Shown here: positions 1 to 54,065 of the stretch, one piece after another | How positions within the stretch are numbered: position 1 is the stretch's first letter | How the letters are laid out: every line of letters begins with the position of its first letter | Assembly: GCA_021734865.1 (NCBI GenBank) | Contig: JAIPIC010000003.1 | Span: 1 to 54,065, forward strand | DNA length: 54,065 nt | Direction of reading: 5' to 3' | Source of the DNA: Candidatus Woesearchaeota archaeon | GTDB lineage: Archaea; Nanobdellota; Nanobdellia; Woesearchaeales; JAIPIC01 | The notes under the pieces: generated by a model | What the model was told of the DNA's origin: nothing | Database searches by the model: none | The model's input: only the letters and a program-made list of their open reading frames with translations | Position numbers and translations under genes: made by a program

Positions 1-183
1 AAAAACTGCTCACACGAGTCCATACTCGTATGTGCAGTTTTCTGTTACCAAAAATTGCCTATGGATTGTGAGCCCTTTAATACGGAGAAAAGCAAAGCTT
101 TTCTTGTACACAAAAATGCTTTACATTTTTATTGTACCCATGCTTTAGCTTGGGGTCAGGGCGAACGGCAATTTTTGTTATAT
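1..183. repeat. Modular hairpin-array repeat, copy A (right-hand part)
   Basis: 48-183 is near-identical to 27891-28025, and 1-67 is identical to 53999-54065. Contains stems AAAACTGC..GCAGTTTT, AGAAAAGC-aaa-GCTTTTCT, AAAAATG..CATTTTT and the enclosing pair CAAAAATTGCC/GGCAATTTTTG. Confidence 0.9.
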
Positions 184-289
184 TAAAATATGAATCAGGG
201 GAAAAAATATTCAAAAATAATTAAAATCCCAAGTGTTCATGCAAAATTGATTATTACAAAACAAGTGTGAGTCTTACAATATCTATATC

Positions 290-1159
290 TTACATGAAAA
301 TTAAGACTGTCAATCCAAGCAATGCACAGTATACCCAGAAATAATTGATTTTCCTGACTATTCTCATCAAAAAACCAATTGTCAAATACCCGACAATTGC
401 AGACGTTACTAAACCAATAAGTAAAAGAACAATGGATTCACCTGTCAGAACCTTGACCATTCCAACACCCGACATCATTGACATTATCTTATAACCTAAA
501 GCAGCTAGGATGGCTGGTATGAAAATCAAAAAAGAAAACCTTGCAGATTGAGTGCTTTCCAATCCCACAAACCTGCCAGCGGCAATTGTAGATCCAGATC
601 TGCTTATTCCAGGAATAACCGCCAGTCCCTGAAATATTCCTATTAAGAATCCATGATAAAGGCTAATCTTTTTCTGGTCAGAATGGTGAGCATTTTTTTC
701 AGCTCCTACTTTAATATTTTTCTTTAAGTGTTTTATACCAGTATTGTCATTATCATTACTCTTATTATGATTATTGTAAAAACCAGATAGGAATAACAAT
801 AGAGCACTAAACAGCAGCCCAAAACCCACAATTTTTGGAGCCTGCAAAGAATTTTCAATCATACTTAGCCCAAATCCGATGAAGGCAGTTGGGATAAATG
901 CAGCAATTATTGCTAAGATTAACTGTCGGGATGATTTTTTCCTTGTTATTAGCCCATGAAAGACAGACCAAAGATATCCTCTGAAAAACCAGGTTATGGC
1001 CATAAGTGACCCAATATGTACTGTCATATCAAAGAATACATCCTGCTCCAATCCAAAAATTTCCTTGAAAAGGATAAGATGCCCTGAGCTAGAAACTGGC
1101 AGCCATTCAGTTATACCCTGAATAATCCCAAGAATTAAGGCTTCATATATCTCCATCAT
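290..1159 (-). CDS. uppP: Undecaprenyl-diphosphate phosphatase (BacA/UppP)
   Basis: Motifs QGITEWLPVSSSGH and PGISRSGSTI; multiple TM segments. Confidence 0.95.
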   Translation of the reverse strand: MMEIYEALILGIIQGITEWLPVSSSGHLILFKEIFGLEQDVFFDMTVHIGSLMAITWFFRGYLWSVFHGLITRKKSSRQLILAIIAAFIPTAFIGFGLSMIENSLQAPKIVGFGLLFSALLLFLSGFYNNHNKSNDNDNTGIKHLKKNIKVGAEKNAHHSDQKKISLYHGFLIGIFQGLAVIPGISRSGSTIAAGRFVGLESTQSARFSFLIFIPAILAALGYKIMSMMSGVGMVKVLTGESIVLLLIGLVTSAIVGYLTIGFLMRIVRKINYFWVYCALLGLTVLIFM

Positions 1160-1315
1160 TTATCATTATTCACGTATATTTTCCAATTATTTGTATTTCT
1201 GTCTGCAGAGCCGTCCTACATAATGTGCTTAATTTGTTGTATTCTTCTTCGTATTCATGCACAATAGCACTTTTATTGTAAAAATTTATATATTTATCTG
1301 CTCGAAATAGCCATA

Positions 1316-2512
1316 ATGAAGATAAAACATGCAGACTTAAAAAAGATCGACAACCTTTATCATGAATTCAATAATCTATATAATGTCTTTCTAGACCAGC
1401 TAAACAGAATATCCAACCCAGTTGCACTTGAAGAGATCTTGACGCATATTACAGAACTCAGAAAAAGATTAAAAAAACTTAGACCAACAGAATTTTTTGA
1501 CAAACTTGTGGCTGAACATCTGATGCACTCCTTAAATGCTCAAGAGTATTATGCAAAATATTTCACCGGGACAGTCAAGAATTATGATAAACTTATTGAT
1601 GATGTTAATGGAAAGTGGCTGAAATATGCTAAGCAGAACGTTAAAAATTATGATTATAAATCCAGCTGGCATATGATGAAGCTTAATGCAGATTTCTATG
1701 GTAAACTTATTCATGCTGATGATCCAAAGGTGCAGAAGGTACTCGAAAAACTTGTACCACATATTAAAAAACTGGTGCTTGATTACGGAAAGAAGTTAGG
1801 TATTCTGCCATCTAAATTTAATTTTGATATTTCACTGATGCCGACTCACAGACAGAGAAGCTATTACCTACCTGAAATAAACCGACTTGAATTAGATTCA
1901 AATGAATTCTGGTGCTTCATCGAGAAAGGAAGCATTCATGTAAACTGTATGTGTGCAATGCGGACGATGTTTCATGAGATATTGGGCCACGCTGCACATA
2001 AGGTACACTCAGCCAAGATGCCAAAATCCCTTCAGTTTGACAATTCCACGTCTTATATGCTTGTTAACAGACCACATAAGGAAGGTATCGCACTTAACCA
2101 GCATCCTCTGATATTTGATGCACTGACAAGCATCAAGCACAAGATTATTTTTACAAAGCAGGACCTAAAAAGGATAGAACTTGATGAAGCGGTTACAATC
2201 TCAAATATCAGCTTTCAGCTTTATTTTAGTTACCTCAAAGCAAAAGAAAAATTTAATCCAAAATTCAAAGTGAAAGATGAACTCTACAAGACAACAAAAA
2301 ATCCCGGTATCGCAAGATATTACAAGGAAAAACCATCATATCATGATGTCTCCCTAATCAGAGAAATTGCTTATCTGACAGGACTCAGGCTTGTATCAAA
2401 CATCAAGCAAAAGTATCATAAATCAAAGAAGATCAATCAAGCTTTACTGTCTGGGTGCTGGTCATGGAAAGTGCTGCCAAAATTCATAAGGTACTTCCAT
2501 ACCGAAATATAA
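1316..2512 (+). CDS. Hypothetical protein, putative zincin-like metallopeptidase (DUF885-like)
   Basis: HEILGHAAH followed ~30 aa later by EGIAL; 398-aa ORF with upstream TATA (TTTATATA). Confidence 0.55.
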   Translation: MKIKHADLKKIDNLYHEFNNLYNVFLDQLNRISNPVALEEILTHITELRKRLKKLRPTEFFDKLVAEHLMHSLNAQEYYAKYFTGTVKNYDKLIDDVNGKWLKYAKQNVKNYDYKSSWHMMKLNADFYGKLIHADDPKVQKVLEKLVPHIKKLVLDYGKKLGILPSKFNFDISLMPTHRQRSYYLPEINRLELDSNEFWCFIEKGSIHVNCMCAMRTMFHEILGHAAHKVHSAKMPKSLQFDNSTSYMLVNRPHKEGIALNQHPLIFDALTSIKHKIIFTKQDLKRIELDEAVTISNISFQLYFSYLKAKEKFNPKFKVKDELYKTTKNPGIARYYKEKPSYHDVSLIREIAYLTGLRLVSNIKQKYHKSKKINQALLSGCWSWKVLPKFIRYFHTEI

Positions 2513-2528
2513 TATACAGTAATATAAA

Positions 2529-3170
2529 TCATGGCCAAATAATTTTCCATCCTTTTTTCTTTGCATGATCTAGCAATAAACCATCTGGATTAACTACGAT
2601 TGGATTTCCGACAGATTCAAGAGCAGTAAGGTCTGAATAACTGTCAGTATAAAAATAAGATTTACTCAAATCAATCTTTCGCTTCTTTGCATAGGCCTTC
2701 ATAATCATCGCTTTTTCTTTACCATAACATGTTCTTAAAAATCTACCTGTAAATTTTCCATCTATGACTTCAAGTCTTGCACCTCGAACTTCCACAGACA
2801 GAAAATCTCCCAATGGTTTCAACACCATCTCAGGCGAATTTGACAGGAGTATTACCTTCCCTTTCTTTTTATGCTGTTCAACCAGTTTTTTTATTTTGGG
2901 CCTAATTCTTTTCTTAGTCTTATTGTTGAATATTGATTCAGATAATCTTATGCTTTCCTTATAATCCCACCCTCTTACAATAGCACCCAGACGTAGTTTA
3001 ACAGTATCAAAATTTAAAATTCCAAGCCTATGCCAAATGAAAGCAAATGAGCCTACACATGCAGATAAGAGACTAATCTTGAACCTGCAGAATTGGTGGA
3101 CCAGAACATTCTCAGTCGAATTACCATCGATAATTGTATTATCAACATCAAAAAATGCAACACCGGCCAT
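2529..3170 (-). CDS. HAD-superfamily IB hydrolase (SerB-like)
   Basis: FFDVDNT motif I, LLSNS motif II, GKEKA, YTDSYSD, VVNPD. Confidence 0.9.
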   Translation of the reverse strand: MAGVAFFDVDNTIIDGNSTENVLVHQFCRFKISLLSACVGSFAFIWHRLGILNFDTVKLRLGAIVRGWDYKESIRLSESIFNNKTKKRIRPKIKKLVEQHKKKGKVILLSNSPEMVLKPLGDFLSVEVRGARLEVIDGKFTGRFLRTCYGKEKAMIMKAYAKKRKIDLSKSYFYTDSYSDLTALESVGNPIVVNPDGLLLDHAKKKGWKIIWP

Positions 3171-3208
3171 ACAAACATATATTAATCAGTAGTTTATATA
3201 ATTAACTG

Positions 3209-3772
3209 ATGCCAAAAAAGAGGGAACTTCATAGGAAAAAACCTGATACAGATTCCAATAGGAAGAAAAAAATTGGAAATCGTATTAAAGGTAGGAACGC
3301 TAAGATATCTCCAGTAAATAATCTTCATCCACAATATCACGAAAAACAGTTTTATTATATGCCGTATCTACTCTTCTTTATTGTCCTTCTTGTCGCGGCA
3401 TGGACAAGGACACACTATCTACCATCAATTACACCAGCCCTTTCAATATTGATCTCTTTAGTGGTTATAACAATACTGATATTTGCATTCAATTTTCAGG
3501 AGTTAACCATAGATCTTAATGAGAACACGCTTGTTTTTGGTTTTGGTATACAATATACAAAAATTAAAATTAAGGATATAACGGCTTGCACCCCTGCTAG
3601 TATACCTGCTTCAAAATTTATTGGACTTGGTATTTTTAAAGGATTTGATGGTTCCATTGCATACGCCACATATCACAGAGGTATTCGTATTGTCACAGAC
3701 AAACATGAGTATTATCTTTCTACCCATAACCCTGAAATACTCTGCAGGCTGATAGAAGAACAGAAATGTTAA
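3209..3772 (+). CDS. Membrane protein, two TM helices plus a bPH-like soluble domain
   Basis: Basic N-terminus, two hydrophobic segments, C-terminal YLSTHNPE pattern. Confidence 0.6.
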   Translation: MPKKRELHRKKPDTDSNRKKKIGNRIKGRNAKISPVNNLHPQYHEKQFYYMPYLLFFIVLLVAAWTRTHYLPSITPALSILISLVVITILIFAFNFQELTIDLNENTLVFGFGIQYTKIKIKDITACTPASIPASKFIGLGIFKGFDGSIAYATYHRGIRIVTDKHEYYLSTHNPEILCRLIEEQKC

Positions 3773-4071
3773 ATGATCTCAATCTGAGAAGAATTACCGC
3801 AGTAAAAGAACGTTCTTATCCTGTCAAAACGTTGAGATTGACTAAATATCCTCTTAATTTTTTTAAGCTGCCGTTTTGCCTTTGCTATCCTAAACGAGCA
3901 TTTGACCTCAAAAATGTCAACCTTCTTACCTCTGATACCCATCAAATCAATTTCGCCTTTTAATCTTTTCTTCTGAGAATAAAGTGGCAGATGTGTATGT
4001 ACAGAATCATATTGATCCTCAATGGATCTCTTCAGTTTGTCCAGATAACGATCGTGTTTATCTATTTTCAA
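3769..4071 (-). CDS. Small PD-(D/E)XK nuclease-fold protein (YraN/UPF0102-like)
   Basis: GEIDL...IFEVK motif, followed by AKRQL. Confidence 0.65.
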   Translation of the reverse strand: MKIDKHDRYLDKLKRSIEDQYDSVHTHLPLYSQKKRLKGEIDLMGIRGKKVDIFEVKCSFRIAKAKRQLKKIKRIFSQSQRFDRIRTFFYCGNSSQIEII

Positions 4072-4238
4072 AACACCATTTTAGGGTTGAAATGACTTAC
4101 TGACTCAATTAATATATTTAAAAGTAAACTAATATATATACTTTACTTGTTGCTGATTAGATTATTCTATCAATAACTAATTCATGTTCGAGAATGATAT
4201 CAAAATTATGTAATTAACAATAAAATCGCATGAGGAAT

Positions 4239-5639
4239 TTAAAATATAGATTTGAAGATTTCTACAAGTTTCTTGGCATCTGCCTTCCCTTTTGTAATCC
4301 TCATGACTTGTCCAACCATGAAATTTAAGGATTTAGTGTTTCCTGCCTTTAGCTCTTCAGCAGCCTGTGGATTTTCATTAATTACCTGCTTGCATATTTT
4401 TTTAAGCTCACTATTGTCAGATATGGTCTTTAGGGAGTTACTATTGACGTATTCATTAACATCAAAAGGTTCTTCGACAAGCTTTTCCATAATCTTTTGA
4501 CCAACACTATCTGTGATTGAACCTTCAATGATAAGCTTGAAGAGATCAATAAGATGGCTGGGTTTGATTTTGAGGTCTTCAAATTCAATCTTATTATAAT
4601 TCATTACTCTCATGAGTTCTCTTCTAATCCATCTCCCTGCAAAAACAGGGTCGATCTCTTCACATACTTCATCATAGATTGCAGCTAGTTTGTGATTACT
4701 GGAAATGACCTTTGCGTCTTCTTCGCTGATATTCTTCTTGTACTTGTCAAGTTTTGCATGATGAAGTTCAGGCATATTCTTTTTTATAGTCTCGATTAAC
4801 TCATCTGAAACATCAATCGGTACGAGATCAGGATCTGTGATATATCCATAATCCTCTTCCGATTCTTTCAAGCGAAGAGAACATGTAATACCTTTTGCAG
4901 CATCCCAACTTCGAGTTTCCATCAAAATTTCAGCACCTTCGCTCACTGCTTGCTTTTGTCTTTCTACCTCATACATGAGTGCACGTTCAATCTCTTTGAA
5001 GCCCGTAATATTTTTTACTTCAACCCTTTTATATCCACTCTCTCTAATGGATATATTTGCGTCCGCCTTGATTATACATGAGTCTGTATCAAATATTTCA
5101 AGATAATTTAAAATTTTGATTAGTTCTTTCATGAAATCCCTTGCTTCATTTGGGCTAGTCATATCAGGTTCAGTAACTATCTCGATAAGTGGATTACCAC
5201 TTCTGTTGTAATCAACCAGCACATAAGCAGAATCATTTATCCCAGCTGGATGTGTCAATGCTGCTGGGTCCTCTTCAATATGTGCCCTATTGATTTTTAT
5301 CTTCTTCCCTGACGAAAGCTTGATTATCCCATTGCTGCATAATGGTATCTCAAATTGCGTTATCTGGTAATTCTTTGCCATATCTGGGTAAAAATAAGAT
5401 TTCCTTGAGAAAACGAGCGACTTAGCGATATTGCATCCGATAGCAAGACCAAACCTTAACCCATAATCAAGTACTTTCTTGTTCATAACTGGTTTTGATC
5501 CCGGATGTCCCAGACATATAGGACATACTCTGCTATTTCGCTTGTCGTTACCTTCTCTAGGACAACTGCAGAATAGTTTTGTATTTGTATCTAGCTCAGC
5601 GTGAACTTCAAGTCCTATTACAATTTCGCTTTCAAACAT
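4239..5639 (-). CDS. gatB: Asp/Glu-tRNA amidotransferase subunit B
   Basis: IGLEVHAEL, RKSYFYPD, DYNRSGNPLIEIVTEPD, RVEVKN, C-terminal YqeY-like domain. Confidence 0.97.
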   Translation of the reverse strand: MFESEIVIGLEVHAELDTNTKLFCSCPREGNDKRNSRVCPICLGHPGSKPVMNKKVLDYGLRFGLAIGCNIAKSLVFSRKSYFYPDMAKNYQITQFEIPLCSNGIIKLSSGKKIKINRAHIEEDPAALTHPAGINDSAYVLVDYNRSGNPLIEIVTEPDMTSPNEARDFMKELIKILNYLEIFDTDSCIIKADANISIRESGYKRVEVKNITGFKEIERALMYEVERQKQAVSEGAEILMETRSWDAAKGITCSLRLKESEEDYGYITDPDLVPIDVSDELIETIKKNMPELHHAKLDKYKKNISEEDAKVISSNHKLAAIYDEVCEEIDPVFAGRWIRRELMRVMNYNKIEFEDLKIKPSHLIDLFKLIIEGSITDSVGQKIMEKLVEEPFDVNEYVNSNSLKTISDNSELKKICKQVINENPQAAEELKAGNTKSLNFMVGQVMRITKGKADAKKLVEIFKSIF

Positions 5640-5723
5640 TTTCTTCCATATCTTTGGGTCTTAGTCAACAAATCTTGAATATCTCCAATATTTTATAATA
5701 CAATTTTGATATAATCTAATGAA

Positions 5724-7178
5724 TTAAGGTGCGTTCTTTTCAATATTAAATGCAACATTCAGTAGTTTCTCTTCACAAAAATGGTCTCCTGAAAGCATAA
5801 CTCCTACTGGCAATCCGTCAATCATTCCGTAAGGGATATTGATATGAGGCAGTCCAGCCAAATTTGGGCCGACCGTAAGTACATCCATCATGTAATTTTG
5901 TAAAACAGACAGATTCTTTATCTCGTCGAATCTTGGAGGCAGAACAGGCATGGTCGGAGTCAGCAGAGCATCAACATTCTTGAAGGCTTTCTTGTACTCA
6001 TTGATGATAACTGTCCGTACTTTCAAAGCTTTGAGATAATATGCATCTCTGAAACCTGCCATTCGTGCGAAAGTCCCTAGTATAATTCTCCTTTTAGCTT
6101 CTTGTCCAAAATGTTTTGATCTTACTTTTGTGAAATACTCATTGAAATTACCCTTTAGGGATTCATGTTTACCATAACGCATCCCGCAGTATTTGGCAAG
6201 ATTTGTTGAAGCTTCACATACTGCTATGATATAATATGAAGGGAGAGCATATTCTGATGGAACAGCTAGAGATATCTCTTCAATTATGGCTCCTTGAGCT
6301 TTTAAATCTGATGCACATTCATTCACTTTATTCTTGATGGATTCATCCACACCTTCACCAAGGCTTTCCTTTACGATACCAATCTTCATCCCAGATATCG
6401 GTCTGTCAATATTTTTTGTATAATCAATGTTTTTTGAACCATCATCGGACTTCTCTTTACTATTTGCTGGATTATAAGATGTTGAATCTTTTTCATCATG
6501 CCCTGCGATAATACTTAGCATAAGTGCACAATCCTCGACAGTCTTGCCAATTGGCCCAATTTTATCCATTGAATTTGCATAATCCAAGAGCCCGTATCGT
6601 GATACTAATCCATATGTTGGTGTTAATCCAACAACTCCACAAAAACTGGCTGGAGACGCTATAGAACCACCAGTGGATTCTCCTAATGATATGTGTGGGA
6701 AATCAGCAACTTGTGCCATACCTGCACTACCCCCACTGCTACCGCCTGCTGCTCTCTGGATATCGAAAGGATTAACAGGTTGTTTAATACCAATACCAGT
6801 GTTTGTCGAAAAGCTTCCAAATCCAAACTCATCTTGAGTAGTTTTACCAATTATTATGGCCCCCTCAGAGATGATCTTATTGATTACAGTAGCGTTAAAA
6901 ACGGGCTTATAACCAGACAATATTCTTGAAGAAGACCTAGTCTCAACACCCTTGACAGCAATACAGTCCTTAACACTGACATAAACTCCAGCTAATCTGC
7001 CTTTTGGTTTTATCGAAACATTATTTGACAACTCTCTTGCCAGACCAGTAGATATCGCTCCCAAATAATGATATTTATCATTTAGAGAATCCAGATTGCT
7101 TAGTACCTCTTCTGTTTCTTTTTTTATGTCAACAGAACCATTACTGACTCTTTCAATATATTCAATTGTTGATTTCAC
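5724..7178 (-). CDS. gatA: Asp/Glu-tRNA amidotransferase subunit A
   Basis: Amidase signature GGSSGGSA, GESTGGSI, RRIILGTF; lies between gatC and gatB. Confidence 0.96.
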   Translation of the reverse strand: MKSTIEYIERVSNGSVDIKKETEEVLSNLDSLNDKYHYLGAISTGLARELSNNVSIKPKGRLAGVYVSVKDCIAVKGVETRSSSRILSGYKPVFNATVINKIISEGAIIIGKTTQDEFGFGSFSTNTGIGIKQPVNPFDIQRAAGGSSGGSAGMAQVADFPHISLGESTGGSIASPASFCGVVGLTPTYGLVSRYGLLDYANSMDKIGPIGKTVEDCALMLSIIAGHDEKDSTSYNPANSKEKSDDGSKNIDYTKNIDRPISGMKIGIVKESLGEGVDESIKNKVNECASDLKAQGAIIEEISLAVPSEYALPSYYIIAVCEASTNLAKYCGMRYGKHESLKGNFNEYFTKVRSKHFGQEAKRRIILGTFARMAGFRDAYYLKALKVRTVIINEYKKAFKNVDALLTPTMPVLPPRFDEIKNLSVLQNYMMDVLTVGPNLAGLPHINIPYGMIDGLPVGVMLSGDHFCEEKLLNVAFNIEKNAP

Positions 7179-7459
7179 ACAGCACCAGGCCCCCTGAAGA
7201 AACCATCATTCTTATGCTCTGTATTCTCAAGAGCCTCTTCTTGATTAAGACACTTACCTGGTGTGTCATCCCTCAATGCGTTTTTTATTTCTATTGGATG
7301 GAAGCTTGGTTCAACATCATCTGTATTGATCTTATCTAGAACAGTGAAAAACTCCAACACTTCCTTTAATTGAGGAGTAAACTCTTTCACTTCCTCATCT
7401 GTTAGTTTTATTCTCGAAAGTCCTGCGACTTTTATTATGAGATCATGATCAACATTCAT
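7175..7459 (-). CDS. gatC: Asp/Glu-tRNA amidotransferase subunit C
   Basis: 94 aa, VA.LSRI, LRDD, GFFRGP; overlaps gatA start. Confidence 0.93.
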   Translation of the reverse strand: MNVDHDLIIKVAGLSRIKLTDEEVKEFTPQLKEVLEFFTVLDKINTDDVEPSFHPIEIKNALRDDTPGKCLNQEEALENTEHKNDGFFRGPGAV

Positions 7460-7604
7460 AAGCCATTATGTAATAGCTTGTTTTTTATAAAACTTTCTTG
7501 CAGTTAACACTAGTTAACACTTATATGAATTGTTTTTTATCATCTGATACACAAATAAATAGAGATATTTTTATCAAAGTATACAAATATTCAAGTATAC
7601 AAAA

Positions 7605-7652
7605 AAGTATAAACCAACTTAAGTATAAACCAACTTAAGTATAAAACAACTT
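7605..7652. repeat. 16-bp tandem repeat x3 (AAGTATAAACCAACTT) in the divergent gatC/pilin intergenic region
   Basis: Units at 7605, 7621 and 7637 (one mismatch); also AGTTAACACT x2 at 7502-7521. Confidence 0.85.
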
Positions 7653-7705
7653 ATTATACCTATCAATAGGCTAATATGAAACAATAATAAAGTTTATATA
7701 TGTAA

Positions 7706-8218
7706 TTGTCCAGTACAATATTGAATAACCAGATCATAAAAGAGGTGCAGCATATCGGAAACAAAAAAACTAAAGCACAGTATTCCATGGAACTCATAAC
7801 AATCATGACGGTCGGTGTGTTTCTCATCTTGCCCATCCTCTATATGTTCTATTATTATTCTCAGTCATCTGTTGAAAGTGTATCATCAGATATCGTCCTA
7901 ATGATTGGAAACGAAATTGTAAATAATGCAGAGATGGTTCAGTATTTTGGCGACCCTTCAAAGGTATCTTTTGAAGTAGGAATGCCTGATGGAATAGATG
8001 AAATTGCAATCAATCGGCATAATGACACTGTGTATGAAATACTTTTTATTAGAAAAACTAATGATAATGAAAATAGATCAGTCTATGCATTTACCTCTTC
8101 TGTTCCACTTAATGGTTCTTTTGGAGAAGCATCAATTAGTGCAGGAAAAAAGACTATAGTGTGTCAGTCACTTAAGAACGCTGATGATTTTAAGTATGTT
8201 AATGTGAGCATTTATTGA
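7706..8218 (+). CDS. Class III signal peptide (pilin-like) protein; true start probably ~7745
   Basis: KTKAQ-YSMEL followed by a hydrophobic helix. Confidence 0.75.
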   Translation: MSSTILNNQIIKEVQHIGNKKTKAQYSMELITIMTVGVFLILPILYMFYYYSQSSVESVSSDIVLMIGNEIVNNAEMVQYFGDPSKVSFEVGMPDGIDEIAINRHNDTVYEILFIRKTNDNENRSVYAFTSSVPLNGSFGEASISAGKKTIVCQSLKNADDFKYVNVSIY

Positions 8219-8332
8219 ACATAATTATCTAAAATTTACCTTTCCTAATCCTAACTAGTCTAGTTTAAATGTCTATCTTTGGTTCATTCCACAACAAAAC
8301 ATTTAAATATTTGTTTCCTAATAATCTATATT

Positions 8333-8791
8333 ATGTACACAAAAAGGGGGCAAACTTTTTCACTTGATCTCATTATCGGATCAGTTGTATTTATAGTATT
8401 ACTGATTATATTTTTATTATACTCCATGTCAAATGTTGAGGATGACCAGACAAAAATTAACCTCGAGCAGGATGCTTCTGTTGTTGTTGGTAAAACTTTA
8501 ACAACATCTCGCCCAACACCAAACGGGTCATTTATCGTTGGAAATACAATAAACAGTTCGCTTCTTGCTAGTCTCACAGGCTATACTTATGCAGAACTGA
8601 AAAGTATGTATGGAAGTCGTTATGATTTTTGTATGTATTTTGAGGATAACAAAGGCGACTTGATTGATCTTGACACAAGGCCCGAGTACGTTCAGTATTC
8701 GATAGGGTCTCCAACTGCTAATTTTTCGATATTCTATGCTGACGGCAGATACAAAGAAACACTTAAATGTGGCGAGTCAAAGCATATTTGA
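8333..8791 (+). CDS. Class III signal peptide (pilin-like) protein
   Basis: MYTKRGQ-TFSLDLIIG followed by a hydrophobic helix; start moved to ATG 8333. Confidence 0.78.
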   Translation: MYTKRGQTFSLDLIIGSVVFIVLLIIFLLYSMSNVEDDQTKINLEQDASVVVGKTLTTSRPTPNGSFIVGNTINSSLLASLTGYTYAELKSMYGSRYDFCMYFEDNKGDLIDLDTRPEYVQYSIGSPTANFSIFYADGRYKETLKCGESKHI

Positions 8792-8886
8792 ATTAATTCT
8801 GGAATTAAAGCAAAATTTACTAAACAGGCATTTATGCTTTAATTTGACATACAATCTTAAATATTATTTTGTACTTACTAGTCTTG

Positions 8887-10119
8887 ATGTCAATTTCAGA
8901 TGAACTTAAAAGGCGTGATATTGAACTTCTAGCGCCAGCATCAAATTGGGCAATGCTTATGGCAGCATTAAATAATGGTGCGAATAGTATTTATTTTGGC
9001 CTAAAAGAATTAAACATGAGGATAACAGCCCAAAATTTTAATCTTAAGGATATAGGCAAAATCGTAAAAAACTGCCATGAAATAGGAGCCAAAGCATATC
9101 TTACTTTAAACACAATAATCTATGATGATGAAATATTGCGTCTTAAGACTGTCTTAAAAAGTGCAAAGAAGTCGGGAATCGATGCTGTTATTGTATCTGA
9201 CATGGCGGCTATTTCCCTGTCCAAAGAAGCAGGGATACCCATACATATTTCGACTCAGGCATCGATATCCAATAGTAATGCTGCAGCAGAATACGCAGAA
9301 TTGGGCGCATCAACAATAAATCTTGCTAGAGAACTATCTCTTGAACAAATAAAGAAGATTAATGCAAATCTGAAACCTGGTTTTCCCAGAGTTGAAGTAT
9401 TCTGCCACGGGGCAATGTGCGTATCAATATCAGGCAGATGTTTCTTGAGTCAATTTGCCTATAATAAATCAGCCAACAGAGGTGACTGTATACAACCATG
9501 CAGACGTGAATATAAGATTACCGATCCGGAGACAGGACAAAAATTTGACTTGGCAAATAATTATATCATGTCGCCAAAGGATCTCTGCACAATTGAATTT
9601 ATCGATAAAATTCTTGAGACTGGTGTGGATGCTTTGAAAATTGAGGGACGAGCCAAGCAGCCAGAATATGTTGCTGTAGTCACAAGAGCATACAGGCAGG
9701 CGATTGATCTTTGGAAACAAGGAAAATTGACAAAAAAGAGCAAAGAGTCCCTTAAGGAAGAAATGCTGGAAGTGTACAATAGAGAATTCCATTCAGGATT
9801 CTATTTCTCAAAACCGCTTAAAGAGTTCACCGATGATTATGGGTCAAAATCAAGAACATATAAGTTATTTATAGGTAAAGTGATAAATTATTACGCAAGG
9901 AGCCAAGCTGCTGAAATTAAATTGAATACTGGAACCCTTTCGATAGATGATAAAATATACATAATGGGTCCAACAACAGGAGTCATAAAGCTGGCCATTA
10001 AAAGCATTCAGATTGACAACAAGAACGTGATTATCTCAAATAAAGGAGAAATTGTGGGTATTACTGTACCACAAAAAGTCAGGAAAAATGATGACGTATA
10101 CATCATAAAACAGAGATAA
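8887..10119 (+). CDS. U32 family peptidase (tRNA/rRNA hydroxylation TrhP/RlhA-like)
   Basis: ELLAPA, HISTQAS, HGAMCVSISGRC, NRGDCIQPCRR, LKIEGR. Confidence 0.93.
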   Translation: MSISDELKRRDIELLAPASNWAMLMAALNNGANSIYFGLKELNMRITAQNFNLKDIGKIVKNCHEIGAKAYLTLNTIIYDDEILRLKTVLKSAKKSGIDAVIVSDMAAISLSKEAGIPIHISTQASISNSNAAAEYAELGASTINLARELSLEQIKKINANLKPGFPRVEVFCHGAMCVSISGRCFLSQFAYNKSANRGDCIQPCRREYKITDPETGQKFDLANNYIMSPKDLCTIEFIDKILETGVDALKIEGRAKQPEYVAVVTRAYRQAIDLWKQGKLTKKSKESLKEEMLEVYNREFHSGFYFSKPLKEFTDDYGSKSRTYKLFIGKVINYYARSQAAEIKLNTGTLSIDDKIYIMGPTTGVIKLAIKSIQIDNKNVIISNKGEIVGITVPQKVRKNDDVYIIKQR

Positions 10120-10297
10120 TATATTCAAAACCCAACTGATGATCTCTGTATTTTAAACTCACTGAAGGGTCGTGTCTCTGGAACTTAAATTACTTTTAGT
10201 CTGATTTCTTTGATTTATCAATAATTATTGCACCGAAAGCTATATAAATACTAAAATAATGAAATATCTTATTTTTAACAGTAAAAGAGGTGTTATA

Positions 10298-10852
10298 ATG
10301 GCATATTCAAAAAAAGGATCCCTTAACCTATCAATTAATGCTATCGTGGTGCTAATTCTTGCTATCACAATGTTAGGTCTGGGATTGACATTTATTACTA
10401 AGATTTTTGGGCAGGCTACCGGAGGATTAGGAGATGCTTTTGAAGGCATTGATAAGCAAAGGGTGGAGAAGTTAGAAAATACGTGTGACCAAGAAGTATG
10501 TTTAGAAAAATCAAAAATTGAATTGCAAAAAGGTAAAGAAACTGATTTGTATATATTGTTTAATAACGCGCTGTCGAGTGACGTGACCTTTGACCTTACT
10601 GGAACAGTCGATTGTCACGAGCTTGGTACAGGGGCACCCGATCAATGTGGAATAAACGATGCAGATTCTGTTGTTAATATGAGAGTAGATACTTCTGTGT
10701 TGGTTAAGAAAGGGGGTCAGCGGGCACTCCCAATATATTTTGAGGCAAAACCGAGCGCAACAAAGGGTACTTATATTTTTAATTTGGATATTACACAGAG
10801 TGATATGGCCTATGATACTATTGAATCTGTTACGGTCAATGTCAATATATAG
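10298..10852 (+). CDS. Class III signal peptide (pilin-like) protein with Ig-like domain
   Basis: SKKG-SLNLSINAIVVLILA; RBS GAGGTG at ~10287. Confidence 0.8.
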   Translation: MAYSKKGSLNLSINAIVVLILAITMLGLGLTFITKIFGQATGGLGDAFEGIDKQRVEKLENTCDQEVCLEKSKIELQKGKETDLYILFNNALSSDVTFDLTGTVDCHELGTGAPDQCGINDADSVVNMRVDTSVLVKKGGQRALPIYFEAKPSATKGTYIFNLDITQSDMAYDTIESVTVNVNI

Positions 10853-11083
10853 GTGATCATGATGAAAAAAAGACTTACTCAAGGTGAAGAATTTGAGATT
10901 CTCAAGCTTGTTATTGACAAATTCCTATGGTTGGGATTTGGTATCATGGCACTTGGACTGTACAGGATTTTTGCAGTTTCTACAGTAAATATTTACAGGG
11001 AGTTCTCCTTTATGATCGCTGGTGGAATAATCTTAGTAATATTGCTGTATTTGCTGGTTAAAGAATATGAATTGTTGAAGTGA
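10853..11083 (+). CDS. Small two-TM membrane protein
   Basis: 76 aa, two hydrophobic helices, co-oriented in the cluster. Confidence 0.75.
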   Translation: MIMMKKRLTQGEEFEILKLVIDKFLWLGFGIMALGLYRIFAVSTVNIYREFSFMIAGGIILVILLYLLVKEYELLK

Positions 11084-11115
11084 AGTTTGTGAAAGCAATA
11101 GAGATTGGAAAAATC

Positions 11116-12519
11116 ATGAAGTCCAGGATAATTTTTAATTTATTTGTTTTTTTTATTCTTATTTTTTCACTTTTTCTCACCGGGTGTGGTGGAGAGTGCG
11201 AGACTATAGGTGATTGTCCAAATAAGGAATGTTATACTAAGAGATGTACATCAGATAAAAAATGTGAATACGATGTAAAATCAGACTGCTGCGGTAATAA
11301 TAAATGTGAAGATGGAGAGAATAAATGTACTTGCGGTACTGATTGTGGTCAGTGTTCAGGCTTAGTTGGTGAATATCTAGAAATGAAATGCACATCCGGA
11401 AATGAATGTGTAGAGTTAATTAAAGATTCAATACATAAAGTGGTTACAGATACGAAAAAACTTAAGGATGTTGAAATTGATATAGTCACAGAATACAGAC
11501 AACCCTTTAATGTTGACACAGACGAAATCAAATTATCAATAAAGTCAAATCAGGACCTTACAACAAAAACAAATGTCATGGTGGACAGCATACAATTGGT
11601 CTTAATCAAATCAGGAGCAAGAAATGTGCTTTATGAAACTGATGTTGGTCTGGGATTATACAATAAGGATTCTGAGATTGATTTTTCTTTACCTCTCAGA
11701 TTTTCATCTGAAGAACCCGAAACAGAATACCTAACTTTGGCTATCGCTTACAGTTATGATGAGTTTAAGAGTAACAGTAAATCAAAAGTATCTGATAGTA
11801 TCGATATCCGATTGAAAGAAAAGATAACTCTCGTAGATCCTGAAGGCGAAACCTGTCCATCATCATGTGATGATGACAACGACTGCACAAAAGATATTTG
11901 CAGCGAAGCAACAGGGTATAAATGCAAACATGAACCCCAGACTGACTGTGCGTCAAATGGAATATGCGAAACTAATGAGAATAAATGTACTGCTTCATTC
12001 GACTGTGGCCCATGCAGCGGTCCATATCTATCGACAATGGAGCTTGAATGCGATCAAAAAATATGTTATAAAAAAGTAATCTCAAGCCAGACAAAGACTC
12101 AAACACAGGAAAAATCTCTGTCCGTATGTGAATTGGATATACGAATCTCATACACTAACCCTTTTGATGGCAAGAATGACAATATTTCTCTTGATATAAG
12201 CATGCTTAATGCAAATAGCATATTTGTATCTCCTTTTGTAATAAAAGACATTGAATTATACGAGGGTAGCATATTGATCGGAGAGACTGTTGTTGAAGGA
12301 AACCTTGCTGGTCCAGGCAAATCTATTAATGATATTAGTGTCCCCCTCAATATCCCTTTTGAATTTGACGAAATGGAAAAAGCCATTAGCGTCAAAATCA
12401 ATTATGAATACAGCAAGTTACAGAACCAGGAGAAGGTTGGACCTTTTAGGGATTCCTTCTCAATACGGTTGGCAGATAAGATTGTATTTGCAAATACAGG
12501 TATTATTGAAGGAAGATAA
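11116..12519 (+). CDS. Cysteine-rich surface lipoprotein with internal duplication
   Basis: Lipobox-like LTGC; two Cys-rich blocks (CE.GENKCTC..DCG.CSG / CETNENKCTA..DCGPCSG), each followed by a beta-rich domain (Y..PF...D.I.L.I; DS..IRL..KI). Confidence 0.8.
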   Translation: MKSRIIFNLFVFFILIFSLFLTGCGGECETIGDCPNKECYTKRCTSDKKCEYDVKSDCCGNNKCEDGENKCTCGTDCGQCSGLVGEYLEMKCTSGNECVELIKDSIHKVVTDTKKLKDVEIDIVTEYRQPFNVDTDEIKLSIKSNQDLTTKTNVMVDSIQLVLIKSGARNVLYETDVGLGLYNKDSEIDFSLPLRFSSEEPETEYLTLAIAYSYDEFKSNSKSKVSDSIDIRLKEKITLVDPEGETCPSSCDDDNDCTKDICSEATGYKCKHEPQTDCASNGICETNENKCTASFDCGPCSGPYLSTMELECDQKICYKKVISSQTKTQTQEKSLSVCELDIRISYTNPFDGKNDNISLDISMLNANSIFVSPFVIKDIELYEGSILIGETVVEGNLAGPGKSINDISVPLNIPFEFDEMEKAISVKINYEYSKLQNQEKVGPFRDSFSIRLADKIVFANTGIIEGR

Positions 12520-12573
12520 CAAATTTGCTTGAACAAACACTATTCGTACCATCAATATTTGTGAGATCAGAAA

Positions 12574-13113
12574 ATGAGAAAGATGAATAAAAAGGGACTG
12601 GAATTATCAATTAATTTTATTGTTATACTTGTCATATCAATCGCAATATTTGGTATGGGAATCTATTTTGTATCGACTATCTTTATAGGATCAAGCGATG
12701 TGATTAAGACCATATCTCAACAGGAAGAAACGCAACTTGAGAAGCGGCTAATGACTGGCAGAGAAAAAGTGGTCATACCTATTGAGACTAAGACCATGAA
12801 AAGAGGAGAGGCAGTCGTTTTTGGAATTGGAATATTCAATAATATGGGAAGCACTAAGACTTTTTCAGTTGATGTGACACCAGGACCAATGTATAAAGAA
12901 GATAGGTCTATTGAACTTACACCCACGCCTGGAGTGGTGACAGAGAATCCCGTTGATCAGATTGTGAAGAACAATGAGTATAAAATTGCTAGACTTACTG
13001 TAAGAGCACCACCAAATACTGATAAAGGAAGATATCAAATTAACATTCAGGTCAAGGATGATACTGGTGCAGATTATGATACAATCAGATTGATATATAT
13101 TAATGTTGAATAG
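12574..13113 (+). CDS. Class III signal peptide (pilin-like) protein with Ig-like domain
   Basis: NKKG-LELSINFIVILVIS; paralogous to 10298-10852 (KG.Y..N, YDTI). Confidence 0.8.
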   Translation: MRKMNKKGLELSINFIVILVISIAIFGMGIYFVSTIFIGSSDVIKTISQQEETQLEKRLMTGREKVVIPIETKTMKRGEAVVFGIGIFNNMGSTKTFSVDVTPGPMYKEDRSIELTPTPGVVTENPVDQIVKNNEYKIARLTVRAPPNTDKGRYQINIQVKDDTGADYDTIRLIYINVE

Positions 13114-13158
13114 TATATCTGTTTAGAAGATGGGTAAACTTTGAAATACTTATTTTGG

Positions 13159-14991
13159 TCATATCCTTCTGATAACATCAAATATTTTCTTCTCGGACAG
13201 TCCGATTTCATCCAGTAGGGTAGACCTCGAACCATGTTCAATGAAGCGATCGGGAATTCCAAGTGTTTTGATTTTAACCTTACTGTCACTCATTTCTTCA
13301 AGTATTGAACTCGCAAATCCTCCTTTGCATGAATTCTCTTCGACAATAATGGCCTTACCAATTCTTTTGATATAATTGATTATCTTTTTGTCCACAGGCT
13401 TGATGAACCTTGCATTGATTAAGCCAACAGGTACCAAATGCGAATCATTGTACCGATTAACTGCGTTTCTTGCGGGCTTGACCATAGAACCCACTGCAAT
13501 GACTACTGCTTTCTTGCCACGTACAAGGAGCTCAGACGACCCTTTTTCGATATACTTTTTTCTTGGAGTCTTCTCTGGTTCCATCCCCTTTGGATATCTG
13601 ATAGCTACGGGGCATTTGTACTTTATTGCAGACCAAAGAAGATTTCGCAGTTCATCCTGATTTCTTGGAGAAGCAATGCACATATTTGGAATATGCCTAA
13701 GATATGAAATATCAAATGCACCATGGTGGGTGGGTCCGTCTTCGCCGACCAGACCCGATCGGTCTATAGCTAAGATTACCGGTAGGTTCTGCAAAGCGAC
13801 ATCATGTATTAATTGATCATACGACCGTTGAAGAAAAGTAGAATATATTGCAACGAATGGGATCAACCCTTCTTTAGCCATGGCTGCTGCAAATGTAACT
13901 GCATGTTGTTCAGCAATACCAACATCAAAAAACCTGTTAGGATACTTCCTTCTGAATTCTGATAGACCAGTACCTTCACACATTGCAGCAGTCACTGCAA
14001 CAACTTTCTTATTACTGGCTGCAATTTTGCATAGCGTATCGCCAAAAACTGAACTATAGCTAATCCCTTCTTTCTTTTTAGATTTCCCATTTGTCTTGTC
14101 AAACAATCCAATTCCGTGAAACCTTGTTGAATCATTTTCTGCATGGGAAAACCCCTTTCCTTTTTTTGTCTTAAGATGTATCAAAATAGGACCTTTTGCT
14201 TTCTTGGCCTCCTTAAATGAACGTATAATCTGTGGGATATTATGTCCATTAACAGGACCAATATATTCTATTCCTAACTTCTCGAAAAGAAAATTAGGAC
14301 TCGCTGCTCTCTTTAGATTATCTTTCAGTTCAAGAAGCTCAGATTTGTATGCAGGTTTAACCGATTTTAATAGGTTATTTATTGTATACCTTACCTGTCT
14401 GTAAATCTTAGTCTTGGTTATTCTTCCAGTATATTTTGATAATGCCCCAACATTATTAGAAATTGACATCTTATTATCATTTAGGACAATAATAACCTTA
14501 GTCTGAAGATACCCAATATTATTTAATCCTTCAAATGCCATCCCTCCTGTAAGAGCACCGTCCCCAATTACACAGATAACCTCATGTTTCTCTCCTTTTA
14601 GGTCTCTAGCTTTTGCAAAACCTGCTCCGATTGACAAAGAAGTACTGGCATGACCAACATCAAACTGATCGTGTTTGCACTCAGAAGTTTTAGGGAATCC
14701 TGATATCCCTCCTTTCATCCTGAGGCTGTTGAAACGATCTTTCCTGCCCGTCAGAATCTTATGAGCATATGCCTGATGCCCCACATCCCAAATAAACTTA
14801 TCTTTTGGACTATTAAATAAATAATGCATAACAACTGTAAGTTCGACAACACCAAGAGAAGAGGCAAGGTGTCCCCCAGTATTACACACTGAATTGACTA
14901 AAAATTCCCTAATCTCACTGGATAAAATCGATAGCTCGCTAATTTTGAGCTTTTTCAAATCATCGACATTATTTATCTTTTCAATAATCAT
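13159..14991 (-). CDS. dxs: 1-deoxy-D-xylulose-5-phosphate synthase
   Basis: GGHLASSLG, WDVGHQAY.HKILTGR, GDGALTGGMAFE, DVGIAEQHAV, GEDGPTHHG. Confidence 0.96.
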   Translation of the reverse strand: MIIEKINNVDDLKKLKISELSILSSEIREFLVNSVCNTGGHLASSLGVVELTVVMHYLFNSPKDKFIWDVGHQAYAHKILTGRKDRFNSLRMKGGISGFPKTSECKHDQFDVGHASTSLSIGAGFAKARDLKGEKHEVICVIGDGALTGGMAFEGLNNIGYLQTKVIIVLNDNKMSISNNVGALSKYTGRITKTKIYRQVRYTINNLLKSVKPAYKSELLELKDNLKRAASPNFLFEKLGIEYIGPVNGHNIPQIIRSFKEAKKAKGPILIHLKTKKGKGFSHAENDSTRFHGIGLFDKTNGKSKKKEGISYSSVFGDTLCKIAASNKKVVAVTAAMCEGTGLSEFRRKYPNRFFDVGIAEQHAVTFAAAMAKEGLIPFVAIYSTFLQRSYDQLIHDVALQNLPVILAIDRSGLVGEDGPTHHGAFDISYLRHIPNMCIASPRNQDELRNLLWSAIKYKCPVAIRYPKGMEPEKTPRKKYIEKGSSELLVRGKKAVVIAVGSMVKPARNAVNRYNDSHLVPVGLINARFIKPVDKKIINYIKRIGKAIIVEENSCKGGFASSILEEMSDSKVKIKTLGIPDRFIEHGSRSTLLDEIGLSEKKIFDVIRRI

Positions 14992-14993
14992 CT

Positions 14994-15125
14994 TTAAGAA
15001 GCAATATTATAACTACTGATTTTAATCCCTTGATGTCTAAGATGTTCAACTATCTCATTGTTGAGTTTGATCATTGAAACCAGCATTAATTCATCAATCT
15101 CCTGAATGCCCTCAAGGTTCTCCAT
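14994..15125 (-). CDS. Putative 43-aa small protein upstream of dxs
   Basis: ATG at 15125 (MENLEGIQEIDELMLV...); stop 2 nt before the dxs start. Confidence 0.4.
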   Translation of the reverse strand: MENLEGIQEIDELMLVSMIKLNNEIVEHLRHQGIKISSYNIAS

Positions 15126-15356
15126 CGGAAAAAAGAGAGCTATAATTTTATATAAACTTATTGTTGCACATTTGGTTGGTACTGAATTACATAGTTTTCT
15201 ATCGAACAACTTAAAGGAAGGCACCTTCTATTATAATTTAATAGATATAGGTGGGTCCAAAGAGGACAATTAAATAGCCAAATTAATACAAAACTTTATA
15301 TATTAGTTTTTTTGTATTCGTACTATTGGGGAGTTTAAAAAAAGAGGTGTAGGTTA

Positions 15357-16649
15357 ATGACTAGAGATAATGGATATATTAGCACTCATAAGGAAAAAAT
15401 ACCATTCCGTTTAAGGATTGGATTTGCCTATATATTTCTTGTTGTGCTACCTATTATATATTTCATTACTAATTCAGCCCCTTCAAATGTTTATATATAC
15501 TGGTCTCTGGTTGTGATAATAGCATCATCCAATGTTTTTTTCTTTATGTTCATAACAAAATTTGCAAGTGATTCAGAAGAATTGAGTAATAAGTTCCATA
15601 TGCTTGCAAAGGGGAATTTCCAAGCTGATACTTCCATAAAAGAGGGAGAGACACAAATTGGTAGGATGGTAAATTCATTCCGACGAATAAAGAATTTCTT
15701 CCAAGAGCTTATAAAAACAATTGGCGTCAATTTTGAAAAGATGAGCCGTGTCTCACAGGACTTAATAACAGCTTCTGGAGAAGTAAATGCTTCAACTGAA
15801 GAAATTTCTTCAACTGTTCAGGAGATTGCGCGTGGAGCTCAAAGACAATCAAAACAGGTCAATCAGATTGCACACAATGTTAAAACATTTACTGATCAAA
15901 TAAAAAATGTGGCTGAGAAAATGACCACAGTTTCAAAATCAACTGAGCTTGCGAATAAGAATGCTTTGGAAGGAAATAAATCAGCACAGGAAGCAAATGC
16001 TAAGATAATGGCTATTAAAAATACTGTCAGTAATTCCGGAAAAGTTGTGCAGAGTCTGGGTGAGAAAAGTAAAGAAATTAACAAGATTATTGAAGTCATT
16101 GATGATATAAGCGAGCAGACTAATATGCTTGCACTGAATGCAAATATAGAAGCAGCGAGGGCAGGAGAAGCTGGTCGTGGGTTTGCAGTTGTCGCAGATG
16201 AAGTCAGAAAGCTAGCAGAGCAGTCTCAAAAAGCTACACAGCAGATATCAACTCTTATTACAGATATCCAACAGTCAACATCAAATGCAGTTGATACAAT
16301 GGCGTCTGGCGAAAAGCATGTTGAGGAAGGTGCTGAGGTCATCAATAACGCTTTAATCAGCCTGGAAGGTATATCAGCGATAATCAATAATATTAACAAT
16401 ATGACCTCAGAGGCTGAAAACATTATCAATGGTCAGGTTAAGATAGTTGATCAGATCAACACCTCCATGAATGAAATTAGTGCAATTACGGAGGAAAATG
16501 CAGCAGGAAGCGAAGAAGTTTCAGCTTCTATCCAGGAGACGACCTCAACCATACAACAACTCACAAATTATTCTACTGATTTATCAAAATCGATAGAGGA
16601 TATGACTAATGTCCTAAAACAATATGGTTTTGAAGTCAATACAAAATGA
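15357..16649 (+). CDS. Methyl-accepting chemotaxis protein (2 TM, HAMP, signalling domain)
   Basis: [35 protein letters not shown] hairpin tip; RBS GAGGTG. Confidence 0.95.
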
Positions 16650-17164
16650 GCGAATTGTCTGAAGCCAGTATTAAAATTCATGAATCAAAACCTGAAGATA
16701 ATGATGAGATTCTCGATGAGGAAACAGAATTTGTTATGTTTAAGGTCGCAGAAGAAGAATTTGGAATTGACGTCAAGTTTGTAAAAGAAATCATTAAGAT
16801 GGATGTCATCACCCGAATACCTAACTCTAAATTATATCTTAAAGGGGTAATCAACCTGAGAGGCGGCATTGTCCCAATAGTTGATTTTGCACAAAGGATG
16901 GGAATGGATGATATTGAGTCAGATGAAAATCACATCATGGTTCTTGATATTAACAAAAAACAAATTGGTCTAATCGTGAAATCTGCAACAGAAGTTGTAC
17001 TTTTGGACAAGCAAAATATAAAACCAGCTCCTGCAATAATCACAAAAAAAGTAAAGGGAGAATACATTAGTGGAGTTGGTTTGATCGACAGCAGATTGAT
17101 TATAATTCTTGACCTAGAGATAATGTTTAAGGATGATCAATTGATCGGCACAGGACAAGCATAA
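16646..17164 (+). CDS. cheW: Chemotaxis adaptor CheW
   Basis: EEFGIDV..VKEII, GVINLRG.IVPIVD; ATGA overlap with the MCP. Confidence 0.93.
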
Positions 17165-17196
17165 AACATATAAATTGATTTACTACCTAATTTCTT

Positions 17197-18498
17197 ATGA
17201 ATATTAGATGTGTTCGATGCAAAGGTCGAGGAGAATGCGGACGGAAGAGTTGTGCTCATGCAGTTCGCATGAAAAGCAGAAAAAAATTAAAACCCAAACA
17301 GCACTATTTTGGTGAGACTCCAAATATCTTTGTTGGTCGTTACGGTTATCCAAACATTAGTCTGGGACTTCTTTCCATTGAAGAATATGATATGCATGAT
17401 GATCCAGTCGCTTGGTACAACAATAAATATTCAATTCAGAGCATATCCGATCTGCGTACAGAACTCGTGAATTCTTCATTAAAGACTAATATTAATGTGG
17501 TCCGGAAAAATCCTCAACATACCAAAATATCTCAATCAGACCCAACAAGCATAGATATATTTAGCAATAATTCTGCAAAGTATTCACGAAATGATCTTGT
17601 AAATGCTGATTCCACACGATTGCTTGAGATATCACAAGAAGTGGCGATGGCATCCAAACCAGTAGATGTGGAGATTTCGTTGAAGAAAGTTCCGCAATTC
17701 TCTATTGATTTTAGTGATCAAATAACTCCTTTTGGACCTTCAGTTGAACTCCACAAGGCATCACTAACAGAAAATGCGAAGATACCTAGCCATGTTGAGA
17801 AGGTATATTCCGACGATGAACAAAAAACCGGTCAAGCGATAGAATATCTTTGTAAGCACAACTATGACGAGCATTACATTACTAAAATAATGAGTAGTGG
17901 TTCATTAGGATTAAAAACAGACCGGAAACTGGTCCCATCCAGATGGGCAATCACTGCAACAGACGACTCGATTAGCAAACTACAGATAACAAAAATAAAA
18001 AATTTCAATCAACATGAGGTGGCAGCATATTTTGGTGGTCATCTAGGCAATTATTACCTAATACTCACATTTCCTGATATCTTCAGGTACGAATTATTTG
18101 AAACATACGTACCTTCTAATGGGAATACATTCAAGCCAATGACTGATTATGAGAACCATCTTGGAAGGACTAGTTATGCTAAAGAGACCGCTGGCGGATA
18201 TTATGCAGCCCGTCTTGCATTAACAGAAGCATTACTCAGAATAAAGAAACAGGCTTCCTGCCTAGTCCTGAGATTCATTACAGATGAATATACCAATCCT
18301 CTTGGAGTATGGGTTGTCAGGCAGGCATCCAGAGATGCAATGTCCAATAAGCCTATAACATTCTCTGATGCTGACTTAATGATAAAATATACAAAAGCAC
18401 TTGTGCAGAAGAAGTTTGGTTATGATATTGCAGAAATTCTATCAAGGAGCAAGTTATATAACGAGGTCCACAAACAATTAAAACTTGGCTGCTTTTAA
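17197..18498 (+). CDS. nreA: Archaeal DNA repair protein NreA
   Basis: N-terminal C..CKGR..CG...C, FVGRYGYP, RKLVPSRWAITA.D, GGYYAARL, C-terminal PIP-like QLKLGCF. Confidence 0.9.
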   Translation: MNIRCVRCKGRGECGRKSCAHAVRMKSRKKLKPKQHYFGETPNIFVGRYGYPNISLGLLSIEEYDMHDDPVAWYNNKYSIQSISDLRTELVNSSLKTNINVVRKNPQHTKISQSDPTSIDIFSNNSAKYSRNDLVNADSTRLLEISQEVAMASKPVDVEISLKKVPQFSIDFSDQITPFGPSVELHKASLTENAKIPSHVEKVYSDDEQKTGQAIEYLCKHNYDEHYITKIMSSGSLGLKTDRKLVPSRWAITATDDSISKLQITKIKNFNQHEVAAYFGGHLGNYYLILTFPDIFRYELFETYVPSNGNTFKPMTDYENHLGRTSYAKETAGGYYAARLALTEALLRIKKQASCLVLRFITDEYTNPLGVWVVRQASRDAMSNKPITFSDADLMIKYTKALVQKKFGYDIAEILSRSKLYNEVHKQLKLGCF

Positions 18499-18601
18499 CT
18501 CTTCATTTAAATAAATTTTAATACTTAATATTGAATTTCAATACTTAATATTATCAATTATTTTGTCTTAGATTAGTAATCTTGGTAGGAGGTAGAAATC
18601 T

Positions 18602-19900
18602 ATGGTTTCAAGGAAATTCTTGTTTGTATCTTTTGATGGATTAATAGGTGACCTTGCATGGCAGGTACTTAAGGAAGGTAATGAAGTAAAATATTACATC
18701 CAGAGTGAACTGGAAAAAGATGTTGCAGATGGTTTTGTTCCAAAAATCTCAGATTGGAGAGCAGAGATCGACTGGGCTGAAATTATTGTATTTGACGATG
18801 TTTTGGGACAAGGAACGCTTGCAAAGGAATTAAGAGATAAAGGTAAAAAAGTAATCGGTGGCACACCATATACTGATATGCTTGAAGACGACAGGTCTTT
18901 TGGACAGGACGAATTAAAAAAATATGGAATTTCAATTATCACACATCAGGATTTCAGTTCATTTGATGAAGGAATTGAATATGTTCGTAAAAACCCAGGA
19001 AAATATGTAATTAAACCGAGCGGTGAGGCTCAGAACATGAAAGGCCTTCTTTTCATAGGAGAAGAAGATGATGGCAGGGATGTGATTCAGGTATTAGATG
19101 ATTACAAGAACGCTCTTTCAAATAAGATACCTAACTTCCAGCTTCAAAAACGAATCGCTGGAGTTGAGGTTGCAATTGGAGCATTCTTCAATGGCATAGA
19201 ATTCATATATCCCATCAATGTTAATTTTGAACATAAAAAGTTATTCCCAGGAAATCTAGGGCCTTCAACAGGAGAAATGGGGACCGCTATGTTTTGGTCT
19301 GGTCCAAATAGAATATTTAATCAAACCCTAAAGAAACTGGAAGGAAAACTTTCAGAAGAAGGTTATACTGGATACATTGACATAAATTGTATGGTCAATG
19401 GCAAAGGAATATATCCACTTGAATTTACATCAAGATTTGGCTATCCGACTATTATGATACAACATGAAGGAATGTTAACGCCAATGGGAGAATTCCTATA
19501 TGAAATCGCTTCTGGCAATAACCCTAAACTCAAGACTAAAAAAGGATTTCAAATTGGAGTAAGAGTTGTTGTTCCACCTTTCCCATATCACGATCCGGAA
19601 TCATTTAGAGTCAAGTCCAAGGATTCAATTATTTTCTTCAAGAAAAATGGTATCAGTCAACATGGAGTCCACATCGAGGATGTCAAGATGATAAATGGCG
19701 AATGGCTCGTTACAGGTACTGCAGGAGTTGTGCTCGTTGTATGCGGATGCGGCCAGACTATGAAACAGGCACAAAGTCAAGCTTACAGCAGGATAAAGAA
19801 CATATTGATTCCACATATGTACTATCGCACTGATATAGGTGATAGATGGTTTGAAGATAGCGATAAACTCCATAATTGGGGCTACCTGCGTGAAGTCTAA
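18602..19900 (+). CDS. PurD-like ATP-grasp ligase (divergent phosphoribosylamine-glycine ligase family)
   Basis: EHKKLFPGNLGPSTGEMG, LEFTSRFGYP, YYRTDIG; lacks the canonical N-terminal GxGGREHA. Confidence 0.8.
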   Translation: MVSRKFLFVSFDGLIGDLAWQVLKEGNEVKYYIQSELEKDVADGFVPKISDWRAEIDWAEIIVFDDVLGQGTLAKELRDKGKKVIGGTPYTDMLEDDRSFGQDELKKYGISIITHQDFSSFDEGIEYVRKNPGKYVIKPSGEAQNMKGLLFIGEEDDGRDVIQVLDDYKNALSNKIPNFQLQKRIAGVEVAIGAFFNGIEFIYPINVNFEHKKLFPGNLGPSTGEMGTAMFWSGPNRIFNQTLKKLEGKLSEEGYTGYIDINCMVNGKGIYPLEFTSRFGYPTIMIQHEGMLTPMGEFLYEIASGNNPKLKTKKGFQIGVRVVVPPFPYHDPESFRVKSKDSIIFFKKNGISQHGVHIEDVKMINGEWLVTGTAGVVLVVCGCGQTMKQAQSQAYSRIKNILIPHMYYRTDIGDRWFEDSDKLHNWGYLREV

Positions 19901-19938
19901 TGCAAAGAAATAAATAAAATCCTTTTACGACATATACT

Positions 19939-22188
19939 ATGTACTTATTTTTCATTAAAGGAATTGTACAGGGAGTAGGGTTTCGACCGTACATATTCCG
20001 CAAAGCTAAACGGGAAGGTCTTGTTGGTTCTGTAAAAAATGTCGGCGATGGAGTCGAAATTATTATTGATGATTCACATTTTATGGATAAGCTCACAGAT
20101 CTACCTCCACTGGCTCGCGTTGATTCTTATGAGAAACGCAGTATTCAAATTCAACCACCAAAGGACTTTCTAATCATAAAGAGCACATCTTCAACAGGAT
20201 CAACATTGCTCCCTCCTGATATCTTCACTTGTCCAGATTGTCTAAGTGAATTAAATGACCCTTCTAACAGGCGTCATGATTACTATTTCATAACCTGCAC
20301 AAATTGTGGACCCAGATATTCAATGATTACGGACTATCCATACGATCGACCATACACTTCTATGAATAAATTTAAAATGTGTTCACAGTGCAGCAAAGAA
20401 TACTCGGATCCTTTGAACCGAAGATATCACGCACAGACTATTGCTTGTCCCGATTGCGGTCCACGACTGAAATTGATCAAATGCGCTCAAAATCCAGACA
20501 CATCAGCTGAGGGAGAATTAAATGACCAGAGTCAGGAACATGATTCTCAAAATAAACATGCAGACCGAGAAATAATCAAACAAGTGGCTGGTATTATTAA
20601 AAAAGGCCAAATAGTCGCCATTAAAGGAGTCGGTGGATTTCATATATGTAGCACTATAGAACGCGAAGCAGTAAAAAAAATTAGACAATTGTTAGGCAGG
20701 GCTAATAAACCCTTTGCAGTTATGGTCAAAGATGTAAAGATGGCAAGAAAATTTGCTGAAATTAGCCAATTTGAAGAATTAAACCTCAACAGCCCAGCCC
20801 GTCCGATAGTTGTTCTTAAAAAAAAACAGACTATATCTGATAATTTCGACGGTGAATATGTACTTGGTCATATATCAGAACTTGATACTATCGGCGTAAT
20901 GCTTCCTTATACCCCATTACATTTTATGCTATTTGACCATATGGACGAACCAATTATAATGACCTCATGCAATATGCCTGGAGCGCCCGTCAAGATCTCA
21001 ACTGAAAATCTTCTCAAACAAGAATTAGTTGGATGGATACTGACACATGAGAGAAAGATAATAAACAGAGTTGATGACTCAGTGATAAAAATCATTTCTG
21101 ATAAAATGGTTTATCTCAGACGATCGAGGGGATATGTGCCTGTCCCAATAAAACTTCCAAAACCAGTACGACCAACCCTTGCACTTGGGGCTGAACTCAA
21201 TAATGTCATATGCACTGCAAACGACAATCATTGCTTCCTCTCACAGCACATAGGTAATTGTGCAAATATTGATACAATGGATTTTCTTAAGGATACAGCC
21301 AAAAAGATGATACGCCTTACAAGAGTCGATCCGGAAATAATAATATCTGATCTCCATCCAGGATATGAAACCACAACATTTGCCAAAGAACTGTCAGATC
21401 AACTGGGAGCAAAACATATTCAGGTACAACATCACAAAGCTCATATTGCCGGTGTTGCGGCAGAGCATGGCCTAACAGAATACACTGGAATTGCAATGGA
21501 TGGACTTGGGTATGGTGACGACGGAAAGATTTGGGGGGGCGAAATATTTGATTTCGCAAACGGGAAATTTCAAAGGATTGGACATCTTCAATACCACCAA
21601 CAATTTGGAGACTCAGCTGCAGTATTCCCTGAAAGGATGCTGATAAGCATATTGTCAACATTCCTGACAATTGACCAAATCAAGAGGCTGGGAATCTCCA
21701 CAACTGACTTGAAGACAATACTGAAAGCAATTGAGAGTAGATTTAATTGCATTGAGACCTCAAGTACAGGTAGGGTCCTGGATGCTGCAGCGTCCCTTCT
21801 TGGGATCTGCAGAGAGAGGACTTATGAAGGCCGACCAGCCATGCTGCTTGAAACATTAGCTGGTACAAGCAGGCCCTATGAACTAAGACCAAATATAATT
21901 CAGAAAGATAATATATCAATTTTTGATACAACTCAACTGTTCAAATATCTAGTTCAAAATATTACTAAAGATAAATCCAGACTTGGAGCAACAGTACTGA
22001 CCTATATAGCAGAAGGTATGTATGAGATTGCTAAAGAAACAGGAAAACCTATTGTTTTTTCTGGTGGAGTGGCATATAATTCAATTATTTCAGAATTTAT
22101 GCGTCAGAAAGGAGTCCTCTTTAATCAGGAAATCCCTCCAGGGGATGGTGGGTTGTGCTATGGACAAGTTAGTATGGCAAATTTATGA
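19939..22188 (+). CDS. hypF: Carbamoyltransferase HypF
   Basis: GIVQGVGFRP, two Zn fingers (CPDC, CTNCGPR, CPDCGP), QHHKAH, DGLGYG.DG, PPGDGG. Confidence 0.96.
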   Translation: MYLFFIKGIVQGVGFRPYIFRKAKREGLVGSVKNVGDGVEIIIDDSHFMDKLTDLPPLARVDSYEKRSIQIQPPKDFLIIKSTSSTGSTLLPPDIFTCPDCLSELNDPSNRRHDYYFITCTNCGPRYSMITDYPYDRPYTSMNKFKMCSQCSKEYSDPLNRRYHAQTIACPDCGPRLKLIKCAQNPDTSAEGELNDQSQEHDSQNKHADREIIKQVAGIIKKGQIVAIKGVGGFHICSTIEREAVKKIRQLLGRANKPFAVMVKDVKMARKFAEISQFEELNLNSPARPIVVLKKKQTISDNFDGEYVLGHISELDTIGVMLPYTPLHFMLFDHMDEPIIMTSCNMPGAPVKISTENLLKQELVGWILTHERKIINRVDDSVIKIISDKMVYLRRSRGYVPVPIKLPKPVRPTLALGAELNNVICTANDNHCFLSQHIGNCANIDTMDFLKDTAKKMIRLTRVDPEIIISDLHPGYETTTFAKELSDQLGAKHIQVQHHKAHIAGVAAEHGLTEYTGIAMDGLGYGDDGKIWGGEIFDFANGKFQRIGHLQYHQQFGDSAAVFPERMLISILSTFLTIDQIKRLGISTTDLKTILKAIESRFNCIETSSTGRVLDAAASLLGICRERTYEGRPAMLLETLAGTSRPYELRPNIIQKDNISIFDTTQLFKYLVQNITKDKSRLGATVLTYIAEGMYEIAKETGKPIVFSGGVAYNSIISEFMRQKGVLFNQEIPPGDGGLCYGQVSMANL

Positions 22189-22267
22189 AAATACTAATCT
22201 TAAAATATTGATCTGAAGATGTGGTTCTGAAAATATGGATGTTCCGGTCGATTGAGCCAGTACAAAT

Positions 22268-22669
22268 TTATTGAGCTAAAACAAGTTTACCAAATTTGAC
22301 CCCCTTACGGGCGATCATACCATCAGCAGTCTTTTTGATATCTTTAACCTTTCCTCTGAATACAACTACTTCAAGGCAGTCGTCAGCATTCATATGAGTA
22401 TGCATTGTGCTGATTATAATACCATGATTATCATGTTGTAAGTGAGTGAGGTCATGTTGTATATCATGGTCGTGATGGTTATAGACTAGAGTCAATGTAC
22501 CTATCATCTCTGATTCCATATCTTCTGATTTCTCTTTGATCAGACTTTTTCTAATCAGGTCTCTGATTGCCTCAGAGCGATTTTTATAACCCTTGCTAGT
22601 TGATTGTTCATCGAATTTCTCCAGAATTTCCGGCTCAAATGCAATTCCCTTACGAATTATCCTGTCCAT
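22268..22669 (-). CDS. nikR: Nickel-responsive regulator NikR
   Basis: GYKNRSEAIRDLIR, YNHH, H.QHD, STMHTH....CLEV; start moved to ATG 22669 behind GAGGTGA. Confidence 0.94.
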   Translation of the reverse strand: MDRIIRKGIAFEPEILEKFDEQSTSKGYKNRSEAIRDLIRKSLIKEKSEDMESEMIGTLTLVYNHHDHDIQHDLTHLQHDNHGIIISTMHTHMNADDCLEVVVFRGKVKDIKKTADGMIARKGVKFGKLVLAQ

Positions 22670-22712
22670 ATTATTCACCTCAAAAAAGATCTTATATTGT
22701 TTTCTTAAGAAT

Positions 22713-22741
22713 GTAACACTAATACAATATAAAAGTGTTAC
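22713..22741. promoter_or_regulatory. Candidate NikR operator GTAACACT-N13-AGTGTTAC
   Basis: Perfect 8-bp inverted repeat between divergent nikR and cbiM; an extra half-site GTAACACT at 22795-22802. Confidence 0.7.
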
Positions 22742-22867
22742 GAAAATTAGTTTTTGTGACAAAAAATTTATAAAGTGGCACGTATTTATAATTTGTAACA
22801 CTTATCTTTGGATATTAATTGTATTATTCATGATATTGGTGTTAAACAAATTTTAATGTGAACAAAG

Positions 22868-23494
22868 ATGCATATACCCGACGGATTTTTAAGCTTGCCA
22901 GTTTCAATTGCCTGTTTAGTGATTGTCATACTCTTCTGGATAATTGCCTTTAGTAGAGCAAAGAAAGTGATGGGGGAAAAACATGTCCCATTGCTAGCGG
23001 TGATTGCAGCTGCCATATTTGGCGGTCAGATGCTGAATTTCACTTTAATTGGAATTGGAGGAACATCCGGACATCTCATAGGGGCTGCATTAGTAGCTAT
23101 TCTTCTTGGACCATACGCTGCTATCATCGTGCTAACTCTGGTCTTGCTTGTGCAAGCGCTTGTATTTGCAGACGGAGGGGTTGTTGTATTTGGAGCAAAT
23201 GTCCTACTGATGGGTGTTGTTGGAGGACTATTTGGGTATATGATATATTTCCTCACAAGAAAAACAGGAATTGCAATTTCCTCATTTCTTGCTGGCTTTA
23301 CAAGTGTAGTAGCTGCATCAATTGTATGTTCAGTACTATTGGGTTTAAGTGGGACAATAGAAATGTCCAGAGCGCTTATTGCCATGGTTCCAATACATAT
23401 GATTATTGGTATAGGGGAAGGATTTATCACAATGGGAATTGTCTTATATTTTCAGAAGACCAGACCCGATATCCTTAAACTAAAAAAAGTATAA
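22868..23494 (+). CDS. cbiM: ECF Ni/Co transporter substrate component CbiM/NikM
   Basis: N-terminal MHIPDGFL, GTSGHL.G, H..IGIGEG. Confidence 0.93.
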   Translation: MHIPDGFLSLPVSIACLVIVILFWIIAFSRAKKVMGEKHVPLLAVIAAAIFGGQMLNFTLIGIGGTSGHLIGAALVAILLGPYAAIIVLTLVLLVQALVFADGGVVVFGANVLLMGVVGGLFGYMIYFLTRKTGIAISSFLAGFTSVVAASIVCSVLLGLSGTIEMSRALIAMVPIHMIIGIGEGFITMGIVLYFQKTRPDILKLKKV

Positions 23495-23555
23495 AATATT
23501 TGAATATCAAGAGAAAATAAATCTAGAGCACATACAAAATTGATACATGGAATAA

Positions 23556-23852
23556 ATGATGAAAATGGCTAAAAGAGACAAATTCATATACATCTTTCTG
23601 GCATTATCAATACTTATAGTAGTAATCCTGCTGCCTGTTGCATCAGAGCATCCAGACGGCCTCGAAAAAGTTGCAGGGATGCTTGGGTTTGAGGATTCAG
23701 CACAAGAAATCTATAGTTCAGCACCTATGCCCGATTATGATATTTTAGAGCAGGGATCATATACCAGTGTGCTGACAGCAGGGCTGATTGGAATTGCCAT
23801 AACAATGACCGCTGCACTTATCGTTGGGAGATTATTAAAAAATGCATCATGA
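23556..23852 (+). CDS. PDGLE-domain NikN-like component
   Basis: ASEHPDGLEKVA and APMPDY; two TM helices. Confidence 0.88.
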   Translation: MMKMAKRDKFIYIFLALSILIVVILLPVASEHPDGLEKVAGMLGFEDSAQEIYSSAPMPDYDILEQGSYTSVLTAGLIGIAITMTAALIVGRLLKNAS

Positions 23853-24429
23853 ACACTTAGATAAGTACAGTAGGCTGAATTCAGTAATCCATAAGATAGA
23901 TGCACGTGTTAAGTTAATTTTTGGATTAATCTTAGTAGTTGTTGCTTCAGTATCAAATTTGTATATTCTAACTGCCATCCTTGTCTTTCTGCTTATCATT
24001 ATCCTACTGTCGAAAGTTCCATTGAGTTATATTATTACAAGATATGCAATCTGTCTTCCTTTCCTGTTTTCCCTTTTTTTAATACCTTTTCCTACGTCCC
24101 TGCTATTAATAATGAAGGCAGTCACTTCTATCACAGTCGTAACAGCTGTAATATCAACTACAAAATTCCAGGCTTTGCTAAATTCTATGAAGTACTTTAG
24201 AGTACCAAAAATATTCATATTGATGCTATCTTTTTTTTATCGCTACATCTTCTTGTTTATTGATAATGTTCACAGGATGCTGAAAGCAAGAGATTCTAGG
24301 TCATTTTCTAATAGACAGAGATATGCAGCCAGTCTAATAACAAAAATGATTGGCTCTCTATTTATACAGAGTTATGAGCAGTCCGAAAGAGCTTATGCTG
24401 CAATGCTTGCACGAGGCTACAGTGGATAA
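23842..24429 (+). CDS. cbiQ: ECF transmembrane component CbiQ/NikQ
   Basis: S.IHKIDARVKL, YRYIF, ARDSR, AMLARGY. Confidence 0.9.
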   Translation: MHHEHLDKYSRLNSVIHKIDARVKLIFGLILVVVASVSNLYILTAILVFLLIIILLSKVPLSYIITRYAICLPFLFSLFLIPFPTSLLLIMKAVTSITVVTAVISTTKFQALLNSMKYFRVPKIFILMLSFFYRYIFLFIDNVHRMLKARDSRSFSNRQRYAASLITKMIGSLFIQSYEQSERAYAAMLARGYSG

Positions 24430-24636
24430 ATTGCAGAAAATAATACTAACTGACACAGTCCACGGATATAGCTACAGTATATGAATATAACACGTTAGAT
24501 GCTCTCTTTAAATTGCTGGAAATAAGATAATATCTTATATTGATATATATATAATATCTTTTTATAGTAATAACTGAAATCAATAAAATACACGAACAAT
24601 GTATAGAAACAAATACATGAACAATGAATATGAAAA

Positions 24637-25311
24637 ATGATAAAAATTAGAAATCTCAGATACATCTATCCCGACAAAAGAATTGGCTTGGATGGTATAT
24701 CACTTAATATCAAAGAAGATATTACTGGGATAATTGGTCCTAATGGGGCAGGGAAAACAACATTGCTTCTTCACTTAAATGGTGTACTTCAACCTACTCA
24801 AGGGAGTCTGACGGTCGATGACATTAAAGTTAACCCCAAATCAATGTCAAAAATCAGAAAAAAAGTAGGTATCGTGTTCCAAAATCCAGATGACATGCTA
24901 TTTTCTCCTACAGTATATGAAGATGTGGCATTTGGTCCTACTAATCTTAAGATGAACAATATCCATGCAAGAGTACACTTAGCACTTGAACAAGTTGGAA
25001 TGGCTGAATATGAGACTCAAAATCCCCATCATATGAGCCTTGGGCAGAAAAAGAGAGTATCTCTAGCAGCTGTAATTGTGATGGAACCAGAATATATAAT
25101 ATTCGATGAACCCACAACACATCTTGATCCACAAGGGAAGCGTGAAATAATTAAACTGATCCTCTCATTAAATACAAAACGAATAATATCCACGCATGAC
25201 ATGAATCTACTTAAGTACTGTAATGAGATCCATATCTTGAATAATGGGAAATTAGTCCACTCATCACACAAAGTGAACAAAGCAACCTTGAAGGAATATG
25301 GACTTTTTTAA
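24637..25311 (+). CDS. cbiO: ECF ATPase CbiO/NikO
   Basis: GPNGAGKT, FQNPDD, DVAFGP, GQKKRV, FDEPT. Confidence 0.92.
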   Translation: MIKIRNLRYIYPDKRIGLDGISLNIKEDITGIIGPNGAGKTTLLLHLNGVLQPTQGSLTVDDIKVNPKSMSKIRKKVGIVFQNPDDMLFSPTVYEDVAFGPTNLKMNNIHARVHLALEQVGMAEYETQNPHHMSLGQKKRVSLAAVIVMEPEYIIFDEPTTHLDPQGKREIIKLILSLNTKRIISTHDMNLLKYCNEIHILNNGKLVHSSHKVNKATLKEYGLF

Positions 25312-26024
25312 TGATTATGGTGTTTTCTATTCTCTCTGACTTCTTTTATCTTTTTTGCCAACTTTTCATAACTTTGAGGATCATCTTTGCTTGTCCTTAC
25401 AACAACGATGTTTGGATTTACCTTTCTAATATCCCTTAAAAAGGATGATTCATCAAAATCTACATACTTTGCAAGATCGTATTTTGAGATTATGGATATT
25501 ACTGCATTCATGAAGATTATTGGGTATTTTGCTGGCTTGTCATGCCCCTCTGCCGTAGAACTTACTACAATATCCATGCTCTGTCCAAGCTTGACTCCTG
25601 CAGGACACACCAGATTTCCAACATTCTCGATAATAAGAAGATCCTTACCCTTCAGCTGTTGATCTTGTTTCATAGCCTTAATTGCTTGCATGATCATATG
25701 AGCATTAAGATGGCATCCTGAGTGCGTATTGATCTGATAGCTGTCAATCCCAATATCAGCTAGAAGTTTCGCATCAATATCAGATTCTAAGTCCCCCTGA
25801 ATGACAGCAATCTTGTCAACCCCCAGTACTTTACTTATTTCCCTAATAACAGTAGTCTTACCAGCTCCAGGAGCGCCTAATAAATTGATGCAGCAGATTC
25901 CATCATCATCCAGATCATGCCATATCATATGAGCAAGTCTATCGTTTTCTTGTGTAAGACTCTTATTGATTATTATCTCTTCAGACTTATTTCGGTTATC
26001 ATGACATCCACATTCTTCACACAT
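25308..26024 (-). CDS. hypB: Hydrogenase nickel incorporation GTPase HypB
   Basis: MCEECGC, GAPGAGKT, GCHL, ENVGNLVCPA, EG.DKP.KYP. Confidence 0.96.
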   Translation of the reverse strand: MCEECGCHDNRNKSEEIIINKSLTQENDRLAHMIWHDLDDDGICCINLLGAPGAGKTTVIREISKVLGVDKIAVIQGDLESDIDAKLLADIGIDSYQINTHSGCHLNAHMIMQAIKAMKQDQQLKGKDLLIIENVGNLVCPAGVKLGQSMDIVVSSTAEGHDKPAKYPIIFMNAVISIISKYDLAKYVDFDESSFLRDIRKVNPNIVVVRTSKDDPQSYEKLAKKIKEVRENRKHHNH

Positions 26025-26059
26025 TTTGACTCTCCTTATCTCATGTATTAAGATATATC

Positions 26060-26398
26060 TTATTTATTCACTTCTATTGAACATAGATTTATATCTTTTC
26101 CATTGATAATCTTTGTTTTTCCGGATTCACACTTCTGACAAAAAAGAATTGGTTGGTTTGAGATTCTGCTTTCTGAACCACATTCCTCACACTTAATTCT
26201 ACCATCAATTTCAATAACATTAAGCACACAATCTTTTAGATTATTATAATCCTTTTTAATAATATCAAAATAGAAGCCTATCGGTTCTGGTTTGAAACCT
26301 GAAAGACAACCAACTTCAATTGATGCACTTGAAATTGGGTTTTTAGATTCATCTAATAACATTCTGACAATCTCCTTTGTTATTGACAATTCGTGCAT
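26060..26398 (-). CDS. hypA: Hydrogenase nickel metallochaperone HypA
   Basis: MHELSI start (ATG 26398); CEEC and CQKC Zn site. Confidence 0.93.
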   Translation of the reverse strand: MHELSITKEIVRMLLDESKNPISSASIEVGCLSGFKPEPIGFYFDIIKKDYNNLKDCVLNVIEIDGRIKCEECGSESRISNQPILFCQKCESGKTKIINGKDINLCSIEVNK

Positions 26399-26399
26399 T

Positions 26400-27371
26400 T
26401 TAACATATCCTAGGAACAATTCTGCCAGTTGGCGTGGGCATAATCCTTTTGCCCAGAGATGTCTTGACAATGACTTTTTTATCTGTAATATTAGCCACAG
26501 TACCCACAATCGAAGCTTGATCATTAAAGCTTTTTAGCCTGTCCAGAACTTTCATACTATTCTGTTCAGAGCATATGCATACCATCCTCCCTTCACTTGC
26601 AAGTTCATATAGATTAATTCCCAGCATATCAACAACAGTCTGCACTTCCTTCTTTGCAGGAATATCGATTTCATTTAGCACTAAATTAAATCCAGTTTTT
26701 TTAGCCATATCATTAAGAGCCGATGCCAGGCCACCACGTGTCGGGTCTTTAGCATACTTGATAAGTTCTCTAATAGAGTTCATCTCATCGACAAGCGGTC
26801 TTGAATCAGTGATTATATCTGTCTCGTAATCAAATCTCTTCGAAAGTAAGGCAACTGCATGTTCTCCCAGACCACCTGAAATTATAATTTTATCTCCTGG
26901 TACAATAGCATTACCGTCTAGAACACTCTCAGTTAAACCTACTCCGCTTGTATTGATTACAATCTTATCCAGCTTGCCCTTTTCCATAACCTTGGTATCA
27001 CCTGTCGCGACAGGGATTTTATATTTATTTGATAATCTCCCGATAGTCTCAGTAATTTTACTGAGTTTAAAATCCTCAAAGCCTTCTTCAATAATATAAC
27101 TGAGTGATAACCCTAAAGGTTTAGCACCCATCATTAATAAGTCGTTGACTGTTCCGCAGAATGCCAGATCGCCAATATTGCCTCCTGGAAAAAAGACTGG
27201 ATCAACAATGAATGAATCAGTAGTAAAGACCAAAAATCTACCATCACTAATATCTAAAATCGCAGAATCATCATAAGAATTTGTCCATTTTCCCCGGAAA
27301 AACTTGAAACTTTCAATTAGTTCCATCATTTCCTTTCCACCAGAACCCTGAGACAGGGAAATCTTGCCCAT
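26400..27371 (-). CDS. hypE: Carbamoyl dehydratase HypE
   Basis: GSGG, TDSF.V.P.FFPGG.IG, GDTKV, DPTRGG, C-terminal PRIC. Confidence 0.96.
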   Translation of the reverse strand: MGKISLSQGSGGKEMMELIESFKFFRGKWTNSYDDSAILDISDGRFLVFTTDSFIVDPVFFPGGNIGDLAFCGTVNDLLMMGAKPLGLSLSYIIEEGFEDFKLSKITETIGRLSNKYKIPVATGDTKVMEKGKLDKIVINTSGVGLTESVLDGNAIVPGDKIIISGGLGEHAVALLSKRFDYETDIITDSRPLVDEMNSIRELIKYAKDPTRGGLASALNDMAKKTGFNLVLNEIDIPAKKEVQTVVDMLGINLYELASEGRMVCICSEQNSMKVLDRLKSFNDQASIVGTVANITDKKVIVKTSLGKRIMPTPTGRIVPRIC

Positions 27372-27396
27372 ATTCAGTTGTAAGGAAGCATAGTAT

Positions 27397-27726
27397 TTAT
27401 TTCTTGCTGAATTTAAAGCTTATAGCACAATTGCCTTCCTCATGGGCCATTGATTTGTGCAATGGATTGTTTGGGGTACATTCCCTTTTGAATAATGGAC
27501 ATTCTGCTGGCTCACGAGCTCCCAGTAAAACATCATTACATTTGGCCTTATCGTTCTTTGGATCAAGAACTGATGATACTGGACGCATAATGAATTCATA
27601 TATATCAGAAATTAAAGGCACTTTCATTTTATCAAACCACTCATAGATAGTATCATTAGATATTAACTGGTGGATGGTAGTATTTATCCTTTTCGGAAAA
27701 AATACGGGTTTCATTGAAAATGTCAC
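27397..27726 (-). CDS. HypD C-terminal-like small Cys protein or fragment (start uncertain: 27627, or 27714 inside the repeat)
   Basis: C-x12-C-x6-C-x16-C with ECPLF..ECTP.NP and EG.CAI matching the HypD C-terminus. Confidence 0.65.
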   Translation of the reverse strand: MTFSMKPVFFPKRINTTIHQLISNDTIYEWFDKMKVPLISDIYEFIMRPVSSVLDPKNDKAKCNDVLLGAREPAECPLFKRECTPNNPLHKSMAHEEGNCAISFKFSKK

Positions 27727-28025
27727 AGGAATTATTCAGAACAAATATGTTCTGGATATTTGGAAATGTACATTTCTGAACATTTTAGGTGGGTTTAATA
27801 CCCCCCCTAGGGGTGAAATTTTTAATACAAAGAAATGCATATGCATTTCTTGTAGCATTTCTTGTACAAAAAGTGTACCATTTATCCGTCCCAAAAATTG
27901 CCTATAACTGAGAGCCCATCAATGCGGAGAAAAGCAAAGCTTTTCTTGTACACAAAAATGATTTACATTTTTATTGTACCCCATGCTTTAGCTTGGGTCA
28001 GGGCGAACGGCAATTATTGTTATAT
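27680..28025. repeat. Modular hairpin-array repeat, copy B (apparently complete), inside the hyp operon
   Basis: Shares blocks with 48-183 and 53873-54060; includes the palindrome AGAAATGCATATGCATTTCT (27831-27850), GAAATGTACATTTC and CAGAACA-aata-TGTTCTG. Confidence 0.88.
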
Positions 28026-28037
28026 GGACAGTGGATC

Positions 28038-29075
28038 TTATTTGTACGCATAGCTAATTGCACAGCTTCCTTCTTTTGATACCATACATGGTCCTATTGG
28101 GTTCTCTGGAGTGCAGGCACGACCAAACAATGAGCATTCGTCAGGGTTGATTATCCCTTTTAGAACCTCACCACATCTACATGCTGAATTCTGCACTGTT
28201 TTTACAGTCATAATGACCTTAGAATACATTTTCTTAGCATCCAGTTCTTTATTTCTAATATTAAGTCCGGAATCTGGAATAATCCCCAGACCTCTCCATT
28301 CACTGTCAGCAGCATAAAAAACATCTTTTAATACTCGTTGTGCTTTTGGATTTCCTTCTTCTCTGACCCCTTCAGGATACGCATTGACGACTGTTTGTTT
28401 GCCTTCAGACAACATTTTACACAGAGCAAAAATTGATCTCATTACACGCTCAGCACTGAACCCAGCAATTGCTTGTGCTACTTTGAATCTCCTATAAGGC
28501 CTGACACCTATAATAGTTGACACATGCCCGGGATTAAGAAAGCCATCGATATGCACTTCACCTTCAAGCAGAGCTTCCATTGCAGGTGGGACCAGCTTAT
28601 GGCAGCTGTAGACACAGACCCCTTTTTGCAGCAGATATGCTGTCATCGGAGCTGTCGTCTCAAAACCAACCCCAAAAAAAACAATATTTGGGTGTTTTTC
28701 TCTGATGGCAAGAACCTCACTAGCTGAATAGACCTCGAATACATTTCCTTTCTCTGCTTTCACACTCTCAAGACTTGAATCAGTCCCAGGAACTCTCATC
28801 ACATCTCCATATGTGGCCACAGGAACACCGCTACGTGCAATACCGATAATATTATCAATATCTGACTGAGCAGAAACACACACAGGACAACCTGGTCCGG
28901 AGATTAACTTTAAGTTTTTAGGCAGAATATCTCTGATTCCATACTTTAAAATTATATTAGTGTGACCACCACAAATCTCCATAATGGTCCTATTCCCAAT
29001 ATTTAGACTCTTAATCTTTTGAAGATAATATTCAATGAGTTTGTTTTCATTTATCATATCTTCATTCATAATCAA
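28038..29075 (-). CDS. hypD: Hydrogenase maturation protein HypD
   Basis: MEICGGHT, GPGCPVC, GFETTAP, PGHVS, C-terminal CRC...C...C...GPCMVS.EGSC. Confidence 0.96.
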   Translation of the reverse strand: MIMNEDMINENKLIEYYLQKIKSLNIGNRTIMEICGGHTNIILKYGIRDILPKNLKLISGPGCPVCVSAQSDIDNIIGIARSGVPVATYGDVMRVPGTDSSLESVKAEKGNVFEVYSASEVLAIREKHPNIVFFGVGFETTAPMTAYLLQKGVCVYSCHKLVPPAMEALLEGEVHIDGFLNPGHVSTIIGVRPYRRFKVAQAIAGFSAERVMRSIFALCKMLSEGKQTVVNAYPEGVREEGNPKAQRVLKDVFYAADSEWRGLGIIPDSGLNIRNKELDAKKMYSKVIMTVKTVQNSACRCGEVLKGIINPDECSLFGRACTPENPIGPCMVSKEGSCAISYAYK

Positions 29076-29133
29076 TCCCTTGAAATTTATTTTTCAGTTG
29101 GTTGGTGTACAACATAAGGACAATGTAACCAAA

Positions 29134-29364
29134 TTATTTCATAGATTCAATTCTTTCCAGATCCTTCTTTATTATTTTTAGAGATTCCTCAGCAGATTTC
29201 CTGTCCAGTTTTTCAATAACAAAACCTGCATGAATTAAAGTATAATCACCAACAGCTGGATTATCGATAAGAGAAGCATTGACAACTTTAAGAATTCCTC
29301 CGTAATCTACTTTAGCATTCTCTCCATTAAGTTCAATAATCTTTGCAGGTATCGCGTAGCACAT
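29134..29364 (-). CDS. hypC: Hydrogenase chaperone HypC
   Basis: MCYAIPAK, VGDY.LIHAG. Confidence 0.95.
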   Translation of the reverse strand: MCYAIPAKIIELNGENAKVDYGGILKVVNASLIDNPAVGDYTLIHAGFVIEKLDRKSAEESLKIIKKDLERIESMK

Positions 29365-29365
29365 T

Positions 29366-29863
29366 TTATTCCTTCTGTTCTGCTTTCTTTATCTCTTCAT
29401 CTGATAATCTTTTGATTAAGCTAATAACATCTTTTTTAATTGTATCCATCTTGGATAATAAATCCTTGCTCAGCACGTCACTAAAAGCTTTGATATTACT
29501 TACTTTTATCCCAATAATATTAATTGAAGCCAAATTTGGCTTAAAAGCCCTTAAAATTGAAGCAGTCTGCTCAATTCCAAAGTCATGCTGTGAAACAACT
29601 GATAGATCTTGTGATAAATCATCTTCATTTAAAAGGACAACATCTCCAGGTTTTCCAGTTCCATCTGACAAACGTACAGCATCTACAATAATCAACTTGT
29701 CGTCATCCTCAACATAAGAGAGCATGTCAAATCCAATAACTCCTAATTCCATTAGTGTCAAATCCTTAAGAGCAGGATGATCAGCGAGTTCTTTATAAAG
29801 AGTTGGACCAATGCCGTCATCTCCTCCGAAAATATTGCCCACAAAAATAACTTTTACTGCCAT
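29366..29863 (-). CDS. Hydrogenase maturation protease (HyaD/HycI family)
   Basis: GN...GDDGIG, IIVDAV, S.HD; directly downstream of the large subunit. Confidence 0.92.
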   Translation of the reverse strand: MAVKVIFVGNIFGGDDGIGPTLYKELADHPALKDLTLMELGVIGFDMLSYVEDDDKLIIVDAVRLSDGTGKPGDVVLLNEDDLSQDLSVVSQHDFGIEQTASILRAFKPNLASINIIGIKVSNIKAFSDVLSKDLLSKMDTIKKDVISLIKRLSDEEIKKAEQKE

Positions 29864-29897
29864 AATAAAAATAAAAGAAATAAGATAATAAAAAGTT

Positions 29898-31409
29898 TTA
29901 TACGCTGGGTTCGAGATTTATCCTTTTTTTGTTCTGTCCCACTGCATGGATGGAACATGAAATGCACGGATCAAATCCCCTAACAATATGACCAATCTCA
30001 ACCATACTTTCATTATTTGCCAGCTGGACACCAATTAAGGCCTGCTCTATTGCTCCCTTCTGTCCTTTGGAATCAAGGGGTGATGCATTCCATGTCGTTG
30101 GAGTTATTATCTGATAAGACGTACATTTGCTATTATCAACATTTATCCAATGTCCAAGCGCTCCTCTTGGTGCTTCAACAAGGCCATATCCACTTCCTTT
30201 TTTAATCTCAGGAAATGGATAATAAGACGGTTTATTAAGATCTATCTCAGCAACCCACTCTACAAGTTTAGGGATTATTAGGACAGTCTCATGCAACCGT
30301 GCAATAGTCCGGGTAAATGTATTGACTCCAAATGCATTCACAAGGTCAGTAATCAGCGGATCTCCATTAACAAGCTGACGAGCTAGAGGACCAAGTTCAC
30401 ACACATTGCCAAAATATCTTGGCGCTTTGATCCATGAATAAGCACCTCTCTTTTTTGGATGCGGCCTAGTTACACCATTTATTGGTTTTCTCCATTGGTG
30501 TTCTGACTCATAATATCCGTGACTTGTATCTTCAGAGATATGGTTCTGGTCAAGAGCATGATACTTACCGTTTTGCAGATATCCGCTCTTAAACAACTTT
30601 GAACCGTCTTTATTCCTTCCAAATCCGTATGCTAAGAAATTATTAGGGGATTTCTCACCATATTTTTGCAGACCAATATCCTGACCATATCTTATCAGCA
30701 AGCCAACATCGGAATTTGCAAAAGACGGATTTCCCATCATTTTGTTAACATCATCTACAGATCTGATTTCCATGTACTCTTCAATTGATATCCCATTAAG
30801 TATTTTCTTCTCCACGAAAGCTTTGACTTCCTTAAGCATAGTATCAACTTTGATAAGCTCAATATGCTTTGGAATACTGCAAACACCACCAGGTATTGCA
30901 TGCATCGGATGAGGAAATTTACCACCAAACGTTGCAACAACGCTATGTAAAGGGATTCTTGCATTCTTAAGAATTGATTTAAGATGATCACTTTTTAGCG
31001 GATCAAATCTATTCAATACCTCATTATACAGTCCATGATGCCTATATGAATCATCCACAAGATCAGGACCCCACATAAAGTAAAAATGTGTGGCATGGCT
31101 AACGATAATATTTGCACCAAGTACAATGTCCCTGATTAGTTCAGCGTTTCTGGGTATCTTGAAATCTATCATCTGTTCGATAGCTTCAGCACCTGCTGTC
31201 CCATGAGAAACAGGGCAGACACCACAGCTTCTCTGTGAAAGCCTCATAGCATCAAATGGTTTTAGACCAATAAAAATATTCTCAAATCCCCTGTACACAA
31301 AACCTAAGGACTTCGCATTCGTAACCTTATTATTGCCGTCGATATTTACTTCTATGGCCATGTCCCCTTCAATCCTGTTTAGTGGATCAATAACTAATTT
31401 ATGAGTCAT
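29898..31409 (-). CDS. [NiFe]-hydrogenase large subunit (group-2-like)
   Basis: RIEG, RGFE, L1 QRSCGVCPVSH, EAPRG.L.HW, L2 FDPCISCSIH plus a 15-aa cleavable tail. Confidence 0.96.
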   Translation of the reverse strand: MTHKLVIDPLNRIEGDMAIEVNIDGNNKVTNAKSLGFVYRGFENIFIGLKPFDAMRLSQRSCGVCPVSHGTAGAEAIEQMIDFKIPRNAELIRDIVLGANIIVSHATHFYFMWGPDLVDDSYRHHGLYNEVLNRFDPLKSDHLKSILKNARIPLHSVVATFGGKFPHPMHAIPGGVCSIPKHIELIKVDTMLKEVKAFVEKKILNGISIEEYMEIRSVDDVNKMMGNPSFANSDVGLLIRYGQDIGLQKYGEKSPNNFLAYGFGRNKDGSKLFKSGYLQNGKYHALDQNHISEDTSHGYYESEHQWRKPINGVTRPHPKKRGAYSWIKAPRYFGNVCELGPLARQLVNGDPLITDLVNAFGVNTFTRTIARLHETVLIIPKLVEWVAEIDLNKPSYYPFPEIKKGSGYGLVEAPRGALGHWINVDNSKCTSYQIITPTTWNASPLDSKGQKGAIEQALIGVQLANNESMVEIGHIVRGFDPCISCSIHAVGQNKKRINLEPSV

Positions 31410-32317
31410 TGTGATTCACCTCCATAAATAACCCTCTTACGTGCATCAATCTCTGCCTGAACATCATCAGGAAGCGCTAGGGTCTCCTCATCGAAAGGAA
31501 CCATAGATACAGGAAATCCAGGATCAGTGCACCCAATACAAGGAGCACCAGATCGAGTACATGAAGACACGCCGTTCCATAGTCTTATGTTACAATCAGA
31601 ATTTGTGGTCCGACCCTTGCAGCCAAGTTTAGCAGCAAAGCATCCTACTTCTGTATAATTCTTTGCCCATATACCTCTCTCATGGAATTCACAATGCTTA
31701 CAACCCCTGTGGACTTTTTCTTCAAAATAGTCCTTAGGTCTATTAAATTTATCAAGAAGCACAGGTCTTCCAAGCCTAAATGATTGTAAAGTATTGATGA
31801 CCCAATCAGGGTGAGTAGGGCAACCGGGAATATTTATCACGGGAAAACCAAGACCTGCAATGTATTCCTCACCAAGGAAACCTCCTTTTGTATATCCATG
31901 CCATTGCAAACCAACAGCACCTGATTCATTAGGAGGAGCAGCCGGAACTCCGCCAAATGCAGCGCATGTACCAACAGCAATAGTTAACATTGACTTAGAA
32001 GCAAAGTTTCTCACCATGCCTCCGACATCCTGCCCTTCAAAATATTCTCCATATCCTTCTTTTGTCGGTACGGAACCTTCAAAAATAAATATATCAATAC
32101 GAATTTTGCCTTCCATACAGTCATTAAATAGTCTCTGAGCATCCCGTCCAAATATTGGACTAATAGTCGGATGATAAAGGAGATTAATTTTATTTCTCTC
32201 CAGAAACGTCAGAAAGTTTGGTCTTTCTGCATCAATGACCGACATGGAATCTCCATCACACGTCTGGCCTTGCATCCAGATCAAGTTAAGTTCTTCCATA
32301 ATAACACCTCTTTTCAT
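31406..32317 (-). CDS. [NiFe]-hydrogenase small subunit, no Tat signal (HupU/HupS-like); probable start 32299
   Basis: W.QGQTCDGD, GTCAAFGG, PGCPTHP, HRGC, C..KLGCKG, DC-x10-C-x6-CIGC; RBS GAGGTG before MEELN. Confidence 0.95.
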   Translation of the reverse strand: MKRGVIMEELNLIWMQGQTCDGDSMSVIDAERPNFLTFLERNKINLLYHPTISPIFGRDAQRLFNDCMEGKIRIDIFIFEGSVPTKEGYGEYFEGQDVGGMVRNFASKSMLTIAVGTCAAFGGVPAAPPNESGAVGLQWHGYTKGGFLGEEYIAGLGFPVINIPGCPTHPDWVINTLQSFRLGRPVLLDKFNRPKDYFEEKVHRGCKHCEFHERGIWAKNYTEVGCFAAKLGCKGRTTNSDCNIRLWNGVSSCTRSGAPCIGCTDPGFPVSMVPFDEETLALPDDVQAEIDARKRVIYGGESQ

Positions 32318-32335
32318 TAATTTTGTTCAAAATAA

Positions 32336-32500
32336 TTATATCTCATCAAATTCTTTTGCTGCATCCTCTCCCAAAAAAGCAGAAACTCGCTGTTTGCATT
32401 TATCAACACAGTCTTCTTCAGTCATAGTATCTACAAGTTGTGCGGTGGCAGGTCCAAAATATTTCGCCATCAGTTCCTTGCACCTCTCTTTTCTACCCAT
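32336..32500 (-). CDS. Unannotated 54-aa protein, first gene of the hydrogenase operon
   Basis: Manual translation MGRKERCKELMAKYFGPATAQLVDTMTEEDCVDKCKQRVSAFLGEDAAKEFDEI; GAGGTGA RBS just upstream; TATA (TTTATATAAA) at ~32566. Confidence 0.8.
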   Translation of the reverse strand: MGRKERCKELMAKYFGPATAQLVDTMTEEDCVDKCKQRVSAFLGEDAAKEFDEI

Positions 32501-32795
32501 TAAATCACCTCAGGAGTATTATCACTTCATTATAATAATCATAATTGATAATATCTTGATGTTTATTTATATAAACCTTTTCATTATTCCCAACGAAGAA
32601 CAACAAAAAAATAATAGTCGATGTTTGTTATACATTCCAAAAGACATATTGAACATCTTGTATTAATTTTTTTATTCTCATAATTGTGTATAGATGACTT
32701 GAATACACCTTGGCTGTAACAATATACAAATATTTTGTAACTAAAAAGTGACAAAAAGCACAAGGTTTATATACTGCTCTTTCCTCCTCATATAT

Positions 32796-33398
32796 ATGTC
32801 ATATCAATTAAGAAATATACTTAGTAAGGATACAAATTACAGTGTCACTTTGCATAATAATCGTAGAGGCCTCCATATTCATTCTGCAACTGATTGTCAG
32901 AGGAGTGAACTCTCCAACTTAACTGACAATGAGATTGTACAATTTGGACTTGAGAGGATGACAGACACTTTAAATCAATTCTATGAAGGGTTTAGGAGAG
33001 AACAGGATCATGTACTTTACACATTCAATGAACACATCTCCAAGCCTGGTGACAGATGGAGGTTAAATAGTGAGAATACAAGGCATTTTGATATCAAGAC
33101 TCCTCGAGGTGTTGATTTTTATGCCCAGGCAAAGATTGAACATGGTGACATATCACGACTCCCTCGCAAAGGCTCATCTGCAGCCCGTAGAGCATATATT
33201 GATCCAAATGATGACTTTCCTAAAGCCGTACCAGTAATTTTAAGTGGATCAACTCTGCATCGTAATATTACAGTATACATTGATGTAAAGAAAGGAGTGT
33301 TTGACAAAGGAAAGCTTGTTGAAATGTATGATGATCCACATGCCAGCGTATATGAGGTAAGTCAGTTTATACAATTCCTTGACCGTAAGATGAGTTAG
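32796..33398 (+). CDS. Hypothetical protein
   Basis: ~200-aa ORF from ATG 32796 with TTTATATA upstream; no recognised motif. Confidence 0.6.
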   Translation: MSYQLRNILSKDTNYSVTLHNNRRGLHIHSATDCQRSELSNLTDNEIVQFGLERMTDTLNQFYEGFRREQDHVLYTFNEHISKPGDRWRLNSENTRHFDIKTPRGVDFYAQAKIEHGDISRLPRKGSSAARRAYIDPNDDFPKAVPVILSGSTLHRNITVYIDVKKGVFDKGKLVEMYDDPHASVYEVSQFIQFLDRKMS

Positions 33399-33485
33399 AA
33401 TAGTGTGTGAAGTGTGTAAAATCCAGAAGTGGAGTCTCATTGTTGTCCAAAAAATAATTAAGATCAAAACTTCATTACTCTTGAA

Positions 33486-34580
33486 TTAAGTTACTCTGAT
33501 TTCAATAATGTCCTTATCCTTAATCTTATGATTCAACTGGTATTTTTGACCATCATATTTGGCTGATGGCCCCCAAACTCGGGCATATCTGAATTTACTA
33601 ACAAAATCCTTGTGGAGCTTTTCACACATATTCCTAATAGTGGAATGTCTTCGAATAATGAGTGGAACATCCATATCGGCTTTTTGGCCGTATTCTTTGC
33701 AAAATACTCTGATGAGATTCATCTTATCAAAAATAAGGTCTTTTAACTCTTCTGTGTTCAGTCCTGTCTTAGCAGATATTAATATGTCTGGATTTATCTC
33801 TTTCTTAACCTGTTCCAAATATTCCTTATCAACCATGTCAACCTTGTTAAGAGCTACAAGACCTGGTACATATACTTTGTTATCTTCAATAACATCTATC
33901 ATCTGATCAACTGTGATATTATTTCTGATAATGATATCAGCATTATTATACCTAAACTCTTTCATGATAGACTTTATAGTCTCTTTTGTGATGTGTTGAA
34001 GCTTAACAGTTGAACCTACACTGATGCCTCCTCTTTCTTTTTTTGTAATCTTAACATCTGGACGCCTTGAGTTAAGCCTTAATCCTGAATCATATATCTC
34101 TTTCATGATAGCATCATAATGCTCAGGATAATTCACATCGATAATTACGAGAACCATGTCAGCAGATCTCATAACTGACAGAACTTCTTTACCCCTACCC
34201 CTGCCCATAGCGGCACCATTTACTATACCTGGTACATCCAGTATCTGAATCTGGGCATGATTATACTTTAGTAGACCAGGGATAACATCCAAAGTAGTAA
34301 AAGCATATTCTCCCACTTCTGAATTTGCTCCTGTGAGAGTATTGAGCAACGATGATTTTCCTACAGAAGGAAAACCTACGAGCACCACAGTACCATCCCC
34401 TGTTTTTCTAACACTGTAACCTGATGTTGAGCCCGTGCTGCTGGACCGGGATATCTCTCTTTCCTTCAGAGTTGCAATCTTGGCCTTAACAAGCCCAATA
34501 TGATGTTGTGTTCGTTTATTGTAAGGAGTCTTCTTTAATTCGTCTTCAAGCTCCTTTATCTTATCCATATAGTCAGCCAT
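33486..34580 (-). CDS. DRG/Rbg family GTPase with TGS domain
   Basis: GFPSVGKS, YAFTT, DVPG, NKVD, RYARVWG.SAKY.GQ. Confidence 0.94.
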   Translation of the reverse strand: MADYMDKIKELEDELKKTPYNKRTQHHIGLVKAKIATLKEREISRSSSTGSTSGYSVRKTGDGTVVLVGFPSVGKSSLLNTLTGANSEVGEYAFTTLDVIPGLLKYNHAQIQILDVPGIVNGAAMGRGRGKEVLSVMRSADMVLVIIDVNYPEHYDAIMKEIYDSGLRLNSRRPDVKITKKERGGISVGSTVKLQHITKETIKSIMKEFRYNNADIIIRNNITVDQMIDVIEDNKVYVPGLVALNKVDMVDKEYLEQVKKEINPDILISAKTGLNTEELKDLIFDKMNLIRVFCKEYGQKADMDVPLIIRRHSTIRNMCEKLHKDFVSKFRYARVWGPSAKYDGQKYQLNHKIKDKDIIEIRVT

Positions 34581-34878
34581 TTCACGATGTGAGGGAACAC
34601 TTAATATAAATATTTTGTATAAACGCTACATCTTGAAGATAATAACCAAAAAGTGATACATAGAAAAATATCATAGAAGAATATCCAGATCAGTTGAATA
34701 TCTACTTAAACAAAGTCCACTGAATGAAGTTTATTGATATCAATGTTAATACTTAAATGTTTGACTCTGATCTGATTTACTGAGATGGCTCATATATGAC
34801 TTACTCAGACGATCCTGTGAGAAGCAAAATTATGTTATCTATTGTTTATTATCTTTTCACATGAAAAATAAAGGCTGA

Positions 34879-34898
34879 GTGTCACTTTGAAGTGACAC
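34879..34898. promoter_or_regulatory. Palindrome GTGTCACTT-tg-AAGTGACAC, candidate operator
   Basis: Perfect 9-bp arms ~12 nt upstream of TTTATATA preceding the GDPD gene. Confidence 0.5.
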
Positions 34899-34939
34899 AC
34901 TTAGGTAGATTTATATAGTATTTATACATATATTTAGCG

Positions 34940-35698
34940 ATGAAGCTCAAATATTTGATTGTTTTGATGTTTTTACTAGCTCTAGTCAGTTTTTTCACTA
35001 GACTGCCAGTCATTACAGCAGATGATATTATATTAGGTGCTCATAGAGGAAGCAATTCTACTGAGAATACTCTTGAAGCCATTGAACAGGCAGTGCATAA
35101 CCCTAAGTATAGTTTTATGGAATTTGATGTCCAGCTTACACGTGATGGTAAGGTAGTTGTATATCATGATTACACTTTACTTCGCCTTCATGGGCAGGCG
35201 TCAATAATCTCAAATACAGATTATGATGAATTATGCAAGATGGCTGATGTAGACATTCCACTGCTTGAAGATGTCCTTGATGTGGTTGGGGACGAAAAGC
35301 TCATTGTGGATGTCAAGGGCTCATTAAATAATGAAAGAAACCAGTTACTGGTCGATGAGATCGTATCAATATTTGTTGAAAGGGGAATCTCTGACAATCT
35401 CATGTTGTCATCCATATTTCCTGAAATAGTAGAGTATTCAAAGAAAGAGCATCCTAATATCAAGACAGGTGTTTCATATATGGTGACTTCTGTCACTTAC
35501 ATACCAAGTGAGAGGCTTGTAGATGAATTCTATTCATACATTGATTATATCAATGCTGATTATATTATGCTTCATGAACAACATCTTAAAAACTATGATC
35601 TGATAAAAGACAGGCTTCCAAAGGGAAAGAAACTAATATTCTGGTCCATGTCTGAAGAGATGTACCTTATAGACTTAGATAAAAGTAAATTATGGTAG
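34940..35698 (+). CDS. Secreted or anchored glycerophosphodiester phosphodiesterase
   Basis: AHRG, ENTLEA, EFDVQLTRDG.VVV.HD; N-terminal hydrophobic segment. Confidence 0.9.
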   Translation: MKLKYLIVLMFLLALVSFFTRLPVITADDIILGAHRGSNSTENTLEAIEQAVHNPKYSFMEFDVQLTRDGKVVVYHDYTLLRLHGQASIISNTDYDELCKMADVDIPLLEDVLDVVGDEKLIVDVKGSLNNERNQLLVDEIVSIFVERGISDNLMLSSIFPEIVEYSKKEHPNIKTGVSYMVTSVTYIPSERLVDEFYSYIDYINADYIMLHEQHLKNYDLIKDRLPKGKKLIFWSMSEEMYLIDLDKSKLW

Positions 35699-35712
35699 TG
35701 TTGAATTTTCTT

Positions 35713-37440
35713 CTATTGATGATTTCCGTAATATTTTTTCTTAAGCTTATCAATTTCCCTTTTTCGGAAAATCTTCTGCAGGGCTGGATATAACACAAAA
35801 CCAAGAACAAGACCAAAAAGATATATCATGATAGACCTATTATCAAGGTAAATGAAAAATTTATCTTTAGGGAAGTAAATATCAAGATTTCCCAATTCAA
35901 GAGCATACTCAGCATATATCAAAGCAGATTGAGGATCCGTATTGAGTAGTGATTTTGAATATTCATAATAACTGTAACCTATTACTGGGAATATTCCCTT
36001 TTCGATCTGTTTAGATATAAATTTGCCTGCTATATCGATCTTCCTCTCAACAAGATCAGAGACATTGCTTGAATTGACACCTATAACACTTATTATAGCA
36101 TTTGCAGATGCTTTTGCAATTGAGGCCTTATAAAGGCAACTTTCGTATTCTGTTGATTTAAGATGTCCATAGGCTTCCCTGATATCATCTCTGGCTCCAA
36201 ATCGTAACGGGAAATATAAGTTGATGTATTCTATCCTTTCTTCAGCCTCGCTGATCTTCCTAATACATGATTCTCTGAGGATTTCACTATTAAACTTAAT
36301 CTGATTATTGAGCGAACCATGGAATAAACTCCAACAAGAAGCACTATAAAGACGTTCCCTTGCATAAATCAGATAATAGATATTTTCAGGTTTTTGTGGG
36401 TCACTGAAATTAACCAACTCAAGGTAGCTCCTTGCTTCATCCAGCCTGTTTGTAGTGATCATCCTTGTCTCTAAATCTGTGATTGTTTTATATTCTAAAG
36501 CAAAGAATTCAGCGCTGAATCTGCTGATATTATATTCAATATCCCTATAAAGGTATCTTAACTCCGTAGCAGACAGATTATTTTTCAATTCTTGAACATA
36601 GCTGTATTTGATATTTGCCCCAAAACAATATGATGCAGCAGCATAATGCTGAGACTTATTATATGCAAGAGCTGCATTTCTTGTCAGATTATTGGCTTGA
36701 TCCCTGATAAGAGTCAAATTTTCATCCAGTTCAAGCGTGTTGATTATCTTTGATAGCATTATAGTTCTATTACATAATTTTGTTGCAATTTTTTCCATTA
36801 CATCAGTATATCCAATGTCTTTGACTATGGGAGCTTCCTTTTGAGGCACTTCACCTGTAAAATAGAATAAGGCTTCCTCGATATCTGCTATCTCGATAAC
36901 TTCTATATTTGATTCCGAAATATTTAGATTTGAACCTATCGGCACCAGCACTTTTTTGATGCCATTTCTGGATGCCGCATCGACCTTTTCAGGAATGCCC
37001 CTTACCATACCAATATAACCGCCTGAATTGACAGTGCCAGTAAGAGCTATCTCATTATTGATCTCATGTCCGCTAAGAAGAGCAGCAGTCAGCACAGTAA
37101 TGGCAGCACCAGCGCTTGGACCACCAACAATCGGTGCTTCAGCACTGATTGTGTAATGGAAATCATACCTTCGACAGTCCTCATCAAGGATATTACATGC
37201 TATCTGCTTAGCAAATCTTGTTGAAATCTGAGTATCCATCTTTGTCATTGGAAATGTATCGATATAAACTCGCCCTGTTCCCTGCGTAATCTTGAGATGG
37301 AGAGTAGCTGTACCTCCTGTTGAATTCATACCATCATTCATTACTGTCAGAAGGATAATCTCGCCAGATTGAGCAAATACAGGCAGAACCATTACACACA
37401 GAATCAATAATGATAAAAAAACGGATTTATAGTATTTCAT
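35713..37440 (-). CDS. Archaeal Lon-like (S16) membrane-anchored serine protease
   Basis: Signal peptide, GGPSAG catalytic Ser, TGTV...G.IG.V.G..EK, C-terminal TM. Confidence 0.88.
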   Translation of the reverse strand: MKYYKSVFLSLLILCVMVLPVFAQSGEIILLTVMNDGMNSTGGTATLHLKITQGTGRVYIDTFPMTKMDTQISTRFAKQIACNILDEDCRRYDFHYTISAEAPIVGGPSAGAAITVLTAALLSGHEINNEIALTGTVNSGGYIGMVRGIPEKVDAASRNGIKKVLVPIGSNLNISESNIEVIEIADIEEALFYFTGEVPQKEAPIVKDIGYTDVMEKIATKLCNRTIMLSKIINTLELDENLTLIRDQANNLTRNAALAYNKSQHYAAASYCFGANIKYSYVQELKNNLSATELRYLYRDIEYNISRFSAEFFALEYKTITDLETRMITTNRLDEARSYLELVNFSDPQKPENIYYLIYARERLYSASCWSLFHGSLNNQIKFNSEILRESCIRKISEAEERIEYINLYFPLRFGARDDIREAYGHLKSTEYESCLYKASIAKASANAIISVIGVNSSNVSDLVERKIDIAGKFISKQIEKGIFPVIGYSYYEYSKSLLNTDPQSALIYAEYALELGNLDIYFPKDKFFIYLDNRSIMIYLFGLVLGFVLYPALQKIFRKREIDKLKKKYYGNHQ

Positions 37441-37542
37441 TAATCTGGTGAATCAGGTCTGTTTTAAAAAATTATTCCCAACACTCCGGGATATCCATAA
37501 ATCGCTGAGGAATTATGTCTTTATGAGATAAATTATTTAATC

Positions 37543-39783
37543 TTACTTTTTTGAATCCTTATCTTCAGAATCGCTCTTAGAATCATCCTTTTTGTCTTTG
37601 CCATTTAGAGACTGGATAAATTTGCACTTTGGATAGTCACTGCATCCCATGAATTTGCCATAGATGCTTTTTCTGAGTATAAGATGGCCCTTACCACATT
37701 TTGGACATTTTTGCTTCTCCATCTTTTCAACTTCCTCAATAGGCTCATCTTTCTTTGCGGGACAGTCAGGGTTAATACAAACATCCTGGGGACGCCTGCC
37801 GCGTGAGATTGAGATCATCGGGACCTTACAAGCCTCACACAGTCTGTCTAAGGATTTTATCGTTCCAGTATTTGGTATATTAAAAGTGGTCTTACATTCA
37901 GGATACTGGTTGCATGCTATGAATCTACCAAATTTGCCTCTTTTTATCATAAGAGTGCCATCACAATTTGGACATGGACCAATAGTATTCTTCTCATCAT
38001 CTGCATTTTTCTTAGCATCAAGAAGCTCTTTACCGATCTCTGATTCATTCTTCTTGAAATCAGAGAGTATATGGTTAAGGACTTCCTTTGAATGTTCAAT
38101 AACTTCTCCTTCCTTTTCCTTACCATCTTGGATCCCTTGCATACGATCTTCAATTGTTCTAGTCATTTCTTCATCCAAAATCTTAGGGGAGTATTGGTTT
38201 AAAGTCTGAACTGTCTTAATGCCTAGTGAAGTAGCTTCAATTGGCTTACCGATAACATAACCTCTCTGAAAGAGAGTATCTACAATCTCACTTCTTGTAG
38301 CTTTAGTACCTAAAGATTGCTTTTCAAGAGCACGTACGAGAGAAGCTTCAGTAAATCTCTTTGGAGGAGTAGTCTCTTTGTCCAACTTTTCAATCTTTTT
38401 AACATCAACAACATCGTTCTTTTCTAAACTTGGAAGTTCTTCTTCTTTGAAAACAGCATATTTACCATATAACTCATGCCAACCAGGGAATGTAGTAGTA
38501 ATACCTTTTGCATGAAAAATCTCCTTTTTTATATCAACACTTACCTCGACTGATAATCTCTTAGCTGGTTCACCAAAAACAGCCAAAAACCGTCTGACAA
38601 TAAGATCATAGAGTTTTGTTTCTCTGTCAGCAATCTCTTTTGGAACAGTACCTGTCGGATATATCGCAGGATGTGCAGGATCATCTTTTTTTCCCTCTGT
38701 GGGTTTAAGAACTTTCTTTCCTAACAAAACAGTTGCGCTTTCCTTATACTCTCTTTGCTTGGACAAATCTGCCAAAATTTTCTTGAAGCCTATTGCAGGT
38801 GGAAGTTTTTGCGAAGAAGTCCTTGGATAGGAAATAAAACCACCAAGATACAGTGTTTGCGCAAGTTGTAGAGTTACTTTTGGAGAAAACTTTAGATGTC
38901 TAAATGCTTCAGTCTGTAGGGTCGTGAGATCGAAAGGGATGGGTGGTAACTGCTTCATCTCTTTCTTTTTAATATCAGAAATGATACCTTTCTTCTCATC
39001 CTTAACCTTGTCATATATCTCCGTGGATTTTTTTTGGTCAAAAATCTTGCCTTTACTGTGCTGTGCAACGATTTTTGACTTCTTGACTTTTCCATCAAGC
39101 ATAATCTCCCAATATTTATCAGGTTTGAAATTAGTAATTTCAAGTTCTCTGTCAACAATAATTTTTAATGCAGGCCCCTGGACACGACCAATACTCATTA
39201 CCTGGAACCTTCCAGCTTTCTTAATGGAACCCATCAAAGCACGGCTTAAATTGATTCCATATAGCCAATCCAATATATGTCTTGTCTCACCAGCCTTGGC
39301 AAGACCCCAGTTGATGGTTTTTGCTTTCTCTTCATAAGATTTGATAAGATCTGGTTTTGTCAGAGTAGAATACTTCATCCTACTTGCATCCTTCTGATTA
39401 CATATGAATCTAATAACATTCCAGCCTATGACCTCTCCCTCGATGTCATAATCTGTAGCAACAGTAAATTTGTCGGCTTTTTTAGTCAAAGCCTTGATTG
39501 CATTAAGATATTGTTTAGTAAAGGCAGAACTTTTATGAACATCTGCAGCAGGTACCCATTCAATATCATACACAGGATACACATAAGTGGAACCTTTTTT
39601 CTTTTCTTTAAGAGTAAACAAATGACCTACAGCACAGGCTACAATAATGTCTTTTCCACCGTGCTTGATCTGATAGAATGGAACTTTCTTATTATATGAC
39701 TCCTTCTTGACCTCTCCCTCTGCAAGTGCAAAGGCAATTTTGTTAGCTGCGGAAGGTTTTTCAGTTATGATTAACTCAGTCAT
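37543..39783 (-). CDS. topA: DNA topoisomerase IA
   Basis: ITEKPS, ATDYD.EGE, S.GRVQ, ISYPRT (catalytic Tyr), GTKATR, C-terminal Zn ribbons. Confidence 0.97.
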   Translation of the reverse strand: MTELIITEKPSAANKIAFALAEGEVKKESYNKKVPFYQIKHGGKDIIVACAVGHLFTLKEKKKGSTYVYPVYDIEWVPAADVHKSSAFTKQYLNAIKALTKKADKFTVATDYDIEGEVIGWNVIRFICNQKDASRMKYSTLTKPDLIKSYEEKAKTINWGLAKAGETRHILDWLYGINLSRALMGSIKKAGRFQVMSIGRVQGPALKIIVDRELEITNFKPDKYWEIMLDGKVKKSKIVAQHSKGKIFDQKKSTEIYDKVKDEKKGIISDIKKKEMKQLPPIPFDLTTLQTEAFRHLKFSPKVTLQLAQTLYLGGFISYPRTSSQKLPPAIGFKKILADLSKQREYKESATVLLGKKVLKPTEGKKDDPAHPAIYPTGTVPKEIADRETKLYDLIVRRFLAVFGEPAKRLSVEVSVDIKKEIFHAKGITTTFPGWHELYGKYAVFKEEELPSLEKNDVVDVKKIEKLDKETTPPKRFTEASLVRALEKQSLGTKATRSEIVDTLFQRGYVIGKPIEATSLGIKTVQTLNQYSPKILDEEMTRTIEDRMQGIQDGKEKEGEVIEHSKEVLNHILSDFKKNESEIGKELLDAKKNADDEKNTIGPCPNCDGTLMIKRGKFGRFIACNQYPECKTTFNIPNTGTIKSLDRLCEACKVPMISISRGRRPQDVCINPDCPAKKDEPIEEVEKMEKQKCPKCGKGHLILRKSIYGKFMGCSDYPKCKFIQSLNGKDKKDDSKSDSEDKDSKK

Positions 39784-39829
39784 CTCAAAACCTGAGTTAG
39801 AATATTATATTTAAGGTTTTGGTTGGAAA

Positions 39830-39970
39830 GGTAAAGTCAACTAACGTGGGTTTGTGTAAATTCTTCTTTGCAAAAAGGATTCATCGTTGGGTTTCTCCGT
39901 CGATGAATTTTGACATAAATCTTGCTTTTTACAAAGAAGAACCATTTAACCCACTTAAGTTGACTTTACC
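39830..39970. mobile_element. 141-bp MITE, IS1-like ends
   Basis: TIRs GGTAAAGTCAACT(AAC/TAA)GTGGGTT match at 21/23; flanked by the 9-bp direct repeat GGTTGGAAA (39821-39829 and 39971-39979); no transposase. Confidence 0.88.
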
Positions 39971-40022
39971 GGTTGGAAAAGATGGAAAAAAAGGAATAAA
40001 GAATAAATAATTGGTTTTTTTA

Positions 40023-41066
40023 CTAAAATACCTTTATCGGATCCTTATGATAGGCATCCATAGCTTTATCCTGTCTTGATTTTCCGACATAAGACATGAT
40101 CCTTTTGTGGAAACAGTCTACTGGATTGATACCTGCTTGGGCAAATAATTCTGGATAAAAACCAGGAAATGTGTTCTCATCAACCACAATATATCTGCCA
40201 TCATGTTTGGATTTTATCATATCAAACCCAACGACATCCAGAGCTAAAGCTCTTTGGGCTGCAAACGCGATATTTCTTTGCTCATTTGTTGGTACAACAA
40301 AGTCAACACATCCACCTATGCCACCTTCATCAAAAACCTTCCAGCCATCAACAAATTTCTCAAGTTGTTTTCTGTAACCGTAAGTCAAAGTATCTCCGAT
40401 TATTGTAGTGCTTGTCCAATTTGCGGGATCATTTTCATAAAATCTCTCTACAAAAATTGAGTCTCCTCCACCAGAAGCATTTAGCATACCATTACCAATG
40501 GTTCTTGTGTAGCCAACAACATCCCTTAGGGTTCCATGATCATCGACTTTTATTATTCCATGTCCAAAAGCACCAAGCCTTGGTTTTATCAGTACAGGAC
40601 CCCATTCATCCATTAGCTTTGCTATGTGCTCATATGATGATCTATCATTCTTGAAAACTGCATAATCAGCGACTGGTACGCCAGCTCTGTGAAGCGCATG
40701 GTGAGCCAGAGCTTTATCTAGACCTGCTCTCATCGCATTTGGATTGCTGATGACATATGTATCATCAACCATAGCATCAAGAACCTCAAGACAGTGTCCT
40801 GTTGTTCTTCGATCGATCTCACCATACCAAAAGAAAACATCATAATCATTTAGGCAATTATCACCAAGATATGCCTTGCCACTGACAATAACTGCCTGTC
40901 TGAAATCGACACAGTCATCAACTGTGACTCCTGGTTCGTTCCTCACTTTTTCAACTAATTCGTCTCTCACATCGCTTGGAATGGTTCCAGGATTGTCTAT
41001 CATTGATTTTGGCTTGGAATAATCTCTGCCAGGTACAAACATGCCTACTTTTGTTTTTAACATCAT
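40023..41066 (-). CDS. RimK/GshB-like ATP-grasp ligase
   Basis: DKALAH..L..AGVP, PVLIKP..G.FG.GI, VERF, GFDMI, DEN.FPG. Confidence 0.85.
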   Translation of the reverse strand: MMLKTKVGMFVPGRDYSKPKSMIDNPGTIPSDVRDELVEKVRNEPGVTVDDCVDFRQAVIVSGKAYLGDNCLNDYDVFFWYGEIDRRTTGHCLEVLDAMVDDTYVISNPNAMRAGLDKALAHHALHRAGVPVADYAVFKNDRSSYEHIAKLMDEWGPVLIKPRLGAFGHGIIKVDDHGTLRDVVGYTRTIGNGMLNASGGGDSIFVERFYENDPANWTSTTIIGDTLTYGYRKQLEKFVDGWKVFDEGGIGGCVDFVVPTNEQRNIAFAAQRALALDVVGFDMIKSKHDGRYIVVDENTFPGFYPELFAQAGINPVDCFHKRIMSYVGKSRQDKAMDAYHKDPIKVF

Positions 41067-42469
41067 AATCCCTCATATCTTTGATGACCTTTATGATCAT
41101 CTCTTGTAGTTTCCATATAATGATTCAGTGCATTGTAGACACCTGCTTTTGTAATACTATTTTTCATTACTCTTGATGGATTCATATTTCCTTCATAGCG
41201 ATCTCTAAGGATATGCAAGAAATCCAGACCAGAACCATCAATTGAACGTTTCGTAATATAAGCAATAGCTTTATCTGTCAAAAAATCAACCAGATCAGAC
41301 ATCTTGATTGTCTTATTATTAAATTTATAATGCCAGGTTACTTCTGCATCCATGCCGTGCTTTATAGCTTCTGAATAATTTTCCTGCAATGCATTTTCAG
41401 GAACCAGTTTTTGATTGAAATAATCTCTGGCCGACCCTTTTCCTAGCTCTTCATTTATCTCTTCTTGAAGCTGAAGGAGCGAAAAAACGTAAAAATTGCT
41501 AATCAAAGAATCCTCAAAAGCGGTCGGTTGTTTTGAAGCTGCTCTCATTTCGACTCGCCCAAAACCATCAGCACTTAACCTTACAGCTGGCCAATAGGTT
41601 GATAAATGGTTATGAAATGATGTAATTGGGTCATTTGGGTCATAACAAAATATTGGTTGGAAGCTTGCAACATCTGATACATAGTCAGATATGTCATTTA
41701 TGTAAGTACTCCTGAGTCCAATACGGGGTGTGTTACCTACACGTTCAGGATGTTGCAAATAGATTGCAGTTCGTTCATCTGAATTACCTGTCATCTGATT
41801 TGAATATATGGCTGAATTTCCAGATAATGCAGAAATGGGTGCTACCAACGCTAAACTGATATTGTATAGAGTTGTCATGTCATGTTCAGACATTGCTGTA
41901 ATGCTTGTATGTAAACCATTTAGCAGACCAGATGTGTGAATCTTTCCAGCAGATAGAGCATGACCATTCCATAATGTGGCTTGAACTGGTTTTTCCTTGC
42001 CTGATGCCATGTATGCAAAAATGAGGTCGCTTCTATGCCTACCAGACAAATATTCTTCGAGTTTTTGACTTGAACCAAATGTTGGAAAAAGACCAAGGGT
42101 CGATACTTTTAAACCTTCCTTGTCAGCTTCACCAAATAGTTTTTCTTCTCTTCTGACTACATCTGCCAGACAAACCGACGGTCCGTCAGCTACAGGAAAA
42201 GGGTCTGATACAACTTCAACCTGAAAATTCACTGCTTCTGGTACAAGATTTGCCTGTTTGATAACTCTGGATGCATCTGCTGGTTTTAGATTTTTATCCA
42301 TTAGATGATACTCAGATTCTACTCCGAATCTTTGAATATCAGGTGTGACACTCAAAGTATCTCTCATGTGATCCAGGACATTATTCATGGAACTAGTAAA
42401 CATCTCATGAGCATATGTTCTTTCTTCTGGACTCAAGGATTGAGTTTGATTTGTGATGTTCTTACCCAT
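41063..42469 (-). CDS. Glutamate-cysteine ligase family 2 (GCS2)-like protein
   Basis: FGVESEYHL.D, E....QVEV.S.P, GLH, ALS.NS, WPAVR, RVEMR....QPT. Confidence 0.8.
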   Translation of the reverse strand: MGKNITNQTQSLSPEERTYAHEMFTSSMNNVLDHMRDTLSVTPDIQRFGVESEYHLMDKNLKPADASRVIKQANLVPEAVNFQVEVVSDPFPVADGPSVCLADVVRREEKLFGEADKEGLKVSTLGLFPTFGSSQKLEEYLSGRHRSDLIFAYMASGKEKPVQATLWNGHALSAGKIHTSGLLNGLHTSITAMSEHDMTTLYNISLALVAPISALSGNSAIYSNQMTGNSDERTAIYLQHPERVGNTPRIGLRSTYINDISDYVSDVASFQPIFCYDPNDPITSFHNHLSTYWPAVRLSADGFGRVEMRAASKQPTAFEDSLISNFYVFSLLQLQEEINEELGKGSARDYFNQKLVPENALQENYSEAIKHGMDAEVTWHYKFNNKTIKMSDLVDFLTDKAIAYITKRSIDGSGLDFLHILRDRYEGNMNPSRVMKNSITKAGVYNALNHYMETTRDDHKGHQRYEGL

Positions 42470-42565
42470 ACTTAAAGGATATATTCCCTATAATATCAAT
42501 CCAAACACTTTTTTTAGTTGTAAATTTAGAAAATATTATATATTAAATGTAAATTTTACACCTTT

Positions 42566-43528
42566 ATGGGTAAGTTAACACTTTTTCAAGAGCAGATTGT
42601 TGGTTTTTTGTCGATTAATTCTAGAAAGAATCTATCTTCCATAAGAAAGAAATATAATCAAAGCCAGCAATATATCAACCGCACTGCGAACAAATTGATA
42701 ACAGATGGAGTCATCAAGGATTTCTATACTTTAGTGGATTATTCAAGATTTGATCTTTTGAATTTCAGATTATATATTCGGTTGAATTATCAAGATGAGC
42801 AGACATATCTGGAATTTGTGGAATACCTTAAACAGATGCCAGAATCAAGTTACATAGCCAGTATTGGAGGAACATTTGATATTATCTGTACTTTTTTGTG
42901 TCCCAATGCATCATATTTTAATAAAACCTTGCTGGGGCTCCTTTCAAATTTTTCTAGACTAATTATGGATTATACAGTACTGACAACAATTGTATTGAGG
43001 AGTTTTGCATGGAAAAAGATCACTAAAGATCCTCATGAGATAATTCTTGGTGGTGACAGAGAACCAATTGTATTAAGCGAGATGGACAAAAGAATCGTAT
43101 CAATATTCTCAAAACATCCTAGGAAAAGTTGTCTTGAAATCTCTAGAGAGATTGGTGTATCTGCGAAAACAGTGATATTAAGGCTAAAAAATTTGCATAG
43201 GCAAGAAATAATTCTTGGTTTTCGTCCAGTATTAAATATTCCAAATACTAGAATGAATCTGATGATGGTAAAATATCATAATGCAACAGCTGGTAAACTT
43301 AATAATTTTACAAAATACCTAGTATCTCATCCAAATGTACAGTATATAGTGAAGACTATCGGTGAATGGAACATAGAAATCCAATTCTTGACAGATACTG
43401 GACAAGAATATAAAACCCTTGAACGAGAGATTAGAATGAAATTCATAGAAATAATACAGGAAGTTAATTCAATTCCAGTATATGAAACTTACAAGATGTC
43501 ATATTACCCTGGTAACGAGGTAAATTGA
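42566..43528 (+). CDS. Tandem Lrp/AsnC-type transcriptional regulator
   Basis: Two wHTH + RAM-like repeats (NSR..LS.I..K; PR.S..EISREIGVS.KTV..RLK.L; G.FD / GEWN). Confidence 0.85.
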   Translation: MGKLTLFQEQIVGFLSINSRKNLSSIRKKYNQSQQYINRTANKLITDGVIKDFYTLVDYSRFDLLNFRLYIRLNYQDEQTYLEFVEYLKQMPESSYIASIGGTFDIICTFLCPNASYFNKTLLGLLSNFSRLIMDYTVLTTIVLRSFAWKKITKDPHEIILGGDREPIVLSEMDKRIVSIFSKHPRKSCLEISREIGVSAKTVILRLKNLHRQEIILGFRPVLNIPNTRMNLMMVKYHNATAGKLNNFTKYLVSHPNVQYIVKTIGEWNIEIQFLTDTGQEYKTLEREIRMKFIEIIQEVNSIPVYETYKMSYYPGNEVN

Positions 43529-44433
43529 CTAAACTGTTAAACATGAAAAAACCAATTAATCTTAAAAGACTAAGAACACTTCCAGATAGTTTTATCTATG
43601 AGAAAAAACAGCAAAAGTTGATTCATAGGATATATGATCGTTTCAGCATTCGAAATATATTCTTGGTATGGGTATTCACGCTGATAGGATTTGGTCTAGT
43701 ATATTTCTTTCTTCAGTCAGATACAGCATACCTTAAAATGACTCAAGTAAATACAACACCAACATTCATGGATCATATATATTTCTCATTTATCACAGCT
43801 ACATCGACTGGGTTTGGTGACGTAATACCAAAAGGATTCTTTAAAACAATAGCAATATTTGAAGTAATAATTGGATTATCCCTTTTTGCGATGGTTACAT
43901 CTAAACTAGTATCAATTAAACAAGATGCAATATTAGGTGAAATATATGAAATTGCATATTATGAAAAAATCAGCCGACTTAGAAATGCCCTATATCTTTC
44001 AAGAGTTGACATCCAAAAAATAAGGAAACAGATAAAAGATGAAGAAATAACAGAAAAAGATCTGACTGAAATATGGATGCCATTAAGCCAGTTGCGAAAT
44101 ACAATAGAAGAAGTGAAAACAACAGTCGCGGCGGATAAATCCTCAGATATTCTAAAAAAAGTGGACGAACTAGATATTGAACTAATTCTCTATAGCGTTA
44201 GCTTATCTCTAAAAAGGGTCCTTGGTTTGTTAAATACAATGGGAAACAGAGGAATTGACTGGAAATCGGATTATATAGTTAGAATACTTCAAAACATGCT
44301 TTCTGAGTCTAGAGAGATATGCCAATATTATAAAAAAGTGGGATCAACAGAAAAAATACTAAATAATGTTAAAGATATCGAAATAATGGTAAATGATATA
44401 ACTACCAAGTTTTTCTATGAAATCCTCAAATGA
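43525..44433 (+). CDS. Two-TM potassium channel family protein with helical cytoplasmic tail
   Basis: YFSFITATSTGFGD..P pore motif between two TM helices. Confidence 0.85.
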   Translation: MTKLLNMKKPINLKRLRTLPDSFIYEKKQQKLIHRIYDRFSIRNIFLVWVFTLIGFGLVYFFLQSDTAYLKMTQVNTTPTFMDHIYFSFITATSTGFGDVIPKGFFKTIAIFEVIIGLSLFAMVTSKLVSIKQDAILGEIYEIAYYEKISRLRNALYLSRVDIQKIRKQIKDEEITEKDLTEIWMPLSQLRNTIEEVKTTVAADKSSDILKKVDELDIELILYSVSLSLKRVLGLLNTMGNRGIDWKSDYIVRILQNMLSESREICQYYKKVGSTEKILNNVKDIEIMVNDITTKFFYEILK

Positions 44434-45458
44434 CAAAACAAGAATTTCCAATCAAAATTGAACCCGCAGATGCACTCTTGATGCCAAAAGCATTATTTAT
44501 TGATATGCGTAGCCCTATGGAATTTGGACATTCTACAATACCAGGAGCAATAAACATGCCTATGTTTACAGACGAAGAGAGGGCCACTGTTGGATTGACA
44601 TACAAACAAAAAGGACAGAAAGAAGCAGTTCTCATTGGTATGGATTATTTTGCACCTAAATTACCTGATTATTTTCGACAAATTCACGAATTAAATAAAA
44701 AAAACCGGTTAATTATATTCTGCGCTCGAGGAGGTATGAGATCTGGTTCAATGGCAGAATTATGTAACAGTACAGGCTTTAGAGTACACCAGTTGTCTGG
44801 AGGGTATAAAGCGTATCGTAAACACATCAATAGATATTTACATGATTGGAGCACAAAAAAACCTATATTTGTGCTCGATGGTCTGACAGGTACAGGTAAA
44901 ACTCGTATTTTACAGGACCTAAAAAACAGCCTAGATTTGGAAGGTCTGGCACAGCACAGAAGCTCACTTCTTGGAGCAATAGGGCTAAAACCAGTCACAC
45001 AGAAAATGTTTGATTCTAGATTATATGATAGGCTTATTGAACTTGAAGATGCAGATTACATAATTATAGAGGGAGAAAGCAGAAAGGTAGGGTTTGTCCA
45101 GATGCCAGACTCCCTATATAAGACAATACTGAAAGGTATCCATATTAATGTTACAGCATCTATGGATACTAGGATCAAATTTCTTGTAGAAGACTATACA
45201 CAAGTCAAGCCTAAAGAAATTGCTGACAGGGTTGCATTGCTGACAAAAAAGCTCTCAAAGCAAGATATAAAAGAAATAAATGCACACATCATGAAGAAAG
45301 ACTACAAAACTGCATTTCCGATGATCCTTGAAAAATATTACGATCCACTGTACAAGCATACTGTTGATAGAAAAGAATATTCATTTTCAGTTGAACATGA
45401 GAATACAGATAAAGCTATTAAGAGTATTGTTTCTTTTATTCGAAAACACATGAAATAG
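44430..45458 (+). CDS. selU: tRNA 2-selenouridine synthase (rhodanese + P-loop)
   Basis: IDMRSP.EF, CARGGMRS, GGYKAYR, GLTGTGKT, DLEGLA.HR.S, EGESR.VG, YYDP.Y. Confidence 0.92.
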   Translation: MTKQEFPIKIEPADALLMPKALFIDMRSPMEFGHSTIPGAINMPMFTDEERATVGLTYKQKGQKEAVLIGMDYFAPKLPDYFRQIHELNKKNRLIIFCARGGMRSGSMAELCNSTGFRVHQLSGGYKAYRKHINRYLHDWSTKKPIFVLDGLTGTGKTRILQDLKNSLDLEGLAQHRSSLLGAIGLKPVTQKMFDSRLYDRLIELEDADYIIIEGESRKVGFVQMPDSLYKTILKGIHINVTASMDTRIKFLVEDYTQVKPKEIADRVALLTKKLSKQDIKEINAHIMKKDYKTAFPMILEKYYDPLYKHTVDRKEYSFSVEHENTDKAIKSIVSFIRKHMK

Positions 45459-45486
45459 TACAACAGTGAATGGATATCTTCAGATG

Positions 45487-45545
45487 CAATGCTATAATAA
45501 CCAATGTTATAATAACCAATGTTAAAATAACCAATGTTAAAAATT
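45487..45545 (+). repeat. 15-bp tandem repeat x4 overlapping the endonuclease IV start codon
   Basis: CAATG(C/T)TA(T/A)AATAAC units with ATGs at 45489, 45504, 45519 and 45534. Confidence 0.85.
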
Positions 45546-46364
45546 AAAATTGGCCCATCTGGCACAACAGGATTGAGCTATGAAGAAGCATTTTCATATC
45601 TAAAAGCAAATGGGCTTACTGCCCTGGAAGTGCCTTTTACATATGGCGTACGTATGAAATCTGATCAAGCCAAGGATATTGGGTACCTTGCAAATAAATA
45701 TGGTATAGGACTTTCAGTTCATGGCCCTTATTATATTAATCTTGCATCACTTGAGTCAGATAAAGTCGAAGCATCGAAGCAAAGAATATTGCATTCATGT
45801 GAGATAGCAAATGAATTTTCGACCGTGAACTCTGACCAGGCAGACATCCAACCAGATAAAATTAACATAATATTTCACCCCGGATTTTATATGGGTAGAG
45901 ATCCAAAAATTGTATATGATTTAATAAGGAAAGAAATTAGTGAACTGATTCAGATAATTGATGAAAAACAATATAACGTAAGGCTCTGCCCTGAAACGAC
46001 CGGCAAACCTTCTCAATTTGGCTCGCTTGAAGAACTGTCCAGGCTCATCAAGGACACCGACTGTGGAATATGCATAGATTTTGCACATTTATGGGCTAGA
46101 AATCAAGGGCAGAAAAATTTTGATACGATCATGCAAAATGTTGCAAATCTGAAACTAGAAAAAATCCATTCTCATTTCTCCGGTATTGAATACGGACCAA
46201 AAGGTGAGAAAAAACATATTCCGTTTTCTCCAGACTATCTTAATGAATTTGTTAATTCAATATCCCTATTGTCAGAGAAAACAAAACAAATTACTATTAT
46301 TTGTGAATCTCCAGAGCCACTGGAAGATGCGATGTTCTTAAAAAACACAATTGTATCCACATAA
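45534..46364 (+). CDS. Endonuclease IV-like AP endonuclease (TIM barrel)
   Basis: SVH.PYYINL.S, FHPGFY, ETTGK.SQFG, CIDFAH, H.HFSGI.Y...GEK.H, ICESP. Confidence 0.9.
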   Translation: MLKIKIGPSGTTGLSYEEAFSYLKANGLTALEVPFTYGVRMKSDQAKDIGYLANKYGIGLSVHGPYYINLASLESDKVEASKQRILHSCEIANEFSTVNSDQADIQPDKINIIFHPGFYMGRDPKIVYDLIRKEISELIQIIDEKQYNVRLCPETTGKPSQFGSLEELSRLIKDTDCGICIDFAHLWARNQGQKNFDTIMQNVANLKLEKIHSHFSGIEYGPKGEKKHIPFSPDYLNEFVNSISLLSEKTKQITIICESPEPLEDAMFLKNTIVST

Positions 46365-46417
46365 TAATTACTCTAAAATAGCAAAAAATTAAAAGCAATT
46401 ATCATTCTCAGGGTCTA

Positions 46418-48283
46418 ATGGCGAAAATTCCTCTCTCTTATACCGAAGACTTAAAAATAGTTAGTGTCAAAAATCATGGTCTGGGAATTGAAGAGATTTG
46501 TGTGACAAAGAAACTGGACACAAGGCTGTTTGATTATTATAAAAATGCATTTAGGGAAGGTTTTGGTCATGTTGATCTTAGAAGCCGAATTGCAAGACTA
46601 GGTAGAGATCTGGAGATTATTGAAGGGCCGGATACCGATGGCTTATGTAAGATTTCATTCACAGCAATCCTATCCCCTTTCATGGACGATTACCTTCTTG
46701 GAACGAAAGAGGATAACATATGTTATCAGGGATTTGAGGTTTCAAAATACGTAGCTTTTGATCCAAATATGAGAGTAAGTCTACCAGAACTTAAAGCAAA
46801 GATTGAGGAAGGGTCAGTCAAGCTTCCGAAGGGTTCTGTTGTGCTTCCAAATGGTGATATAAAAATTGCTCTTCAATACCAGCATAAAGCTGCCAGGGAA
46901 ATGCTTATTCCTCATGTTATTTATGATGCACTGCATAAATACTCAAGAGATAAACTGATACTTCTGCAACCCAGGGATAAAGCAACCCCTGATATTAAAG
47001 TGCCAGCAGAAGCAGGAGTAATTGCATCAACAACGCTTAGGATTAACAATTACTCTTTAGAAATTTTGATCGACCAAGAAGATGGTGTGAAGCACACAAT
47101 GGCCCATCACGTTCAACCGCACTCTTGCTCAGAACTAGTCGTAGAATTAAAAGGAAATGGAAAACATCCAGTTAAGCAGACTCATGTTTTAGGACGATTA
47201 TACAAAAATAGCCTGACTGAGTCATCATCCTACATAAGCCGCCCTAGACAATCCATATCTACAGATGAGATGAAGTGGATAAGAGATAAGAAAAGCCCTG
47301 ACATCTTTGTTTTTAAGGAAACTCTCAAGGGGCTTGAAATGGACTCAGTCTATATACCTGGAGATCAGGACAGCCTAAAAGAATTCCAGCGAAATGTGAT
47401 TAAATTCATTACAAGAGGAGAACCCATATATTTTAACAAATTTCCAGCAGAAGAATATGTCAATATTCTTGCTTCACAAGCTAGGCTGGTGCGACCTTTC
47501 TCAATATGCTTTCGTGACGCACCCGACATAGGTACTCAGGCATTTGACAGCAGGGATTATGATAATCTAGTAACATTAGCAAATGCAGGTGTTAGGGTCT
47601 ACTGGGATCACCCTCAGAAAGGCGAGAAACTAGTTTTTTATGAAGAGCCTTTCCTGGCCGAAAATGATGTAAAAAGATATAAGAGAGCAAAATCATCCAA
47701 TAGTATTGTATCATACTTTGGATCAGCAGAAGTTTGCAGTACTGACCATGAGAAAGCAATCACGTCTGCTCTTGAAGGAATAGCCAAGTTTACGGCTGGT
47801 AATGGTGTATTGTATACAGGAGGAGGTCCCAATAAGATGTCTGCAGCAGGTGAGATTGCCCATGATTTGGGAATGTTGGTCCTGACGATGAATCTTGTTA
47901 AGCCAAATGTGAAACAATCGTTCTTTGATGGTGGTGTACCTTTTAATGATGAGAGCATCGATAGAAGACAGCCATCAATGATTGGACCAAGTTCAATATA
48001 CTTGACTGATGAAGGTGGAGTGGGTACAGGATTTGAACTTTATCAAGTACTGACAGCTGCCAAGATTGAACGTTTTTATAAGCCAATTCTGGTAATTGCA
48101 CATGAGGGCACAATGACGTATAAGCTTGCAAGAGCACTTGATACAGGGATCAATATTGATAAGACAGTTCCTGGCTACATAAATGACAGGCTTCATTTTT
48201 GCACTGGATCCCAGGTATATGATGCACTAATGAATCATTTTAGGTTTGCAACTCCTGATCAGGTACTGAAAGTTGGTCGGTGA
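46418..48283 (+). CDS. Long LOG/SLOG-family protein with N-terminal dCTP-deaminase/dUTPase-like region
   Basis: C-terminal YFGSA, TGGGP..M, R...M, EGGVGTGFE, KPI; N-terminal LRSRIARLG. Confidence 0.7.
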   Translation: MAKIPLSYTEDLKIVSVKNHGLGIEEICVTKKLDTRLFDYYKNAFREGFGHVDLRSRIARLGRDLEIIEGPDTDGLCKISFTAILSPFMDDYLLGTKEDNICYQGFEVSKYVAFDPNMRVSLPELKAKIEEGSVKLPKGSVVLPNGDIKIALQYQHKAAREMLIPHVIYDALHKYSRDKLILLQPRDKATPDIKVPAEAGVIASTTLRINNYSLEILIDQEDGVKHTMAHHVQPHSCSELVVELKGNGKHPVKQTHVLGRLYKNSLTESSSYISRPRQSISTDEMKWIRDKKSPDIFVFKETLKGLEMDSVYIPGDQDSLKEFQRNVIKFITRGEPIYFNKFPAEEYVNILASQARLVRPFSICFRDAPDIGTQAFDSRDYDNLVTLANAGVRVYWDHPQKGEKLVFYEEPFLAENDVKRYKRAKSSNSIVSYFGSAEVCSTDHEKAITSALEGIAKFTAGNGVLYTGGGPNKMSAAGEIAHDLGMLVLTMNLVKPNVKQSFFDGGVPFNDESIDRRQPSMIGPSSIYLTDEGGVGTGFELYQVLTAAKIERFYKPILVIAHEGTMTYKLARALDTGINIDKTVPGYINDRLHFCTGSQVYDALMNHFRFATPDQVLKVGR

Positions 48284-48324
48284 TTAGGAGTAAAACATAT
48301 TAAAGTCTGAATTAATTTAAACAT

Positions 48325-48738
48325 ATGAACAATTCAAAAACACATAAAATTGTCCTGATGGACACAAACTTCTTATTATTACCTGCTCAGTTTGGTGTGG
48401 ATATATTCTCAGAAATGCAGAGATTACTTTCCAATTATAGTCTAGCAATAGTGGATAAGACCCTTGTTGAACTGGATCGCATAATTGAAAAAGGGACCCA
48501 AAACGACAAAACTGCAGCAAAAATTGCCCGAAAAATGCTTACAATGCATGAACATATAACCATCCCGACAGGAGATGGCCATGTCGATGATCTCATCGTT
48601 GAATATATTTACAATCAATACCAAAATGGAGTTGACACAGTGTTGGCAACACAAGATCGTGACCTAAGAAGAAGAGCAAAACCTTATTCTGGTCTTATTG
48701 CAATGAGACAAAAGAATCACCTGGAAATAATAAAGTGA
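48325..48738 (+). CDS. PIN-domain protein (Fcf1/VapC9-like)
   Basis: MDTNFL, VDIF.E, EL, VDD.I, ATQD.DL. Confidence 0.88.
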   Translation: MNNSKTHKIVLMDTNFLLLPAQFGVDIFSEMQRLLSNYSLAIVDKTLVELDRIIEKGTQNDKTAAKIARKMLTMHEHITIPTGDGHVDDLIVEYIYNQYQNGVDTVLATQDRDLRRRAKPYSGLIAMRQKNHLEIIK

Positions 48739-48803
48739 TTTGATTTTTGTGACAATATTTTTGTGACAATATTTATATAATTGTTTGTTCTTAAATCATA
48801 TTC

Positions 48804-50513
48804 ATGAAATATATCATGGACTGTATATTAGCCATTATGACAATACTGCTCCTTGTTGGTTGTCAGTCATCAGATGATATAACCAATCAATCAGACTGTG
48901 TACCAAAATGCATTGAATCTGGTAAAACACCAGGTGATTGTATCAAACAATGTGAGACCCTCCAGAATATTTCTGAAGATCGTCATGGAGAATCCAATAA
49001 ACCTACTCAAATTAAAGAGTCACAGGATGCCTTGGGCAATGATCAAACCCAGCAAAAATGTGGCGATGGTGTATGTGATCAAATTGAAAAAGCAAACAAT
49101 GTATGCCCTAAGGATTGTTCAGGAGAACTGCCTGGCACCGAACAACAAAATGAAAACCAGCCAAATGCTAATCAGCCTGGAATCAACCCCAAAGAAAAAG
49201 ATACTTCAGGAAATATACAACCAGGAGTTGACCAATCAGGAGTTCAGTATCCTAGTGATAAACCAGATATTGAAACAGATTATGATTTTCCAGATATTCA
49301 GTACACAAATGATGGCCTATTTGCATTTTCACTTGGCACCGACCCTGCTGATGAAGAGAAAAATATGGATGTAGCGTCTGAACTTGATGCTGATTGGGTC
49401 AGAATTTCTGGACCGACAGGCTTGGTTTGGGGTCATGTAGAGAAAGAAAAAGGAATCTATGACTGGACACAGATTGATCCCTATGTCTCAATCCCTTATT
49501 CAAAGGGACTAAAAGTACTGATGACAGTTCTTGTAGTGAATGAATACTATGGTGTTGAGTATGGCTATAAACCAACAGATATGGAAGCATATAAAAAATT
49601 CATCCAGGCAGCAGCAGAAAGATATGATGGTGATGGAATAAATGATGCACCAGGAAGTCCAGTAGTCAGTGTCTGGCAGATAGGAAACGAATGTGATCTA
49701 AATGGATGTGCAGGTGGTCTTGCTGACTATGCTGAAATACTTAAAGCATCATTTGAAGCAATAAAACTCGCTAATGAAGATATAAAGGTAGCAATTAGTG
49801 GAATCTCTGGTCCTCCAGGATTACAGGACTATTCACAATTATTGGATTCAATGGATTCACAATATTTTGATATATTTGATATACATTGGCATTCAAGTCA
49901 AGGTGGAAATTACCTAACTCATCCTATTCACCCAAATAAGGACGATGATTTCACAGACTACATTGCAGGAACTATTAATCTGCTAAAAAAACACAATTTT
50001 AAGATTTCTGATATTTGGATTACAGAAATGTCAACAAGCGACAGATCTCCTACCACACAGACAGAGGAGATTCAAGCCATAGACTTGGTTAAGCGATATG
50101 TCTATTCTGCTTCAAAAGGCATTGATGCCATATTCTGGGGATCATTGTATGATCAGCCATGGAAGAATTCAGACACCAATTATTTTGCCACTATTGGCTT
50201 GATAGGACCAGATGGCAATCAGAAAATGGCATATGATTCATATAGGATAATGGTTGAAAACCTAAAAGGAACAAAGTCAGTTAAGACAGTCTATGAGGGA
50301 GATGTGAACATCTATCAAATAGATACTGAAAAGGGCTATGTCTGGGTCGTATGGGCAGATTCTTCACCACAGGAGACAGATTTATCATTAAATGATCTTA
50401 CAGGTGAGATAACCATCATTAATTCAATAACTGGTGAAGAGACACAAAATAACCTTTCTGGGAGTTTCTTATCTCTTACATTAGGCGAGGAACCGGTCTA
50501 TATTTTTCAGTAA
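48804..50513 (+). CDS. Secreted lipoprotein, clan GH-A glycoside hydrolase-like (GH39/GH5-like)
   Basis: LVGC lipobox, CGDGVC..EK...CPKDC module, Q/P/N-rich linker, ERYDGDG..DAPG, WQIGNE, DIH, WITE. Confidence 0.8.
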   Translation: MKYIMDCILAIMTILLLVGCQSSDDITNQSDCVPKCIESGKTPGDCIKQCETLQNISEDRHGESNKPTQIKESQDALGNDQTQQKCGDGVCDQIEKANNVCPKDCSGELPGTEQQNENQPNANQPGINPKEKDTSGNIQPGVDQSGVQYPSDKPDIETDYDFPDIQYTNDGLFAFSLGTDPADEEKNMDVASELDADWVRISGPTGLVWGHVEKEKGIYDWTQIDPYVSIPYSKGLKVLMTVLVVNEYYGVEYGYKPTDMEAYKKFIQAAAERYDGDGINDAPGSPVVSVWQIGNECDLNGCAGGLADYAEILKASFEAIKLANEDIKVAISGISGPPGLQDYSQLLDSMDSQYFDIFDIHWHSSQGGNYLTHPIHPNKDDDFTDYIAGTINLLKKHNFKISDIWITEMSTSDRSPTTQTEEIQAIDLVKRYVYSASKGIDAIFWGSLYDQPWKNSDTNYFATIGLIGPDGNQKMAYDSYRIMVENLKGTKSVKTVYEGDVNIYQIDTEKGYVWVVWADSSPQETDLSLNDLTGEITIINSITGEETQNNLSGSFLSLTLGEEPVYIFQ

Positions 50514-50775
50514 TACATATTATCAATAATACATGTGATGTAATTGGCTGGGGTCAAGCAGTATTTCAGACTACAACTCCACAACATGGTGCATCTTGTT
50601 ATAGTTGCGTGCCAAATAATAATTAGAAAACACTTAAAAATTAAGATGCATTTGCGATTACACTGGCCATTATGGATACTGAAATCAGTGGAGTTTATAC
50701 CAAAACCTTTTTAAATGAACTTAATCTCCGTTGTTTGATTAGTATATAACTGGTCTTACTCTTGGGGAGGTTAGA

Positions 50776-51324
50776 ATGTTTTACAAAGTAAAAGTCAATG
50801 ATCATATCAGAGTCGAACCAAAGCTGTTCGGACTTAAAGTAGAAGAATCTGTCACAAAAAAAATCAAAGAGAAGTATGAAGGTTACATCTCACAAGATCT
50901 TGGAATAGTAGTTGATTTAATCGACTTACTGAAGATCAAAGAGGGGACCATTATACCCGGTGATGGAGCATCATATTTTGAAACTGAGTTTGAGCTTCTA
51001 ACTTATGAACCTGAACTTCAGGAAGTGACTTTAGGAAGAGTCAAGGATGTATCTGATTTTGGTGTATTCATGACAATCGGACCTATTGAGGGTATGATAC
51101 ACATCTCACAAACAATGGATGACTTTGTATCTTTTAGCAAGGATAAGGTGCTTGCAGGGAAAGAATCAAAGAGAGTTCTGAAGGTTGGAGACAAGTGCAA
51201 AGCGAGAATAATCGCTGTGAGCTACAAGGATATATCAAACCCAAAGATTGGACTAACTATGAGACAGCAAGGCCTTGGTAAGCTTGAATGGCTTGAAGAG
51301 GCAGAAACAAAGGTTAAGAAATAA
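50776..51324 (+). CDS. rpoE1: RNA polymerase subunit Rpo7 (E')
   Basis: IIPGDG, FGVF..IGP.EG..HISQ..DD, KIGLTMRQ.GLGK.EW. Confidence 0.96.
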   Translation: MFYKVKVNDHIRVEPKLFGLKVEESVTKKIKEKYEGYISQDLGIVVDLIDLLKIKEGTIIPGDGASYFETEFELLTYEPELQEVTLGRVKDVSDFGVFMTIGPIEGMIHISQTMDDFVSFSKDKVLAGKESKRVLKVGDKCKARIIAVSYKDISNPKIGLTMRQQGLGKLEWLEEAETKVKK

Positions 51325-51325
51325 A

Positions 51326-51514
51326 ATGGCAAAGAAAAAAGTGTGCAAGGACTGTAAATCTTTCGTTGAAGGAGGCGAATGCCCTGTATGCAAATCCCAC
51401 AATCTGACAGAAAGCTGGCAGGGAAGGATAACTATAATTGACGCGGAGAATTCTGAGATCGCCAAGAGATTAGAAGTAAAGAAATCCGGCGAGTATGCAA
51501 TCAAGGTGAGATAA
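51326..51514 (+). CDS. spt4: Transcription elongation factor Spt4 (RpoE'')
   Basis: CKDC, CPVC, W.G...I.D.E.SEIA, G.YAIKVR. Confidence 0.94.
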   Translation: MAKKKVCKDCKSFVEGGECPVCKSHNLTESWQGRITIIDAENSEIAKRLEVKKSGEYAIKVR

Positions 51515-51904
51515 ATGGATTTTAAAGTAATATCAGAAAAAGATAATTCCATGCTAAATCGGAAAGAATTGATAGCTGAGATAATCTTTGATGCAAAAAC
51601 ACCATCAAGAGCACAGCTTGTTGATAAAGTGGCTGAAGCAGTTAAGGCTGACCGTAAGCTGATAATCGTTAAGAAGATTGACATGAAATTTGGTCAGAGA
51701 AAAGCGACTATTACAATCAGAATATATAAAAATAAAGAATTGCTTGACAGATATGAGGATAATATCAGGGCAGTTTCTGAGGAAAAAGCAGCTTCTGAGG
51801 ACAAAACTTCTGAAGATAAAAATCCAGAATCGACTGCTGAAAAATCAGCTGAACCTGAAACTCCTTCTGAAGAGTCAAAAGAAACAGCAAAGAAAGCTGA
51901 GTGA
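51515..51904 (+). CDS. rps24e: 30S ribosomal protein S24e with acidic C-terminal tail
   Basis: N.ML.RKE, TPSR, FG; position in the operon. Confidence 0.9.
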
Positions 51905-51909
51905 TTACA

Positions 51910-52092
51910 ATGGCTAAGAAAAAAGAAAGAAAAAACAAGACTCCAAGCAAAAGATATGCACTCTATGAGAAGAAGGGCGATGTTCTTGAAAGAAAGAATA
52001 CGTTCTGCCCAAAATGTGGTGCTGGATATTTCATGGCCCGACATAAAGACCGACTTACTTGTGGGAAGTGCGGTTATATGGAGAAGAACTGA
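51910..52092 (+). CDS. rps27ae: 30S ribosomal protein S27ae
   Basis: CPKCG.G.FMA.H.DR..CGKCGY. Confidence 0.95.
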
Positions 52093-52549
52093 GAAGTTCA
52101 GCTTTGTTGCTGTCTGCCAGAAAATCCTCTCTTTTTATTTCTTTTGTGATGTAATAAACATCCTTTTTTTCTACTAAAAATCTTTTCTCGATTTTCTCAC
52201 AGAAATCTTCAAGTTCCAGAATGTCTCGAAAAATTCCTTCGAGCATATAATCATAGCCATTATTGATTCTTAGCACGCTATTAATCTGAAAACATTTATT
52301 AAAAAAGTCTCCTGCTGCATCTCTATCTTCAAACTTGACCTTAATTAGTATATGGACTCTTACATGAAACCCAAGAGCGCTGAAGTCAAGTAGGCAGGTA
52401 TGCTTACGGATCACATTGCCTTCCTGTTCCTTTATTTTTTCAAATATGGTCGATACAGGGATTTGGGTCTTTCTCGACATGCTTGAAAGTTTCTCCCTTG
52501 CATTTTTCCTTAATCTGCTTAAAATGAGCAGTTCTTTGTCTGATACCAT
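52055..52549 (-). CDS. Lrp/AsnC family transcriptional regulator
   Basis: LR.NARE.LS.MSRKT.IPVST wHTH; LLDF..LGF; INNG.D. Confidence 0.88.
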
Positions 52550-52736
52550 TTGAAAACCTCTAAAGCACATCCATTTATTGAACTTGCATGTGTGTTTTAT
52601 GAGTTTATTTTACATTTTACGAGATTTTGGGATTTTTTTGAATTTATTTATCACCCTTAAGTTACTAAAAGTAAACGCTAACATATTTATATAACTTCCT
52701 TATATAGTATATATTAATATCCAATTGTTATATAAC

Positions 52737-53648
52737 ATGGTAGGAAAAACCTTCAGGAGAAAGCTGGTCAGACAGGGTAGGAATGCGTTAACTATAACTC
52801 TTCCATCGGAGTGGACAAAGCAGAATAAGCTCTCGCAGGGCTGCGAGGTGGAGCTTACATTATCTGATGTTGGACTGACAATTGGTACATTTCAACCAGA
52901 AAAAAATGAGATTGCAGTAACATTGAGTACAGACAATGAGAAATACATATCTCATGTTATTAGGAATATGTATTACATCGGATATACAAGAATAAGCCTG
53001 ACCTTAAGAAAAAAATCGATCAATGCGATAAGCAAGGTTGTTAGCAGATGCATGGGATACGAAATTGTTGAACAAAGTAACTCCCACTGCATAATTTCTA
53101 TGGTATCATCACCTAAAGAGTACGCAACAGTTGAAAAAAGGCTCTTCACACTCATGCAAAGCTTTCTCAGAATCGTTTCTGACGACATGAATAAACGGGA
53201 TTTAGACATACAAAAAACAAGCGATATTGTTCACAATATTATCAGATATGCCAGCTATTGCAGACGGTTGGCATCTGATTCAGGTTCATGTGGTAAGAAG
53301 GAATCTGTCTTGAGGAATATCATTTACTTAAGAATATCACATATTGCGGGAAATGTAAAGTACCTGATAGAAAACATGACTAAGAGTGACGGAACCGAAA
53401 GGAAAAAAACATTAGACCGTACAACTGAAATCTTTGACATGATCACATCAGGATTTGACCAAGTATACAAAGGTTTTTTCAATCATGATCCTAAAGCCAT
53501 AGAATCAATGTATGATATAACAGAAAGATGCTTTGATCAACTTGGGAGAAAAACTAGCTATTATCTAAGAGATATTGTCAGATCACTTGAAGGCGTTGGA
53601 GCAGTAGTCTATGTTTATGCACTTCAGAAAACATCTGCAGGAAAGTAA
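52737..53648 (+). CDS. AbrB/MazE-domain PhoU-like regulator
   Basis: RKLV.QG...LT.TLP.EW.K...L..G.EV; Y..GY..I; G.EIVEQ. Confidence 0.82.
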   Translation: MVGKTFRRKLVRQGRNALTITLPSEWTKQNKLSQGCEVELTLSDVGLTIGTFQPEKNEIAVTLSTDNEKYISHVIRNMYYIGYTRISLTLRKKSINAISKVVSRCMGYEIVEQSNSHCIISMVSSPKEYATVEKRLFTLMQSFLRIVSDDMNKRDLDIQKTSDIVHNIIRYASYCRRLASDSGSCGKKESVLRNIIYLRISHIAGNVKYLIENMTKSDGTERKKTLDRTTEIFDMITSGFDQVYKGFFNHDPKAIESMYDITERCFDQLGRKTSYYLRDIVRSLEGVGAVVYVYALQKTSAGK

Positions 53649-53855
53649 ATTGTCCTTACTACCAGATATATAAAAAATAATATTATCAGGATTAATCCAT
53701 GATTCTTATTTATCCTTGAAAATTTATAGAACAATCCCAACAATATCAATGCAGTAAAAATCTTGAATGGCAAATCATAGACTAATATTACAGCAGGAAC
53801 GCTATAGCTGGATATAAATGCTCCAATCCCAAGGCAGAGCATTGGATTTGTTATT
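53624..53855 (-). pseudogene. 3' fragment of a Na+/Ca2+ (YrbG-like) antiporter, cut by the hairpin repeat
   Basis: ITNPMLCLGIGA (alpha-2 repeat missing its GSN start), DLP, G..L...F..Y; the upstream sequence is repeat DNA. Confidence 0.7.
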
Positions 53856-54065
53856 GAAAATCTCGCTTGCGAGGGTTTCATTGGGATTCACATACCCCGC
53901 ACTTTAGTGCGAGATTTTCAATACAGAGAAATGCATATGCATTTCTTGTACAAAAAATGTACCATTTTTCCGTACTGATAATTGCGATTATCAGTTCCAA
54001 AAACTGCTCACACGAGTCCATACTCGTATGTGCAGTTTTCTGTTACCAAAAATTGCCTATGGATT
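53852..54065. repeat. Modular hairpin-array repeat, copy C (left-hand part, runs off the window)
   Basis: 15-bp inverted repeat 53852-53866/53909-53923; CGCAC-ttta-GTGCG; AGAAATGCATATGCATTTCT; ACTGATAAT-tgcg-ATTATCAGT; homologous to copies A and B. Confidence 0.9.

Follow-up and report, generated by a model that had tools for sequence, protein, structure and literature searches.

The stem-loop arrays in the stretch of DNA analysed here (the window, 54,065 nt) are probably copies of a non-autonomous, PATE-like derivative of the IS200/IS605 family, which would be mobilised as single-stranded DNA by a Y1 TnpA acting in trans. The parent type, judging from the sequences, appears to be the IS200-like insertion sequences of Woesearchaeales-type DPANN archaea. 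Gene-less IS200/IS605 derivatives are a known kind of mobile element, and the window loci add a variant, not another kind. The window is contig C78, one of 99 contigs of a 2.01-Mb archaeal MAG that is 87% complete and whose assembly breaks at repeats. The host is a small freshwater archaeon, and relatives of its IS200 TnpA are found in Woesearchaeota, Pacearchaeota and Nanoarchaeota MAGs. DPANN archaea of the Woesearchaeales type, small genomes notwithstanding, carry a widespread family of gene-less IS200 derivatives.

The initial annotation listed three related loci in the window; we count two, as positions 1-67 are identical to 53999-54065. One element type accounts for both 1-181 (its right part) and 53855-54065 (its left part), which are cut because each end of the contig falls within a repeat (corrected outer bounds: the left part begins at 53855 and the right part ends at 181). 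The remaining locus, element B, spans 27715-28023 instead of 27680-28025, the earlier start being 35 nt too early and the end 2 nt late. We confirmed that these stretches are non-coding and nearly all stem-loops: the element is 309-330 nt long, no ORF of at least 80 aa lies inside it (ORF list of the window), and the sole ORF overlap concerns its first 27 nt, from the frame 53624-53881. Its architecture is TTAT, domain 1, a linker of 3-4 nt, domain 3 and TTAT, where domain 1 has a 12-15-bp closing stem with AATACC and a hairpin, and domain 3 an 11-14-bp closing stem with (A)ATACC and a hairpin. In this genome extra 'TAC + AT-rich two-hairpin' modules decorate the element.

Element B lies on the + strand and is flanked on the left by TCAT (27711..27714; TTAT in other copies), a presumed target or transposon-adjacent motif. 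Its domain 1 (27715..27825), with an outer stem TGAAAATGTCAC / GTGAAATTTTTA around extra hairpins and TACC-CCCCCTAGGGG, is the rare B-type left module, which has five copies in the genome. The inter-domain module block (27826..27891) consists of TAC and AAAGAAATGCATATGCATTTCT (carrying here a 12-nt tandem duplication, GCATTTCTTGTA), TGTAC and a second hairpin, and a TCC linker that we regard as ancestral. Domain 3 (27892..28019) has an outer stem, CAAAAATTGCC / GGCAATTATTG, that covaries between genomes; inside are the two-hairpin module (GGAGAAAAGC..GCTTTTCT, ACAAAAATG..CATTTTT) and then the right-end hairpin TACC-CCATGCTTTAGCTTGGG. A transposon-encoded TTAT, the presumed right cleavage site, occupies 28020..28023.

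The second element, also on the + strand, has TTAT as its left flank (53851..53854, presumed target motif) and a domain 1 (53855..53920) whose outer stem TGAAAATCTCGC / GCGAGATTTTCA surrounds TACC-CCGCACTTTAGTGCG (53893-53911), a hairpin common to IS200-like ends. Its inter-domain block (53921..54046) opens with ATAC and a two-hairpin module (53925-53975, ending CCGTAC), followed by a second block (53976-54046) made of TGATAATTGCGATTATCAG and a long hairpin, AAAACTGC..GCAGTTTT, ending TGTTAC; blocks of this second type are absent from copies C15, C34, C67 and C55, with the junction at TAC. Domain 3 begins at 54047 and is cut by the contig end at 54065 (this piece is identical to window 49-67). 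The right part, cut by the contig start and likewise on the + strand, comprises the end of the inter-domain block (1..48, with the long hairpin, ...CTGTTAC), domain 3 (49..177, outer stem 49-59 / 167-177) and the terminal TTAT (178..181). Within domain 3, TAC at 81-83 is followed by the two-hairpin module (84-137) and the right-end hairpin TACC-CATGCTTTAGCTTGGGG (about 135-155). The identical 67-nt ends could suggest a circular 54-kb replicon; we rejected this as the likeliest reading, because the window is one of 99 contigs and about 35 contig ends lie in the same repeat, and because the Na_Ca_ex fragment at 53651-53854 is not continued past position 181.

The family extends well beyond the window: across the 2.01-Mb genome BLAST gives 55 loci, the assembly holds at least 36 right ends (22-mer match, at most three mismatches), and at least 12 kb of the MAG is occupied. 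About 35 of the 55 loci touch a contig end (count from the BLAST table); the breaks that these elements cause are relevant to binning and closing such genomes. The ends are sharp, in the order flank-TTAT, then TGAAAATCTCGC...GGCAATTTTTG-TTAT, then flank. TTAT stands before all 27 outer left ends of the main type (position -5 is variable) and GTTAT closes all 32 complete right ends, with unrelated sequence after it; the motif is non-palindromic and its orientation relative to the element is constant. Three older copies have a left flank unlike the terminal TTAT: TCAT (element B), TTTT (C67) and CTAT (L078). Structural subfamilies with the same ends occur at unrelated sites (e.g. a 212-nt form found at five loci with one common internal junction). 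Sharp, conserved ends belong to the two-domain element as a whole, between its TTAT motifs, and not, as first proposed, to each TAC-hairpin; perfect hairpins of at least 8 bp preceded by TAC are at background level outside the element loci (12/761). Since the flanking and the terminal motif are the same, a 4-bp target duplication is indistinguishable from an IS200-type insertion. The interior of domain 1 is inverted in six to seven copies, which places the TACC hairpin on the other strand and counts against the main reading.

Folding as single-stranded DNA gave z = -6.2 for window 27715-28025 and z = -10.95 for a full copy (L024:1363-1682), with none of 100 shuffles as good in either case. Two structural claims of the initial annotation stand: eight of the 11 TAC trinucleotides of the full element lie at the 5' foot of a stem, and the modules are nested in an enclosing stem, CAAAAATTGCC/GGCAATTTTTG, that is seen in the fold and covaries between genomes. 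Across eight elements from eight genomes pairing is kept in 91.4% of cells vs 80.5% in shuffles (0/500 reach this value; slid controls give 34-51%), and both-side pair changes in three helices number 14 where 6.4 are expected. G·T and A·C mismatches are balanced (about eight vs eight cells in alignment A1, which has partly misaligned rows), so we dropped the argument about the strand of folding.

The idea that the arrays are substrates of an HUH (Y1) enzyme fares well as regards the element type (non-autonomous, PATE-like, with key hairpins that are those of IS200-like tnpA ends) and fails as regards RAYT membership. In seven published genomes the right-end hairpin of tnpA elements is formed by TACCCCGCACTTTAGTGCG, the 19-mer of domain 1, which in 14 other published genomes of the order lies within gene-less two-domain elements; the core of these elements shows compensatory stem changes. 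The reversed pattern, used as a control, has no match in 401 genomes. The right-end hairpin of a tnpA element in genome G375, ATACC-CCAACCTTTAGGTTGGGG, is the domain-3 hairpin of gene-less elements in genomes G269 and G139, and the left end of an insertion sequence in G066 (TTAT then ...GGGGTTTAAAACC-CCGCACTTTAGTGCG) resembles domain 1. TTAT is the left flank at 14 of 15 published loci in relatives (the exception is CTAT at L078; the count is from unfiltered loci), with element boundaries in other genomes drawn from fold and analogy, not from multiple copies.

At the ends of the insertion sequences, the identity of the base two positions 5' of TACC follows the cleavage motif, G going with TCAT and A with TTAT. 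GA+TACC goes with xTCAT at 20 of 21 parsed left ends and at 25 of 29 right ends as parsed, or 26 of 29 if L027 is re-read as TTCAT (the automatic parse gave GTTAT, which lies within GGGGTTATTCAT); this tally omits 11 left and three right ends without a parse. AA+TACC goes with TTTAT at one left and two right ends, and the gene-less elements, having AA+TACC with TTAT, fit the same rule. IS608 reads its TTAC target via a guide 5' of the hairpin foot, according to the available part of PMC5027513. Such a correlation of guide (G/A) and motif (C/T) over about 50 natural IS ends gives a clean test of the IS608 guide model on natural sequences from a distant lineage. In IS608 itself the right guide/motif pair is GAAT/TCAA. 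A misfit to the rule is that in most copies in this genome a module shifts the 5' neighbour of the right-end hairpin from AATA to TGTA. The distance from the terminal TTAT to the hairpin (22-38 nt in the element vs about 8 nt in IS ends) also counts against the main reading.

As the initial annotation had it, the mobilising enzyme is absent from the window (no Y1 match); Y1 genes are found elsewhere in the genome, at three loci (C90, C31 and C84). The C90 gene is intact and encodes an IS200-type TnpA (NCBIfam transpos_IS200, 106.6 bits vs a cut-off of 55), whereas the C31 gene has an in-frame TGA and the C84 gene is cut by a contig end. Relatives of the C90 TnpA (34 loci, 46-59% identity) have GATACC and a hairpin with the loop CTTTAG at both ends. 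The left end at C90 (TTAT then TG..AATACC-hairpin) is similar to, but not identical with, that of the element; an exact match to the element's end hairpins is lacking at all three Y1 genes, and no elements lie beside them. Neither TnpB nor an IscB partner domain was found. A Y1 gene is detectable in only seven of the 14 published genomes with gene-less elements, and none was detected in G291 (16 hairpin copies, 85% complete) or G069 (nine copies, 82% complete). Over a survey of 401 genomes, 11 of 25 pattern-positive genomes have a Y1 gene vs 115 of 375 others, which is no clear enrichment; the co-occurrence carries no information either way, in part since contig ends truncate multi-copy tnpA.

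By homology with IS608, movement might proceed as follows. On single-stranded DNA (e.g. the lagging-strand template) a Y1/HUH TnpA from elsewhere would bind the TACC hairpins, and the AATA just 5' of each hairpin would act as a DNA guide for TTAT. Cleavage of the top strand 3' of the flanking TTAT, and again 3' of the terminal one, would release a strand that forms a circle and is pasted 3' of another TTAT. The two closing stems, if the fold is right, would place both cut sites side by side. Gain and loss of modules, the flip-flop of the domain-1 interior and the truncated neighbour genes may be secondary events at hairpins and between copies.

PATEs are gene-less IS200/IS605-family derivatives known from Haloquadratum and, through later work, from Halanaerobium and Geobacillus (PMC3119063, PMC7290912, PMC10055086, as far as the available excerpts of these papers go). 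The window element resembles what those excerpts describe in being short, gene-less, multi-copy and mostly intergenic, with the hairpin ends of an IS200/IS605-family element and presumed mobilisation in trans by TnpA. Measured against the same excerpts it differs in that its parents appear to be tnpA-only IS200-like elements, not of the tnpB/IS1341 type, with no omega-RNA partner; its flanking and terminal motifs are the same (TTAT) and the right cut site is far from the hairpin; a long closing stem of its own surrounds each end hairpin, which yields two domains; AT-rich two-hairpin modules are nested within it; and the host is a DPANN archaeon. A two-domain design, with one stem per TnpA hairpin and cut sites at the stem feet, goes beyond the PATE descriptions in the published text available. 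We found no description of such elements in DPANN archaea in the portions of the literature searched (including PMC13343696), and the PATE supplements may list closer precedents.

IS608/IS200 elements belong to the IS200/IS605 family, use a Y1 HUH TnpA and move by 'peel and paste' on single-stranded DNA (PMC5027513, available part). In common with them, as portrayed there, the window element has a subterminal hairpin near each end and a conserved tetranucleotide both before the left end and at the right tip. It also has a presumed guide by the hairpin foot that matches the cut site, and its termini share no inverted repeat beyond an AAAAT core. It shares with them the guide base (G/A) that tracks C/T in the motif, and unlike them it is without tnpA, has TTAT in place of TTAC/TCAA, and carries extra closing stems. 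Modular small repeats are known elsewhere, as the pneumococcal BOX (boxA-boxB(n)-boxC) and the Rickettsia palindromic elements. Copies of the window element likewise vary in the number of internal hairpin modules, and a module occurs in a coding region (the tnpA tail of relatives); unlike BOX and Rickettsia elements, to which they have no sequence relation, the modules here are part of a frame derived from IS200, with NTAC (or NTGC) at their borders.

Three other explanations of the whole element were weighed. If the loci were structured non-coding RNA genes, or an element that mainly yields structured RNA as omega-RNA-bearing PATEs do, the very strong fold would be accounted for, and the compensatory changes in three helices over eight genomes fit RNA as well as single-stranded DNA. 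A query for RNA among the sequencing runs listed none, a result that is neutral as to expression. We nevertheless consider this reading highly unlikely, and the alternative of a structured RNA in the initial annotation found no support: Rfam over the whole window gave no match at the gathering score (the best sub-threshold match has 19.9 bits and E=0.68, vs a gathering score of 43, and all such matches, with E>0.6, are at chance level), and there is no TnpB/IscB partner domain. The key hairpins belong to transposon ends, where TnpA binds them as DNA, the loci behave as mobile DNA (variable sites, sharp TTAT ends, adjoining truncated genes, assembly breaks), and a domain-1 interior in both orientations would be odd for an RNA gene. 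In annotation such loci should carry the label of a repeat or of a remnant of a mobile element instead of that of an ncRNA gene. A classical MITE, mobilised by a DDE transposase and having T[G/A]AAAAT ... ATTTTTG as its short terminal inverted repeats and a 4-bp TTAT target-site duplication, is very improbable. It would agree with TTAT on both sides, the mostly intergenic location and an AAAAT core that both termini share in inverted orientation, but the inverted repeat is merely about 5-7 nt and imperfect, the internal hairpins are homologues of IS200 ends, the left flank departs from the terminal motif in element B, C67 and L078, and TTAT in one orientation (27/27 here, 14/15 at published loci) is unexpected from a symmetric cut-and-paste enzyme.

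REP/BIME/REPIN sequences, with their RAYTs, occur in Enterobacteria and Pseudomonas as a GTAG motif plus an imperfect palindrome read by a Y1 enzyme, in mosaic arrays that often lie just after genes. The elements could by analogy be domesticated repeats that serve the host (as terminators, in mRNA stability or as protein binding sites) and are maintained by a RAYT-type Y1 enzyme encoded in single copy, a reading to which we give the least probability of the three. Units of a short conserved motif plus palindrome in arrays, and the persistence of the family across many families of the order, would suit it, as would the position of the right ends: 22 of 35 face the 3' end of a gene (the neighbouring gene is in opposite orientation in 22 cases and in the same orientation in 13, in the 99-contig MAG), and in four a stop codon overlaps the terminal TTAT. 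Yet the Y1 proteins score as IS200 (REP_Tyr_transpos of NCBIfam gives 34.4 and 39.1 bits vs a cut-off of 80), elements flank neither a Y1 gene nor a RAYT gene, the units start with (A/G)TAC(C) and have no GTAG, and copies abut truncated genes. The conserved unit is a two-domain element of 150-330 nt with defined ends, much larger than a REP of 20-40 nt. The REP/RAYT membership suggested in the initial annotation fails, and the PATE-like IS200 derivative is retained as the main reading.

Two features of the modules seen at the outset were reproduced: a two-hairpin module occurs twice per element (about 80% identity; secondary BLAST matches q71-123 vs q228-282), and copies differ by whole hairpin blocks, as seen in 24 aligned copies. 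The extra 'TAC + two-hairpin' modules are gained or lost as units of about 52 nt, and all but a few indel junctions in this genome are at TAC. Paralogous IS copies in G139 and G269 differ in whether they carry modules of 52-54 nt, and there one lies inside the coding region, in the tnpA tail. The proposal that units insert into each other is upheld to the extent that such modules come and go among paralogous IS copies with junctions mostly at TAC; against it, no solo modules occur outside elements in this genome, and deletion at microhomology explains the differences equally well. It is quite conceivable, if somewhat short of an even chance, that the module differences reflect only replication slippage or deletion between short direct repeats (TAC, TTGT) at the feet of hairpins, together with tandem duplication, the frame still being IS200-derived; this concerns the modules only and is compatible with the main reading. 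Microhomology is present at every junction (TAC, TACCCC, TTGTAC), copy C33 is deleted at TTGT and not at TAC, GCATAT is lost in three copies, and element B has its 12-nt tandem duplication, all of which, like the lack of solo modules, slippage would explain. On the other side, paralogous IS copies of G139 and G269 differ by a 52-54-nt unit at three separate positions, and paralogous modules occupy two places within one element, for which insertion or copying of a discrete unit is the easier explanation.

A bolder view, which we hold to be doubtful, is that the blocks of about 52 nt ('NTAC, hairpin 1 - GTAC - hairpin 2 - xxGTAC') are minimal, cargo-free IS200-type mobile units. Each would consist of a pair of hairpins with a DNA guide inside and a cut motif at the terminus, and would insert 3' of TAC where a TnpA-bound hairpin has its foot; smaller transposons would thereby colonise the ends of transposons and give arrays. 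The G139/G269 modules have the same design (ATGC, then ... GCAC ... GTGC), and in both module versions the linker between the hairpins and the terminal motif are reverse complements, a match that hints at a co-varied guide-target pair. If this is true, the blocks would be the smallest transposable units known and a natural system for TnpA target choice; gain and loss of modules is in any case a possible route to very small TnpA substrates.

The neighbours of the elements include truncated genes. A second hypD, a remnant encoding the C-terminal ~65 aa (27397..27603, - strand), abuts the left side of element B, and a complete hypD (28038-29075) lies on the opposite side. At the second element, a C-terminal fragment of a Na+/Ca2+ exchanger domain (53651..53854, - strand) stops exactly at the left boundary. 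The elements are mostly intergenic: open frames of at least 100 codons reach 10 of 93 element boundaries vs 67% of 2000 random positions (the left-end list included inner arms of flipped copies, so only the overall contrast counts).

No empty site or insertion polymorphism was found in the contigs of three lake-water runs on L060 or in metagenome scans; the 40 relatives available are of the same order only. The three runs (X1-X3, one study, Logan contigs) were compared with L060, and their contigs are of the same strain (X2 with low cover); none skips an element. An X1 contig of 23,273 nt crosses a 93-nt mini-copy unchanged, and contigs end at a 212-nt copy. Two joints were seen on L060, with sides of 32 letters (3766 to 16357) and 21 letters (9382 to 9473); the former links two element copies and is read as a repeat artefact. 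A metagenome scan with the 22-nt right end gave 0 matches, and one with a 28-nt domain-1 motif gave six contigs, all carrying gene-less core elements with no tnpA between the ends.

Two copies of a gene-less hairpin repeat of ~330 nt (domain 1, an inter-domain block, domain 3 and a terminal TTAT) are found in the window. The initial annotation had counted three loci (1–183, 27680–28025 and 53852–54065), but positions 1–67 are identical to 53999–54065 (repeat family D3) and the contig, which in full is the window (C78), begins and stops within this repeat, so the end stretches are the left and right parts of one element type, cut at the contig ends. The left part starts at 53855 (left flank TTAT) and the right part runs up to 181; joined in a script, they give a 330-nt element with the architecture of uncut copies elsewhere in the genome (BLAST of the element: C43:19793–20125, C75:1872–2195, C95:1039–1372 and C52:13284–13614). 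The locus proposed at 27680–28025 is a real element (element B), with its bounds moved to 27715–28023 (left flank TCAT). The assembly (G000; 2,011,050 bp, 99 contigs, 87% complete) carries archaeal SSU rRNA.

These loci are a real, high-copy, gene-less element family derived from IS200. BLAST of the element against the assembly gives 55 loci (12,276 nt summed), ~35 of which reach a contig end by a hand count of the table, and coverage by matches falls sharply at both boundaries, going from 34–45 to 1 over a few bases. A left probe has 33 matches: 27 are outer left ends, all with TTAT upstream and a variable base before it, and the remaining six, with GTAT upstream, are the inner arm of copies with an inverted domain-1 interior. 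Among 33 listed right ends, 32 are complete and finish in GTTAT followed by unrelated sequence (the other is cut by a contig end); 36 right ends are found in the genome at ≤3 mismatches. The TTAT flank is the same as the TTAT tip, so a TTAT duplication and a TTAT target plus a TTAT tip look alike. In a lake-water metagenome run (X1), the summed contig depth over one element (L060:16353–16564, on G000:C23) is 1687–3977 against 19.6 in its flanks. This depth is spread across 13–17 contigs and should not be read as a copy number, but it puts the element (or near relatives carried by other organisms in this sample) at an abundance well above the 36 copies in the assembly.

The stem-loop make-up first noticed by eye is borne out by folding as single-stranded DNA: z = −6.2 for element B and −10.95 for a full copy, with 0/100 shuffles as good in either case. 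In the predicted fold, TGAAAATCTCGC/GCGAGATTTTCA closes domain 1, a hairpin block lies between the domains, and CAAAAATTGCC/GGCAATTTTTG closes domain 3, followed by an unpaired TTAT. Covariation is also seen in an alignment (A1) of eight elements, each from a different genome. Over its three helices, with 31 pairs in all, 91.4% of cells pair versus 80.5% in shuffles (0/500 attain it) and 34–51% in slid controls, and both sides changed in 14 pairs versus 6.4 expected. Every element extracted from the order, with ends found by a pattern demanding T[TC]AT, folds as domain 1, ~4 nt, domain 3 and TTAT.

No mobilising enzyme had been seen in the window, and all three Y1_Tnp (HUH transposase) matches of the genome are indeed on other contigs (C90, intact; C84, cut by the contig start; and C31); no TnpB domain was found. 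On C31, the IS200-type tnpA (L010; 13454–13804) has an in-frame TGA where its orthologue in G066 (L066) has an Arg codon, and is probably a pseudogene. Of the two HUH systems suggested, the C90 enzyme fits the IS200/IS605 type (106.6 bits, cut-off 55) and not the REP-associated type (34.4 bits, cut-off 80). Its left end reads TTAT^TGCAAAG..AATACC plus a hairpin with loop CTTTAG (^ marks boundaries and junctions). No tnpA with ends identical to the element's is found among the Y1 loci of G000. TnpA relatives at 34 loci (46–59% identity; titled Woesearchaeota, Pacearchaeota or Nanoarchaeota MAGs, plus a few other labels) share one end design, TTCAT^TACAT..GGATACC plus hairpin on the left and GATACC plus hairpin plus ~8 nt up to TTCAT^ on the right, and the two key hairpins of the element follow the design of these ends: ATACC-CCGCACTTTAGTGCG and GTACC-CCATGCTTTAGCTTGGGG. 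At one locus (L034), an IS200-like left end is in tandem duplicate (TTAT^TACATTGTAAGAATACC plus hairpin, twice).

The right pair of IS608 is GAAT/TCAA. In our loci, IS ends were parsed by regex at 32 loci (11 left and three right ends gave no parse): GA before TACC pairs with xTCAT at 20/21 left ends and at 25/29 right ends as parsed (26/29 with L027 re-read from GTTAT to TTCAT), and AA before TACC pairs with TTTAT at one left and two right ends. The same rule is kept by the C90 left end (AATACC, TTAT) and by related gene-less elements of the order (mostly AATACC, TTAT). There are exceptions: in most G000 copies a module occupies the place ahead of the right-end hairpin, so that TGTACC stands there, and domain 3 of L082 has GATACT with TTAT. 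We infer the mechanism of the element by homology: in IS608, the guide that recognises the target TTAC is AAAG, located 5′ to the foot of the hairpin, and transposition takes the lagging-strand template (PMC5027513).

A 19-mer, TACCCCGYACTTTAGTGCG, sought with ≤1 mismatch in 401 genomes of the order, is present in 26 (counting G000 and two unpublished), and its reversed control has no match in any of the 401. It is multi-copy in G150 (17), G291 (16), G139 (11), G069 (9), G375 (7) and G339 (5). In seven published genomes (class 1: G279, G150, G339, G362, G010, G066 and G093) it is the right end of a tnpA element, ...GGA-TACCCCGCACTTTAGTGCGGGG-AGGTTCAT^, and in 14 (class 2: G100, G291, G377, G139, G269, G020, G186, G050, G011, G035, G193, G260, G345 and G069) it belongs to a gene-less two-domain element resembling that of G000; loci of G334 and G375 were left outside both classes. 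TTAT precedes the first base in 14/15 published class-2 loci in the raw print (L078 has CTAT) and in all four further loci from six metagenome contigs. The IS left end of G066 matches domain 1 of class-2 elements, and the IS right-end hairpin of G375 matches their domain-3 hairpin. A Y1 gene was detected in only 7/14 class-2 genomes, a point against the IS200-derived reading, and in 11/25 pattern-positive genomes versus 115/375 others. The class-2 core equals a 212-nt form of G000, so the 330-nt form is this core plus modules.

Variation was read from 24 aligned G000 copies. The two-hairpin module (~52 nt) does occur twice per element, as proposed, with ~80% identity (BLAST) between the two. 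The proposed gain or loss of whole hairpins holds for most differences, which are whole blocks with junctions at TAC (CCG^TAC, CTGT^TAC, TTAA^TAC and ATTG^TAC); the exceptions are a copy on C33 deleted at TTGT, three copies lacking GCATAT in the first hairpin, and a 12-nt tandem duplication in element B. The 212-nt form (domain 1, TCC, domain 3) is found at five loci with a single common junction, forms of 257–264 and 93–157 nt are also present, and the B-type left module is rare (five copies in the genome).

Whether units insert into each other, as the initial annotation suggested, is a question on which the evidence is divided. In paralogous IS200-like copies of G139 (L092, L094) and G269 (L096), three AT-rich two-hairpin blocks of 52–54 nt differ (alignment A2), one of them separating the Y1 domain from the conserved C-terminal tail and truncating TnpA; one reads ATGC^hp-GCAC-hp-ACGTGC^ (hp, hairpin), in parallel with ATAC^hp-(T)GTAC-hp-xxGTAC^ of G000, G186 and G139. 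Class-2 copies in G139 and G269 likewise differ by modules. On the other side, TAC-preceded cases among perfect hairpins of at least 8 bp number 23/159 inside element loci and 12/761 outside, thus there are no solo modules in G000. These patterns support discrete units gained or lost, which both insertion and deletion would fit equally. In copies on C13, C33, C50, C51, C52 and C94, and partly C17, the interior of domain 1, which lies between 15-nt inverted arms, has the opposite orientation (flip-flop); these 6–7 flipped copies are a point against the reading as an IS200-derived mobile element. Empty sites had been looked to as a check, and none was found among genomes of the same order, contigs of lake-water runs or a metagenome right-end scan. 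Among the IS families of archaea, IS200/IS605 is reported to be the most widespread (PMC13343696), and PATEs (its palindrome-associated gene-less derivatives) and PATE-like elements are already described; our literature search returned no account of such elements from DPANN hosts.

Genome-wide, most elements lie between genes: open frames of at least 100 codons reach 10/93 boundaries, a set whose left ends come from a partly polluted list, versus 67% of 2000 random positions. Past the right end, the next gene runs on the opposite strand in 22/35 cases and on the same one in 13/35; in four, the terminal TTAT is overlapped by the TAA stop of that gene. Element B lies 14 nt past the stop of a complete hypD (28038–29075, minus strand); on its other side it abuts a C-terminal remnant of a second hypD (27397–27603, minus strand; 40% identity over 65 aa), beyond which is a hypE-like gene, and this hypD pair suggests that a rearrangement or replacement took place where the element lies. 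The left end of the second element adjoins a C-terminal Na_Ca_ex (Na+/Ca2+ exchanger) fragment (53651–53854, minus strand) that stops exactly at the boundary; its N-terminal part is absent throughout the assembly, whose sole intact gene of this family is on C6. Elsewhere in the window, a 23-nt inverted repeat (39830–39852 and 39948–39970; 91% complementary, 95 nt apart) lies between two minus-strand ORFs, and a 15-nt tandem repeat, CAATGYTATAATAAC (45487–45542, ~3.7 copies), lies before or over the start of the ORF at 45534–46364.
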